A DNA stretch of 64,000 nt. Origin: Geosiphon pyriformis uo1. Taxonomy: Eukaryota > Fungi > Glomeromycota. Each line of letters opens with the position of its first letter. Within the stretch, counting starts at the first letter, position 1. Of the stretch, positions 1 through 64,000 are shown piece by piece. Made by a program: the position numbers and the translations under genes. Location: NCBI GenBank assembly GCA_016748015.1, contig JAAOMT010000448.1:62001-126000 (forward strand), read 5' to 3'. The notes beneath the pieces are model-generated. The model was not told the origin of the DNA. It ran no database searches and worked only from the letters and a program-made list of their open reading frames with translations.

Positions 1-859
1 TAAAAATTCAGAATATTTTTATAAATTAAAAAATCTTTTTTCTATTAAATATATGTTTAATAATTTGAAAAAATAAATCCAAAACAAGTTAGTTATAATA
101 TTTTTAAAATTTTTTAATAAATTTACTGTTTTTTTATGATATTATTAATCTTAAATTTAATTTTAATAAAATTTAAAACAATATTATTTATTTTATTAAG
201 TAATTAATATTTTTTAATTATAAACAATAATTTAATATAAAAAAATATTTTTTTAAAAAAAATTCATTTTATATATTTAGTTGTACTATTTTAAATTTTA
301 GCATTTGTTGTTAAAATTTTTACAAAATTTTGAAATTTAATGCATATTTTGTTAAATTACAACTTATTTGCTAAATTTTTAAATATATTAACAAAGTTTT
401 AAATATTATATAGTTTGAAATATAATATAATTTAATTATTATATTTAATTATTTTTGTGTATTTTTACAAATTAAGTAATTAATTAAATAATAAATAATA
501 AATATAAATAATATTATATATTAATTAATAATAAAAATCATAAAAATAATTTTATGTAATTAATAACTTAATTTTTGTTTATTAATAATACATAATTTTT
601 TTCTATAATTAACAAGTTAATATTCAAAGTAAATAATTTTTTAACAACAAACTTGATTTTTTTTTGGTAAAAAAATAGCCAATACAAATAATAATAAAAA
701 TACATAATTATATTTTTTATTATAAGTTTTTTTTCTATTTAATGAATGAAACCCAAATGTTACCTAATATAATATATTAAACTAAGTAATCTAAACTAAA
801 CACAAATTATGTATTTTTTACATATAATCAATTATTTGGACCAATTAAAATAATACTAT

Positions 860-3800
860 AAATTTATCTTAACAGATATTATATTATTAATATCAGAGAA
901 AAAACTGCAAAGCTTATGAAAACCAAAGCTAATATTATATACTTCTGTAATTTTAAACAATTTAATAATATTATCAAAAAGCAGAAATAAAAAACCACAG
1001 ACCTTAGAAGACATTGAATTATCATGTGCAATCAGGTTTTTTTTCTTTATTATTGCTTTATATTTAACTTTTATTATCTATATTTAGCTTTTACTATTTA
1101 TATTCCAACATAATAGGCTGTTTTCAAGCTTTGTACCAAATTAATAACCTTTCTATTAGCAACTTTGGTATTATTAAAAATGAACACAGCCTTCAAACAT
1201 TATTTTTTAAATACAAAACTCTTATACAAGACAGTATACACAAAAAAAGCATTTGTAAAACACAAAACAATAACAAACTTAAACCTAATATAGCATTTTA
1301 TTGAACCAAACACAATTTAAGCTGATTAATATAAACAGCAGAATCTATTAAATATACAAAAAAATAATTAGAAGTTTTTATTTTTTTACAATAAAGGCAC
1401 AATACATTAAAATATCTTCTATTTTATAAATATTTTTGAACAGTGATTGACAAGTAATAGTGCAAAGCTTTCATAAAATATAAATGTAAACCAGCAGTAG
1501 ATTTACTTGTAAAACCAGTTACCATATGTAAATTAGGGTCTTAGACTAAAAAAATTTGAATTCAATCCATATTTTTTGTCATGTTTATATCAATAATATT
1601 AGATCCAAACCCAATCTCTTAGCACATATGATAAACAAATCTAAAAATTCTATGAGTAAAATAATAAATATTCTTAGACATTATTACTTTATCAGCTCTA
1701 ATATATTTCTTATTAATAATAACAAAAAGTATCAAATTTGAGTATAAAGCTAAATTGGCCAGCTTATTAGCATGCTTATTGCTCAATACACCCAAATATC
1801 CTCTAACTTTATTCCAAGAAACATTAAGCTCTTTACTTTTAACAAAGTTTACAATACACCATCTTTTTAGCCAGCAATTATTGCAAAAATCTAGTAAATT
1901 TATGTTTAATTCCACAGCACAAGTATTTAAAGCAGTCTAACTGTTCAAATACATCACAACAGTACTATAAACTAAAACATATTCTAAAGCAAAAACAATT
2001 ACTTGCAATTCTAATATTGTAAAAGATATCAAATCACCAATTTTAATATTAACACTAACATCCAAATTAGAAAAAAATGCAACTGTACTATATCTTATTT
2101 TACACATATTTAAGTTTTCTAAAGACTCATTTGTATAAACATTAATAATATTCAAATTAGCATTAAAAAAACAAAACTTGATCTCAAAAAAGCCATTAGT
2201 ATTAAAAATGTTCAAAGGCTAAAAGCTATTATCTAACAATGAAGCATCAAAATAAAATACAGAACTGGCTAAAAAGTCACATATTATTTTGAACCAAACA
2301 AAAACTAAGCCTCTAAAATCGATTTTTTTCTAATAATAAAAGCTCTTCTAGTTAAAAACCAACTTTTTTTTATTATACAATTGTTTAACAAAGATAATAC
2401 TAAATCTTTTAGATAAGCAAAAAATATTATAGAACATTGAATCTTTTAAAACAAAAGATATTGAAGTGCCATCCAAAAAATAGAATACAGAGAAAAGATT
2501 ATTATCAAGAAACAAGTTACAATTCAAAAATATCTTTATCATACTAACCAAAAAGTTGTTATAAAACAATATAAAGAGTAAATAAAAGACCAACTCAGAA
2601 TCTGCAAATTCAAAAACTTATAATTAAACAAATAATTAAGAACTTTACTAATATTTGAAAACTTAGTACAAAAGCCACTTTACTCTTAGCTTACACTTGT
2701 TTGAATAATTTTAAGCCATATAATAATAAATGATAAAAAGTCTTGTTAAAAATTTTTTTTAATAAGTCAGTTTTCATTTTCAAACTCTTTTTAATTAGTG
2801 TATCCTACTTATTATACATACTTTTGAAGACAAAATTAAATTGAGTTCTGTAATTAATTATAAGCTGTAACACAATTAAGACCAAATAAAAAAATTGTTT
2901 GTTTGAGATAACTTTTTTCAAGACCAAATTAGCAAAAAACCTGACATTAGAATGAGCTTTCACTAAATTAAATCTTGATAAACTTTTAGAAAACAAAAAG
3001 ATATCAAGATATCTGTAAAACTCTCCTTTCTGAGTAATGAATATTGAGAGACCACTTATTAATAATAAGACATCTTTTATTTTCTATTACTAGGAATGAT
3101 CACTATCTTTTTATTGTTTATTAAAATATTATTTATCTTAAAAAAATCATTTACAATGTTTAAAATATTGAGTAGTAGTCTGACTATTTCTTATCTAAAT
3201 TATGTTATCGACAAAAACACTTGTTACTAAATAAGAAATCAGTCCATTTTGATTTTCTAACCTGCCAATTCTGACAACAAACTTAATGTTAATATGGTAA
3301 TCATATAAGCTCTTATGTTTTTTGACTTTATATAAGAAAGAATTATAGAAAATTTTTTAGAGCAAAGAGAAGAAAACCTTATTTTGATTCAGACTATTAT
3401 GTATTCAATACTTATTAATAAGTTTATAATTTGTTATTGTAAATACTTTCAAAGAATCTGATAAATTGTTCACACATTTTAATTTAAATTAAATTATTTT
3501 TGAAATAAAACCAACTTACAAAGTCATAGACCTTTCATATATTTTGTAAGACCAGTCATAATTCATAATTTTTTTTCAGAGCATTTTCAATTACTAAGCT
3601 TATCACAAAAATAAAAGACTGAGTAATGGTTATTATAAAAAACATCAAATTTGTTATAGGTCATAGAAATTTTGTCAAAAAGAATCTTAGAAAAAATCTT
3701 TTGAATAGTCTTAATTAAAACAATTGGCTTGGTGTTAATCAAAATGCCCTTTCACTTATACAGTTTAAGAATCATTGACACCCAAGCTTCTTTCTAAGAT

Positions 3801-6742
3801 TGAAGTACCAACTTATATATTAAACAAGTATTTAAAACATTCAGTAGTATCAATAGTACTGAATTATTACAGTGTTTCTAAAGTTTATTTGTAATATCAG
3901 ACAAATTAGTAGCCTTTTTGTTAAATAAGTTTTTAATCACATGCATATTATTATATCCAATAGTACTTATAACTTTGAAAAAAGTAATATTATCAATATA
4001 AGTTAGCAATATGTATTAATAATATTACAAATTGAGAACACTATTTAATACTGCTTTTTTTCTTATCTAATTCTCTATAATTATATTAACTTTATATTTT
4101 ATCTTCTCAGAATTCATAACCAACTTACTATCAATTATTAAATAATTCAATATCATCTTTTAAAAAGAGTGCTCTAATACACTTCTAATTGTGTAATCTT
4201 TATTAACAGCAAAACTTTCTATTTTTTTGTCAATAACAGTTTTAATGTCTGTTTTTTTTACTTTTATTGATTCAGCAAGTTTTAAGACACAATATGCTTT
4301 TTTCATATCAGAAAAAGCAGATCTTATAGACTTATAATTAGCACTAAAATTCAATAATACTTAAATATTTGAAGTCTTATTATTATCTAAAAATATTCAG
4401 CAGCTTATTAAAGAAATAAATTTAACACTAGTTTTTTTATGTAAAAATTTAACAATCTTTAATATTAATATCTCCAATTTGTGAAACTTAGAAAATGCTT
4501 TGATAAAAACTCTATTGAAGTCCTTGAACCACTTTTTTTTAAACATTTTATTGGTTGATAGACATACTATCTTACAAATAATATTTCACATTGCATCCAG
4601 ATCTAAAATTTTTTAGATGTCATAAATTCATCAAAAAACATTATAGTATTAACTACTATGGCATTCTTAAATTTATTTTATTTTACTTTATTAGAACTTT
4701 TAAAATCAAACTTTTAACAATTTTTATTTGTTTGCTTGCACAAAAAGTTCAGATGTACATTTAGCAGACTGTTCAAATTCACAAAAACAGAAACAGCTTG
4801 ATGATTAATGTTAAAGTACTTTTTAACATTTATAATATTATGATCTACTACTGTATTAATTAAACTCCAAAAAAAACACATAATTAATTGTTTTCTCAAT
4901 ACCTTTAAAATTCTTCTATGTTAATGTTTTTGTAGTTGAACTTCTTACTAATAAATTGACCAGTTCTAAACCAAGACATTTCTTAAAACTAGCATATTTG
5001 TAAAAACCATTTTTATTGAAATCTCCACTTAAAATAACAAAAAAAAATTTGTTTACAATTTTTGCAATCAATAAGTTAATTTTTTTAGCCTAAACTAAAT
5101 ACACTGCTAGTATTATACCAGTATACAGCTCCAAAATCAAAACAAAAAGCTTATTTTTAAAAAACAACTTAACAGACAGAAACCAGCCAAAAATCTCAGA
5201 AATTTTATATATATGTTTTGTTAAGACAATGTTCATAACAATTATAACACCAAAATCTAAGTAACCAGAATTCAAACCAGAAGTAAACACACAAACATCA
5301 TTAAACTTGTTAATAATCTATGAATAAATTTTTTTTTCAGCTTTGTTTCAGTAATAATCAAAATTAAATTGTTTATATCTTTGTGCCAACAAATAACATT
5401 TGCTTGTTTAGCAAAGTTATTTATATTCTTAACATTGCATGTAGTTACTTTTTAAATAAAATTGGTTATTGAAAAGAATAAGCATTAGAATTCAAACCAA
5501 TATTGTCTACTTTGGTTATTAGGTTTGTAACTATGACTGACAAATTGTTTATGTTTTTTTTCAATTTTGAAACAACTAATGAATCAAAAACCACCACTTT
5601 TATAACAGTTCTGCCATTAATGATTACACCTAAACTTTTATTTATTACTACATCCACCCCTTGATTTTGTAATAAAAAAGTCACTAATAATTAACATCTA
5701 AGATTAGGCTAAGAAACTGTTGGTCTAAGTGTGTCTAACTTCTTAGTCAATTCACTAATCTGCTTCATAAAACTAACAAGACTGTATTCAAAAGTGGCAA
5801 ACTTACAATTTATTTTTTTAAGCACTAACAGAATAGATTTTATCTCCAGAAAAAAGCCAGAATTTAATAAATCATTATACACAAAAAAAAGAAAAAAAGA
5901 CTTACCAACAATTTTTGTTTAAAAAACACCATCAAAAACAACCAAATAAGCAATAAGAGCTAAATATTTGGCATAGATGGTTGCTAATCTGTTTTTATTT
6001 GTGTTTAACTATACTTTGCAAGAGAAATTACCAAAAAGTAAATTTTTACTTATAAAACAGTTCAATAACATATAATTCATATTTTTATATTTTGTATATT
6101 TGGTAAAAACCAGACAAAATCATTACAAATTGGTGTTCTTTAATATTAGAATGGTTTTTATAATAGTATTAAATAATTTACATAATAGTATTAAATGATT
6201 TAGCAAAATTAAAGCAAACAACAACACATCTGAATTGGACATATGTGATTAAATATTAATTAATAACACATGTTTTCTTATCAACTAATTTAATAAATCT
6301 CAGATATAATGAATATTTGTTTTTATTAGCAATATATAGAGCAGTGTCCTATTATAGTTTCTTGTATCTCATAATTTTTGTTCTTATTAGCCTTTGTTAT
6401 ATATACAATATTTTTTCTAATCAGAATAGACTATTTTGCTATGACCAAATTAAAATGTTTTATTTGCTCAAATTTTATTACAGTTTTTTGCCATATTCTT
6501 ACCAATTATATTTTAATTAACTTAATTATTTCAAACTTAAATAGCACAATATATACAGTATTAGTTAATGTTTTAATTGGAATTTTTTTTATTACTACAG
6601 TTCAATTTAAATGCTCAGTAGATTTTTTGAAATTAGTGTTTACCAAAATCTTTGCATTTTTAGTCTTATCAATTTGTCCTAAACTTAATTCAGAAGTAAA
6701 CATTACTTTAATAATCCCAGCAAATTTTGAAAAAATAAACAC
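860..6742 (-). mobile_element. Degenerate non-LTR retrotransposon LINE-a, 3' part (end of ORF1 plus ORF2: APE endonuclease, RT, RNase H, C-terminal Cys motif)
   Basis: Minus-strand fragments match the better-preserved LINE at 57.6-61.4 kb: FTSGLNSGYL/KLFFKNKL (5090-5290, endonuclease), IDKKIESFAVNKDYTIRSVLE (4160-4354), NVYTNESL..ELQVIVFALE (1937-2215) and KVRGYLGVLSNKHANKLA (1619-1915, RNase H), VLCLYC (~1390-1410). Many stops. The 3' boundary is approximate. Confidence 0.9.
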
Positions 6743-7554
6743 TATTACAGATAATTATTTAGAATGTTAGTACAAATAACAAATCTATAACTTAGTGCTT
6801 AATAATTGGTAATATTGGTAGTTTTTAAAGGTTTTGGTTGAGTTTTTGTATAATGAACAAAGATTCAATTAATAGTTTCTTCTGTGAATTTTTTTTTCAG
6901 TATAGTGACCAGTTTATTCTGACAGTCATATTTTTCTGATAAATTATCTTTAAATTTCTACTTTTATTTCCAGGTTTTTTATCAAACCATTTTTGATGTT
7001 AAATACTTAGTACTTAATTTTTTTAATCAATTAGTAAACAACAAAAAAATGAAACAAAAAATAAAAAATAAAAAATAAAAATAAAAAATTAGTATTTTAT
7101 TAATAGTTATAATTAAGAGTTATTGATTTAATATAGTTAAGTATTGAATTTTATCAATATAAAGTATTAATAGCATAGAAGTGATTAATATTCTCAATCA
7201 AGTAATGATAACATTGATTGAATGATAATTAGATATTTTTATTAATATAAATATGTTTATACTTTAAGTTATAGAAAACTATTTTTTAAAGGAAAAATAT
7301 TGGAATTTTAAACTCTATTGAATTCTGAATACTTTTTTTGCTTCTAACATTTTTGCTATATATATATAATTTGTATTATACAAGATTTTTGAGAACTCTA
7401 TAATTTCTCAAAAGTAATCCTGGAATTTTGAAATTTTGAAATTCTGCAATTTCCTAAGAGAAATTCTGGAATTTTGAAATTTTCTATTTTACTATGCTTA
7501 TTTTTGATTGGCTATTTTACCTATTTTTATAATTCTTAATTTCTATGAGTAATA
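6743..7554 (-). repeat. 3' LTR of element A
   Basis: Direct repeat of 36639-37461. Termini decayed from TGTTAC..GTAACA. Preceded on the minus strand by the purine tract AAAAAGAGAGAATAA. Confidence 0.88.
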
Positions 7555-7566
7555 TTATTCTCTCTT

Positions 7567-8227
7567 TTTAATATTGAACTCTATTAAGATTTTCTAAATC
7601 TTTTTCTTGAATTAACTTTCTAATTTTTTTCTCAAAAATTACTTGGACAATATTAGTCTGTAATTTTTTAAATTAAACATTAGTAATTTTTTCTAATTGG
7701 TTGATAATTACTGTTTTTATTGTTAAGTATAATAATATTTTTGGACAGTCTTAAAATTTTGTTTGTAATCAATATATGTCTGTATAAATAGATTGTTTTT
7801 TTCTATAAATTATTTAAGTTGTTGTAATATTGTTATGTTAAATATTTGTTTTGTTTTATCTATATATATGTTCTGGATATTGAGTTTTTGTCCTAAGTAA
7901 TAATAACAAAAATTTCTTAAAAATTGTTGTGTTTACTATTTTCAATTTTTTTCTATTAACTTTTTGTATAGTACTATTGTTTTTGGTGTTTCTATAGATA
8001 TTTTTACTTTTGTTATTATACTATTTACTATATTTTTAGATTTTTTATATACTCTATATTGTACTTCATATTAAAGTTTCTATTTTTTTTTTATATATTA
8101 AATAATTTATTAATTAATTGTGATTTCTATGTTCAATTTTTGATGTTTAATTAGTTGAAATAGTTGTTAGGCTAGTAAGTGAATATTGTTAATAATTTTT
8201 ATTTTTTTCTTTACTTTTGTTATATGC
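7567..8227 (-). pseudogene. Element A ORF3 remnant (element B inserted at its 5' end)
   Basis: Minus-strand translation gives NNIHLLA*QLFQLIKHQ..FCYYYLGQKLNIQNIYIDKTKQIFN..NQLEKITN, homologous to 25786-26445. Confidence 0.75.
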
Positions 8228-9081
8228 TGTTACAGATGATTATTTGGGGTTTCAAATCAAATAACAAATCTGTAACTTGGTGCTCAATATCTTGACAATG
8301 CTGATAATACTAGTATATTAGTTGTATCTGAAAGTTTTAGAGTTGAATCCTTTATATAATAAACAGAGATTCAGTGGTAATGGTTTTATTTGTAGCTTCC
8401 CAAAATCGCAGTTTCATTAATTTTTTTCTCAGCTTGATGGCTGGTATTCTTTCTGGTAAGCTATTCTCAATCAAGTATCTTACTCTTATTTCTGGGTCTT
8501 TTACTAGTGCTATATCCTGACGTCAGTACCCCACATGTTAATTCTTAATAGAGTTAGTAATAACAACAATTAAGACAAGAAAATAAAAGAAATAAGCCAA
8601 GGCAATATGCAAGTTAATATCTGTCAATAGCCGTGATCAAGAGCTATTGTTCCAGTGTAGTTAAGTATCAATTGCTATCAACATGGAGTGTTAATAGTAA
8701 AGAGTGGATTGAGATAGTGAATAATTATTTATTGATATTTGTGATATAGAAGGTTTCTATTAATGAATTCTGCTTTTTTTATTTCTAATACTATTACTAT
8801 ATATACATAATTGATGTTCTATGAAATTGCTCATATTTTCGAGTGATGTGCTATGATTTCTTGAGCAATGCTCACATTGCTGAGTGATGTGCTCTAATTT
8901 TCTAATATTGCTCCACATTTTTGAGCAATGTGCTGTGTTTTCTGATATTGCTCCACATTGTTGAGCAATGTGCCATGATTTCTGATATTGCTCTATATTG
9001 CCAAACAATATGCTCATGTGCTAAATACTATTCTCTTATTGGTCTGCTATTTTCTCTATCTGTTTTTTTTTATGAGTAACA
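8228..9081 (-). repeat. 3' LTR of element B (854 bp)
   Basis: TGTTAC..GTAACA termini. Direct repeat of 28364-29191, with one extra ~39-bp U3 repeat unit. Confidence 0.95.
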
Positions 9082-9094
9082 TTATTTCTTCCTT

Positions 9095-9754
9095 TTAATA
9101 TTAAACACTATCAAAATTTTTGTCTTGAATTAATTCTAATACTTTTTTTTCAAGTATTGTTTGTTTGACTCTGTTCTTCACATCTTCTACTTGTGTATTG
9201 TTCATTCTTTTCCATTGGTTAATAGATATGGTTTTCATGTCAGAGTATAACAGTATTTCTGGATAATTCTGAAATATGTTGTACAGTCAATAAATTGTTC
9301 TTACATGTAGTGTTGAGTTTGTCTTTTTCCCAATAAATTCTTCAATTTGCTGTATTATGTTTTGGTTAAATACTCTCTTGAATTTGTCGATATACAACTC
9401 CTGAATATTCAATTTTCGACTTAACTGGTAATAACAGTATGATATTGGAAGTTGTTCTGTCCATTGCTTCCAATTTTTTTTTGTAAGTTTTTCTGTTAGT
9501 GCCATAATAGATATTTTTTCAAAAGTGTTCTTTATTTTTTCTATTATGTTATCTAACCAGTTTTTATCATTCTTTGGTAAACACTGATATGGTGTATTCT
9601 TTGTCTTTCTTTTGGTGTTTTAATAGCAAATTGTTTGGTTGTTAACAATAATTTCCATATCTAAAGATTGTTGACTTAAGACCTGGAATAATTGTTGGGC
9701 TATGGCATGAATATGATCTGGTATTTCCATTTTTCTTGGTTGCCTTTGTCACAT
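9095..9754 (-). pseudogene. Element B ORF3 (220 codons, single frame, a few nonsense codons), function unknown
   Basis: M*QRQPRKMEIPDHIHAIAQQLFQVL..MALTEKLTKKNWKQW..SYCYYQL..FDSV*Y*. Includes track ORF 9287-9505. Lies between integrase and the PPT. Confidence 0.8.
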
Positions 9755-9790
9755 ATATTGTGTCTTTATATACTCTTTTATTGTTTGATT

Positions 9791-11999
9791 TTATGTGTTT
9801 GGTCCAATGATTATGATTGGTTCCAGATCTTGTGGAATTTCATCTGGTTGAACTAGTATTTGTTGTACTCCTAATTGTAAAATGTTATTGGTAGATGATG
9901 ATGCTATTTGGTGATATAGTTTCAGTCAATCACCATGTGCTGCTTTGGCTAAGATTTTGTTGTCCCATCTTAGTTTATAAGCTCTATTTCCAAGAATTTC
10001 TTCTATGTGAAATGGTCCGTTCTATTTGGGATCAAATTTTCCACTTCATTGTTTTTCTGCTTTGGTATGATGTAGAAGTAATTTGTTTCCAATCTTAAAT
10101 TCAACTGGTTTATCTGGTAATTGGTTACCATGTTGTTCTTTTTGCTTTTTTTGAGACTTTTGAATGTTATCAGCTGCTTTTTATTGTCTGTTTTCTAGTG
10201 TTTTTATTAGATCATATGTTCTTTTCAACAATGTTTCTTGGAAATTAGCTTCTGTTATTGGTTCAGTTGGATATGTGCTGACCTTTCTCTCAACTAGTAA
10301 TGTTGCTGTCCTACTATATACCAATTCAAATGGTGTTGCTTGTGTAATATCTTGTCTCATTGTCCGATAAGCAAATAATACTAATGATATAAACAAATCC
10401 CATTTATTTTGGTTTTTTTGACTGATTTTGGTGATTGCTTCACACAGTGTTCTGTTAAATCTTTCAATTAGTTCATTTGTTTGTAGATAATATGGTAATG
10501 ATAGTGGTCTTTTTATTCCAAATCTCTGACTTAATTCTGTTAATGTTCTATTTACAAAATGAGTTTCTTGATCTGATAGTAGTTCTTTTGGACATCCATG
10601 TCGACATATTAAATTTTGATGGACAAATTTGTCAACAGATTCTGCATCTGCTCTTTGAATAGCTTTTGCTTCTGGCCATTTTGTGAGATAATCCATGGCT
10701 ACTGCAATATATCTGTTGCCTTTACTGGTAATTGTTAATGGTCTGACTAAGTCAATTCCAATGTAATTGAATGGTTGTCCTACTTTGATTGGTCTTAATA
10801 GTTCACTTGGTCTTGTTCTTTCTCTTCTTTGACAATGTTACTCATAGAAATATAGGGAATATATATTAGCATAGTTATTAGCCAATCAGAAATAGATGTA
10901 GTAAAATGTGAAATTCCAGGATTCCTCTTAGGAATTGCAAGATTTCAGGAATTACAGAATTCTCACAAGAAATCGCAGAATTCCAGAATTCTAGGATTCC
11001 TCTCAAAGGAATTGCAGGATTCCTGTTATGAAGAATTGAGGAATTGAGGAATCTTAATTATGTATATATAACAGTAGGATTAGAAGCTGAAAGAAGAGAC
11101 CATCAAGTTTAGATTTCATCTAGACAACCTTCCAAACACAATAAATAACTATTTGGTATCTCAAACCTAATTCCACTATCAACACTCTATGTTGATAGTA
11201 ATTGATACTTAAATACACTGGAACAATAACTCTTGATCATGGCTATTGATGGGATACTGATTTGCAAAATTGCCTTGGCTTATTTATGATTTTCTTTTAT
11301 TTCTTTTTTTTATTTTATTTTGATTTTATTGTTGTGTACTAATTGGTTGAATAAAGTGCTAGATTACTGATGTCAAGGATTGCCTGGTAAAAGACCCCTG
11401 CAAGAGGATAGAACATGTACAGAAGATATAAAATACTTATTAGAGGATTGCTGGCCATTATGCCGAGAGAAGAATTGACAGAATTACGATTCTGGGAAGC
11501 TATGGATAAAACAACTATTGAATTTCTGTCCATTATACAAAGAACTCAATCCAAAACCTTCAGATACAAAACCTTCAGATTAATAACATCAATGTAAATA
11601 ACTTTTAGCACCAAGTTACAGGTTTGTTATTTGATTCAACACCCCAAAGAATCACTTGTAACAACAAGCATCACAATTTTGAACATATTAGATGATGTCT
11701 GGATACATTGATGGCCAATAATATCTTTTTCTGGTTTTTTTTATGGTCATTTCTTTATAAAAATGTCCTGCTGTTGGATTTGAGTATATGTTGAATAATA
11801 TTGTCTCTTTTTTTGGTTCTGTGATTACTCCAATTGGTTGATCTGAATTTCTTCTGTTCTTCTGGTAGAGTATATTTTGATGATTGATAAAATATTTTGA
11901 TTGTTGTTTTATGTTGTTTTGTTCTTTTTGAGATAATTTCTCCTTGAACAATTGAGTATTTATATAATGCTGGAGTTGTTGGTATTTTTGTGTGTTTAT
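9791..11999 (-). pseudogene. Element B integrase, split by a solo LTR
   Basis: Zn-binding region GHF..YYWP..CDAC (11688-11951), DDE core DYLTKWPEA..SDQETHF..NELIERFNRTL (10181-10696), GPF tail. Confidence 0.92.
10836..11663 (+). mobile_element. Solo LTR (family 1, 828 bp) inserted in the element B integrase
   Basis: TGTTAC..GTAACA termini with a perfect 4-bp TSD ACAA (10832-10835 / 11664-11667). Removing it restores the codons for QNCDACQRR. Homologous to the element C LTRs. Confidence 0.95.
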
Positions 12000-12029
12000 C
12001 TTTTGTTATATTTTTGGGTTGAAATGTTT

Positions 12030-15000
12030 TTAGATTTGTCTTATTCATAACAGTCCATCAGCATTTCCATTGTCTTTTCCCTTTTTATAATGTACTGTAT
12101 AATTAAATGGTAAAAGTTCTATTTTCCATCTGACATGGCAATCATTTGCAAATTTTTGTTTTTGGATTGAAGTTAATCCTTTGTAATCAGTGTATACTTC
12201 AAACTTTTGACTCAAGTATTCCTTTTATTTGATGACAGCCCAATAGATAGCTAAGTGTTTTAGTGCTGGAGTTCCATAGTTCTTCTCAGCTGAACTTAAG
12301 CTTTTACTGGTGTAAGCTACTGGATGTTCTTTTCTATCTGATCTTTTCTGTAATAGTACTGCTCCTAATGCTTGACCTGATACATTAGTGGTGATTATAA
12401 ATAGTTTGCTGTAATCTGGATACATCAATACTGGAGCTTGGATAAGCTTTTTTTTTAATGTGTCAAACACTTCTTGTTGAGTTTCAGTCCATTCATATTT
12501 CACATTCTTGGTCTGTAGATGGTGAAGTGGCTGAGCCAGTTTTGAAAAGTCTTTGATAAAACAGCAATAATAGCCTGCAAAACCTAAAAATGCTCTTAGT
12601 TCTATCAAATTGGTTGGCACTGGAAAGTTTTTAACTACTTCAATCTTATCTGGATCCATTTTGATTCCGTTTTTGCTCACTACATGTCCCAAAAACTTGA
12701 GTTCAGTTTTTTCAAAGAAATATTTGGTTGTGTTTAGTTTTAATCTTGCTCTTTTCAACTTTTCAAACACTTGTTGGAGATGATGCAGATGATCATCGAA
12801 TGTTTTTGAGAACACATTGGTGTTATCCAAGTATACGATTACTAATTTCCATAGTAATCCAGTATAAACAATTTTCATGAGCCATTGAAATGTTGCTAGA
12901 GCATTCATTAAGCCAAATGGCATGACTTCAAACTCAAAATTTCTTTCTTTTGTGGTAAATACTGTTTTTTCTTTGTTGGCTGGATTCATGGCTACTTGTC
13001 AGTAACCACTATCCAAATCTAGTGTTGAGAACTATTTATTTTCTCCAAAAGTGTCAAATAGTTCTTGGATCTTTGGAGTTGGATAGCTGTTACCTTTTGT
13101 TACTCCATTCAGTTTCCAGTAGTCTACACAAAAATGGATTTTTTCATTTTTCTTATAGACCAGTATCACTGGTGATAACCATGGACTTATTAATGGCTGA
13201 ATTAGTCTATTGTCAAGCATTCAGTTAATTTCTTGATGAATGATCTCATGGCTAGCTAATGGTACTCTGTATGCTTTTTGTTTTATTGGCATTACATCTC
13301 CAGTCTTGATTTAATGCTAGATGATATTGGTTCAGCCAAATTCATTTTTGCTGGCAAAAATGTCATTGAAATTGTTAAGTAACATCTTGAGTTGCATCTG
13401 TTAAAGTGGATCTAGATTCCCAATGTTTATCTGTTCCAATTGTTCTGGTTGAAGCAAATAACATTCACTTCTTCCGTAAATAGTTTGTGATGTAATGTTC
13501 ACATATCTACAAAGCTGTAGAAAATTTGGAATGTGGTTTGGTGGTTGATCTTCAACTTCAGTGGTTAAATATCCAATAATGGTTCCCTTTGGTATTTCTA
13601 TGACACTTCTGGTTGTGTTGTAAATGGGAATTTTGATATTTTTGGGGCTTTTGGCTGATATGTAAAGATTAGTGAGTCCAATCTCTTCTGATTCGCAAAT
13701 GGTGGCTTTTGCTTCAAACAACTGGGCTTGATTCTTTACTTTTCTTTTTATGGCTAACCTATACTGGTCATATGGTAAGATAGAAATTGTTTGACAGGTT
13801 GAGATAATTTCTTCTTTGCCAATAATTTTTTCCTCTGTCATATTAACTGGTATATCTATTTTACCCATTGATCCAAATCCTTATATTCCTTTAGCTGTAA
13901 TTCCTAATTCTTCCCTGTTTCCCACTGACACTAACTGAGCTATTTTGACCAAAGGCAAGAATATTGCCTGCACTATCTTTTCATTTGGCTCTATTACATA
14001 AGCCTTTTCTGAATTATTTTGTAGCATTACAGTGATATTTTCCATATATTCTGCATCAATTATTCCTCCTCTGATGTTGATTCTTTTTTTTGCTAGATTA
14101 CTCTTAGATGCTAGTTGAACCATTGTGGTTGCTGGAATTTCCAGTGCTATTTTCAGATCAATACAAGTGCACGAATGTGGTTCCAATTTAATGGCATCTT
14201 TTTTAGGATATCTCAGATCAAATCCTGCATCAGTATTATGCGCATGCTCTGGCATGATACTTTCATTATTGTTACTAAACCATTTTAGTTTCTGCTTCTT
14301 GGTGAGATCAAAGAGTGCTATAAATATTTTGGAGTTTGGATCTGAATCCAAATTACTGTTATCTTTGTTGCCATATTGAACAAAGCTAGAACCAGTGTTT
14401 TCATTATCATTGTTGTCAGAGTTTGAATTGGGATTGAAAATTGATTCCGATTCCAATATGCAGCTGCTGATTGGTTTGATTTCTTCTGGGATTGTGTAGA
14501 TCATTTGTGGTGATGGATTGTAGATGAGGTCACACTCATTACAATATTGAAAGTCACATGAAATCAAACAGTGATCACATAGTTGAGTGTTCAACTGTGC
14601 TAAATGCTCTTTCTGTTTTTCTCTTGTGGGTGCCAAAGTTTGATAGTGTTCATGAAATTCTTCTGGTTCCAGGAAATTTATGGCTGGTTTTTCATCTCAG
14701 TCGAGTTCTATAGGTTCCAGTGGGTTGTTTTTGATCTCCCTAATTTCTTTGGGTGTTGCTCCTTCTATTTTTGCAAGTGCTATTTGCCAGATCTCATCAT
14801 CATTGTGTAGACAACTGTCTAATTGTTGTACTGCTTTTCTCCAGGCTGCTTTTATTGGTGTCCCTTTCCTTACCCAGTCACTGATTAGGATTGTGTATTG
14901 ACACAATTCATTGCATGTTTCTCCTTACTCTGGAATGTCATTCCACATTTCTTTATCCAAGAGAGTTTCTCCACAAGTGAAACAAGATTGGTTGTCCCAT

Positions 15001-17220
15001 TTTCTTTGCCTCTTTGGTCATCCAAACCTTTCTATTATACATATGCAGTAGTAGAATTTGGTCGCTGTTGCATATTCTTCATCATTGCTATAGCATGCAC
15101 CTATTGATGACAATTTCTTGCTGCAATCAATGCATATAAGTTTTGGTTGCCAATAGGTAAATTGTGGTAGTGTAATGTAAGTGTAAGAGTTAGAAGAAGT
15201 GGTATTGGTGGTTGTTGTTTCTTTTTCTTTTTCTTTTTTCTTTCTCTTATCATTTTTTTCTTTCTATTTCCAGTTTAGTATTGGTTCATTTTTATTGTTG
15301 TCAGTCCAGGTCAGATTGTCAGTCTCCCAGATAAGTTCTTCTCTTTGTTTTCCCTTTCCATTGTTGTTCCATGATAGTATTAATGGCAGCTTATTGTGGT
15401 TTTCATCAACCCACAAGACTTGATATGTCTTTCATGTTGGTTTCCTTTCCTCTTTTTCAAACTCGATTAGTGAGACTGGTGTAATGCTGCTGGGTTTGAA
15501 ATGGCCACACGTTGCTAGTACCCTCATATGTCGGCTGTTCTGATTGAACTGTAACTTCTGAGTGGTCCAATCAAGAATGGCATTTGTTTTGGTAAGCCAG
15601 TTATTACCAATTAACACTTAGTATTGAGTGGCTTCCATCATCAAAACTTTGATAGGGACTATGATGTTGTTGACTTCAAAAGGAAAGTTGTCAATCTTGC
15701 CAATAGAAGTTTTGATTGCTCCATTGGCTGTGATAATCTTTGTGCTGGCAGCTCTGTTAACTTGGCAATCTAATTGATCTATGAGTTGTCTGGTGATAAT
15801 GCTGCCAGCTAATTTACTATTCAGGATCAGTTTGATATACTGACCATCAACTTTGGTATTAGTATACATTATGGTTATTGGTTTGGTGTCCAGAGCAGCT
15901 CCACTGAATAATGGAACTAATGTGATTTTCTCAAGTTCAAATGGGAATATGACAACAAGTGATTCATCTTCGGTACTGGCGGCTGGTAGAATGTTGCAGG
16001 TAAGTGGCTTCTGGTTGGTTTCCTGTTTGCTAAATGCAGTATTTTCTGGAGTAACCAGAAGACTTAAGTAGTTCTGGAAACTTGGATTTTGGTTATACCT
16101 GGTTCCTGAACTCCACTGGCATGATCCTGATGGTTGATTTGATGAACTGGGGATCAGTTGGTAGACCACCATTGCTGATTTCCAGTTTTGGGTTACTCTG
16201 GATCTGGAGTTTCTAGATGTTATTGTAACTGAGTTTTGTGGCAGTGTTTGAATTGATTGTTGTGGTTGATAGACTATTTGTGGCTGTGGTTGATATATTT
16301 GGAGTTGATATACTGGTGTTTAATAGATTGGTGGCAGCATCATTGACAGATAAGTAGATTGATATTAATTTTGATTCGGGTAATAATTCGGAGTTGGAAA
16401 CTGGCAATCAAGATTTCAATATTGATTTCCCGATCGTGGGTTACTATAAGTATGGCAATCGGCTCTAAGGTGACCTTGTTTACCACAGTTGTGGCAAATT
16501 CGCATTTTTTGTTGCCATGGCTGATTTGTTGATAATGATGGATGCGACTAATTTTGGAAATAATTTGCATTTCCCTGATTATTACATTATTGAGGAGGCT
16601 AATAAATTGGACAATTGTCAGCTAAGTATCCTTCTAATTTCTGATTAATGGAATCACTAAATTGTTTCAGTTTAGAATCCAAGTCAGATGATTTATTCAT
16701 TACTAAATTCACAGCTTGGGCATAATTGGCTTCTAACTCAGTAGCTTCAAAATCTCTAGCATGAGTAACTGCAGCAGAAAGGTCTACTGGGTGCATCAGA
16801 CATACTCATTGGAGAATGCTGCTGCATAAGATTTGTGGCACTATAAAGTAATCAGCTTGGATAGCTTGGATTTGGCACAGATTTCTGTAAAAGCATCCCA
16901 AATAGGTGGTGACTGCTTTAGTGTCTTCTTGTTTTAGGGTGGTAAAAGTACTTGCCAGGCAGTTGATGCTGTTATTATTACTGAAATATCTTAGGAAATT
17001 GTTTTAAATGCATTAAAATTTTAAGGTTTTTGGACCAAACTATGATATCATGAGTTGGTAGTATCTTTTAGAAAATATGGGATGACTTGCATTGTTTTTG
17101 CATCATTTCAATTGTTTGCAGTAATGACTTTGGTGACATTATTGATCTATGCCTGGGCATCATCCTCTTTGCTGGTGAACTTTTCAAGTTTTGCAATTGT
17201 TGTAAAAGCCATTTGTGTGA
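12030..17220 (-). pseudogene. Element B polyprotein, main part: capsid/CCHC Gag, aspartic protease, Cys-rich region, dUTPase, RT, RNase H
   Basis: Track ORFs starting at 16796, 16172, 15617, 14906, 14636, 13868, 13220 and 12989 all share one frame. Motifs LILNSKLA (PR, decayed DSG), AGFDL/GGIIDAEY (dUTPase), MPFGL..VYLDN (RT). Confidence 0.93.
13860..14290 (-). pseudogene. dUTPase domain of element B
   Basis: PEHAHNTDAGFDL (motif I), QLASKSNLA (II), GGIIDAEYME (III), EKIVQAIF (IV), AKGI*GFGSMG (V). Confidence 0.92.
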
Positions 17221-18041
17221 TGTTACTCATAGAAATATAGGAAATATATTAGCATAATTATTAGCCAATCAGAAGTAAGCATAGTAAATGTAGAATTTCA
17301 GGATTTCTTTCAGGAATCACAGGATTCCAGGAATTTCAGGATTTCCAACGAGAAATTCCAGGATTCCTGTCGTGAAGAATCGAGGAATTGAGGAATCTCA
17401 ATTATGTATATATAGCAGTAGTGTTAGAAACAGAAAAGACAGAATCGATACCACAGAATCCTTAGCCTAGAAACACAAATCATCAAATAAATAATTATTC
17501 CATATCTCAACCCACTCTCCACTATCAACACTTCATGTTAATAGTAATTAATACTTGACCACACTGGAACAATAGCTCTTGATCATGGCTATTGACAGGA
17601 TACTAATCTGCAAATTGCCTTGGCTTATTTCTTTTCTTTCTTTATTTTTCTTTTATTTCTTTTTTTTTATTTTGTTGTTGTATACTAATTGATTAAAAAA
17701 GATTAAGTGCTGAGTTATTGACATCAAAAATAGCCTGGTAAAAGACCCAGAAATAAGGGTAGAATTATATATTATCAGATAGCTTACCAGAAAAGCACGA
17801 CTGCCAGACTAAATCCAGCCACCATGCTGAGAAAAAAATTGGGAAAACTCTTGGAAAAATACATATATTATTGACACTATTGAATTTCTGTCTATTATAC
17901 AAAGGACTCAACCAAAACCTTCAAATCCATCAAAACTTTCAGATACAACACCTTCAGATCACTATCAACTGCTATTAGCTTCGAGCACCAAGTTACGGGT
18001 TTGTTATTTAAATTCAATAGCAGAAATAATCACCTCTAACA
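17221..18041 (+). repeat. 5' LTR of element C
   Basis: TGTTAC..TAACA. GGAATTCC-like U3 repeats 17290-17400, TATA-like TATATATA at ~17407. Confidence 0.97.
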
Positions 18042-18043
18042 TT

Positions 18044-18060
18044 TGGTGCTTCCTGTAAGG
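18044..18060 (+). promoter_or_regulatory. Primer binding site of element C (TGGTGCTTCCTGTAAGG)
   Basis: TGG-initiated 17-mer 2 nt after the LTR end, complementary to a tRNA 3' end of the form ..CCUCACAGGGAGCACCA. Confidence 0.85.
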
Positions 18061-21000
18061 TATAATCCTACAGAGAACCAGCACCGACAACACCAAACCA
18101 AAAGTGGCAGAATCAAAAAATATAGGAGCAAACCATTTAGGATTCGCAAAATACTTATTTCAACACTATTGTCAATACTTGGGATTAAACCACAATCATA
18201 TATCCACCGAATCAGTCTTCAATTTCTACATCAATGAAAAGATTTCTTCTTTATTAGGAACACCAGTGAATACTGAATCAGCAAGGGAAACTTTTTATAA
18301 AGAATTAATTCAAAACACCAACCTATCAACAAACCATAATTTTGCATCTATTATCACTAAGATCAACAAAGAAATTGAACATCACACCCAACAAAGATAT
18401 CCAATTACATACGCTAGTAAAGGCAAGGGAAAATTACAAACACCAGCAGTAACACCCAGAAAAATACAGCCACTTGCTTGGAAGAAAAACAAAGTTGAAT
18501 CCCCAAGCAACCCATCCTACCACTATACACCTGGAAGCGCCATCAACATATCATCAACAGACGCATTCACATCAACTGTGACATCAGCATTTGGATGATT
18601 CCTATTCCAAAGTAGACAAAGGAAAACAGAATTGTTAGAACCATATGGCGAATACTTTGAGAGATTTAATTCACAATCATCAACCCCATCAGGACTTTAA
18701 TCACCACCGCCTCCACCAGATTTTGGAATTTCTGATCCGTGGGAAGAAGCAGAATCAGAAAAGGAGGAAGAAGAATCAGAGGATCAAGAATTCACTTACC
18801 AGCACCCAAACACTGAAAACTTGAAAGTTGAAACCCTGAACATTCAAACTCAGCAACAGTTAAAAAATCCGGAAATCGAAACCCTGAATATTCGAACACC
18901 ACCAAATCAAAGAAATCAAAACCCCGAATTAATTCATCAGCAAAACTTACTTCCGGTAATTGTCATCAATCAACTGCTGATTAATTCCATAGCCGAACCC
19001 ATACAGCAGCCACTTTAGCTACCACCCCAACAACCAGGACAACAACAACTGCTTCAACAGCCACCACAACCACCTAACTTAGATCCAATGGCCTATGCAC
19101 CAATTGCAAAACTCGACAACTTTACTGGTGAAGAGGATGACGCTCAAATATGGCTGAACAATGTAGAAAAAGCCATCGCAGCCAATGGATGGAATGACGC
19201 TCGAGCAATGTAAGCCATTCCTTACTTTCTCAAGGATACTGCCAATTCATGGTATCAGAGCCTGGTTAATAAACCACAAGATTTCAATGTCTTCAAAGTG
19301 GAATTTCTAAGATACTTCAGCAACAATAATAACATCAATCACCTAGTTAATGTATTCACCACCATAAAACAAGGAGAAACTGAAGCAGTCACTACTTATC
19401 TGGAATGCTTCCATCGAAATCTATGCCAAATTCAAGCAATTGACACCAATTATTTCACAGCACCACAGATACTCAATCAGTTTATCCATGGCTTGCACAA
19501 CAGCATCTTGCAACATGTACGGCCATTGCATCCAGGTATCCTTCAAGACGCAGTTACACATGCCAGAGATTTTGAATCTGCTGAGTCAGAGGCTAACCAC
19601 GCCCAAGCTGTTAATCTAGTAATGAATGGGTTATCTGAATTGGATTCCAAATTGAAGAAGTTCAGTGAATCAATCAATAAGAGATTGGAAGAATACTTAG
19701 CTGACAATCACACCATTTATCAGTCTCCACAATGACGCAATAATCAAGGAAACTTTAATCGTGCCCAAAATCAATTATGCCCATCTTTATCAACCAATCA
19801 ACAGTGGCAACAAGAAACGTGTATCTGTCACTATTGTGGTAAACAAGGACATATCCAAATTGACTGTTGCCAGCATCTAAATAACCAATGATTGGGAAAT
19901 CAATATTGAAACTCTGATCACCAGTTCCAAACTCCGAATCATTATCCAAGTCAGAATCAAGACCAATATCGAAATAATTACCTGCTCATGATGCAGCAAC
20001 CAATCTATCACCCACCAGTATATCAACCTCCGATTCATCAGCCACAGCCACAAGTAATATATCAACCACAGCCACAAATTATCTATCAACCCCAACCAAT
20101 TCAAACACCAACCCAGAATCCAGCTCAAATGACATCAGGCAACCCTCGATCCAGAGTCACTCAAAACTGGAAATCGGTGATGATTGTTCACCAACTGATC
20201 CCCAGTTCACTAAACTCACCATCAGGATTATGCACCCAGAATTTGGATATCAGTCGCGTTCAAAACCCAAATTCTCAACACTATTTAAGTCTCCTAGTTA
20301 CTCCAGAAAATGTCACATCCAACAACACAGAATTCAATCAGTATGTACCTACCAACACCATTCTACCGGCAACCATCTCTAGTGACGAATCCCTAGCCAC
20401 CATCTTTCCTTTCAAACTCGAAGAAAACACCCCAATACTGTTGTTCAGTGGAGCTGCCCTCAAAGAGAAACCCATAACAGCAATGTATACGGATGCCAAA
20501 GTTAATGGTCACTTCATCAAACTCATCCTAGATAGTGGATCAGCTGGCAGCATAATCACTAGACAACTTATGGATCAATTAGGTTGCCGAGTTGATCAAG
20601 CTGCCAGTGCCAGAATCATCACAGCCAATGGAGTGACCAAAACTCTAATCAGCGAAATTGACGATTTCCCTTTTGAAGTCAATGGCATCGTGACTCCCAT
20701 TAAAGTTCTAGTAATGGAAGCCATTCAATACCAAGCTCTTATTGGTAATAACTGGCTATCCAAAGCCAATGCAACATTAGACTGGAACACCCAGGAACTC
20801 CAGCTAATGTATTAGAGCCAACACATATGTGTTCTGGCCACATATGACCACTTCAAAACTCCTCCAAGAGAGAAACTATTAATCGAGCTGGAGGAGAAGA
20901 AAAAAAAGCCTACCTGGGAAGCCTACCAAGTATTGTGGGCTGACGAAGAGCACAACGAGCTGCCGCTAATACTCTTCTGGGACAACAACAACAAAGAAAA

Positions 21001-22069
21001 AGGAAAACAAAAGGAAGAACTTATCAGGGAAACCGATGACCTGACATGGACCGACAATGATGAGAGCGAACTGACTTCAAGTTGGGAATGAGAAGAAGAC
21101 AAAAAAAATAAAGAGAAGGGAAAAAAAAAAGAGACCACTCAAACCACCACCGCTTATAACACCTACACTACACCACAACGATCTACTTATCATCGACCCA
21201 AGCTTATATGCGTCAATTGTGGTAAGAAATTGTTGTCAATGGGTGCATGCTGTAGGGATAATGAGGAATATTCAACAGCAACTAGGTTCTATTGCCGCCC
21301 ATGTATCCTTGAATGCTTTAGAAAACCAAAACAAGTAGGGAAATGGGACAATCAGTCATGCTTAGCTTGTGGAGAAACTCTCTTGGATGAAGGAATGTGG
21401 CATGACATTCCTGAATGTGGAGAAACATGCGACATATCATGTCAATACATGATTCTAATAAGTGACTGGGTAAGGAAAAAAACCCCAATAGAAGCAGCCT
21501 GGAGAAGAGCTGTACAGCAACTGAACAGTTACCCACATGATGATGACAAAATTTGGCAAATGGCACTTGCAAAAATTGAAGAGGCGATGCCAGAAGAGAT
21601 AAAAACGATCAAAGACAACCCCCCAGAACCTTTAAAGCTTGACTGGGATGCAGAACCCATCATAAACCTTCTGGACCTGGAACAATTTCACGAACACTAT
21701 CAAGAATTAGCACCCACAAGGGAGGAACAAGAACAACAGTTAGAGCAGTTGAACACTCAACTATGTCAATACTGTCTAATTTCCTGTGACTTCTAGTATT
21801 GCGACGAGTGTGACTTCATTTACAATCCACCACCATGCATGATCTACACGATCCCGAAAGAGGAAAAACCAATCAGCAGCTGCACATTAGAATCAGAATC
21901 ACCAATTAATCGCAATTTAAACTCCAACAATGACGATGACAATAACGGTTCCAGCTCCATTCAAAATGGCAATAACAATGACAATGATTCCAACTCAGAT
22001 ACAAACTCCGATTTAAACTATGAACAATACATTGTACTACCAGATCTCTCCAAGAAACAAGAGTTGAAA

Positions 22070-22495
22070 TGGTATAGTGACAATGGGGAAGGTATTATGC
22101 CAGAACGTGTGCATGATACTGATGCAAGGTTTGATCTGAGATATCCAGGAAAAGATGCCATCAAATTGGAACCACATTCACGCACCTGCCTTGATCTGAA
22201 AATAGCACTAGAAATTCCGGCAACAACCATAGTTCAATTAGCATCTAAGAGTAGTTTAGCAAAAAGAGAAATCAATATAAGAGGAGGAATAATTAACATG
22301 AGATATGTAGGAAATATCATCACCATGCTACAAAATGACTTAGAAAAGGCCTATGTAATAGAACCCAATGAAAAAATAGCACAGGCAATATTCCTGCCTC
22401 TGGTTAGAATAGCTCAGTTAGTGTCAGTAGAAAAGAGAAAAGAATTAGGAATAACAGCAAGAGGAATACAGGGATTCAGATCCACAGGTAGAATA
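22070..22495 (+). pseudogene. dUTPase domain of element C
   Basis: PERVHDTDARFDL, LASKSSLA, GGIINMRYVGNI, EKIAQAIF, RGIQGFRSTG. All five trimeric dUTPase motifs are recognisable. Confidence 0.93.
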
Positions 22496-24381
22496 GATGT
22501 ACCAGTTAACATGGCAGAGGAAGAAATTGTTGGCCAAGGAGAAATTATCTCAACGGGTCAAGCTATTTTCATTCCACCATATAGCCAGTACATGTTAGCA
22601 ATAGAAAGGAAGGAAAAGAAGCAAGAACAGATGTTTGAAGCAGAAACAACCCTTTGTGAATCAAGAGAGATTGATCAATCTCCACATACTAGCCAAAAGC
22701 TATAGCAGCATAAAAATTCCCATCTACAACAATACTGGCAATGTCATCAGCATACCAGAAGGAACCACCATTGGATATTTAACCACAGAAATAGAAAACC
22801 AACCACCAAACCCCATTCCAGACTTTCCACAACTTTGTGGATATGTTGACATCACATCACAAACAATCTATGGACGAGACAAATGTTATTTGCTCCAACC
22901 AGAACAATTAGAACAAATGAACATGGGAAACTTAGATCCACTCCAATATATGCAGCTCAAGATGTTACTCAACAATTTCAATGACATCTTTGCCAGTGAA
23001 AATGAGTTTGGCCGAACTAACATCATCTAGCATCAGATCAAGACTGGAGATGCAATGCCAATCAAACAAAGAGCATACAGAGTGCTGCCAGCCAGCCATA
23101 AGATTATTTGTCAAAAGATAAACAGAATGCTTGACAATGGGCTAATTCAACCATCAATGAGTCCATGGTCATCACCAGTAGTACTCGTCCATAAGAAAAA
23201 TGGAAAAATCCAGTTTTGTGTAGACTACAGGAAACTCAATAGTGTAACTCATGGAGACAGTTATTCAACTCCACAAATACAAGAATTATTCGATGCTTTC
23301 GGTGGAAACAAATGGTTCTCTACATTAGATTTAGACAATGATTATTGGCAAGTAGCCATAAATCCAGCTGACAAAGAGAAGACGGCATTTACTACTAGAG
23401 AAGGGAATTTCGAATTTGAAGTAATGCCATTTGGCTTAACCAATGTTCCAGTGACTTTTTAATGGCTAATGGAAATTGTTTATACAGGTTTATTGTGGAA
23501 ATCAGTAGTTGTATACTTGGACAACACCAATGTATTCTCAAAGACGTTTGATGATTATCTGCATTATCTTCAACAAGTGTTCGAAAGACTAAGAAGAGCA
23601 GGACTGAAGCTAAATGCGACAAAGTGCTTCTTTGGCAAGACAGAACTCAAATTCTTGGGACACATAGTCAGCAAAGACAGCATCAAAACGGATCCAGAGA
23701 AAATAGAGATAGTAAAGAACTTTCTAGTACCAACCAATATAACAGAACTGAAATCATTCTTGGGATTTGCCAGCTACTATCGTCGTTTTATCAAGAACTT
23801 TTCCAAGATAGTGCAGCCACTCAATCAACTACAAAACAAAAATGCAAAATATGAATGAACAGAAAGTCAATAAAAAGCTTTTGATATTCTGAGGAAAAAG
23901 CTCATCCAAGCTTCAGTGCTGATCTATCCAGATTACAGCAAACCATTCATCATCACCACTGATGCATCCGGCCAAGCATTAGGAGCAGTATTATTTCAGA
24001 GAGAACCGGATGGAAGAGAACATCCAGTAGCATATGCCAGCAGAGGTTTAACACCAGCTGAAAAGAACTATAGAACACTGAAACAAGAACACTTAGCAAT
24101 ATACTGGGCTGTCATGAAATAGAAAAAATACTTGAGCCAGAAGTTTGAAGTATACACAGATCACAAGGGATTGACATCACTCCAAAAACAAGAATTTGGA
24201 GATAGAAGACAATCAAGATGGAAAATGTGACTCACACCATACAATTATACTATACATTACAAAAAGGGAAAAGACAATGAAAATGCTGATGGTTTATCAT
24301 GAATAAGACAAATTTAAGAACATTTCAACCCCAAAAATATAACAAAACCAGAACAATATCAACAAAAAAATATAACAAAAG

Positions 24382-25761
24382 ATGAACATACAAAAATATT
24401 AACAACTGCAACATTATATAAACACTCACCAGTTCAAGGAAAATTTATCTCAAATGGAATGAAAGAGTATCAAACAACAATCAAAATATTTTATCACTCA
24501 CTAAAATATATTTTATCGGAAAAATAAAAAAGATCCAGATCAACCAACCAGAGTAGTTATGGAACCAGAAAAAGAGACAATATTGTTCAACATGCACTTA
24601 AATTCAACAGCAGGACATTTTCACAAAGAAGCAACCATGGAAAAAACTAGAAAAAGATACTATTGGTCATTAATGTACCCAGACATCATTCAATATGTTC
24701 AAAATTGTGATGCTTGTCAGTGAAGAGGAGGAACAAAACCCAGTGAACCACTAAGACCAATCAAAATGGAACAACCATTTGACCGTATGAGAATTGATTT
24801 AGTCAGACCATTAACAATCACCAGCAAAGGAAACAAATACATAGCAGTAGCTATAGACTATCTCACTAAATGGCCAGAGGCGAAAGCAATTCAAAGAATG
24901 GATGCAGAATCTGTTGCCAAATTCGTTCATTAGAATATGATTTGTCGACATGGATGTCCAAAAGAATTATTATCAGATCAAGGAACTCATTTTGTGAACA
25001 GAACATTAACAGAATTAAGCCAAAGATTCGGAATCAAGAGACTATTATCATCATTATACCATCCACAAACCAACGGATTAGTAGAAAGATTCAACAGAAC
25101 ATTGTGTGAAGCAATAGCCAAACTCAGCCAAGAAAACCAGAACAATTGGGATTTGTTCATACCATCAATACTATTTGTTTATCGGACAATGAAACAAGAT
25201 ATTACACAAGCAACACCATTTGAATTAGTATATGGGAGAATAACAATGTTACCAGTCGAAAGAGAAATTAATACATATCCAGCTGAACCAATAATAGAGG
25301 AAAATTTTCAAGAAACATTGCTGAAAAGAACATATAACTTAATGGAAACATTGGAAAACAAATGAAGAGCAGCTGATAATATCCAAAAGTCACAAGAAAC
25401 ACAGAAAGAAAGACATGATAGTCAACTACCAGACAAACCAGTTGAATTCAAGATTGGAGACAAAGTATTACTACATCATACCAAAGCGGAGAAACAATGG
25501 AGCAGAAAATTTGACCCCAAATGAGATAGACCATTTCACATAGAAGAAATTCTAGAAAATGGAGCTTACAAATTAAGATTGGATAACAAAATTTTAACCA
25601 AAGCAGCACATGGAGATTGACTGAAACCATATCACAACATCACACTACCATCAACCAGTAATATTCTACAATTAGGAGTACAGAGAATACTAGTCCAACC
25701 AGATGAGATTCCACGAGATCTAGAACCAATTATTATTATCAACAACAACACATTAAATTGA
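24382..25761 (+). pseudogene. Element C integrase (460 codons, own ATG, nonsense codons)
   Basis: MNIQKY*QLQHY..H..GHF..CDAC..DYLTKWPEA..SDQGTHF..NGLVERFNRTL..RPF..LEPIIII, all in one frame. Confidence 0.92.
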
Positions 25762-25785
25762 TCCACCAAAAGAATATATAAAGAC

Positions 25786-26445
25786 ATGGTAGACACGACA
25801 GGAAATATCAGAAAAATAGAAATTACAGACAACATTCACTCACTAACACAACAACTCTTTCAATTAATCCAACACCAGGAAATGAAGATTACAATCAATC
25901 AACAAACCATTCAATATCAAGATACTAGAAAAACATTTTAACTCAGAACACAGAAGAAAACTGAAAATACCATGGACAAAATCATGGTGAAAGTAAAATT
26001 AGCAATAAAAAAATCGATAAAAGAGTTACTATATCAAGAGTTAACTAAAAAAACTTGGAATTGGTGAATACAACAATTCCCATGAAACTATTGTTATTTT
26101 TACTTGGGACAACATGTAAATATTCAGAATCTATATACGGATAAAACAAAGCAATTATTTAACAAAAGAATACTACAACAATTAGAACATTTTGTGGGAA
26201 AGAACAACTTATCCACACAAGCCTGAACAATATACCAAATATACACAGCATTTCAAGATAAACCAGAAATATTACACAACAGAGCAATGGATATGGTTAC
26301 AAGTAATCAACTGGAGAAAATCACCAATGCTCAATTTGAAGAATTACAGACCCAAATAACACAAGTAATTCTTGAAAATGAAATCCAGGAAATACTTCAA
26401 GAAGGGAAATTACATGAGTTAGATTTTGACAAAGCTCAATATTAA
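25786..26445 (+). pseudogene. Element C ORF3 (219 aa, four nonsense codons, no frameshift), function unknown
   Basis: ATG 25786 to TAA 26445 in one frame: MVDTTGNIRKIEITDNIHSLTQQLFQLI..NYCYFYLGQHVNIQ..TIYQIYTAF..FDKAQY. Each internal stop is one C>T or G>A change from a sense codon. Confidence 0.82.
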
Positions 26446-26459
26446 AAAGGAGAGAATAA

Positions 26460-27280
26460 TATTACTCATAGAAATATAGAAAATATATTAGCATAATTAT
26501 TAGCCAATTAGAAGTAAGCATAATAAATGTGGAATTCTAAGATTCCTCTCAGGAATCGCAGGATTCCAGAAATTTCAGGATTTCCAACGAGAAATTCCAG
26601 GATTCCTGTCGTGAAGAATTGAGGAATTGAGGAATCTCAATTATGTATATATAGCAGTAGTATTAGAAACAGAAAAGACAGAATTGATACCACAAAATTC
26701 TTAGCCTAAAAACACAAATCATCAAATAAATAATTATTCCATATCTCAACCCACTCTCCACTATCAACACTTTATGTTGATAGTAATTGATACTTGACCA
26801 CACTGGAACAATAGCTCTTGATCACAGCTATTGACAGGATACTAATCTGCAAATTGCCTTGGCTTATTTCTTTTCTTTCTTTATTTTTCTTTTATTTCTT
26901 TTATTTTATTTTGTTGTTGTATACTAATTGATTAAAAAAGATTAAGCACTGAGTTATTGACGTCAAGAATAGCCTGGTAAAAGACCCAGAAATAAGGGTA
27001 GAATTATATATTATCGGATAGCTTACCAGAAGGGCATGACTGCCAGACTAAATCCGGCCACCATGCTGAGAAAAAAATTGGAAAAACTCTTGAAAAGATA
27101 CATCTATTATTGACACTATTGAATTTCTGTCTATTATACAAAGGACTCAACCAAAACCTTTAGACCCATCAAAACCTTCAGATACAACATCTTCAGATCA
27201 CTATCAACTGCTATTAGCTTTAAGCACCAAGTTACAGGTTTGTTATTTAAATTCAACAGCAGAAATAATCACCTGTAACA
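26460..27280 (+). repeat. 3' LTR of element C
   Basis: Direct repeat of 17221-18041, preceded by the PPT AAAAAGGAGAGAATAA. Confidence 0.97.
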
Positions 27281-27284
27281 GCGA

Positions 27285-28362
27285 TCAGTTGCTGTTGTTG
27301 TATTGGTGGTTGAAGTGATTGTTGCAGTTGCTAAACCAGTTGCTAAATAAGTTGCTGTTGAAGGGGTATTTGCTGCTATTGAATCAGTTCAATAATTGGT
27401 TCAATTGGTAGCTGATTAATGACAATATTCGAAGATAAGTGTGGTTGATTAATTACTTCAGGGTTTAAATTGTTTTAGTTTGGTGGCAGTTGAATCTGTA
27501 GAGTTTCAATTTCGGGGTTTTCCAAATTTGGATTTCTCAGAGTTTGAATGTTCAGTGTTTTAAATCCTGGGTTTTCTGGGATCAGATTTTGATAAGTAAA
27601 TTCTTGATTCTCAAATTCTTCCTCTTTTTTGTCTTCTTGTTCTTCTTCCAATTTGGTGATTTCCTAAGGACTCACAATTCCAAAATCTGGTTGTGGTGGC
27701 GGGGATCAAAATCCTGATAATATTGGCAATTAAAATTTAAATCTTTCAAAGTATTCGCCATATGGTCCTAATAAATTCTCTTTCTTTTGTTTACTTTGAA
27801 ATGGAAATTTTCCAAATGCTGATGTCATAGTTGCTGTGGATGTGCCTGTTAATGTAATATTAATGGCACTTCTGAGTATATAGTGATATGATAGTTTGAT
27901 TGGTGATTCAACCTTTGTTTTCTTCCAAGTAGGTGGTTGTATTTTTTGGGATGTTACTGCTGGTGTTTGTAATTTTCTTTTACCTTTACTTATGTAAGTA
28001 ATTGGGTATCTTTACTGTGTGTGATATTCGATTTTTTTGTTGATTTTAGTGATGATGGATGTGAAATTATGATTTGTTAGTAGGCTGGTGTTTTGAATTA
28101 ATTTGTTGTAAAAAGTTTCCCTTGCTGATTCAATATTTACTGATGTACCCAACAAATATGCAATTCTCTCATTGATGTAGAAATTGAAGACTGATTCTGC
28201 TGATATGTAATTATGATTCAACCCTAAATGTTGGCAATAATGTTGGAATAAGAATTTCGCAAATCCTAAATGGTTTTCTCCTATGCTTTCTAATTCTGCC
28301 ACTTTTGGATGAGATTGTTGGTGTTGGTTCTCTGTAGGATTATATCTCACAGGGAGCACCAA
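27285..28362 (-). pseudogene. Element B Gag N-terminal region
   Basis: ORF 28012-28362 (VLPVRYNPTENQH..NHLGFAK) is homologous to 18043-18598. It continues to the element C insertion point. Confidence 0.88.
28345..28361 (-). promoter_or_regulatory. Primer binding site of element B (TGGTGCTCCCTGTGAGA)
   Basis: Starts with TGG 2 nt after the 5' LTR. The same motif follows the 5' LTR of A, C, D and the LTR at 41769. Confidence 0.85.
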
Positions 28363-28363
28363 A

Positions 28364-29191
28364 TATTACAGATGATTATTTGAGGTCTCAAATCAAATAA
28401 CAAATCCGTAACTTGGTGCTCAATATCTTAACAATGCTGGTGATACTGGCATATTGGTTGTATCTGAAGGTTTTAGAGTTGAGTCTTTTATATAATAGAC
28501 AGAGATTCAGTGGTAATAGTTTTATCCATAGCTTCTCAAAACCGCAGTTTTATCAATTTTTTTTTCAGCTTGATGGCCAGTATTCCTCCTAATAAGCTAT
28601 CTTCAATCGAGTGTCCTACTCTTATTTCTGGGTCTTTTACTAGTGCTATCTCCTGATGTCAGTACCCCACATGTTAATTCTCAATAAAGTTAGTAATAAC
28701 AATAATTAAGACAAAAAAATAAAAGAAATGACATAAAGAAATAAGCCAAGGCAATATGCAAGTTAATATCTGTTAATAGCCATAATCAAGAGCTATTGTT
28801 CCAGTGTGGTTAAGTATCAATTGCTATCAACATGGAGTGTTGATAGTGAAGAATAGATTGAGATAGTGAATAATTATTTATTGATATTTGTAATATAGAA
28901 GGTTTCTACTGATGGATTCTGTTTTTTCTACTTCTAATACTACCACTATATATACATAATTAATGTTCTATGAGATTGCTCATATTTCCGAGTGATGTGC
29001 TATGATTTCTTGAGCAATGCTCACATTGCTGAGTGATGTGCTCTAATTTTCTAATATTGCTCCACATTACTGAACAATGTGCCATGATTTCTGACATTGC
29101 TTCATATTGCCAAGTAATGTGCTCATATGTTAAATACTATTCTCTTATTGGTCTGCTATTTTCTCTATCTGTTTTCTTTTTATGAGTAACA
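28364..29191 (-). repeat. 5' LTR of element B (828 bp)
   Basis: Direct repeat of 8228-9081, adjacent to the PBS. Confidence 0.95.
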
Positions 29192-29239
29192 ATACATTGA
29201 TTTTTTATATATACTGTTCTTATAGATTAATTTAATGTA

Positions 29240-32200
29240 TTTGTGTTAATAATTATGATTAATTCTAGATCTTATGAAATTTTATCTGATTGAACTAGTA
29301 TTTATTGTACTTTTAATTATGAAATATTACTGGTAAATAATAATGCTATATTGTAATATAATTTTAATTGATCTCTATGTGCTATTTTAATTAAAATTTT
29401 GTTGTTTCATCTTAATTTATAAGCTTTATTTTCTAGAATTTCTTCAATATGAAATGGTTTGTCTTATTTGGAGTCAAATTTTCTATTTTATTGTTTTTCT
29501 GCTTTGATACAATATAAAAATACTTTGTCTCTAATCCTGAATTCAATTGGTTTATCTGGTAATTGGTTATTATGTTGTTTTTTTTGTTTTGCTTGTAACT
29601 TTTGTATATTATTAGCTGCTTTTTGCCTTTTGTTTTCTAGAGTTTTTATTAAATCATATGTTTTTTTCAACAATGTTTTTTGAAAGTTGGCTTCTATTAT
29701 TAATTTCATTAAATATGTATTAATATCTATCTTAACTGATAATATTGCTGTTTTATTATAAACAAGTTCAAATAATATTGCTTGTGTAATATCTTGCTTT
29801 ATTATTTAATAAGAAAATAATATTAATAGTATAAACAAATCTCATTCATTTTGGTTTTTTATTAATTTTAGTTATAATATTCTATTGAATTTTTTAATTA
29901 AGCCATTTGTTTATGAATGATATAGTAATAATAATAGTCTCTTAATTTTAAATCTTTAACTTAATTCTGTTAATATTCTGTTCACAAAATGAGTTTTTTG
30001 ATCTAATAATAATTTTTTTGAACATTTATGTTAATAAATCAATTTTTGATGGATGAATTGAGCTATAAATTTTGCATCTGCTTTTTAAATTGCTTTTGTT
30101 TCTGGCTATTTTGTAAAATAATTCATAACTATTGCTATATATTAATTATTTCTGCTGGTTATAATTAATGATTTAACTAAGTTAATTCCAATTTGATTAA
30201 ATAGTTGTTCTACTTTAATTGGTCTTAGTGGTTTACTGGGTTTTGTTTCTTTTCTTTTCTGACAAACATTATAATTTTAAATATATTGAATAATATCTAG
30301 ATACATAGATAATTAATAGTATTTTTTTCTGGTCTTTTTTATGATTGCTTCTTTATAAAAATGTCTTGTTATTAAATTTAAATACATGTTAAACAGTATT
30401 GTTTCTTTTTTTGGTTCTGTGATTACTCTGAGTAATTGATCTGAATCTTTTTTGTTTTTTTGATATAATATATTTTAATAAGTAATAAAGTATTTTAATT
30501 GTTGTTTTATGTTGTTTTGTTTTTTTTGAGATAATTTTTGCTTAAACTATTAAGTATTGATATAGTTTTGGAATTATTGGTATTTTTGTGTGTTTATTTT
30601 TTGTTATATTTTTGGGTTGAAATGTTTTTAGATTTGGCTTATTTACAATAAACTGTTAGCATTTCTATTTTTTTTTCTCTTTTTATAATATATAATATAA
30701 TTAAATAGTAATAGTTCTATTTTCTATTTTGTATAGTAATTATCTCCAAATTTTTGCTTTTGGATTGATGTCAATCCCTTGTGATCAGTGTATATATTAA
30801 ACCTTTGACTCAAGTATTTTTTTCATTTAATAACAGTTTAATAAATAGTTAAGTGTTTTAATGCTGAAATTTCATAGTTCTTTTTAGCTGAACTTAAATT
30901 TTGACTGGCATATGTTACTAGATGTTTTTGTCTATTTGTTTCTTTTTGTAATAATATAGTTTCTAATGCTTGACTGAATATATCTGTGATAATAATAAAT
31001 AACTTGTTGTGATTTAAATAAATCAATACTGAGACTTAGATAAGCTTTTTTCTCAAGATATTAAAAGCTTTTTGTTAGATTTTAGTCCATTCATATTTAA
31101 CATTTTTTTCTTAAAACTAGTGAAGTGGTTAAGCCAGTTTAGAGAAATTTTGGATAAAACAGTAATAGTATTTAACAAATCCCAAGAATGCTCTTAATTT
31201 TATTAAGTTTTTTAATACTAAAAAGTTCTTAACTATTTCAATCTTGTCTGAATCTGTTTTTATGCTATCTTTGCTTATAACATGTCTTAAAAACTTGAAT
31301 TTGGTTTTGCCAAAAATACTTAATGGTATTTAATTTTAGCCCTGTTTATTTTAATTTTTTAAACATTTGTTAAAGATAATAAAGATAATTATTGAATGTT
31401 TTTAAAAACATATTGATGTCATTTAAATAAACTACTATTAATTTCCATAGTAATCCAGTATAAATAATTTCCATGAGCTGTTAGCAAGTAGCTGAAATAT
31501 TGATTAAGCCAAATGACATAACATCAAATTCAAATTTTTTTTTTTGATAATGAATGCTGTTTTTTTTTTGTTAACTGAATTCATAACTACTTGTTAGTAA
31601 TCACTATCTAAGTGCAATACTAAAAACTATTTTTTTCTCTGAAAGCATCAAATAATTTCTGGATTCATAAAGTTGGATAACTGTTTTCACAAGTAATACT
31701 GTTAAGTTTTTTGTAATTTACACAAAAGCAGATTTTTCTATTTTTTTTTGGATAAATACTACTAATAATAACTATGAATTCATTGATGATTGAATTAATT
31801 CATTGTCTAACATTTTGTTTATTTTTTGTTAAATTATCTCATGACTGGCTGGTAGTACTTTATATGTTTTTTGTTTAATTGATATCACATTTTTAGTTTT
31901 AATCTGGTGTTGAATAATATTAGTTTTGCCAAATTTGTTTTTATTGGCAAAGATATTAGTAAAGTTGTTGAGTAGCATTTTAAGTTGTATTTGTTAAGAT
32001 GGGTTTAGATTTTTTAAGTTTATTTGTTTCAATTGTTCTGGTTGTAACAAATAACATTTTTTTTGTTTATATATAGTTTGTAATATAATATTCCAATATC
32101 TACACAATTGTAAAAAATATGAAATAGTAGTTGGTAATTGGTTCTTAATTTCAGTGCTTAAGTATTTGATAGTAGTTTTACTTGGTATTTTTATGAGATT

Positions 32201-35200
32201 TTTAATTGTGTTGTATATTGAAATCTTGATGTATTTGTAGTTTTTGGCTGGTATGTAAAGATTAATGATGCCAATTTTTTCTGATTCACAAATGTTTGTT
32301 TTAGTTTTAAAGATCTGAAGTTGATCTTTCACTTTCTTTTTTATAATTAATATATACTGGTCATATGGTGAAATAAAAATTGATAATAAGTAGAAATAAT
32401 TTTTCTTTTATTAATTGTTTTCTCTTTTGTTATATTAACTAATATTTCTAATTTACTTGTAAATTCGAATCTTTTTATCTTTTTAGCTGTAATCTCAACA
32501 CTAACTAAGCTATTTTAACCAGAAGTAAGAATATTGTTCATGCTATTTTTTTGTTTGGTTTAATAGTATATCCTTTTTTTGAATTATTTTGTAACATTGC
32601 AATAATATTTTATATATATTTTGTATTAATTATTCTTTTTTTAATATTGATTCTTTTTTTTACTAAACTAAATCTCAATACTAATTGGATCATTATTGTT
32701 GCCAGAATTTTCAGTATTAATTTTAAATTTATGCTGGTACACAAATAAAGTTACAATCTGATGACAGTTTTTCCTAAATACTTAAGATCAAATTTTGTAT
32801 TAATATTATGTGTATGTTTTAACAGGATATTTTTACCATTATTGCTGAATTATTTAAGTTCCTGTTCTATTAAAAAATCTAGAAGTATAATATATTATTT
32901 GGAAGTTTTTATTAAAGTTTGAATTATTGTTGTTATTGTTGCCATAGTAAATAGAGTTAGAACTGTTGTTGTTGTCATTATCAAAATCGAAATTATAATT
33001 AAATTTCAACTCTAATTTTGATGCATATTTGTTGATTGGTTTTTTTCTTCAGAAATCAAATAAATTATGTACAGTAATAAATTGTGAATAAGATTACAAT
33101 TGTCACAATATTTAAAGTTACTGAAAATTAGACAATGTTTACAAAATCTTATGTTTAATTGTTCCAAATACTGTTTTTGCTTTTTTTTAGTTGGTGCTAA
33201 ATTTTGGTAGTATTCATAGAATTGTTTTGATCACTCAAAATATCAATAAATGCATCTGAATTAAAAATAAAAATAGTCTTAACAGATTCTAGTAAGTTGG
33301 TTTTAATAGTGAGTATTTTACTAAATAAAACACTTTTGACTTTAGCACTTATTATTTACCAGATTTCATTTTCATTATGTAAATAGCCATTCAAATATGA
33401 AAGTACTCAATTCTATGTGACATTGAAAGACATTTCTTAACTTACTTAGTTGTTTATAAGAATCAGATATTGACATAAAGTGTCATATATTTCTTCTTGA
33501 CCAAAAATATTGTTTTACATTTTTTTATTGAGTAATTTTTTCTTACAAGTAAACATGGTTTGTTGTTCCACTTTTCTTGTCATTTTGAATATCTGAAATA
33601 TTTTTAGTGGTATGGTTTGCAGTAGTAGTAAGTACATGTCTAGTAGTTTTTTTTAGGTAAAATTCAAGCTTCCATAAAAAAAAGCTTTTTATTACAGTCA
33701 ATATATCAAAATAGAATATATGTGGTTGTTTTTTTGTGTTAACAAAGTAGAATTTATTCTATTCACTGGTTATTTTTTTGGTATTTATAATGGCTTCTGG
33801 TTTGTTTTTTTCTTTTTTTTTATCATTTCAAGAGAATATTGGTAATAATTTATTGTACTCATTTTCAGTCCATGAAATTTAATAGACTTTTTAAATAGAT
33901 TTTTTTTTCTTTCTCCAACTTAATTAATAGTTGCTTTTTTAAAGAAGCTTTAAAGTATTCACAGATGGCAAGTACTTAAGTATATTAATTATCAAATGTT
34001 AATTGAAGCTTCTAAGTATTCTAGTTAAGTATAGTATTGGTCTTAGACAACTAATCATTATCAACAAAAGCTTGGTACTGCATAATTTCTATTATCAACA
34101 TTTTGATTAGAGTAACAATACCATTAACATTGAAAAAAAATCATTAATTTCACTAATTAAAGTCTTTATTACTTTATTAGCAGTAATAATTTTGGTGTTA
34201 ACAGCATGATCAAATCAATAACTTAATTGGTTTATGAGTTGTCATGTAATAATGCTGTTTGCTAAACTGTTATCAAGAATTAGCTTGATAGATTGGCCAT
34301 TAATTTTGGCATCTGTGTATATTGTGGTAATTAATTTAATGTTAAAAGTGACTTTACTAAATAAAGATAGTATTGTCAATTCTTTTACTTCAAAAAGAAA
34401 TATGGCTGTGAGTGACTCATCTTTAATAACAGTTGCTAAAGAAATGTTGTTAGTAAGTGGTATTTATAAGTCTTTCAAGTTGTTAGATAAGTTAATTTCT
34501 GGAGTAATCAAAAGACTTGAATAGTTTCGGGTTTTGGGTGTATTCATTTCTCAAATTCTACTGGTATAATTTAAATGACTGGTTTAATAAACTGGAAATT
34601 GGTTGGTGTATTACCATTACCAATCTTCAATTCTGCTAAATGTGAATGATTTTCAGTTTTGAATTTCTGATTAGTATTAATACAATTATTTAGAGTAATG
34701 CTTAAATTTGCTGGAATTGATAAATAACTTATAACTGTGACTAATATATTATTAGTGCTGAAGTTTAATATACTGGAGATAAATATATTGATTATTGTAT
34801 TATTGAGGTGTAATAAGACTAATATTAATATTGTTCTTAATTTAAGATATAATTTGAAGTTTGAAACCAATAATTGAGATTTTAATATTAATTTCCTAAT
34901 TATTGGTTATTAAATCTAGAGTGGTAATCTGCTTTTAAATGACTTTGTTTACTATAATAATAGCAATTATATATTTTCTGTTGTCACAGTTGATTTAATA
35001 ATAATAAACATGATTAATTTTAGAAACAAATAAAGTTTTTTTAATTGTCACAACATTGTAAAGACTAATAAATATCTTGATTGTTAGCTTAATATTCCTT
35101 GATTTTCTGATTGATGGCTTTACCAAATTGTTTCAATTTGGTATTCAATTTAGATAATTTGTTCATTACTAGATTTATAGTTTAAGCATAATTGGCTTTA

Positions 35201-36620
35201 AGTTCAGTTAATTCAAAATTTCTGGTGTATATAACTGTGTCTTAAAAAGTATTTGGGTGTATTGAACATATTCATTGTAACAAGTTGCTGCACAATCTGC
35301 AAATAAACTGGTTCAAAATCTGTGCTGCTGTAAAGTAATCAGCTTGAATTATCTGAATTTGGTACAGATTCCTATAGAAATATTCTAAATAAGTAGTAAT
35401 TGCTTTAGTATTATTTTGTTTAATTGTGATAAAATTAGTTAATAACTAGTTGATACTGTTGTAATTACTGAAATATTGTAGAAATGCAGTTTTGAACAGA
35501 TCAAAATCTTAAGATTTGTTTACAAAATTTTGATACTATAAGTTAGTAATATCTTGAAGAAAGTATAGAATAGCTTGAATTGCTCTAATATTATTTTATC
35601 TATTGGCTGCAATGGTTTTTTTCATATTATTTAGCTATACTTAAACAGTATTTTTTTTGCTGGTAAACTTTTCTAGTTTGACAATGAATGTATATATTAT
35701 TAATGCAAATTGTTATGATTGTGGCTGTTATTAAAATTGTGATTATGATATGGCAATAGATATAACTAGTAAATTGATTATAATAATTGAAAGTAAATAT
35801 TGCTAAAGAATAAAAATGGAATTTGGATTGTTCTGGTTTTTTAGAGTTTGAACAATCAGAGTTATGATTTCTGAATTAATTAGAATTAGGTTTTAATTAT
35901 TATTTCTCTGATTACTGTCTTTTTTTTCAATTTGGTATATTTTTAATAACTGGTAGATCCAAAATTTGATTAAAGTGGTAGTAATTAAAGTTTTAATGAT
36001 GTTGTTAGTCATAATTTAAATTCTTTAAAAAAATTGCTATAGATTTCTAATAATTTGACTTTTTCCTAATTATTTTAGAATAAAATTTGAAATAATGGTG
36101 TTTTTGTAATTAATAATAATATAAATTCTAATAGCATATATATAGTACTTTCTAATATATAATAATATGATAGATAAATAAGTAAAATAACTCTTGGTTT
36201 CTTCTAAGTAGATAATTGTATTTTCTTTAGTATTTTTACTGATGTTTGTAATTTTCTCTTGTCTGTAAAGATAATAAAAAATTTCTGCTGGATGTACTTC
36301 TCAATTTTTCTGTTTATTTCTGTAATTAGTAGTATAAACAAATAGTTTAATAAAAGTATAGTGTTTTAGAATAATTTACTGTAGAAATTGTTAAAGATAG
36401 CTTCTGGATTTTTTTGTCTCCTAAGTAAAATTTAATTTTTTTATTGACATAAAAATTGAAAGCTAATTCTGTTGACCAATAATTACTTGTTAGTTCAAGG
36501 TAAATTTGGTAATATTAAAATAAAAATTTCACAAATCTTAAATGATTTTCTCTTATGATTTTTTAGTTTGCTACTTTTCTGAATAGTTGATATTGGTATT
36601 GGTTTTTTGTTAAATTATAT
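29240..36620 (-). pseudogene. Element A gag-PR-dUTPase-RT-RNaseH and integrase, heavily mutated
   Basis: ORF remnants 29488-29709 (IN), 30838-31026 (RNase H) and 31994-32332 (post-dUTPase) are colinear with elements B and C. Confidence 0.85.
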
Positions 36621-36638
36621 CTTACAGAAAGCACTAAA

Positions 36639-37461
36639 TGTTATAGATAATTATTTGAAGTGTTAATACAAATAATAAACCTGTAACTTGGTGCTCAATA
36701 ACTAGTAGTGTTGATAATTTTTAAAGATTTTAAAGTTTAAAAGTTTTGGTTGAGTTCTTTGTATAATAGATAGAGATTCAATTGATAGTTTTTTTAATGA
36801 ATTTTTTTTTTCAGCATAGTGGTCAGTTTATTTTAACAGTTATGCTTTTCTGGTAAGCTATTCTTAAATTTTTACTCTTATTCCCAAATTTTTTACCAAG
36901 TTATTCTTAACATCAAATACTTAATGCTTAATTTTTTTAATTAATTAGTAAACAACAAAAATAAAAATAAAAATAAAATAAAAATAAAATAAAATAAAAA
37001 AAATTAGTATCTTGTCAATAGTTATAATCAAGAATTATTAGTTCAATATGATTAAGTGTTGATAGCATAAAAGTATTTAATATTTTTAATTAAACAATAA
37101 TAACATAAATTGAATGATAATTAAATATTTTTATTAATATAAATGTGTTTCCATTTCAAGTTATAGAAAACTATCTTTTAAAAAGAGTGTATTAAGATTC
37201 TGAACTCTATTAAATTCTAAATACTTTTTTTGTTTTTAATATTCTTACTATATATACATAATTTGTGTTATATGAAATTTTTAGAAATTCTGCAATTTTT
37301 TGAAAAAAATTCTAAAATTTAAAATTTTGGAATTCTGCAATTTCCTGAGAAAAATTCTGGAATTTTGAAATTCTGGAATTCAGTAATTTCTTATTTTACT
37401 ATATTTATTTCTAATTGGCTATTTTATCTATTTTTATAATTCTTAATTTTTATAAGTAACA
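36639..37461 (-). repeat. 5' LTR of element A
   Basis: TGTTA..TAACA termini. Followed on the minus strand by TT plus decayed PBS TAGTGCTTTCTGTAAGA. Confidence 0.88.
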
Positions 37462-37465
37462 ATAC

Positions 37466-38115
37466 TTCTCAAAATTATTAATTTCTGAAAACAGTTTTTT
37501 GACTACTGCACATTTTTTTTAAGACATTTTTTCAACAATTTTATTTAATTTAATATCTAAAATAAAAAACCTTTTAACAGAAATATTGACTAAATTTTTA
37601 AAAAAAAAAAATACCAGAAGAAAATTCAAAAAAACATTATTATTATTATTACTCAAGAAATTGATTTTCTCTAATAGCTTTTCCAAAGCTTTTTTGGTCT
37701 TTATCTGTAAACTTTTTAATGTTTGGTCAAAATTTACTTTAACAAAATTGATACTTTTACTATAGTTAATATTAGTTTTCTTAATCAAACACTTTATTTT
37801 CATATTAATATTATAAAATTTAGTGGAGTCACTAGTTTTTAAGTTCCAAGTACAACCACTTAGTCTCTTGGCAGACACTTTTCTATTACTAACATCATTT
37901 TCCAAAACACTACTTTTTTTTGATATAATAGTTTTAATATTAACACTAAAGTCAAAATCTTTAATAGACTTTTTTATGACAACAATACTAAGGCCAACAG
38001 TAGTCTTGTAATCAAGCAGAAACAATTTGGATTTATTGTACTAAATAATTAAAATTTTTATTCAATAAATATACTTTTTTTGTAAATTTAAATATAAAAA
38101 AGAAAAAAGTTTTTT
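37466..38115 (-). mobile_element. LINE-a 5' part (5' UTR and ORF1 N-terminus), displaced ~30.7 kb by the nested LTR elements
   Basis: ORF 37519-38025 (FLLDYKTTVGLSIVVIKK..) is homologous to ORF 57686-58765. Joining the right flank of element A (~37465) to 6742 gives LFSEINNFEKVFIFSKFA, matching LFSKINGFGEAFTPLKFA, with about 1 nt of ambiguity at the junction. Confidence 0.88.
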
Positions 38116-39679
38116 TTTATAAGTTAATTTGTTTAATTTTTTTATTATAATTTGTTTAGTTTTAGTAAATTTAAAATTAAATTATTTTTATTTAGTATTT
38201 TATTACTATTGTTCAAATTAAATATTGTTTTTTTATTGAAAAAAAATTTTTTATAAAATTTTAATTTAAAATATTATTATTTTACTTAAATTATTAATGT
38301 TATTAGCTTAAAATACTGGATTTTTAAAGAATAATTGTTAATAATAATAAACTGCTTATTAATTATAATAAGCTTTTTTAAAAACATATTATTATATTAA
38401 AATACTTAATATTTTTATCTAATTTGTTAATTTTATATAAAATAATATTTTTTGAAATAAAATAACTTTTTTTTTTACTTTTTTTTTAGTTATGTTTTTA
38501 GTAATACTGTTTATTATAAATATAATATAATGTTATTTGGTTTAATAAATGTCTTAATCATATTTAAATAATTAATAAAATGTAATTTATTTTGAAATAC
38601 TTTGAAAATTAATAATTATTTATTTGAATAATAATGTTTACTTATTTATTTTTAATAAATTATTTTATTTTATTTAATTGTTTTTAACATATCAAATTAA
38701 AACTTAATATTAAAAAATGGTTTTTTAAAAAACAAATCTTATTTTTTTGGATTATATAATTGGAAAAAATAAAATTTAATCCAATCTATTAAAATTAATT
38801 TAATAAATAATAATGCTTAAAAATAGAAATTATTTTTTTAAAGTTTGAAAATGATAAATACATGGAAAATATAATAATAAAAAACTCTTAAACTTATTAA
38901 AAATTAAGAAAGTTTTGGTTGTTTAGTATCTTAAACTGTTTTTATATATATTTTCAATGAAAATTATGTTTTAATTATTTTTTATAAATTTTTAAATCTT
39001 GAAAAGATTATTATTTAATTATTTTTATAAAATAATTAATCAAAAGATGGTCAAATTTCAAAAAGTCATTTAATTTTATTATCGAGATTAAGAATTTGAT
39101 AAATTCAAATGATTTTAATTAATAATAATTTTCTCTTTAAGCAAACTAAAAAATAACTACATTAATGAAAAATATTATTATTATTATTATTATTCTATAT
39201 TAAAGATGAATTCTTTTAATATTTAGAAAATTTGAATGAAAAATATCGAATTACACATTTTAAAATTTTAAATGTCTCTAATACTTATATTGAGTCTTAA
39301 TATGTAAATAATTGGTTATTTAATAAATGGCAATTGATATGTAAATGGTTGTATAAAGCAATAGTGATACAGAATTTTTCATGCTTTTACATGAAACTGA
39401 ACTGTTCGTTTAGGTAACAATACAATGAGACTTTCTTGGCGTTGTTTGTGTACTATAGCTACTTAAATTTATTCTCAATTAAACCTGATTTGTAGCAAGT
39501 AATAGTTTGATAATGAATAACGACATTTTATAATTTGTTAACGTTAGAGAAACAGCATAAATATCAACTCTGCCTTTAATGAATTACATTCTAAAAGTAC
39601 TATCAAATAAAGCTTTTCAAAGTAAATCTCTATTTATCAAAAAATTCTCATAATAACCTATTCACATTGTATTCACACC

Positions 39680-40349
39680 ATGGAAAATAAAGAAATTAAA
39701 ATGGATCTTCCAGAAACTCATGATTCCAACCTGTGTGAATACAAAAAGGTAATATATCATTTCATACAAGTGTCTGTAGCAATCATCTCTACCTTTTAAT
39801 AAAATTATTATTTTTATTTATTTTCAGGAATCAATCAAAACCACAAACCAATTGCCCCCACCGAGCATTGTTAATACGAATGATACAAACCCCATTGCGC
39901 CTGGGCCTATTCAAAATGAATTACTTGCAAACTTCTTTAAAGAAGTGCTTGCAAAGAGAGCCTCAACAAACCAACCGCCTGGACCTCAAGGATCTAGTCA
40001 GTCAACAGTAACCACAAATGTGTCAACACGAAAGATGGTGAAAAAAGAAATAGAAAAGCTTCCTCCTCTTACGCCTGGGACTACTCAAAATGAAGTACTT
40101 GCAAACTTCTTTAAAGAATTGCTTGCAAAGAGAGCCTCAACAAACCAACCGCCTGGACCTCAAGAATCTAGTCAGTCAACAGTAACCACAAATGTGTCAA
40201 CACGAAAGATGGTGAAAAAAGAAATAGAAAAGCTTCCTCCTCTTACGCCTGGGACTACTCAAAATGAAGTACTTGCAAACTTCTTTCAAGAATTGCTTGC
40301 AAAGAAAAACTCAAAAAACCAACCGCCTGGACCTCAAGGATCTAGTTAG
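39680..40349 (+). CDS. Two-exon gene (39680-39748, 39828-40349; ~196 aa) with three tandem 58-aa repeats resembling the dynein light intermediate chain C-terminal adaptor-binding region
   Basis: CACCATGG start context. A 79-nt GTAATA..TTTTCAG intron keeps the frame with ORF 39852-40349. Repeated NE(L/V)LANFFxE(L/V)LAK(R/K) and RKMVKKEIEKL. CpGs are retained here, unlike in the flanking repeats. Confidence 0.75.
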
Positions 40350-40410
40350 TCCACAGTAACCACAAATGTGTCAACACGAAAGATGGTAAAAGAAGAAATA
40401 GATAAAATGT
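39899..40410 (+). repeat. 174-bp coding tandem repeat, about 3 copies
   Basis: CAAAATGAA recurs at 39912, 40086 and 40260 (period 174). Copies are nearly identical. Confidence 0.95.
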
Positions 40411-41019
40411 TGTACTGGAAGTGATGTTGAAAAGTAGATGGGTCACCATGACGATTCTTCGAATTGCCTTTTTCTTTTGTTCCTAACCAAGATTTTATAT
40501 CCCACGAATTTTTACTTTGAAACTTCCTGTTATTATGACTCCTCGGCTTAAATTTGTGATACATATATACACATATATATAACCTTCCTCCCTTCTCATA
40601 CGTGTATCATACTTTCGACAAATACTCTATATATCCAAGTTTATAAATATCTTTAAGACACGTTGTATTTTTTTCCAGTTTTCGATGGTTTTACTATGGT
40701 GTTTGTTGTATTTGTTTTTTCTGTTTCATGAACATACCCTCATAAAAATATATTCTCATATAATGGTGTCTCAAATTAGGCAGGTTGAAATATTTGTGGA
40801 TTGGCATCGATATTTCAATAATTTCTTGGATTCTTTTTCGCCTATCGAGTTTTTTTAATTTGGGAATTGGATTATCGATAAATTTTCAAACATACAACCT
40901 TTATATCTTTCATATCCTGTTAGAATTTATTTAAAAAACATGGCTTCAATATTTGATATATAGCACTAAAGAGGTCCAATAAACCAACAACAGAAAGATT
41001 TATACTAAAATTTTCCATC

Positions 41020-41110
41020 GCTCTTTTGCTCTCTTGCTCTTTTGCTCTCTTGTTCTCTTGCTCACTTGTTCTCTTGCTCACTTGTTCTCTTAATCTCTTG
41101 CTCACTTGTT
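41020..41110. repeat. 8-bp tandem repeat (CTCTCTTG/CTCACTTG/TTCTCTTG), about 11 copies
   Basis: Directly visible. Confidence 0.85.
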
Positions 41111-41397
41111 CAACTCCTTTTCCTTTCACTCTTCTCTAGTTTTTCTTTTGGACTGAATTATCAGCCACATTAAATATTTTGATGATTGACTTTTTTTTGT
41201 TATACAAAGGATCACTTGAATTTTATGCAGAGAACATGAAAAAAGAATAGGGAAAGCGAGGATGGAATATTATTACTAGTAAATTCATAATAATTATTTT
41301 TAGTAGGTGGATAATAGATTAAACTCTTAATAATTTTTATTAATTACTTAGGTACTTTGTCAATCTACTCGATTTTGAAACTATAATTCAATAACGA

Positions 41398-41741
41398 NNN
41401 NNNNNNNNNNNNNNNNNNNNNNNNNNNNNNNNNNNNNNNNNNNNNNNNNNNNNNNNNNNNNNNNNNNNNNNNNNNNNNNNNNNNNNNNNNNNNNNNNNNN
41501 NNNNNNNNNNNNNNNNNNNNNNNNNNNNNNNNNNNNNNNNNNNNNNNNNNNNNNNNNNNNNNNNNNNNNNNNNNNNNNNNNNNNNNNNNNNNNNNNNNNN
41601 NNNNNNNNNNNNNNNNNNNNNNNNNNNNNNNNNNNNNNNNNNNNNNNNNNNNNNNNNNNNNNNNNNNNNNNNNNNNNNNNNNNNNNNNNNNNNNNNNNNN
41701 NNNNNNNNNNNNNNNNNNNNNNNNNNNNNNNNNNNNNNNNN
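41398..41741. other. Assembly gap (N run)
   Basis: 344 N characters. Confidence 1.
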
Positions 41742-42423
41742 ACAACCTCACAGAAAGCACCATTTTTATATTATAGTAAAATGTAACATGCTAATGGATA
41801 GCCAAAAAGAACAGTATTATATGGCAATAAAAATAATCAAAAAGTAATTTAACTTTAATAAGCAAATTAAATTAGTAAGAATTCAATGTGTAAAATCAAT
41901 CTCATAAATATTTTAGTCGTTATTCTTTCCAAAAAGTAACAAAAGAATCTGAAAATAGAGAAATAATTTGTAGTGTCAACAAAAAATAATACATTAGTAT
42001 AATTCTATGCTTTATATTAGCACTCTTAGAATTTAATATTAGATATCAATTGTATTTTTCTGTAAATATTTATTCAATATACTTTACAAAAACTAACAAT
42101 TATACAAATTAAGAAAAGAAACAATATAGCAAAAAAAGTTGATATTATTGTATTAATCTTTGTTTTAAATAAAACAATGATTAAGTTAGTAATTATATTA
42201 ATGATTTGGTTAATAATTAGATTAATAATTAAATCAATAAACAAGTTAATAACTAAGTCAATAATCAAGTTATTAATTAAATTAATAATTATATTAACAA
42301 TTATTTTTAAAAATAAAAAAGTTAATTAATAATATTAGTGGTTAATACATATAATTAACTATGATTAAGTAAATAGATAAAACTAAAAAATAAAAGATTT
42401 AATTATAATAATATTAATTGTAT

Positions 42424-43068
42424 TGTTACGAATTGGAGTAACAAGTTAATAGATAGCAAGGGAGAACAGAATTGTAGAGTGATGAAAGAAATCAAAGGGA
42501 ATTCAACTTCAAAGAGTGAATTAAATGAGTATAGATTCAATATGTGAGATCAGTCTCATAAAATATCTCAGTCACTATATTTTTCAAAAGATAACCAGAG
42601 AATCTAAAGATAGAGAAATAGTTTGTACTGTCAACAAATAATTACACACTGATATAATTTTATGCCTCATGTCAGTACTCTTAGAATTCAATATCAGGTA
42701 TCAAATGTATTCTTCAGTCACGTTTTATTCAATAATCTTTAAATGCTGTAATTATATATTTCAGGAAAAAAGATAAAGAATAACCAACAAGTAATCTTTT
42801 ATTTCAAGATATTCAGATACTTAAAGGTAAGAAAAAAGAAATTAGTGATAAGAAAAAAATTGAGATGAAGTTGTTATTTTATTTTATTTCTTTTTTTTTA
42901 ATTTTTATATGTTTTTCTACAGCTAAGAGATTCATTACTTATATAGCTATCAAAAATAGTTAATAATCAGATTAATAATTACTATCTAAAAATAGGGTGG
43001 CTAATTATATGATATTAATGGCTAATACATGTAATAATTAATAAAAAGTATAGGTTTTAATCATAACA
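42424..43068 (-). repeat. 3' LTR of element D
   Basis: TGTTAC..TAACA, direct repeat of 49354-50994. PPT-like GAAGAGAATAA adjacent. Confidence 0.93.
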
Positions 43069-43069
43069 T

Positions 43070-43660
43070 TATTCTCTTCAAAGAGATTAAGCTCTGGCAA
43101 AATCAAGTTATTCATAATATAATCTATTTAAAGAGTTTTATCTAACTCAAAGCTAACTAATTTGTTGAAGTTTTTTGTAGATAGAATATATAATACTTGA
43201 GATAAAATGAGTTTTGTATTCAAGAGATTAAATCTTTGTATTAGGATTTTGGCTCTTTTAGCAATAATTAAAACTCTTGGGACATCTAACTATATAATAC
43301 TCAAAATTTCTGTCTGTATCTCTGAAGTTGTTTTTTTCATAAGTTTCATATTTTTTATGATTTCTTCAAAGTAACCATAGAGTTTTAATTGTTTTCTATA
43401 TAACAAATTTCTGTTTATGGGCAAGATTTTTTGGATTGTTTTTCCAATTGTGCTAAAAAGTGAGAGTATAATTGCTGTTATACTTTTTAACAGATATTTA
43501 TTCATTTTACTACCAATTTTTTTTCTTCTGGTAGTAGTTTTCTTTGGTTTAATAACAGTATGTGTTCTACTGTTATCAATTATGGTGATTTGTTTTCCAA
43601 TACTTATAGAGAATATAGAAGATGTTTTGAATATTTTAATTCAGAAAATAATTGTTCATG
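43070..43660 (-). pseudogene. Element D ORF3-position remnant
   Basis: Partially open minus frame (track ORF 43290-43505, continuing to ..LPELNLFEENN at the PPT) between integrase and the 3' LTR. Homology to the other ORF3s is not evident by eye. Confidence 0.55.
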
Positions 43661-43719
43661 TTAATTGAAGATACTTTTGTTTTAAGAATAATGCATTTAT
43701 TTATACTTAATTTTTGCTA

Positions 43720-46700
43720 ATCATTTGAGTCAATATTACTACAACAAACAACTAATTAGGTTATTTATGATATTTTTTAAGTCATGTATCATGAACAGAA
43801 TAATCATTGAAAATTGTTTTAGATTGATCTTGAAAAATATAAAAACTATTGTTCAAAACTTTGTTGACTATAAAAGATTCTTTTCACCAGCTGGAGAATT
43901 TATTACTATATATATTATCTCTATCTGAATAGTATTCCAATATCAAGTTACCAATACTTAAAGAAAGTGTTTTATAGGTTTTTTTTTCTTAAGCTTTTCT
44001 TGAAATTGTTTTATCTTTTTAAAAGCAATTATTCATGCTTTTATCAAGAAGTCAAGAATAGTACCAAGTTTTTTTTGCAAAATGTCTTTGTAATTTTCTA
44101 TTGTGATCTCTTTAAAAAGTATTGTTTCAATGTCAATTTCTATTGGTAGTGTTGTCATGCATTCATAGAACAGATAAAAAGGTTCATAATTTGTTATGTT
44201 ATGATTCACAGTTCTATAAGTAAACAAGGCTAAAGACAGTACTTTGTTCCATAAGTTTGTTTTTTTACTGGTTTTGGCTAAGATTTTACATAATATTCTA
44301 TTAAAATGTTCTACTAAGCCATTTGTTTGAGGGTGGTAAGGAGAAAAAAGTTTATAACATATTCCCATTTTTTACAAAGTTTTTCAACCAGTGTACTGAA
44401 AAAAGCTCTTCCTTTATTAGATAAAAGTTCTTTGGGACAGTTATAATAGCAAATAATATCTTCATATATGAAGTTGCTATTAAGATTGCTGTTTAGTCTG
44501 GAGTGACTCTTGCTTCTACTCATTTTGTAAGATAGTTAGTAGCTGTGATAATGTATCTATTGCCATCAAGAGTTATTGTTAAAGATCCAATAATATTTAT
44601 ACCAATTTTGTTAAATGATTAATCAACAGAGATTGGATGAATATCTTTTTTATGATTGGGTTTGCTTCTTCTTTGGCAAATGTCACAGATTTTGATATAT
44701 TTAGCAATGTTTTTTTTTAAGATAGACCAATAATAGTGAACTAAGATTTTCTGAATTGTTTTTGTTTTTCCAAAGTGTCTAGTTAATGAGTTAGTATGCA
44801 TGTTGTATATTACAATTTCTCTTTTTTCAAATCTGATAACTTTTTGGGAATGGTCAGGATCTTTTTTATTTCTTTTATATAACTGGTTTTGGCAAATCAA
44901 ATAGAAGTTTAATTGTTTGCATAAATGTTTTTTTTGCTGTTGAATGTATTTTGGTGGGTATTATCTTTTATCTAAAAATTCTATTAAGACAGAGTAGTTG
45001 TCCAAGTCCATTATTGTGTTTATTTATAAGAGTATTACTAATAATTAAGTTGGTTTAGTGGAAAGGTTGTATTATTACTAGATGATAAGTTTAAAGAAAG
45101 CATTAGTGTTTTGATGATTTGCTCTTTTGTGGTGTTGAATATTATAGTCGAATTTATCTAGGTAAAGTATCCAGTGAGTTATTTGTTTGTGTTCTAGCTT
45201 TTTTTTATTATGCAGCCAAACCAAAGCTTGATGATCTGTTATCACTAAGAATTTTACACCAAGAAAATATTAATCCTAGTAACTAATAATCCAAACTATT
45301 GCTAAGTATTTTTGTTCAGTTACTGAATAGTTTTTTTCTGCTGGTGTAAGAGATTTACTGGCATATGCTATAGTATGTTCTTTGCCATCTTCATCTTTTT
45401 GTGAGAAGACAGTGCAAAGTCCATAACCAGATACATCAGTGTAAAAAATAAAAGATTGGTTCAGATCAAGTTGCTTAAGAATTGGTTCAATAACAAGTTT
45501 TTCCTTCAGAATTTCAAAAGCTTTTTGTTAATAAGTATTCCAGTAGTAATTGACATTTTTCTTAAGTAGCTGATTAAAAAGAAAGACAATTTTGGAGAAA
45601 TTTTTGATAAATTTGCAATAGTAAAAAGCCAAACCAAGGAAAGAGCATAGTTCAGAAATATTCATTGGTTGTCTAATGTTCTGGACTTTTTCAATCTTAG
45701 TTGGATCAGAGAAAATTCTATCTTTTGTAATAAGATGACCAAAAAACTAGGTAAATTGATGTCCAAAAAAAGATTTGATTAAGTTGATTTTAAGCATTTC
45801 TGAACAGATCAAAAACTTTTTGCAAGTGTTCAAAATATTCATCACAGATTTTTGAATATACTATTATGTTGTCTAAGTAGACCAGAACAAAGTTTTTTTT
45901 TACTGATTCAAACACTTTGTTCATTAAGTATTGAAAGATGGGAGGAGCATTGGTGAGGCCAAAAGACATGACTGTAAATTCATAGGTGCCATACTTAGTA
46001 ATAAAGGCAGTTTTTTTTTTGCTTTCCAGATCCATCTCTACTTGCCAGAATTTAGCAGTTAAGTTAATGGTTAAAAAGAAAGCAGTACTATTGAATTTAT
46101 CTAACATTGCATTAATTTTGAGGAGTAAGTATATGTTTCTTATAGTAATGGCATTTAATTGGCAGTAATTAACACAAAAACATAGAGTTCCGCTTTTCTT
46201 GAATATTACTACAATTGAAAAAGCCCATTCACTCTTGGTTTCTTGTATGAATCCAAGATCTTTTATCTGGTTTATTTTTTTCTTGATGAACTCATTATTG
46301 TGTCAATTAAATTGATAAGATTTCAAATAGATGAAATAAGTTTTTTTGGTGGTAATGATATGTTGTATTACATGGGTTTGTCTAGAGATGTCATCTTCTT
46401 TTGAGATAACTGGGTTATTTCTAGCTAACAAATTTTCAATGTCTATTTTTTTTTCTTTAGAGGAAGATTCTTTTTGTTTTACAACTAGTAATTGAATTTT
46501 AAGTGGTTTATTCTCAAAGAAATTTTGTATTTCTTTTAGTTCTTTTCTGGGTATCAAACTAATTGGCTCCCAATTTTTGTAATAGATTAAGCAAGACTTG
46601 GATTTATCATTAGGAAAATACAAAGGTTTATTGTATTAACACCTAACATAAGGGCCATGCTACCAATAACTGTATTTTGCTTTCTTGCCAGGTTTTCTAT

Positions 46701-49348
46701 CAAAGGTTTTTCTGAGAATATCATAATAGGACCAGCAGATCAGCTTGCTATTTATTATGATTTCTTCTTTGTTAGCTTTAATATTGTCTAGTGGGTTGTT
46801 ATTGTTGGTAAAGATAGTATAGATAAATTCAGCAGTTTCTTCTTGTTCTTCTTGATCTTTTTTTTATTGCTCTTATTATCTGATTTATTTGATTGTTTTT
46901 CTTCTTGGTTTTGCTTGGGTACTGGAAGGGTTGTCCAATAACAGCACTTAACCACAATGGGCTTTTTATCATATCTAATAATTAACTTACAAAGTTTATA
47001 GTCAAATAATACTTTGGCTTTCTTGAGCCATTCATTGCTAACAATTATGGTGTACTCTTTTGCTTTAGATACTTCTATGTTAGTTTCAATGCTAATACTA
47101 TTGATGCAAACAGAAATAGCTTTGGCTATGCCCAAGTCTTTCTTTTGTCACCATGTATATTGATCATTGATCAAGTGGAAGGCTCATTAATTTTTCTGCC
47201 AATTGCTTCAAGAAAGTGTTTGACAATTACACTAACAGATGATTTATTGTCTAAAATCAGATCAATAAAGTAACCAGCTACTTGGGCTTTGCAGATTAAA
47301 AAAGTGAGATTGCTGTTATTAGCAAGTCCAGCTTGGTAAGAACATTTGTTGGTTTTTGGAGTCTTCTTTTTTGGAATCAATGATTTGCAAAGATCTTTTT
47401 TAAACTGTAGATGAGTTATTAACTGACTAAAAGTAATATGTGCTGGGATTTTCATAAGATCTTTTACAACAGAATAAAGTTCAGATTTTTGTACAATTTC
47501 TGGAGATTTTAACTTTGAAGAATTCTTAAAAACTTTAGTCTTTGGTGGCTCATTGTAATCAGCAATAAAAGTTAAGACTTTGTTGGGATCTAAAATAAAA
47601 TCAATCTTGGCTTTTTTCTTCTTTCTTGTTAAATCAGAAGTGTTGATTACCAGTTCATCTATATCATGGTTATCATTAGTTAGGTTAAAGATGTAAAAGA
47701 GATTTTCTTCTGGTTGGCTTGCACTCTCACCCTTTAGAGGTACACCTACTAGTTTAAAGACTAATAAACAGTAGCTTTGACTAGGGGATCCTCTTTAAAG
47801 AAATTGATGTTGACATAATTGGGTCTTTAATTAGAAATATTGTTGTTAATAATTCTGTTGTTTTGATTATCATTGTTTTTAGGAGCTGGAGGTGGCAAAA
47901 AAAAATTGTTGCAATTTCTTAAAAAATGTTTAGTTAATTTACAACAGTAGCATACAGGTAAACCATAATTTTGCTGTCTTTGATAAGGGGACTGCTGAAG
48001 CTGATTGAAATATGATTCAAATCTAGATCTTTGTAGTTGCTGGTTGTTTCTGACTGCTTGGGCTAATGGTTCTAATAGCCAAACAAGATTTGCTGTAAGT
48101 CTATCTATTAACTGTTTATTTGAGTCTTAAGTTTGGATGGCAAAAGAGGTAGCAACTATTTGTAAAACAAGAACAAAAACTAAAAGGGTGGATTCCAAAT
48201 GCATCCTTTGGTTATCTTTTATTCTTTAAGCAAGTTTAATAGACATATCTATTATAGGATTATCTTTTAAGGCCAGAAGAAGCCAAAGAGCATATAACAA
48301 ATCTGTTTTTAATCTTTTTGTAAAGAAATAAATCTTTTTGTAAAGAAATAAATCTTTTGCTCTTTTGTCCAGTTTTTTCTAGAGTTTACTCTTTTAATTA
48401 ACTTTTTGATGGCTTTAGCATATTCAGTTACCATTTCACTGAAACCTTGGATTCTTTTTTTTAGTTCTATATGCCATTTAGAGATTAAAATGAGAGTTCT
48501 AAATTTAGTTTTAAACCAGATTGTGAAAAAAGTGTTTTCTTTTTTAGCATTTGTTGGTGTCTATTTAATAATTTTTTGGTGAACACCAATATCAGTTTTT
48601 TGTGAGAACCAAGTAGCAAAAGAGCCTTAGAGGTAGTTACTAACAATTTAGAACTTGTATTTATTATCATATTGGTTGGCTATAGTAGCTCTTTTAAAGT
48701 TATCTAACCATTCAATTAGATCTTGTGCATCACCTCTGAATAAAAGTAGTGGGGTGTTATTTTTTTCCCCTAAAGCAGTTTGTATGCCTTGAAAGGTAAT
48801 CAGAATATTTTGTTGCATGAGATCATTAGCCATTGGTTCAGGAGTAGCTATTTGTGTAAAATGTTTTGATTTACTTAAGAAGGGGTCAAAAACAGAAGCA
48901 GTTTAATAGCTTTCTTCTTTTGTTTCAAAGGGTGTTTCAGCTAGCTAATGAACAGCAATCCAAATGTGAATTTGATGATTCAGATATTCAAAATTAGGAG
49001 ACTGTTGTTCAAAGGTTGTGGAGTATAAAAGCTGATTGATGCTGTTATTTCTTTCTTTAAAGTTGTCTTCAAAATAAGCTTGGTTAAAGTAATAAGTTAT
49101 ATAGACTGTGTAGGTTTTAGCTGAATGTCCGTTCAGAAACCAGTTCCAAAAGTCTTGGAATTGTCTGCTAGATTGTTCTTCAATGGAAAAACAAATCAAG
49201 CAGAAGAGCAAAGGATTGAGTTTAATAAAGTTTAGATTGTTTTTGTTGTATGCTTCAAAGTGTTTTTCTGATTGTTGTGGCAGATATAAATAATCACTTA
49301 TACAATAGAAAACAAAGTGGATTTTGACAACCTCACAAAAAGCACCAT
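43720..49348 (-). pseudogene. Element D gag-PR-RT-RNaseH (45078-49348) and integrase (~43720-45011)
   Basis: FRGDAQDLIEWL, LILDNKSS, MSFGLTNAP..VYLDNII, CDIC, YHPQTNGLVEHFNR. Confidence 0.9.
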
Positions 49349-49353
49349 TTTTA

Positions 49354-50994
49354 TGTTATGGGTTGAAGTAACAAACTAATAGATAGCAAGGAAGAACAGG
49401 ATTGTAGAGTGATGAAAAAAATTAAAGGGAATTCAACTTCAAAGAGCAAATTGAATGAATATGGATTCAATATGTAAGATCAGTCTCATAAAATATCTCA
49501 GTCACTATATTTTTTAAAAAATAACCAGAAAATCTGAAGGTAGAGAGATAGTCCATACTGTCAACAAATGATTACACACTGGTATAATTCTATGCTTTAT
49601 GTTAATACTTTTAGAATTCAATATCAGGTATTAAATGTACTTTTCAGTCACATTTTATTCAATAATTTTCAAATGCTGTAATTATACATTTCAGGAAAAG
49701 GATAAAGAATAATCAACAAGTAATTTTTTATTCCAAGATGTTCAGATACTTAAAAGTAGAAAAAGAGAAATTAGTGATAAGAAAAGGATTAAGATAAAGT
49801 TGTTATTTTATTTCTTTTCTTTTTTTTGATTCTTACATGCTTTTCTACAGCTAAGAGATTTATCACTTATATAGCTATCAAAAATAGTTAATAATTAAGT
49901 CAACAGTATTATCAGTAGAATTTTAGCTATTAATTAGCATAAAATTACTCTCATAATTCCTATTATTAATTAGCATATATTATTATTATTTCAATTATCA
50001 CTTATTATTTAATTAAATTATCAAATATCATTCCTTAATCAATAATTCGATTTGTACTTAAAAATTAAGATGATCAAATTACACAATATCCTGAACTATT
50101 TAATATAGTCAAAATTCGCCAAAATTAATGAAAATTGGCTGAAATAATTAATAATTTAGTGAAATAATTTGTAATTCACCAAAATGTAACTTTAGTTCAC
50201 CTAAATTATAGCAAAGAAAAAAGTGCAAGTTTAAAGACTAGTACTATAACAAGTTGTATAAAAGAAGAGCTTCTTTTTTCAAGAAAATATATCTTCTCAT
50301 ATCTTCACATAATATTTTATTTTAGATATCTTAATTGAAACAAATTACCTTTTACATATTTCAAATAAAAATTAAATATTCGAAAACCAAATTCTTTTAT
50401 TATTATACTTGAAATTTCCTCAACACAAACTAACATTTTGAAATTAATTAGCTATCAATTTCAGTAATCTGTTAGTAACTCCAGATCTAGATAAAAAATG
50501 TTTTCCTTGTTAGAATTCTATTTCTTTTATATTTTTTTTATTTTTCCTTTTTTTTCTTATTATAATCATTAGGGTAACCTACAGATGAAATTTCTGTAGA
50601 AAAGTTGACTTTCACAGCAAAGTAACTACATATTTTTAGTGAGCTTCCAGATGAGCAATTCCTGGAAAAAAGTTAACATTTACTACAATGTAATTACATA
50701 AAGTAACTGGCAAAGAATTAGCCATTCCACTTATAAGTCCAGCAGTTCAAATTATAGGAAATAATTTGAAGATAAATTCAGTTATTGAAGATTCAACTGC
50801 TTCCAGAAAACATGAAATTAGTAACAGATAAATATTAACAACAATCAAAAAAAGAGACCAAAAATCTCTGGTAATAATAGTCAGGTCATTAATTAGGTCA
50901 ATGATCACTATCTAAAAATAAAGTGGCTAATTATATGACATTAGTGGCTAATACATGTGATAATTAATAAGAAGTATAGGTTTTAACTGTAACA
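49354..50994 (-). repeat. 5' LTR of element D, interrupted by solo LTR 49907-50876
   Basis: Matches 42424-43068 on both sides of the insertion. Confidence 0.92.
49907..50876 (+). mobile_element. Solo LTR (family 3, ~970 bp)
   Basis: Reverse-complement homolog of 61446-62424. Decayed termini TATTA..TAATA. TSD ACAG (49903-49906) / ATAG (50877-50880). Confidence 0.92.
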
Positions 50995-51074
50995 GTATTT
51001 AATTATAGATAAAAAAAAGTTATTAAATGTTTTTAATAACAAAATTAAAAAATTTGATTTATGTATTTAATAAA

Positions 51075-54000
51075 TTTTTTTTTATTGTTTTACAAATACA
51101 ACTCAACCATTATTTAAGTACATAAAATCACACAAGATTTTAAATTAAGTATAGTTTATGTTTTTTTTACATGTGACCAGTCATTTGGGCCAACCAAAAC
51201 AACACTATATACTTAAATTGTTTGCTAAAAAAACATTCTTCAAAAAACCAAAATTTATATTAAATAAACATAAATATAACTTAAAGCAAACATAGATATC
51301 TAACTTAATATCAAAATTGTAAATTAACTCAGAAGATCACAAAGATAACAAATCAGAAACTGAAGAGACAACTAACTCATTACACAACAAAAGATTATGT
51401 TTTTTATAATAAGATCTCAACTTAACAGCTGGTATTTAAATAGCAAACCTGTGATCTTCAGCCAGATTTTAGACCAATTTGACAACTAATGTACTATTAT
51501 CAAATTCAGTATCCAAATATTATATAATGTTATTTATCCAACTCTTCAGCATAAAGCCCTTAGCCAATAATGTATATAAATTAATAAACAGTTTAGTCTT
51601 ACATAGAAATTAAACAATTACATTACTCTTAACAGATATATCTAGTAATCAATTTTATTCTATAATAATGTTTAATAATAACTTTTTTCTAAAATTACTA
51701 TTATGTATATATGAAAATATGTGATTAGAATCTTTCAATATTTCATATCAAATGCAAGCTATGCTTAGATACTTTGGATTATACAATTTTTTTCTTTTGG
51801 CCACAAATAAGTAATAATACAATGTTTTTATAAAATAAAACCAATATGCTATTAAAGAAAAACTAGTATAGTTGAAGTGAATTTTATTATTAAGATACCA
51901 AATATTAAATATTTTAATTATATTAAAACCACCACTAATATTTGAATTTATGGCATTATAATAACACCTGAACTTTCAACTAATAAAATTAATTATATCA
52001 AACAAACTTTTGACAAAGTAATAAGAAACAGATCTGTTTTTGATACTAAGAAAATAACAGAACACTTAAGTGCCAAAATAAACTTAGAAGCAATAGTAAT
52101 ATTGGCATAAAAATTAACGTACTTGTTTTTAACAACACTAAAATGGTTTTTAACTTTTTTTTACTCAACTAACAAATTTTTTTTTAAAATAACTTGGCAA
52201 ATATGTTCTTTCTTAATTCAATATTTACTGTGAAAATCAGCACCAGGTTTTTTATTATTGAAACAGCACATATTCAGTAATGCTTGACTGTTCATAAACA
52301 AAATAACAGAGCTAAAAGTAGACACACAATTCAAAGCAAAAGCAATAACTTGTAATTTTACCAAAATTAAGAAAAACAGACTATTCACTCTAACTTCAAT
52401 ACTTATGTTGGTGTTTGAGAAGTAAGCAGCAGCATTTTTACTAACATTTACCAAACTTAAATTCTCAATAAAGTCATTTGTATAAACATTTATACTACTT
52501 AATTCAGAATTTAACAGATGTTCTCTAATATAATCTAAATCACAAAAATAGTTGGCAGAAGTTGAATAAAAGGCCAATACTCTACCATCTACCAATTTAC
52601 TATCTTTAATAAACTTGGTTAACAAACTAAACCAGCTAAAAATTAAATCTTTAAAGTTTAGTTTTTTTTACTTGTAAAAAATGTTTTACATAAAACATAT
52701 GTCATAACAATCCAAAAGCTTGTTAATAAAAATAATGCTGAATTTTATAAAAGATCTTATCATACTTATATAATTATCTAAGTTCAGCATACTTAAAACT
52801 ACAATACAACTTTTAGCTTTAAAAACATCAAAAAAAATGCTGCTTAAAGACAGATTGCAAAATGTGAAAGCATATATTACATCTGCCAAAACAAAATTCA
52901 TGAGATTAATTAATAACTTGTCTAAAAATTGTAAAAAGTGCTGGGACATTTAGTTGATAGCCTGTAGATCTATAGTTTTATGTTTGAATAAACTGTTAAA
53001 AATTTTACTTATATTAGCAAAATTAACCAAATTAGCCAAAAAATTTTTTGTTAGTATTTGCTCAAACATTTTAAGATTATATAGCATAGAGTAATGTATT
53101 GCTTTGTTGAAAAAATTCTTAAAAAGATTAGTTTTGAATTTTAGTTTTTTTTTTAATATTTTGTTTTAACTCTTATACATACCTTTAGGAATTTAACTAA
53201 ATTATATTTTATAGCCAATTATGAATTATAAGATAGCAGACAGCAAATACAGAAATTGTTTTTTAGTAATAGTTTTTTTTAAAACCATATTTGAAAAGAA
53301 CTTGATATTAGAACAAGCTTTGCTTAAATTTGATTTAGACAAGCCATCAGATAACAGAAAAATTTCCAAATATTTATAAGATTGTTTTTTTTAGCCACCA
53401 AAATTTTTAACCCACTAATATACAGCACAGATTTTTTTACTCTTAATTGATAAAAATAGCAATTGTTTTATTAGTATTGATTAAAATATTATTAATAAAA
53501 AAATTTACTCACAATGTTCAAAATTTATTAATTTGTTATCATGTAATTCTTAATTCAAATAGTATTATTAACAAAGACACTCACAGCAAAAAAGAAAAAT
53601 TTATCATTTTTAAAATCAGTTTTGCCAGTTTTTGTAAAAAATCTTGAACTTATTCTGTAATCACATAATTGTTTCTGTCTTTTGACTTTACAAAGCAAAA
53701 AATTATAAAAAATTCTTTACAATAAAAACAAAAAAACCTTTTTTTAATTAAGTCTATTGTAAACTATATATCTATTTAAAAGTCCAAAATCTGTTATAAT
53801 CTGATTAATCCAACTATTGTAAATATTTTCAAAAAATTTAATGAACTGTTTATACATCTTAATTCGAACTAAACTGTTCTGCAGAAAATACCAGCTAATT
53901 AAATTTACTGTAAATGAAAAAAATCTGATCAAAAAGAATCTTAGACAAAATTTTCTTTGCTGTCTTAATTAAAACAATAGATTAAGTGTTTGTTAATACT

Positions 54001-57000
54001 TTTTTCTATTTATATGGCTTAGGTATCATTGAAATTCAAGCACATTTTTACAACACAGAAACATCACTTAGAGACAAATAAAAATTTAGCAGATTTAAAA
54101 AACACTTTACAATATTTTTTTTTAATGCTTCCACAATTTATTGGATATGTCATTCAGACTAGTAGTTTTTTTGTTTGGTAATTCTCTAATCATCTGAACC
54201 AGCTTCTCAAATTCTATACTATTTATTATATTTGAAAAAATATAATTATTTACATATTTTAAAAAAATATATTGACTTGTTCAAACTTTAGAGATAAACT
54301 CTAAAATTCTATACTTTTTGGTCTAATTCTTTATTATCTTATTTATTTTGGCTCTAACCTTATTAAATTCCAAAATTAATTTTTTATTTATTATTAAGTA
54401 ATTCAATACTATATTGTAAAAAATTTTTTTTAGTATACTCTTGATTATGTAGTCTTTATCTATACAGAAATTTTCTATTTTTTTTTCAATTATAATATTA
54501 ATGGCTATAGTCTTAACAACTTTTAATTCATATAGCTTGAATTTATAATATTTTTTTTAATTTTAGACAAATAACAAAATATTTTAGTCTGCTTTGCACT
54601 ATCTTAAACCAAGCATTAAATTTTTAAAGCCTTATTATAATTCACAACCAACCAGGTCTATATAAAACAATTCAATCTTATTTTGTTTTTAATGTTCAGA
54701 GCTTTGGCTAACTTGATAATCAATAACTTCAACTTGTAAAATCTTAATAATTGTTTATTAAAAAAGTACTTTTTCTTATTATACCAAAGTTTAAAAAACA
54801 TTTTATTTGCCAAATTAATTATCACATCTTGCAAGATTTTCTATATTGTATCTAAGTTGTTTCTATTATTGACATCATTAAATTTAATCTTTATTAGAGA
54901 AAATAAAGAAAACAAATAATTTATAAAACTATCCTACATAAATTTATTTGCATTTTTGATTTTGAATTTTAGCAATTTTTATTAGTCTGTTTCTAAACAA
55001 TGTTTATTTGTACATTAAGTAGACCATCTAATCTATCTAAAAATAAGATAGCTTTGTGGTTTATGTTAAAAAACTTTAAAATATTATTAATTATTTGCTT
55101 AGCCAATATCAATAAATTATTTTTACTTACAAATAAATAATTAATAACTTTTATAGCTTCTCTTGAATTACTCTATATAAGTGTTTTAAAAAAAGACTGA
55201 CCTCTGAAAATATTAACTAGATCCACATTCAAACACAATTTATGATTTGGATTTTTTCCAGAACTACTTTTATTAAAATTTTCATCCATAATCACAAAAG
55301 AACTAGTATTTACAGTCTAAAAAACAAGTGTATTTATTTCTAGTACAGATACACATACATACAAGCCCAGAACTGTTATTAAAAACCTGTTTTTAAAAAT
55401 TAGACAAACTAAGATCAGACAGTCTAAAACTTCTTTGATTTAGTTATATAATAAAACAAAAAGATATCTATTATTATAGTTATATCAGTATTTGAAAAGT
55501 TTTTATTTAACTTAAAAGTAAAAACCCAAATTCTACCAAATTTGTTTATTATTTAAGATCTGCAATTAGATTTCAACTTTGTTTTTGTAATAATTAAAGT
55601 TAAATATTCCTTATTTATATGTCAACAAACAATATTTTTTTGCTTGGCAGGGACATTAATACTTCAAATATTATATATAGCAATCTTTTAAACTAGATTA
55701 ATCATTAAAATAAATAGGAATCTAAACACAAAATTTTATTGTCTAATTTGGCTAAAAAATGCAAAACTGTATTTAATAAACTCTTCAAACTGTCTTATAA
55801 CTTAGAAATTGCTGAAAAATTCAAAGATATTATTTTTGTAATAGTCTTATTATCAGTAACTATACCTAAATACTTTTTTATTACTATATCTGCTTCTTGA
55901 TTTTGTAATAATAGAGTCACTAATAGCTAATATCTAAAGTTAAGCTGAGAAATTATTGACTTGAGTGTATTTAACTTCTTAACCAACTTACCAACTTGTT
56001 TTGTAAAGCTAACAAAACTGTACTTAAAAGTAACAAACCTAATATTTTATTTATTAGACATAAGCAAAGTAGGCTTTATTTTTAAAGAGAAACCAAAATT
56101 TACAGAACTATTTTGTGCAAAAAAAAAGAAAAAAAAAGATCTACCAACTATTTTAACCCAAAAAATACTGCCAAAAAAGACAAGCCAAATAATAGGTGCT
56201 GAATGTTTGACATATATAGTTGTCAGTCTGCTTTTATTTACTTTTAATAAGCTTTTATGAGTTAATTTACTAGGAGACATTTTTTTATTCATAGTACAGC
56301 TTAATAATATATGATCTGAATTTTTATATTTTACATATTTAGCCAAACTTAGGCAAAACTAATACAAGTTAATATTTTTTAATACTGGTATAATTTCCAT
56401 AACAGTTTCCAATAATTCAAAAAAATCAAAACAGATTATTACACACCTAATTCAAGTATACATAAATTAATTAACCAAATACAATTACAGCTTTTTGCTA
56501 TAACCCTATTAGTTGCATCTTAATTAATTTAATTTTACCAAATTTGGATAGTACAGCATATATAATCTCAGCCAATATTCCAATTGAAATTTTTTTACTA
56601 TTACAGTTTGATCTAAATATATAGATAATTTTTTAAGATTAATATTTATAATAATATTTTTAGTTTTTGCTATATTAGTTGTTTATACCAAGCTAGATTC
56701 AGAAATAAACATAGTTTTGATGATTTCAACAAATTTTAAAAAAATAAAAATCTTTTCAAAATCATTAATTTTTGAGAACAATTTTTTTATTACTATAAGT
56801 TTTTTTTAAGAAAACTTTTTAATAATATTATTTAAGCCAATATTCAAAGCAAAAAACTTCTTAACAAAAATAAAAACCAGATTCTTTAAAAAAAAGAATT
56901 GATGAAAAATTCAGCAAAATATTATTATTATTATCATTACTTAAAAAATTGATTTTTCTTAAAGATATACTTAATACTTTCTTGGTTTTTATTTATGAAC

Positions 57001-57405
57001 TTTTTATTATTCAGTTAGAATTTTTTTTGTTAAAAAAGTTTTCTTCACTATAATTAATACTAGTTTTCTCTACTAAACATTTTTCTTTTATATTAACACT
57101 ATTAGATTCAATGGTATTACCAGTTTTGGAGCACTAAGAACAACTGATTAAAGCCTTAATAAAAATTATTTTACCATCAATATTGTTCTTTAAAACACCA
57201 CATTTTTTTTTCTTTTTAAAAAAAACTTGTTTGCTATTATTGTTAAAACCAGAGTTCTTAATAAATTTCTTTATAACAATCATATTAAGACAAATCTTAT
57301 AATTAAAAAAAAAATTAGATTTATTATATTAAATAATTAAAAACTTCTTTACAAAAAATGTACTTTTTAGTAAATTTTGAATGTAAGAAAAAAAAAGTTT
57401 TCCTT
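51075..57405 (-). mobile_element. Degenerate near-full-length LINE-b (ORF1; ORF2 with APE, RT, RNase H)
   Basis: ORF 52218-52625 (NVYTNDFI..VKLQVIAFALNCV, RNase H), 53744-53932 (RT), 56047-56346 (ORF1 after the knuckle). Colinear with LINE-c. T-run at ~51075 may be the poly(A) tail. Boundaries approximate. Confidence 0.88.
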
Positions 57406-57685
57406 TTTGTTTTAATTGTAAGTTTTTATAATTAATTTTTATTTGAAAACAAAAATAAAAATAAAATTTAATTTAATTATTTTTTATATTATTTTATTAT
57501 TGTTAATTATAATTAATTATTTTATATTATTTAATAATATTTTTAACTATTTATTATTATTATTAATTTATTTATATTATTATATATTATTTTGTATTAT
57601 TTTATGTATTATATAATTTAAATTTGTAAAAAACTTCTTTCCTTCATTCATCTCAAATTCCCAAAAAAAGAGCCAAAATATTTTT

Positions 57686-59576
57686 TTGAAAAAAAGTTTT
57701 TCTGTTTTTATTATTGAGTATACTACTTCCAAACTGTTTGTGCTTGATTACGAGGCCACTGTTGGCTCTAGTATTGCAGTTCTAAATAAGTCTATTATGA
57801 AGCCTAACTTTAACATTGGTGTCAAGTCTGCTGAATCCAGAAAAAAGAGAAGAAGTGGTGTTTTGGAAGATAATATTGGTAATAGGAAATTTGCTGCTGC
57901 TAAGATGTCAAGTGATCATTCTTGGAGTTCTAAAACCAGTGATACTACTAAATTTGATAGTGTTGATATGGAAAAGGAATGTTTAGTTGAGAAAACCAGC
58001 TTTGATTTTGGTGAAAATGGTGCTACTGTTAATAGAGACTTAGAACAAACTCCTAAGAGTTTGAAGATTCAAACTAAAAAAGCATTTGGCAAACTACTGG
58101 GGAAGATTAATTTCTTGGGTGATAATGATAATGATAATGATGACATTTTTTTGGACAAACCTGTGGTTCTCCCCCCCTCTTTGGAAAATTTGATCAATGT
58201 TTCTGTTAAAAAATTTTTCGCTTTAGACATCAGTTTGGACAATGTTGTTAGAAAATTCACCCAGGAAAAGCTTATGGTGGTCAGAAAACTATTTTCAAAA
58301 ATTAATGGTTTTGGGGAGGCTTTTACTCCCTTAAAATTTGCTGAAATTGTCAAAGCAATGTTTACTTCTGAATTGAGTTTAGTAAAAGCTACCAAGTTGG
58401 CTACTAATGTGAAGATTCTGGTAAACACTAATCTTAAAAAATCATTTAGGTGTTCAAATCGGGCTGTAGTAGTGAAAAAAATTCCTGTTGGAACATCAGC
58501 TGAGGCTGTGCACACTGCGCTTTCCAAATTTGGAATAATTAAATCAGTCAAGATACAACTAGTGGGTCTATGGCAGAAAGCAATTGTCAAATTTGAAGAT
58601 CAGAATCAGGCTGATCTTTTGGCTTTTAGATGGTCTATTCTCATTGGGAAAGATGCTGTTCATATGGCCAGAGCTGATCTTGATAAACAAACATGGGACT
58701 CTAGGGATTTGCATAAGGCGCTGCTTTATACTCTTTCTGTAGGAACCAATGCTCATGATATCTAGAATTATATTGGCTTTGTGGATGGAAAAACTTGTGT
58801 AATTGATTATTATCCAGTCACATATGCTCAAACCAAGTGTGCCATTGTTTGTTTTGGGTCAGTTGAATCATGAGATGCCATCATGGGTACCACTTTTGTG
58901 TTAAGGGGTGCTCATTTTTGTTGGTTTCATCTTAGTTCTGCTGTGTGTGCAAAGTGTGGTAAAATAAATCACACTTCTCTGAGCTGTGCTTCTGGTGAGA
59001 AAATTTCTTCTGGTAGCTTGTTATGTCAAGTTCTTTCAGATACAGATAAAAGCAAACTGGCAGCCATTTATGCCAAACATTCAGTGCTAGTTTTTTGTTC
59101 TGTCTCCTTTGGTGGTGTTTTATGAGCCAAAATTGTTGTTGGGCCTTCCTTTTCCCCTCTCTCTGTTTGGTATGTTTTGTTGAATGATGGCTCCTCCTCA
59201 GAGATGAAGCCTACCTCACATATGTCTCTGATGTTAAATGATAGATTTACTGTTCTTGAGCACAGTCTTGTCAGTCTTGCAGAGTGTGTGGATGAGCTGG
59301 CTAAGAGGTTGGAAACACCTGGGCTGACAGTTTCCCAGCTTTGGATGTCAGCTGTTGGTGACCCCTTCATCACAGAATCAAAAGACAGATATAGTAATGA
59401 GTGAGAGTTTGGGTGTGGCTGTTGATGGTGAGACTGTTGCAGGAGTAGTGGTTTTTGATCCTGCAGTTATATCAAAAATGAAGAAAACATTAAACAATCT
59501 TTTGATCACAGTTATGAGTCTTTCAGCTAAAATGGACAATGCTGATTCAGTTCCTGTTATTCATTCTTTTCAATGA
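57686..59576 (+). pseudogene. LINE-c ORF1 (RRM-like domains plus CCHC knuckle)
   Basis: AVVVKKIPVGTSAEAVHTALSKFGIIKSVKIQ..AIVKF is RRM-like. CAKCGKINHTSLSC is CX2CX4HX4C. Start uncertain, internal stops. Confidence 0.85.
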
Positions 59577-61445
59577 TGAATTTGGTTTGGAAAATTGCTA
59601 TGTGTAATGTTCGAGGTATCAATGTTCCTGCTAAGCAGGAAAATGTTGTTTATTGGAATAAAGAATTAGGGAATTTGGTCTCGATTGTTATGGAAACAAA
59701 ATTAAGGTCTAGCTGTAGGCTGTGGATTAAGAATAGGTTTGATGGTGTTCGGGTTTTCACTTCTGGTTTGGATGCAGGTTTTCTTGGTACTGAGGTAACC
59801 ATAATCATGAATGTTTCTCTGGCTTATCATGTGTGTAAAATTTCTGAGGTGCCTAGTTGGCTTCTTTCTATCAAGTTGCTTTTCAAAAATAAGCTGTCGA
59901 TATCAATTTTGGAACTTTATGCTAGTGCTTCTCTGGCTGTCCATTTTGCTCAAGCAGGTGAAATCAACTCTTTGATTGCAAAGGCTGTAAATAAGTTCTT
60001 TTTTGTCATCTTGAGTGGTAATTTCAATGAAAATGAATCTCACAAATGCGCTAGTTTCAAGAAATGCTCTGATTTTGGTCTGGTTAATTCTTTAAGTGGG
60101 AGTTTATTCGTGAGAGTATCAACATGGAGCAATTCTTAGGGTGTTTCAAAAATGATTGATTACATGTTTATTTCTTCAAGTTTGGCCAATACAGTTGTAC
60201 ATCATGGTGTTTTAGATGTTAGTGAATATTTTGACACTGATCATTAAGCTGTTTCTGTGTCTATGAGTTTGGGTGGCTTGTTAGATATGCAGTTAAATTT
60301 TCTTCACAAGCAAGCGAATAAAAATTGTTGGAAGTTCAATTTTAAGAGTATTGATGTTGCTATGTGGACCAGATTTAAGGATGTTTCAGCAGCTAATGCC
60401 ACCATGTTTTCTGATAATTTTATTGCTTCCGAGTAATTCTCAGATTTGGATGTGATGTGAAATACTGTTTGCAAGTCTGTTACATTATTAGCTAATGAAA
60501 TATTCAAAAAGAAATGGTTTAAGGACTCTGGTCACATCTTTACCAAAGAATTTTCAAAGTTTTATAGATTAAAACTTTTGGTTTCAAAGATTGTTAGAAC
60601 TTTTTAGGGAGCTGATGTTGACAATTTTGTTTCTTTTATAAAGTGTTGGTGTTTTTTGAACAGTGCTAAGGCTTTGGTCATTCAAGATTTAGTAGACTTT
60701 GGTGCAACTTTTAATCATGTTTATTCAGCTCTCTGTATTATTAGGAAATCTTATCGTGCACTGAAATATGCAGAATCTCTAAGAACCAAGAAAGCAAACA
60801 TCAGGTCTACCATAGATAAAAGAATGGAGAGCTTTGAAACAAATAAGGATCATACTATCAAAAGTGTATTAGAGCGTTCATTTCGCAAGATAGTGCTTAA
60901 CCATTTGGTTGTCAATGATAAGCTGGTTCTAGAGCCTGGTTTGATTAAGTCTAAAGTGGACGCAATTATGGAGGGTTGGACTTGGAAACGTCGAACAGTC
61001 CCTGATGTTTCTAGTAAGTAGTGTTGTTAGTATTAGCCTTTGAAATATGTTTTTGATGAAGCTTTTTCTGGTGTGATGTGTTTAATTGGATTTGATGAAT
61101 TTTTTAGAATGGTGTCTAATCTGCCTGATGGCAAAGCTGCCGGTCTCTTGGGTATCTCAAATGAACTTTGGAAGCATTGCAATAAATCTGTTCTGAACAT
61201 GTTCTTAGTATTTTTGAATTCATGTTTGGTTAGTGAATTTGTGCCCAGTTCTTGGAAAGAGGCTTGGGTTTCAATGATTCCCAAACCTTATGAGTAGAAG
61301 AGTGTTCTGACAAATACTTGCCCCATTGCTTTGATTAAGACAGCTTGCAAGGTTCTTTCCAAGATTTTCTCTGATAGGATCTCCTCAGCTTGTAGTACTT
61401 TTGATGTTCTTCATGGTGATAATTTTTCTGTCTTAAAGAGCATGA
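59573..61445 (+). pseudogene. LINE-c ORF2, APE endonuclease and RT N-terminal part
   Basis: IAMCNVRGIN, ETKL, ILSGNFN, IDYMF, TDH (APE motifs); LPDGKAAG..NELW, MIPKP, CPIALI (RT domains 0-2). Confidence 0.9.
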
Positions 61446-62424
61446 TATTACTGAAGGTTTTTGGTCTCTTTTTTTGAATGTTATTGATGCCTGTTTGCTG
61501 TGAATTCACGTTTTCTGGATGTGGTTGAACCTCCAGTAACTGAATTTCTCTTCAAATTATCTCCTATAATTTGAATTGCTGGGCTTATAAGTAAAATGGC
61601 CAATTCTGTACCAGTTACTTTATGTAGTTACATTGTAGTAAACGTCAACTTTTTTCCAGAATTTGCTCGTCTGAAAGCTCACTAAAAATGTGTAATTACT
61701 TTGCTGTGAAAGTCAACTCTTTTACAGAAATCTTGTCTGTAGGCTACCCTAATGATTATAGTAAGAAAAATAAAAAAAAAATAAAAAAAATGTAAAAAAA
61801 ATAGAATTCTGTCAAGGGAAATGTTTTTAATCCAGGCCTGAAGTCACTAACAGTTTATTAAAATTGGTAGCTAATCAATTTCAAAACGTTAGTTGGGTTT
61901 TGAGAATTTTTCAAGTGCAATAATTAAAGAATTTGGTTTTTCAAATTATTTAATATTTATTTTTTTTTGTGGGTGTAGGAATGGTTCTAAGTAATAAATC
62001 TAAAGTAAGATACATTTTTTCAAAGAAAAAAGCTCTTCTTTTATACAACTTGTTATAACACTATTTTATGAACTTGAACTTTGCTATTTTCTATAATTTT
62101 GCTGAACTAAAGATACATTTTGGCGAACTATAAGTTATTTCTGCAAACTATTAGATATTTTGGTGAACTATCAATTATTTTGGCAAATTTCTACAAATTT
62201 TGGCAAACTTTTGAATGTTACATAGTTCAGAGTATTGCATGATTGATCATCACAATTAGGTTATATTTGTGTTGTGTACAAATTGGATTATTAATTAAAT
62301 GATAATTTTGGACATTTTGCTAATGTAATAAGTAATAATTTGAAATGATAATATATGTTAATTAATGATAGGAATTATAAGATAATTTCATGCTAAATAA
62401 TATCTCTAATTTCGTCTGGTAACA
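61446..62424 (-). repeat. 3' LTR of element E (~979 bp)
   Basis: Begins TGTTACCAG on the minus strand right after the PPT. Homologous to solo LTR 49907-50876. TATAAAAG at ~62039-62046 (minus). Confidence 0.92.
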
Positions 62425-63112
62425 TAACCTCCTTCTTAAAACTGAGCTCTGCTGAAATCCAAGTACTGTCTGTAATTTCCAAATAGTAATCCAAAATTAT
62501 TGAAGAAATTTGGTCTGAAAATTGTTGAAATTTCAGTTCTGTGAACTTTTCAATGTATTGAATCTTCAAAAGTCGTAAAATTGGGTTTTGTAGGACATTT
62601 TTACAGGTGTAGAATAGGTCATAAAGTCTAAAAGCAGCTCTGAGCTTGTAGCAACTGTTTGTTGGTCCAGCTGTTGTCTTGAATTTGTTGTGGAGTTGTT
62701 TCTGAATAGCTTTTTTTGTGAGGTTTGCTGTTGTAAGTTCCAGTTTCCATTCATAGAGTGTTTTTCCAATGTGGAAATATTTATAGATTGGAGAATATTC
62801 AGTGTTTTCCTCATTGAGACACAGTTGAAGTCTTTGTTGAATTGTAGCATTTGGTGGAATATTAATTGGAGTAAACATTAGGTTTTCTCTTAAAGCAAGC
62901 TTTAAAAGTTCTGACAGGTGAATTCCAGAATAACTTCTTGTGTTCTTCTTATATGAGTGATATTTTTGTGAATTTAGGGCTAAATTTGTAACTACTTCTG
63001 TTTGGGTATAATTAATGTGGTTTTCAGTAACAGTAATAGATAATTCGGGTATTGTTTTTAAAGCTAACATTAGTTTTTGGAATAATTGTTGAATGTTTTG
63101 AGGAATAGTCAT
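62393..63112 (-). CDS. Element E ORF3, intact 239-aa protein of unknown function, runs through the PPT into the 3' LTR
   Basis: Uninterrupted ATG-initiated ORF in the same position as, and with a similar N-terminal and central residue pattern to, ORF3 of A, B and C. Confidence 0.8.
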   Translation of the reverse strand: MTIPQNIQQLFQKLMLALKTIPELSITVTENHINYTQTEVVTNLALNSQKYHSYKKNTRSYSGIHLSELLKLALRENLMFTPINIPPNATIQQRLQLCLNEENTEYSPIYKYFHIGKTLYEWKLELTTANLTKKAIQKQLHNKFKTTAGPTNSCYKLRAAFRLYDLFYTCKNVLQNPILRLLKIQYIEKFTELKFQQFSDQISSIILDYYLEITDSTWISAELSFKKEVMLPDEIRDII

Positions 63113-63223
63113 TATAAGAGATTTGAAATAAAAGAAAATTATTTTTGGTGTATGGGTTTTTATGTTATTTTTGTTTTGATTGTTTCTAAATTATAAAAAG
63201 ATAACTATAATAATAAATTTAAT

Positions 63224-63612
63224 TTAAGTGTTCAAGTTGGGAGATTGTTCAATGACAATTATTGGTTCTAAATTTCGGAGAATATCTTCAGGATTGATTA
63301 AAGGAAAATGTGTACCAATTTGTGGAATTAATGGTTCAGGATTGTTTCTGAAATTATAGTATTTCAAATGATCTCCATGTGCAACTTTTGCTAAGATTTT
63401 GTCATTAAGTCTTAGCTTGTATGATCCATTGCCTAGGACTTCATGGATAAAGAATGGTCCATCCCATTTACTTTCAAATTTTCCACTCCATTGTTTTTCA
63501 GCTTTAGTTCTGTGTAAGAGAACTTTGTTTCCGATTTTAAATTCATTGGTGACTGGAAGCAATTTGTCATCATGTCGTTCTTTTTGTCGAGCTTAAGAGT
63601 GTTCAATATGGG
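63224..63612 (-). pseudogene. Integrase C-terminal tail (GPY/F module) of element E
   Basis: QKERHDDKL..FKIGNKVLL..KFESKWDGPFFIHEVLGNGSYKL..LEPIIVI. Confidence 0.9.
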
Positions 63613-64000
63613 TGGCTGTGGGGCAGGCTGATAATAGTTACTTTGGTATTGGAGTCTTGGTGGATAGTAAGCTGGTAGTGGTGGTTGATAATGAGATTGC
63701 TGTGGTGGAAAGTAATATTGATTACTCTTATTTTGTTGGTCTTGTTGTAGCTTTCTGCAATCTCTTTTTCAGTGGTCAAAGATTCCACAGTAATGGCAAT
63801 TCTGAGGCTGGTTATTAGAAAGTGGTGCAAAGTTATTTTAATTTCGTCTTTGGGGTGGTTGATATCTTTGGGGTTGCTGTTGTTGTTAATTGGTGAAATA
63901 GTTTTCAACCTTCTTTGTGAGTTGGTCAATTTTTTCCTCAGCTGCTGAGCTGGTTTCTCCAATTGCCAAATTTACAAGTTTTGTGCGATTAGCCTCTTCT
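63613..64000 (-). pseudogene. Gag C-terminal region of element E with CCHC knuckle
   Basis: Minus strand ~63755-63805 reads QNCHYCGIFDH*KRDCRKLQ, followed by a Q/P/Y-rich tail. Confidence 0.85.

Follow-up and report, generated by a model that had tools for sequence, protein, structure and literature searches.

The dynein light intermediate chain (LIC) carries two short helices in its C-terminal region, located at residues 440-455 (helix-1) and 497-504 (helix-2) in human LIC1. Isolated fragments, namely p150 CC1, overexpressed dynamitin and C-terminal fragments of LIC itself, are known as laboratory inhibitors of dynein, while we know of no natural stand-alone LIC tail. Young chimeric genes of the type exemplified by Drosophila jingwei are formed by partial DNA duplication and exon recruitment. 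Helix-1 of LIC is an essential contact for the adaptors Spindly, BICD2, Hook3, RILP, FIP3, ninein and TRAK1, which bind it with affinities of about 1-6 µM, and the replacement of its FF or LL pair by AA abolishes adaptor binding; helix-2 contributes little to adaptor binding, while LIC residues N-terminal of helix-1 are also needed by most adaptors (PMC6336354).

A locus with similarities to each of these systems is found in the glomeromycotan fungus Geosiphon pyriformis, the public assembly of which is at the scaffold level (129 Mb in 795 scaffolds), was derived by k-mer binning and comprises 64% repeats at a G+C content of 29% (PMC9453076). This locus is an array of tandem units which, like the LIC C-terminal region, comprise helix-1, a disordered P/G/S/T linker and helix-2, and which is a direct DNA homolog of the last exon of the genome's own LIC gene. 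It differs from LIC in the lack of a Ras-like G domain, and hence of a route into the dynein complex, as well as in the presence of three copies of the segment, the joining of these to the beginning of a kinase gene and the termination of the third unit by a stop codon. As is the case for the laboratory inhibitors, an isolated binding segment would be expected to compete for partners; those are, however, laboratory constructs, whereas the array would be a natural candidate. Similarly to the jingwei-type chimeras, the putative promoter and first codons derive from one parent and the intron, exon and 3' end from another, with an in-frame join at a lineage-specific locus. The array is distinguished from these chimeras by a neutral substitution pattern, internal tandem amplification and transposable-element-rich surroundings. 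It is probably an unconstrained gene relic, at best a nascent open reading frame (ORF), that arose as a lineage-specific chimeric partial duplicate.

The array is located in a 64,000-nt stretch of contig JAAOMT010000448.1 (C453), hereafter the window, where the long ORFs occur in three clusters at 12-16 kb, 20-23 kb and 57-63 kb. Transposable elements are abundant in the region, and the DNA around the array has a GC content of 18-26%. A putative first exon of 23 codons beginning with ATG (39680..39748, + strand, as are all of the features below except the assembly gap) is joined in frame, by means of a 79-nt GT..AG intron (39749..39827), to a repeat-containing second exon, the open frame of which (39828..40349) consists of 173 codons and a TAG stop. 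The predicted spliced product is 196 residues long, and the splice signals and in-frame exons agree with the spliced gene structure put forward in the original prediction. Exon 2 is made up of an N-terminal lead-in, two units and a third unit which is cut short past its helix-1 and linker. The tandem repeat itself spans 39898-40402 and comprises 2.9 copies of a 174-nt (58-codon) period with 95% matches. Unit 1 (39900..40073) encodes helix-1 at 39915-39959 and helix-2 at 40029-40061, unit 2 (40074..40247) encodes helix-1 at 40089-40133 and helix-2 at 40203-40235, while unit 3 (40248..40421) encodes helix-1 at 40263-40307 and carries an in-frame TAG at 40347-40349, followed by a helix-2 remnant at 40377-40409. 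The three elements that had been proposed for each unit are all visible in the translated units, with a helix-1-like motif (N-E-[VL]-L-A-N-F-F-x-E-[LV]-L-A-K-[RK]) followed by a P/G/S/T-rich linker and the helix-2 segment (RKMVK[KE]EI[ED]K[LM]). Variants carried by units 1 and 2 include a K next to FF, and AST in place of NSK. The FF pair is invariant in all units and LL is found in units 2 and 3, with VL in unit 1, although retention of these residues is not significant, as the changes are too few.

The proposed encoding of three times 58 amino acids holds for the DNA repeat, but not for the protein, where the TAG in unit 3, which occupies the place of a CAG in units 1 and 2, stops translation before helix-2. 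The ORF accordingly ends at 40349, rather than at 40424 as originally given, and holds three helix-1 and two helix-2 segments, with the third helix-2 (RKMVKEEIDKM) located 3' of the stop. The nonsense change at 40347 (CAG>TAG) is a C>T substitution in a TpC context. Since TAG also serves as the stop codon of the parent LIC gene, the TAG in unit 3 is a true stop; an alternative genetic code, with TAG as a sense codon, was ruled out on the same basis. A single-sequence AF2 model, of low confidence as expected for a disordered chain (pLDDT 42.5), contains five helices, which coincide exactly with the three helix-1 motifs and the two helix-2 motifs; those of unit 1 are modelled, likewise at low confidence, at residues 27-48 and 65-76. 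The array had also been described as the only CpG-retaining gene in the window, a claim which can be checked only loosely: the CpG observed/expected ratio is 0.46 in the array exon versus 0.57 in the parent exon. The CpGs of the array are not heavily decayed, and its CpG content is similar to that of the parent exon.

The two exons were searched separately. The Pfam DLIC profile (PF05783) matches the 173-codon open part with 45.7 bits (cut-off 19.7; E 5.6e-12), in three stretches that are all limited to profile positions 388-438 of 471, and the similarity to the LIC C-terminus that had been suggested is therefore significant. A search of the PDB returned four weak matches (E 0.3-0.4), among which the only LIC entries were 6b9h_B and 6psd_F, both of them human LIC1 helix-1 peptides. 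As a matter of sequence similarity, the reading of the units as LIC motifs is right, well beyond chance. When the genome (128.3 Mb in 792 contigs) was scanned with the same Pfam family, DLIC G-domain exons were found only at C710:1620201-1621976, apparently a compact, single full-length LIC gene, while tail-only matches occurred in two places, both on the contig of the window. No LIC G-domain exon was identified on this contig in the scan, and the DNA upstream of the array is derived from the 5' part of a kinase gene and, further out, is AT-rich. These results agree with the earlier suggestions that upstream G-domain exons are missing and that the product would not attach to the dynein heavy chain, since no G-domain exon is linked to the array.

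The relationship to the parent gene extends well beyond the coding sequence. In blastn comparisons the parent locus (L009:2586-4097, within C710) aligns to 39738-41284 of the window. On the parent side, the alignment takes in 11 nt at the end of the penultimate exon and runs on through the final intron and the final exon into ~0.9 kb of 3' flank. The intron of the array is homologous to the last intron of the parent, with 86.7% identity, and the last exons share ~90% identity over aligned columns. Compared with the parent exon, 3, 1 and 17 codons are missing from the copies; all three indels are in frame, and the largest corresponds to a linker segment of the parent that is absent from the array. 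The 3' flank of the array (40425..41284) has its homolog in the 3'UTR of the parent LIC gene and the DNA beyond it, with BLAST identities of 72-83%, or 90.8% over aligned columns, with many indels. Within this LIC-derived flank, positions 41020-41108 are occupied by an 8-nt microsatellite (GCTCTCTT x 11, 79% matches), which is also found in the sister copy and in a much shorter version in the parent flank. The retention of both intron and flank indicates a partial duplication at the DNA level, and a processed pseudogene or retrocopy was ruled out, given that the last intron and ~0.9 kb of downstream flank are retained. The inference that a partial duplicate of the fungus's own LIC gene multiplied only the adaptor-binding tail is consequently upheld by the alignment to the parent on C710.

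The 5' end of the array has a different source. The sequence at 39400-39740 has at least 47 matches across the genome (out of 119 first-look candidates), most of which end near 39740. Codons 1-19 of exon 1, beginning with the ATG at 39680, derive from the 5' end of a gene that belongs to an expanded protein-kinase family; aligned copies of this family resemble each other over ~280 nt upstream, in the context of the start codon and in the first residues, M-E-N-K-E-I-K. The ORFs of the kinase paralogs continue from this same MENKEIK start into a Cys-rich segment and then a protein-kinase domain, matched by Pfam PK_Tyr_Ser-Thr with an E-value of 1.2e-36. Family members such as those at L017:138-1561 (-) and L018:1631-2146 (+) have the coding start MENKEIKRTRPE.HDC..C..C in common, and the ~280 nt of upstream DNA common to members is 67-79% identical, so that whole kinase gene units, with their presumed promoter included, evidently multiply. 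Exon 1 was also considered as the end of a transposable element on account of its 47 dispersed matches, a notion that was dropped as the copies are the 5' ends of kinase genes. The last four codons of exon 1 (E-Y-K-K), by contrast with the preceding 19, are the end of the penultimate LIC exon. Both parents can thus be identified on either side of a sharp junction at ~39737-39741, with the intron and flank retained; the junction is in frame and contains an AAT/AAAT microhomology, the AAAT being present in both parents, which points to microhomology-mediated joining as the likely mechanism. Judged from these alignments, the array is a chimera of the 5' region of a kinase paralog and the 3' region of LIC, in which the segment at 39400-39740 would donate the putative promoter, the 5'UTR and the ATG. 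Exon 1 had been proposed as part of the spliced gene; it is a putative in-frame ATG exon, but represents the 5' end of a dispersed kinase family rather than novel sequence.

The array further forms part of a ~4-kb duplicated block (38134..42173), which megablast identified as a direct repeat of a region located 43.7 kb upstream (C453:55241-60567; L010). The sister copy in this region contains one unit only, with the same TAG as unit 3, and was annotated by the depositors as the hypothetical protein G9A89_002977 (P0001) of 104 residues, the model of which uses an upstream ATG, has the same splice as the array and ends at the TAG. A 29-nt deletion specific to the sister copy (L010:3221-3292 versus window 39590-39679) removes an in-frame stop, bringing the upstream ATG into frame and extending the annotated ORF by 24 residues, while these 29 nt are kept by the window copy and the kinase paralogs. 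The sister block also contains ~1.4 kb of extra sequence at L010:1336-2772 (C453:56335-57771) which is absent from the window copy near ~39125. The original prediction did not include the TAG in unit 3, the derivation of exon 1 from a kinase gene, the sister copy located upstream at a distance of 43.7 kb or the assembly gap adjoining the locus.

The divergence between the two blocks is unevenly distributed. Identity is 98-99.6% in the upstream flanks, 100% in exon 1 and 98.7% in the intron, but drops to 92.2% (18/230 mismatched) between the lead-in plus unit 1 of the window copy and the sister unit, an excess of mismatches that is significant against the 98-100% identical block flanks (Fisher p = 1e-6). 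Unit 3, apart from its first few bases, is the same as the sole unit of the sister copy, and unit 3 plus 1.1 kb downstream differ from the sister at a single position in 1149. When site patterns were polarised with the parent LIC gene over 162 columns, unit 3 and the sister copy had a derived state in common at nine sites at which units 1 and 2 are parental, whereas units 1 and 2 alone had a derived state in common at four sites, and three and one derived states were private to unit 1 and unit 2, respectively. These site patterns, together with the segment identities, indicate that the first tandem duplication is older than both the nonsense mutation and the block duplication. The parental states at the nine sites rule out a scenario in which the triplication was recent and units 1 and 2 then diverged fast under positive selection. 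In the sister copy, either two units have been lost or conversion has transferred sequence between it and the window copy.

From 40252 to 41397, right up to a run of 344 N (41398..41741), the locus matches the sister copy at 100% identity, while the other flanks differ by 1-2% (Fisher p = 0.005), a pattern that may reflect a recent conversion or a short-read mis-assembly. The latter would make the third unit, and with it the triplication, partly an artefact, with reads of the sister copy placed at the gap edge and a true locus in which two type-A units (the type to which units 1 and 2 belong) are followed by another 3' end. The scaffold-level status of the assembly, its 64% repeats and the k-mer binning (PMC9453076) are in keeping with such an error. 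Against this, the sequence runs without a gap from unit 2 into unit 3, the same pattern would result from a recent conversion event between the two direct repeats, which lie 43.7 kb from each other, and units 1 and 2 are distinct both from each other and from the sister unit, so that at least a duplicated array is real. An assembly artefact of this kind is considered quite unlikely.

The substitutions within the units bear on whether the array encodes a working protein. Units 1 and 2 differ at 5/174 nt, of which none is synonymous and five are non-synonymous, and the lead-in plus unit 1 of the window copy compared to the sister copy gives a dN/dS of 1.54. Comparison of the parent with the copies gives a dN/dS of ~0.5, a value that includes the constrained parent branch. 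On the type-A lineage upstream of the stop, seven non-synonymous changes and one synonymous change were counted (classified by the authors), a ratio with a probability of P = 0.42 at omega = 1 and P = 0.009 at omega = 0.2. An omega of <= 0.2 is thus rejected and one of 0.5 is not, with only about 8-20 informative substitutions available. The unit substitutions fit neutrality and speak against strong purifying selection, while weak constraint (omega about 0.5) is compatible with them. The original wording that the adaptor-binding tail had been kept, which implies selection, is not sustained by this neutral pattern, in which strong purifying selection is rejected, and the nonsense mutation found in one unit and the sister copy likewise counts against it. 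The junction, the 174-nt unit and the indels constitute three accidents that each preserved the frame, and modestly favour some coding history. As the units have changed in a neutral manner, an unconstrained relic or nascent ORF is the most likely status of the array, and a relic is more likely than a working dynein-adaptor decoy.

The same locus may nevertheless be read as a young expressed gene, in which a kinase promoter would drive the production of a disordered, 196-residue multivalent binder of Hook-type and other activating adaptors, acting, for lack of a Ras-like domain, as a decoy or a cross-linker. The frame is kept across the junction, the splice sites, the 174-nt unit and the indels, the complete kinase-family 5' region brings with it a start codon in a favourable context and what may plausibly be a promoter, and the sister copy is annotated as a gene with exactly the same splice; yet purifying selection is not detectable, and unit 3 and the sister copy have a nonsense mutation in common. 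Retention of FF in all units and of LL in units 2 and 3 would be expected of an adaptor binder, as mutation of these residues abolishes adaptor binding, but most adaptors also need residues N-terminal of helix-1 and the affinities are micromolar (PMC6336354). Candidate partners are available in the form of three HOOK_N-encoding loci in the Geosiphon genome, with a Hook N-terminal domain encoded at C572:978109-978408, and the AF2 helices coincide with the five motifs, albeit with a pLDDT of only 42.5. The CpGs are without heavy decay, and the few substitutions are compatible with weak constraint (omega about 0.5); the AT-rich and transposable-element-rich surroundings count against this reading. 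Tandem helix-1-like proteins are also encoded in two Rhizophagus species, with the array as their best Geosiphon match, whereas no relative of the chimera itself is found in protein libraries and the triplicated copy is absent among the deposited proteins. Taken together, a young expressed gene is considered somewhat unlikely. The likelihoods attached to the relic, the expressed gene and the partial artefact refer to readings that are not strictly exclusive.

The search for orthologs that had been proposed as a check of the original prediction returned no relative of the Geosiphon chimera in protein libraries of 5.8 and 1.8 billion proteins, the only relatives in these being the sister copy and one non-orthologous Rhizophagus protein. 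An exhaustive HMMER search over 1.8 billion representatives returned these same two proteins and no others, and the product of the triplicated copy was not found among the deposited proteins in a word search. In Rhizophagus irregularis, GLOIN_2v1704749 (P0002, GET49866.1; 162 aa) comprises three tandem units around the motif N-E-I-L-A-N-F-F-Q-D-L-L-S-K-K-K. RclHR1_15140006 (P0003) of Rhizophagus clarus is a partial protein of 210 aa with a coiled coil followed by at least two helix-1-like motifs, encoded by a gene that runs past the contig end (L024:10001-10631, BEXD01000574.1). The motif is 72% identical with 100% positives between the two proteins, while their linkers have diverged. A word search with P0003 retrieved P0003 itself and nothing else. 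Like the Geosiphon array, the Rhizophagus proteins are small, contain two to three tandem copies of NE[IV]LANFFQ[DN]LLSKKK with a period of about 40-55 residues and are without an LIC G domain. They differ from the array in their unrelated, K/E/Q-rich linkers and the absence of the helix-2 motif, and the R. clarus protein additionally in its N-terminal coiled coil. Pfam DLIC does not match P0002 or P0003, in which the motif is not long enough for a hit.

Within Geosiphon, P0002 matches the array best (E 3.2e-11) and the LIC tail next, and no separate Geosiphon ortholog of the Rhizophagus proteins was found in the genome, where the array and LIC tail are the best matches. The array is 82-90% identical to the LIC locus of its own genome, non-coding parts included, and must therefore have arisen long after Archaeosporales and Glomerales separated. 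It is too young for orthology, and any relation to the Rhizophagus proteins would thus represent a parallel origin. The conserved motif with diverged linkers in Rhizophagus suggests that such an architecture can be useful. A broader proposal, that stand-alone multivalent LIC helix-1 proteins evolved more than once in the Glomeromycotina, as the Geosiphon array and the Rhizophagus pair, and could in these large coenocytic hyphae regulate dynein activating adaptors such as Hook by natural competition, or serve as scaffolds for them, is unlikely.

The course of events can be reconstructed as follows. A segment of ~1.5 kb was copied from the 3' end of the LIC gene on C710, from the last four codons of the penultimate exon through to the 3' flank, and joined in frame, at a 3-4-nt microhomology, to the 5' flank and first 19 codons of a kinase paralog. 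An early tandem duplication of the 58-codon segment then gave rise to type A (units 1 and 2) and type B (unit 3), followed by the C-to-T nonsense change in type B. Later a ~4-kb block was duplicated at a distance of 43.7 kb, the sister copy today having one type-B unit. Changes in the units since then follow a neutral pattern, and the array is unlikely to constitute an established dynein regulator. If translated, it would yield a disordered protein of 196 residues that contains three helix-1 and two helix-2 segments but no heavy-chain anchor, and such a product could only compete with LIC for, or bridge, LIC-binding adaptors. With three helix-1 segments and no G domain, it might be expected to bind dimeric adaptors avidly and to compete with dynein-bound LIC.

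As the evidence stands, the locus represents a clean and datable case of the making of a chimeric ORF in a repeat-rich genome related to those of the arbuscular mycorrhizal fungi (AMF), illustrating segmental duplication, probable microhomology joining and tandem amplification as routes to such ORFs. For dynein biology the Rhizophagus tandem-motif pair, for which abundant public RNA-seq is available, is more promising. If the Geosiphon product is made and able to bind adaptors, it would represent the first 'tail-only' LIC to occur naturally, and would compete multivalently, as a built-in factor, for the micromolar contact with helix-1 on which every cargo adaptor relies. This would, if true, add a new layer of dynein regulation in fungi which move their nuclei and organelles along long coenocytic hyphae.

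Follow-up and report, generated by a model that had tools for sequence, protein, structure and literature searches.

The window analysed here is a stretch of 64,000 nucleotides of Geosiphon pyriformis DNA, AT-rich and crowded with decayed LTR and LINE elements. Near its end lies element E, whose third open reading frame (ORF3) is intact between the integrase and the 3′ LTR, as an earlier note on this DNA had claimed (Table 1). Only the 3′ LTR of E falls inside the window, its landing site is a LINE-like element, and pol between gag and the integrase C-terminus is missing from this copy (junction near 63610); integrase core sequence is present in other E-type gene models (P0266). Two stops separate ORF3 from the integrase of E, and the integrase of another copy ends at the identical residue. 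ORF3 had been thought to end before the polypurine tract (PPT). Instead, its last codons hold the PPT together with the first 32 nt of the 3′ LTR, and the motif pattern of the peptide encoded across this junction was matched by 106 of 288 collected proteins, 63 of which are full-length, stand-alone E-type proteins.

Table 1. Element E, the nested elements and their ORF3 copies, in coordinates of the window.
Feature	Position	Strand	Basis
ORF3 of element E, intact, 239 aa (P0001)	62393..63112	-	ORF reading; 200 homologues at E<=0.001
Basic linker, residues 49-59, site of the family's PY-NLS-like motif	62936..62968	-	motif scan; pLDDT<50 in the matching stretch of P0259
Conserved helical core, about residues 100-210	62483..62815	-	alignments; helices at pLDDT about 90 in homologue P0259
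Polypurine tract (PPT) of E, within ORF3	62428..62437	-	sequence
3′ LTR of E, starting inside the last ORF3 codons; U3 short repeats with 10- and 20-bp periods	61446..62424	-	self-comparison, sequence
AT-rich spacer of 111 nt, integrase stop to ORF3 ATG; candidate internal promoter or leader	63113..63223	-	sequence
C-terminal part of the E integrase, with a weak Tf2-type SH3 match; pol upstream of it deleted	63224..63610	-	sequence, Pfam
gag 3′ part of E, fused to integrase C-terminus by internal deletion; element leaves the window	63611..64000	-	sequence
ORF3 of C, no frameshift but four internal stops; integrase frame, with an intervening stop at 25759	25786..26445	+	sequence
ORF3 of B, frameshift-free, four internal stops	9092..9754	-	sequence
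ORF3 remnant of A/D, one frameshift, many stops, severed from integrase by insertion of B	7571..8220	-	sequence comparison
Element A/D, outer element of the nest; LTRs 6743-7554 and 36639-37461, 81% identical	6743..37461	-	self-comparison
Element B, inside A/D; LTRs 8228-9081 and 28364-29191, 91% identical	8228..29191	-	self-comparison
U3 array of element B, about 40-bp repeats	8814-9000	-	sequence
Element C, inside B; LTRs 17221-18041 and 26460-27280, 94% identical	17221..27280	+	self-comparison

The other copies of ORF3 lie in a nest that was resolved by self-comparison and target-site duplications: C sits in B, B in A/D, and a solo LTR in the integrase of B. The 4-bp duplications are exact in one case (ACAA/ACAA) and carry one change in three others, and B is inserted at the ORF3 start of A/D (GTAT/GCAT). 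Five ORF3-bearing elements had been claimed; we found four. Since A and D form a single element cut by B, D has no ORF3 remnant of its own, and of the two remnants proposed earlier only the frameshifted one in A remains. The 220-codon frames of B and C proved frameshift-free as described, but each contains four internal stops and they are therefore not open. The elements that host ORF3 have the paired TG...CA LTRs (81–94% identical), PPT and target-site duplication of Ty3/Gypsy elements, with gag, protease, RT, RNase H and integrase in the corresponding order; the full order in C is gag, protease, dUTPase, RT, RNase H, integrase, ORF3. Pfam families found on segments of C, B and the contig L001, which encodes the relative P0259, were Retrotrans_gag, Ty3_capsid, gag-asp_proteas, dUTPase, RVT_1, RT_RNaseH, Integrase_H2C2 and rve. 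The dUTPase lies between protease and RT at 21797–22705 (+) and 13881–14504 (−), with a Pfam E of 2e-15 for C, and is preceded by about 250 codons with Cys-rich motifs.

Several further features were recorded in the window. The solo LTR in the integrase of B (10836–11663, +) is C-type and has the exact ACAA duplication. A primer-binding-site-like sequence, TTTGGTGCT(T/C)CCTGT, follows the 5′ LTRs of C, B and the decayed A/D (18042–18060, 28345–28363 and 36620–36638). An E-type LTR at 49919–50876 (+), 76% identical to the 3′ LTR of E and in opposite orientation, lies at the outer end of the 5′ LTR of element F, a more distant Gypsy element (LTRs 42424–42967 and 49354–49895). In an ORF3-like position, F contains a frameshift-free stretch of about 200 codons (43020–43640, −) whose end crosses the PPT and the LTR start and which includes a basic linker; its homology to ORF3 was not detectable (hhalign P 0.11; 75 of 300 shuffles scored as high). 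A LINE-like element occupies 57797–61445 (+), with decayed relatives near 4155–6728, 37445–38304 and 55516–56870, and these serve as landing sites of the Gypsy elements; ORF1-like, endonuclease- and RT-like frames were recognised in them by eye, and two scanned segments had no Pfam match. Finally, an open frame at 39780–40416 (+) contains three tandem 174-nt repeats (58-aa unit, 86–97% identical) in otherwise decayed DNA.

Relatives of ORF3 are annotated in their hundreds as Geosiphon pyriformis hypothetical proteins, which describes all named relatives of the E-type (119 listed of 200 matches, 61–89% identity) and 110 of 110 relatives of the C-type. The earlier note had seen a shared pattern across the elements and had considered that alignable homology between families might be absent. 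Here, E-type and C-type proteins were found to be homologous and to align (hhalign probability 91%, E 1e-6, 183 columns), and a joint E and C profile recovered exactly four copies in the window (E 1e-90 to 5e-7; next match 0.07). Searching 1.84 billion representative sequences with the E profile gave 35 matches, and the seven most distant, when looked up, comprised five Geosiphon proteins and two metagenomic clusters. The metagenomic proteins are intact (230–234 aa), 25–29% identical to P0001 and acidic overall (pI 5.4–5.9). Between distant lineages ORF3 is colinear over its full length at 18–36% identity, and a tree of 14 rows, in which long branches meet and the deep order is unsure, places E and the metagenomic proteins in one clade and B, C and A/D in another, which also takes in several further Geosiphon lineages. 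The top ESM Atlas match of P0259, a 98-member Mucoromycota cluster (score 0.94), may be a lead to a wider family, while a comparison of P0257 with viral contigs found no relative. In L001, a stop closes RT-RNase H, the integrase forms a separate ORF that begins at its own ATG, and beyond 316 nt of AT-rich spacer comes an intact ORF3, which is out of frame with the integrase and holds the PPT and LTR start inside its end. This layout, as read from the contig, argues most strongly for ORF3 as a gene in its own right. Judged by comparative sequence evidence, ORF3 is a real, selected third gene between the integrase and the 3′ LTR of dUTPase-bearing Ty3/Gypsy elements.

The strength and mode of selection were examined mainly in the window copies B and C. 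Their ORF3 proteins are 41% identical, above the one-third estimated previously by eye, against 73% for RT-RNase H and 79% for the integrase, so that the RTs are indeed far closer than ORF3. In a DNA-only alignment, ORF3 gave a pS of 0.69 and a pN of 0.33, a ratio of 0.48 (0.38–0.59), and not the dN/dS near 1 that the earlier note had weighed; differences by codon position were 0.40/0.27/0.50. The corresponding pN/pS of RT-RNase H and integrase was 0.21. Non-coding LTR controls gave 0.64–0.86, the lowest with an interval (0.49–0.85) overlapping that of ORF3, and because this control also falls below 1 the ORF3 ratio alone is modest evidence. A protein-guided alignment gave a corrected dN/dS of 0.20 with dS saturated, and E against L001 a pN/pS of 0.66, likewise saturated. 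All six ORF3 indels between B and C have lengths divisible by three; among the LTR indels, 3 of 19 do. Transversions, a measure that C>T decay does not inflate, amounted to 157 in 634 ORF3 sites versus 130 in 1879 pol sites, a rate about 3.6 times faster than pol. These comparisons support the view that ORF3 is under purifying selection while evolving fast.

The changes are also unevenly distributed. Private transversions of B, C and A/D numbered 89/46/22 in ORF3, 55/25/52 in the LTR and 32/55/43 in pol; relative to pol, in which B is no farther out than C or A/D, element B is an outlier in ORF3 (p 1e-7) and less cleanly in the LTR (p 1e-4), and the branch patterns of ORF3 and LTR also differ from each other (p 5e-6), all in a comparison of three elements only. 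The U3 repeat unit measures about 40 bp in B, whereas C, A/D and the solo LTR have units of about 8 bp. The pattern of B would fit either an exchange or a joint acceleration of the 3′ module, and because ORF3 and the LTR adjoin, template switching could move both together without any functional link. Within the E family, fixed differences between subfamilies concentrate in the N-terminal 100 columns (27, versus 12 in the next 110; p=0.004). When fixed and private changes in this family were compared by BLOSUM scores, conservative changes were not enriched (36% vs 43% positive), a test that is uninformative under C>T decay.

The proposal that ORF3 encodes a soluble, mostly helical, element-encoded accessory protein distinct from Env was supported by hydropathy and by an AlphaFold model. 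No hydrophobic segment was found in any of eight proteins (best 19-residue Kyte–Doolittle mean 0.27–1.29), in agreement with the claimed lack of a transmembrane stretch; for the equally claimed lack of a signal peptide, the judgement is one of hydropathy alone. On a shallow alignment the fold was poor (pLDDT 46.6), and a search of viral structures with that model returned nothing. With 46 sequences, P0259 was modelled at a mean pLDDT of 79, rising to about 90 over residues 80–200. The predicted layout comprises an N-terminal helix and beta-hairpin, a disordered linker (residues 40–52), the helical core, a long C-terminal helix and an acidic tail. Foldseek with the good model found nothing at E<=0.001 among PDB and viral structures, with residues 1–70 barely covered; a wide structural search of 48,161 chains yielded none at Z 5 (best Z 4.5, a designed protein); and profile searches of PDB sequences reached at best E 0.16–0.17. 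This lack of a significant structural match does not show that the fold is new. Pfam gave no significant match for ORF3 with 18 or 46 members scanned, the matches listed for the 46 being the best 25 of 38 families, and among these neither a chromodomain nor SH3_Tf2-1 matched ORF3, the SH3_Tf2-1 match falling in the integrase proper; the confident hit to an Env or integrase C-terminal domain that the earlier note had weighed was likewise not obtained. Two sets of apparent matches were set aside. phrog_23683, matched by 18 of 46 members (best E 3.8e-4), was judged a chance helical match (hhalign probability 2.6%), having been examined through its best phage tblastn match, a small Bacillus prophage protein that may belong to that family; ESM Atlas matches to a closterovirus coat protein and a translation repressor lay below the recognition threshold. 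ORF3 thus far represents a protein family without description in the literature covered, for which a fold is predicted with confidence and no solved structure matches significantly.

The linker points to the cellular compartment in which the protein may act. It is basic in 7 of 8 lineages tested (the exception being P0263), and a R/K/H-x(2-5)-PY motif occurs within it in six: the E family, P0257, P0259, P0260, B and P0262. Chance occurrence on shuffled sequences was 1.4–3.4% per lineage, and the six lineages are not independent because they are kin. Among 105 E-type proteins 58 match the motif and 53 read YHPY; the window copy of E reads YHSY and has lost it, and the C subfamily has a K/R-rich stretch instead of a PY motif. 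R/K/H-x(2-5)-PY is the consensus given for PY-type nuclear localisation signals, and the signal of yeast Hrp1 ends in YHPY like that of the E family (PMC2408616). ORF3 is predicted to enter the nucleus through a signal of this type.

A likeness of ORF3 to DUF1016_N, DUF3102 and ParB, which we had presumed before any comparison, was followed at several levels. Over the core, VIA-align placed the ParB-type DNA-binding domains of Spo0J (1vz0; Z 3.9, rmsd 5.0, 93 aligned), KorB (1r71; Z 3.3, rmsd 4.5, 93 aligned) and ParB (6s6h; Z 3.2, rmsd 3.2, 59 aligned), yet these Z scores of 3.2–3.9 are tied with those of unrelated helical chains and lie within the noise. DUF1016_N was the Pfam family touched by most members, although weakly (5 of 46, best E 0.015). 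None of the profile alignments was significant, whether with 27 ParB sequences (hhalign P 0.44–0.56; 4 of 31 extracted rows had been dropped as mis-extracted or partial), with the N-termini of YhcG (P 0.04 with 11 sequences, 0.22 with 83) or with two DUF3102 proteins. The core profile scored above zero on 59 of 83 YhcG N-termini against 22 of 83 reversed ones, and on 9 of 27 ParB sequences against 9 of 27 reversed. No solved relative of YhcG turned up when one was sought. Between ORF3 and the ParB/KorB domain or DUF1016_N, the YhcG N-terminus, the order and register of the core helices look similar (a YF.IG helix, a G-K-T-N turn and an A.RLY helix); what sets ORF3 apart is that both are prokaryotic families, that it lacks the nuclease/CTPase domain of ParB and the PDDEXK domain, and that no comparison was significant. 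A ParB/DUF1016-like fold of the modelled core is a lead only. Independently of ORF3, Pfam HTH_ParB matched weakly (E 1e-4 to 9e-4) inside the plasmid YhcG/DUF1016 genes L097 and L100, and YhcG and ParB alignments matched each other at P 9e-4, hinting that DUF1016_N may be related to ParB.

Our leading interpretation, to which we assign a probability of roughly 0.35, is that ORF3 is a nuclear DNA-binding activator of the LTR of its own element. This interpretation draws on the stand-alone, selected gene, the nuclear-signal motif, the ParB-like lead and the shift of both ORF3 and LTR in B; against it count the noise level of that lead, the missing motif in the C subfamily and the E copy of the window, and the acidic character of the metagenomic proteins. 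The protein would be translated from a subgenomic RNA whose 5′ end lies within or close to the AT-rich spacer, or through reinitiation, and as a soluble protein would enter the nucleus through its predicted PY-type signal. There the helical core might bind nucleic acid, with the family-specific U3 repeat arrays of its own LTR as the likely target, and so promote transcription of the element, a self-activation that would operate in a host that methylates transposons.

The best placed of the alternatives, though in our estimate unlikely, is a nuclear RNA-binding factor that, like Rev or CERV of C. elegans, would export or stabilise full-length RNA and balance it against subgenomic RNAs. The predicted nuclear signal is of the type used by yeast mRNA-binding proteins, and the elements appear polycistronic. 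In the usual Gypsy layout there is a single pol. Here, RNase H and integrase are separated by a TAA stop whose location is identical in C (near 24315), B (near 12005), A/D (near 30600) and L001 (772–799); in L001 and C the integrase begins at an ATG of its own, a codon that reads ATA in B. The integrase looks to be a separate ORF in these elements, and the stop-plus-ATG layout suggests a lineage with a general way to express internal genes; because the elements appear polycistronic, several RNAs or reinitiation would be needed. E and L001 also have in common a CTTTTATTTC motif directly upstream of the ORF3 ATG. A precedent is the LTR retrotransposon that encodes CERV (PMC10309623). Against such a factor, the vicinity of the ORF3 ATG lacks a conserved splice acceptor, the nearest candidate AG being at −73 in E, −261 in L001 and −62 in C, and no RNA-binding family was matched among the Pfam matches listed.

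Ranking behind this, and improbable, is an anti-silencing factor that would work like VANC proteins or viral RNAi suppressors and counter methylation of the element's DNA or its silencing by small RNAs. The rapid evolution of ORF3 under selection is what a conflict with the host could produce, although a sequence-specific binder explains it equally well. CpG is depleted in these elements to 0.0–0.3 of expectation, and a related fungus methylates transposons and makes small RNAs from them (10.1101/2021.03.30.436303). No known suppressor, demethylase or chromatin reader was matched by the structural search or among the Pfam and PHROG matches listed.

Third among the alternatives, and improbable as well, is a partner of the integrase serving pre-integration complex targeting or nuclear import, fused or read through in the B/C/A-D clade and split in the E clade. 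In B, C and A/D, ORF3 shares the reading frame of the integrase, from which it is separated by one or two stops. One codon at the junction is TGA in C, TAA in A/D and CAA in B; since all three could have arisen by decay of CGA, an integrase–ORF3 fusion is conceivable in that clade. Pfam showed no chromodomain at the integrase end, and three elements of the clade are nested in one another. This partnership is countered by a stop in B two codons before the junction codon, by the ATG that ORF3 has of its own, by the out-of-frame arrangement behind the long spacer of L001, and by the lack of any read-through of the junction in 232 proteins of 121–419 aa, long fusions lying outside that range.

The remaining two readings are, taken together, very improbable. 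That ORF3 is a piece of a captured host gene, or a frame that arose by chance and does nothing for the element, would suit a window in which most copies are dead, but hardly a position and frame that are kept across such divergent lineages and independent metagenomes with frame-preserving indels. An Env-like membrane protein, the least credible of all, is favoured by position only and is at odds with the hydropathy of all eight proteins, the predicted soluble helical fold and envelope families that did not rise above noise among the Pfam matches listed. What probability remains belongs to roles beyond those considered here. Extending the activator interpretation, one may picture a "complex" fungal retrotransposon that is polycistronic, has a separate integrase and carries its own sequence-specific transactivator on a ParB/DUF1016-like bacterial DNA-binding fold, co-evolving with the U3 repeat arrays of each family and exchanged together with the LTR as a single regulatory cassette; as a whole we regard this picture as improbable.

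LTR elements make up 41% of the G. pyriformis genome (PMC11952901), and of its annotated "hypothetical proteins" hundreds belong to the ORF3 family alone and deserve relabelling as transposon genes. Should ORF3 prove to activate its own element or to counter its silencing, the expansion of one Gypsy lineage in a methylating host would be explained. Our search found no description of ORF3 in the literature, in which subscription journals, probably including the Geosiphon genome papers, were thinly covered.

The position of ORF3 has parallels in several known systems. The earlier statement that limits fungal Ty3/Gypsy elements to gag and pol goes too far, as a figure legend in PMC2864245 already notes additional ORFs of unknown function; as far as legend and text describe it, that fungal Gypsy "add. 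ORF" resembles ORF3 in class. Extra ORFs of LTR retrotransposons, sense and antisense, are a known class (PMC11963269). Within it, the aORFs of plant Retand/Grande elements (TRP28; PMC11963269) and the ORF3 types of bdelloid rotifers (PMC5408684) likewise represent an extra Gypsy gene between pol and the 3′ LTR that is kept across families. As described in these sources, DNA binding has been proposed for TRP28 and the Grande protein is nuclear (PMC11963269), and the rotifer lineages have a dUTPase too (PMC5408684), whereas the TRP28 ORFs are antisense (PMC11963269) and Geosiphon ORF3 is sense. Among the Pfam matches listed, ORF3 had none to esterase, exonuclease, envelope or TRP28 families. 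CERV of C. elegans Cer1 is, by the account in PMC10309623, an accessory nuclear protein of a Gypsy-type LTR retrotransposon, and nuclear entry is predicted for ORF3 as well; CERV is made from a spliced mRNA and exports genomic RNA, whereas ORF3 has no demonstrated splice form or similarity to it. The model for our preferred reading of ORF3 as an LTR activator is Tas (Bel1) of foamy viruses, which binds the LTR and an internal promoter (PMC4929722). Tas is a small soluble protein encoded beside the 3′ LTR, and ORF3 even overlaps the LTR. No foamy-virus family appeared in the Pfam matches of 18 and 46 members (the best 25 of 38 families for the 46), and the systems differ in that ORF3 resides in a fungus, in an element without env, with LTR binding and an internal promoter only proposed for it. 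If the activator reading is true, ORF3 would provide a fungal counterpart to the accessory genes of complex retroviruses together with a testable protein–DNA pair. What is known, in sum, is the kind of position for an extra ORF; the protein family that fills it is, in the literature covered, undescribed.
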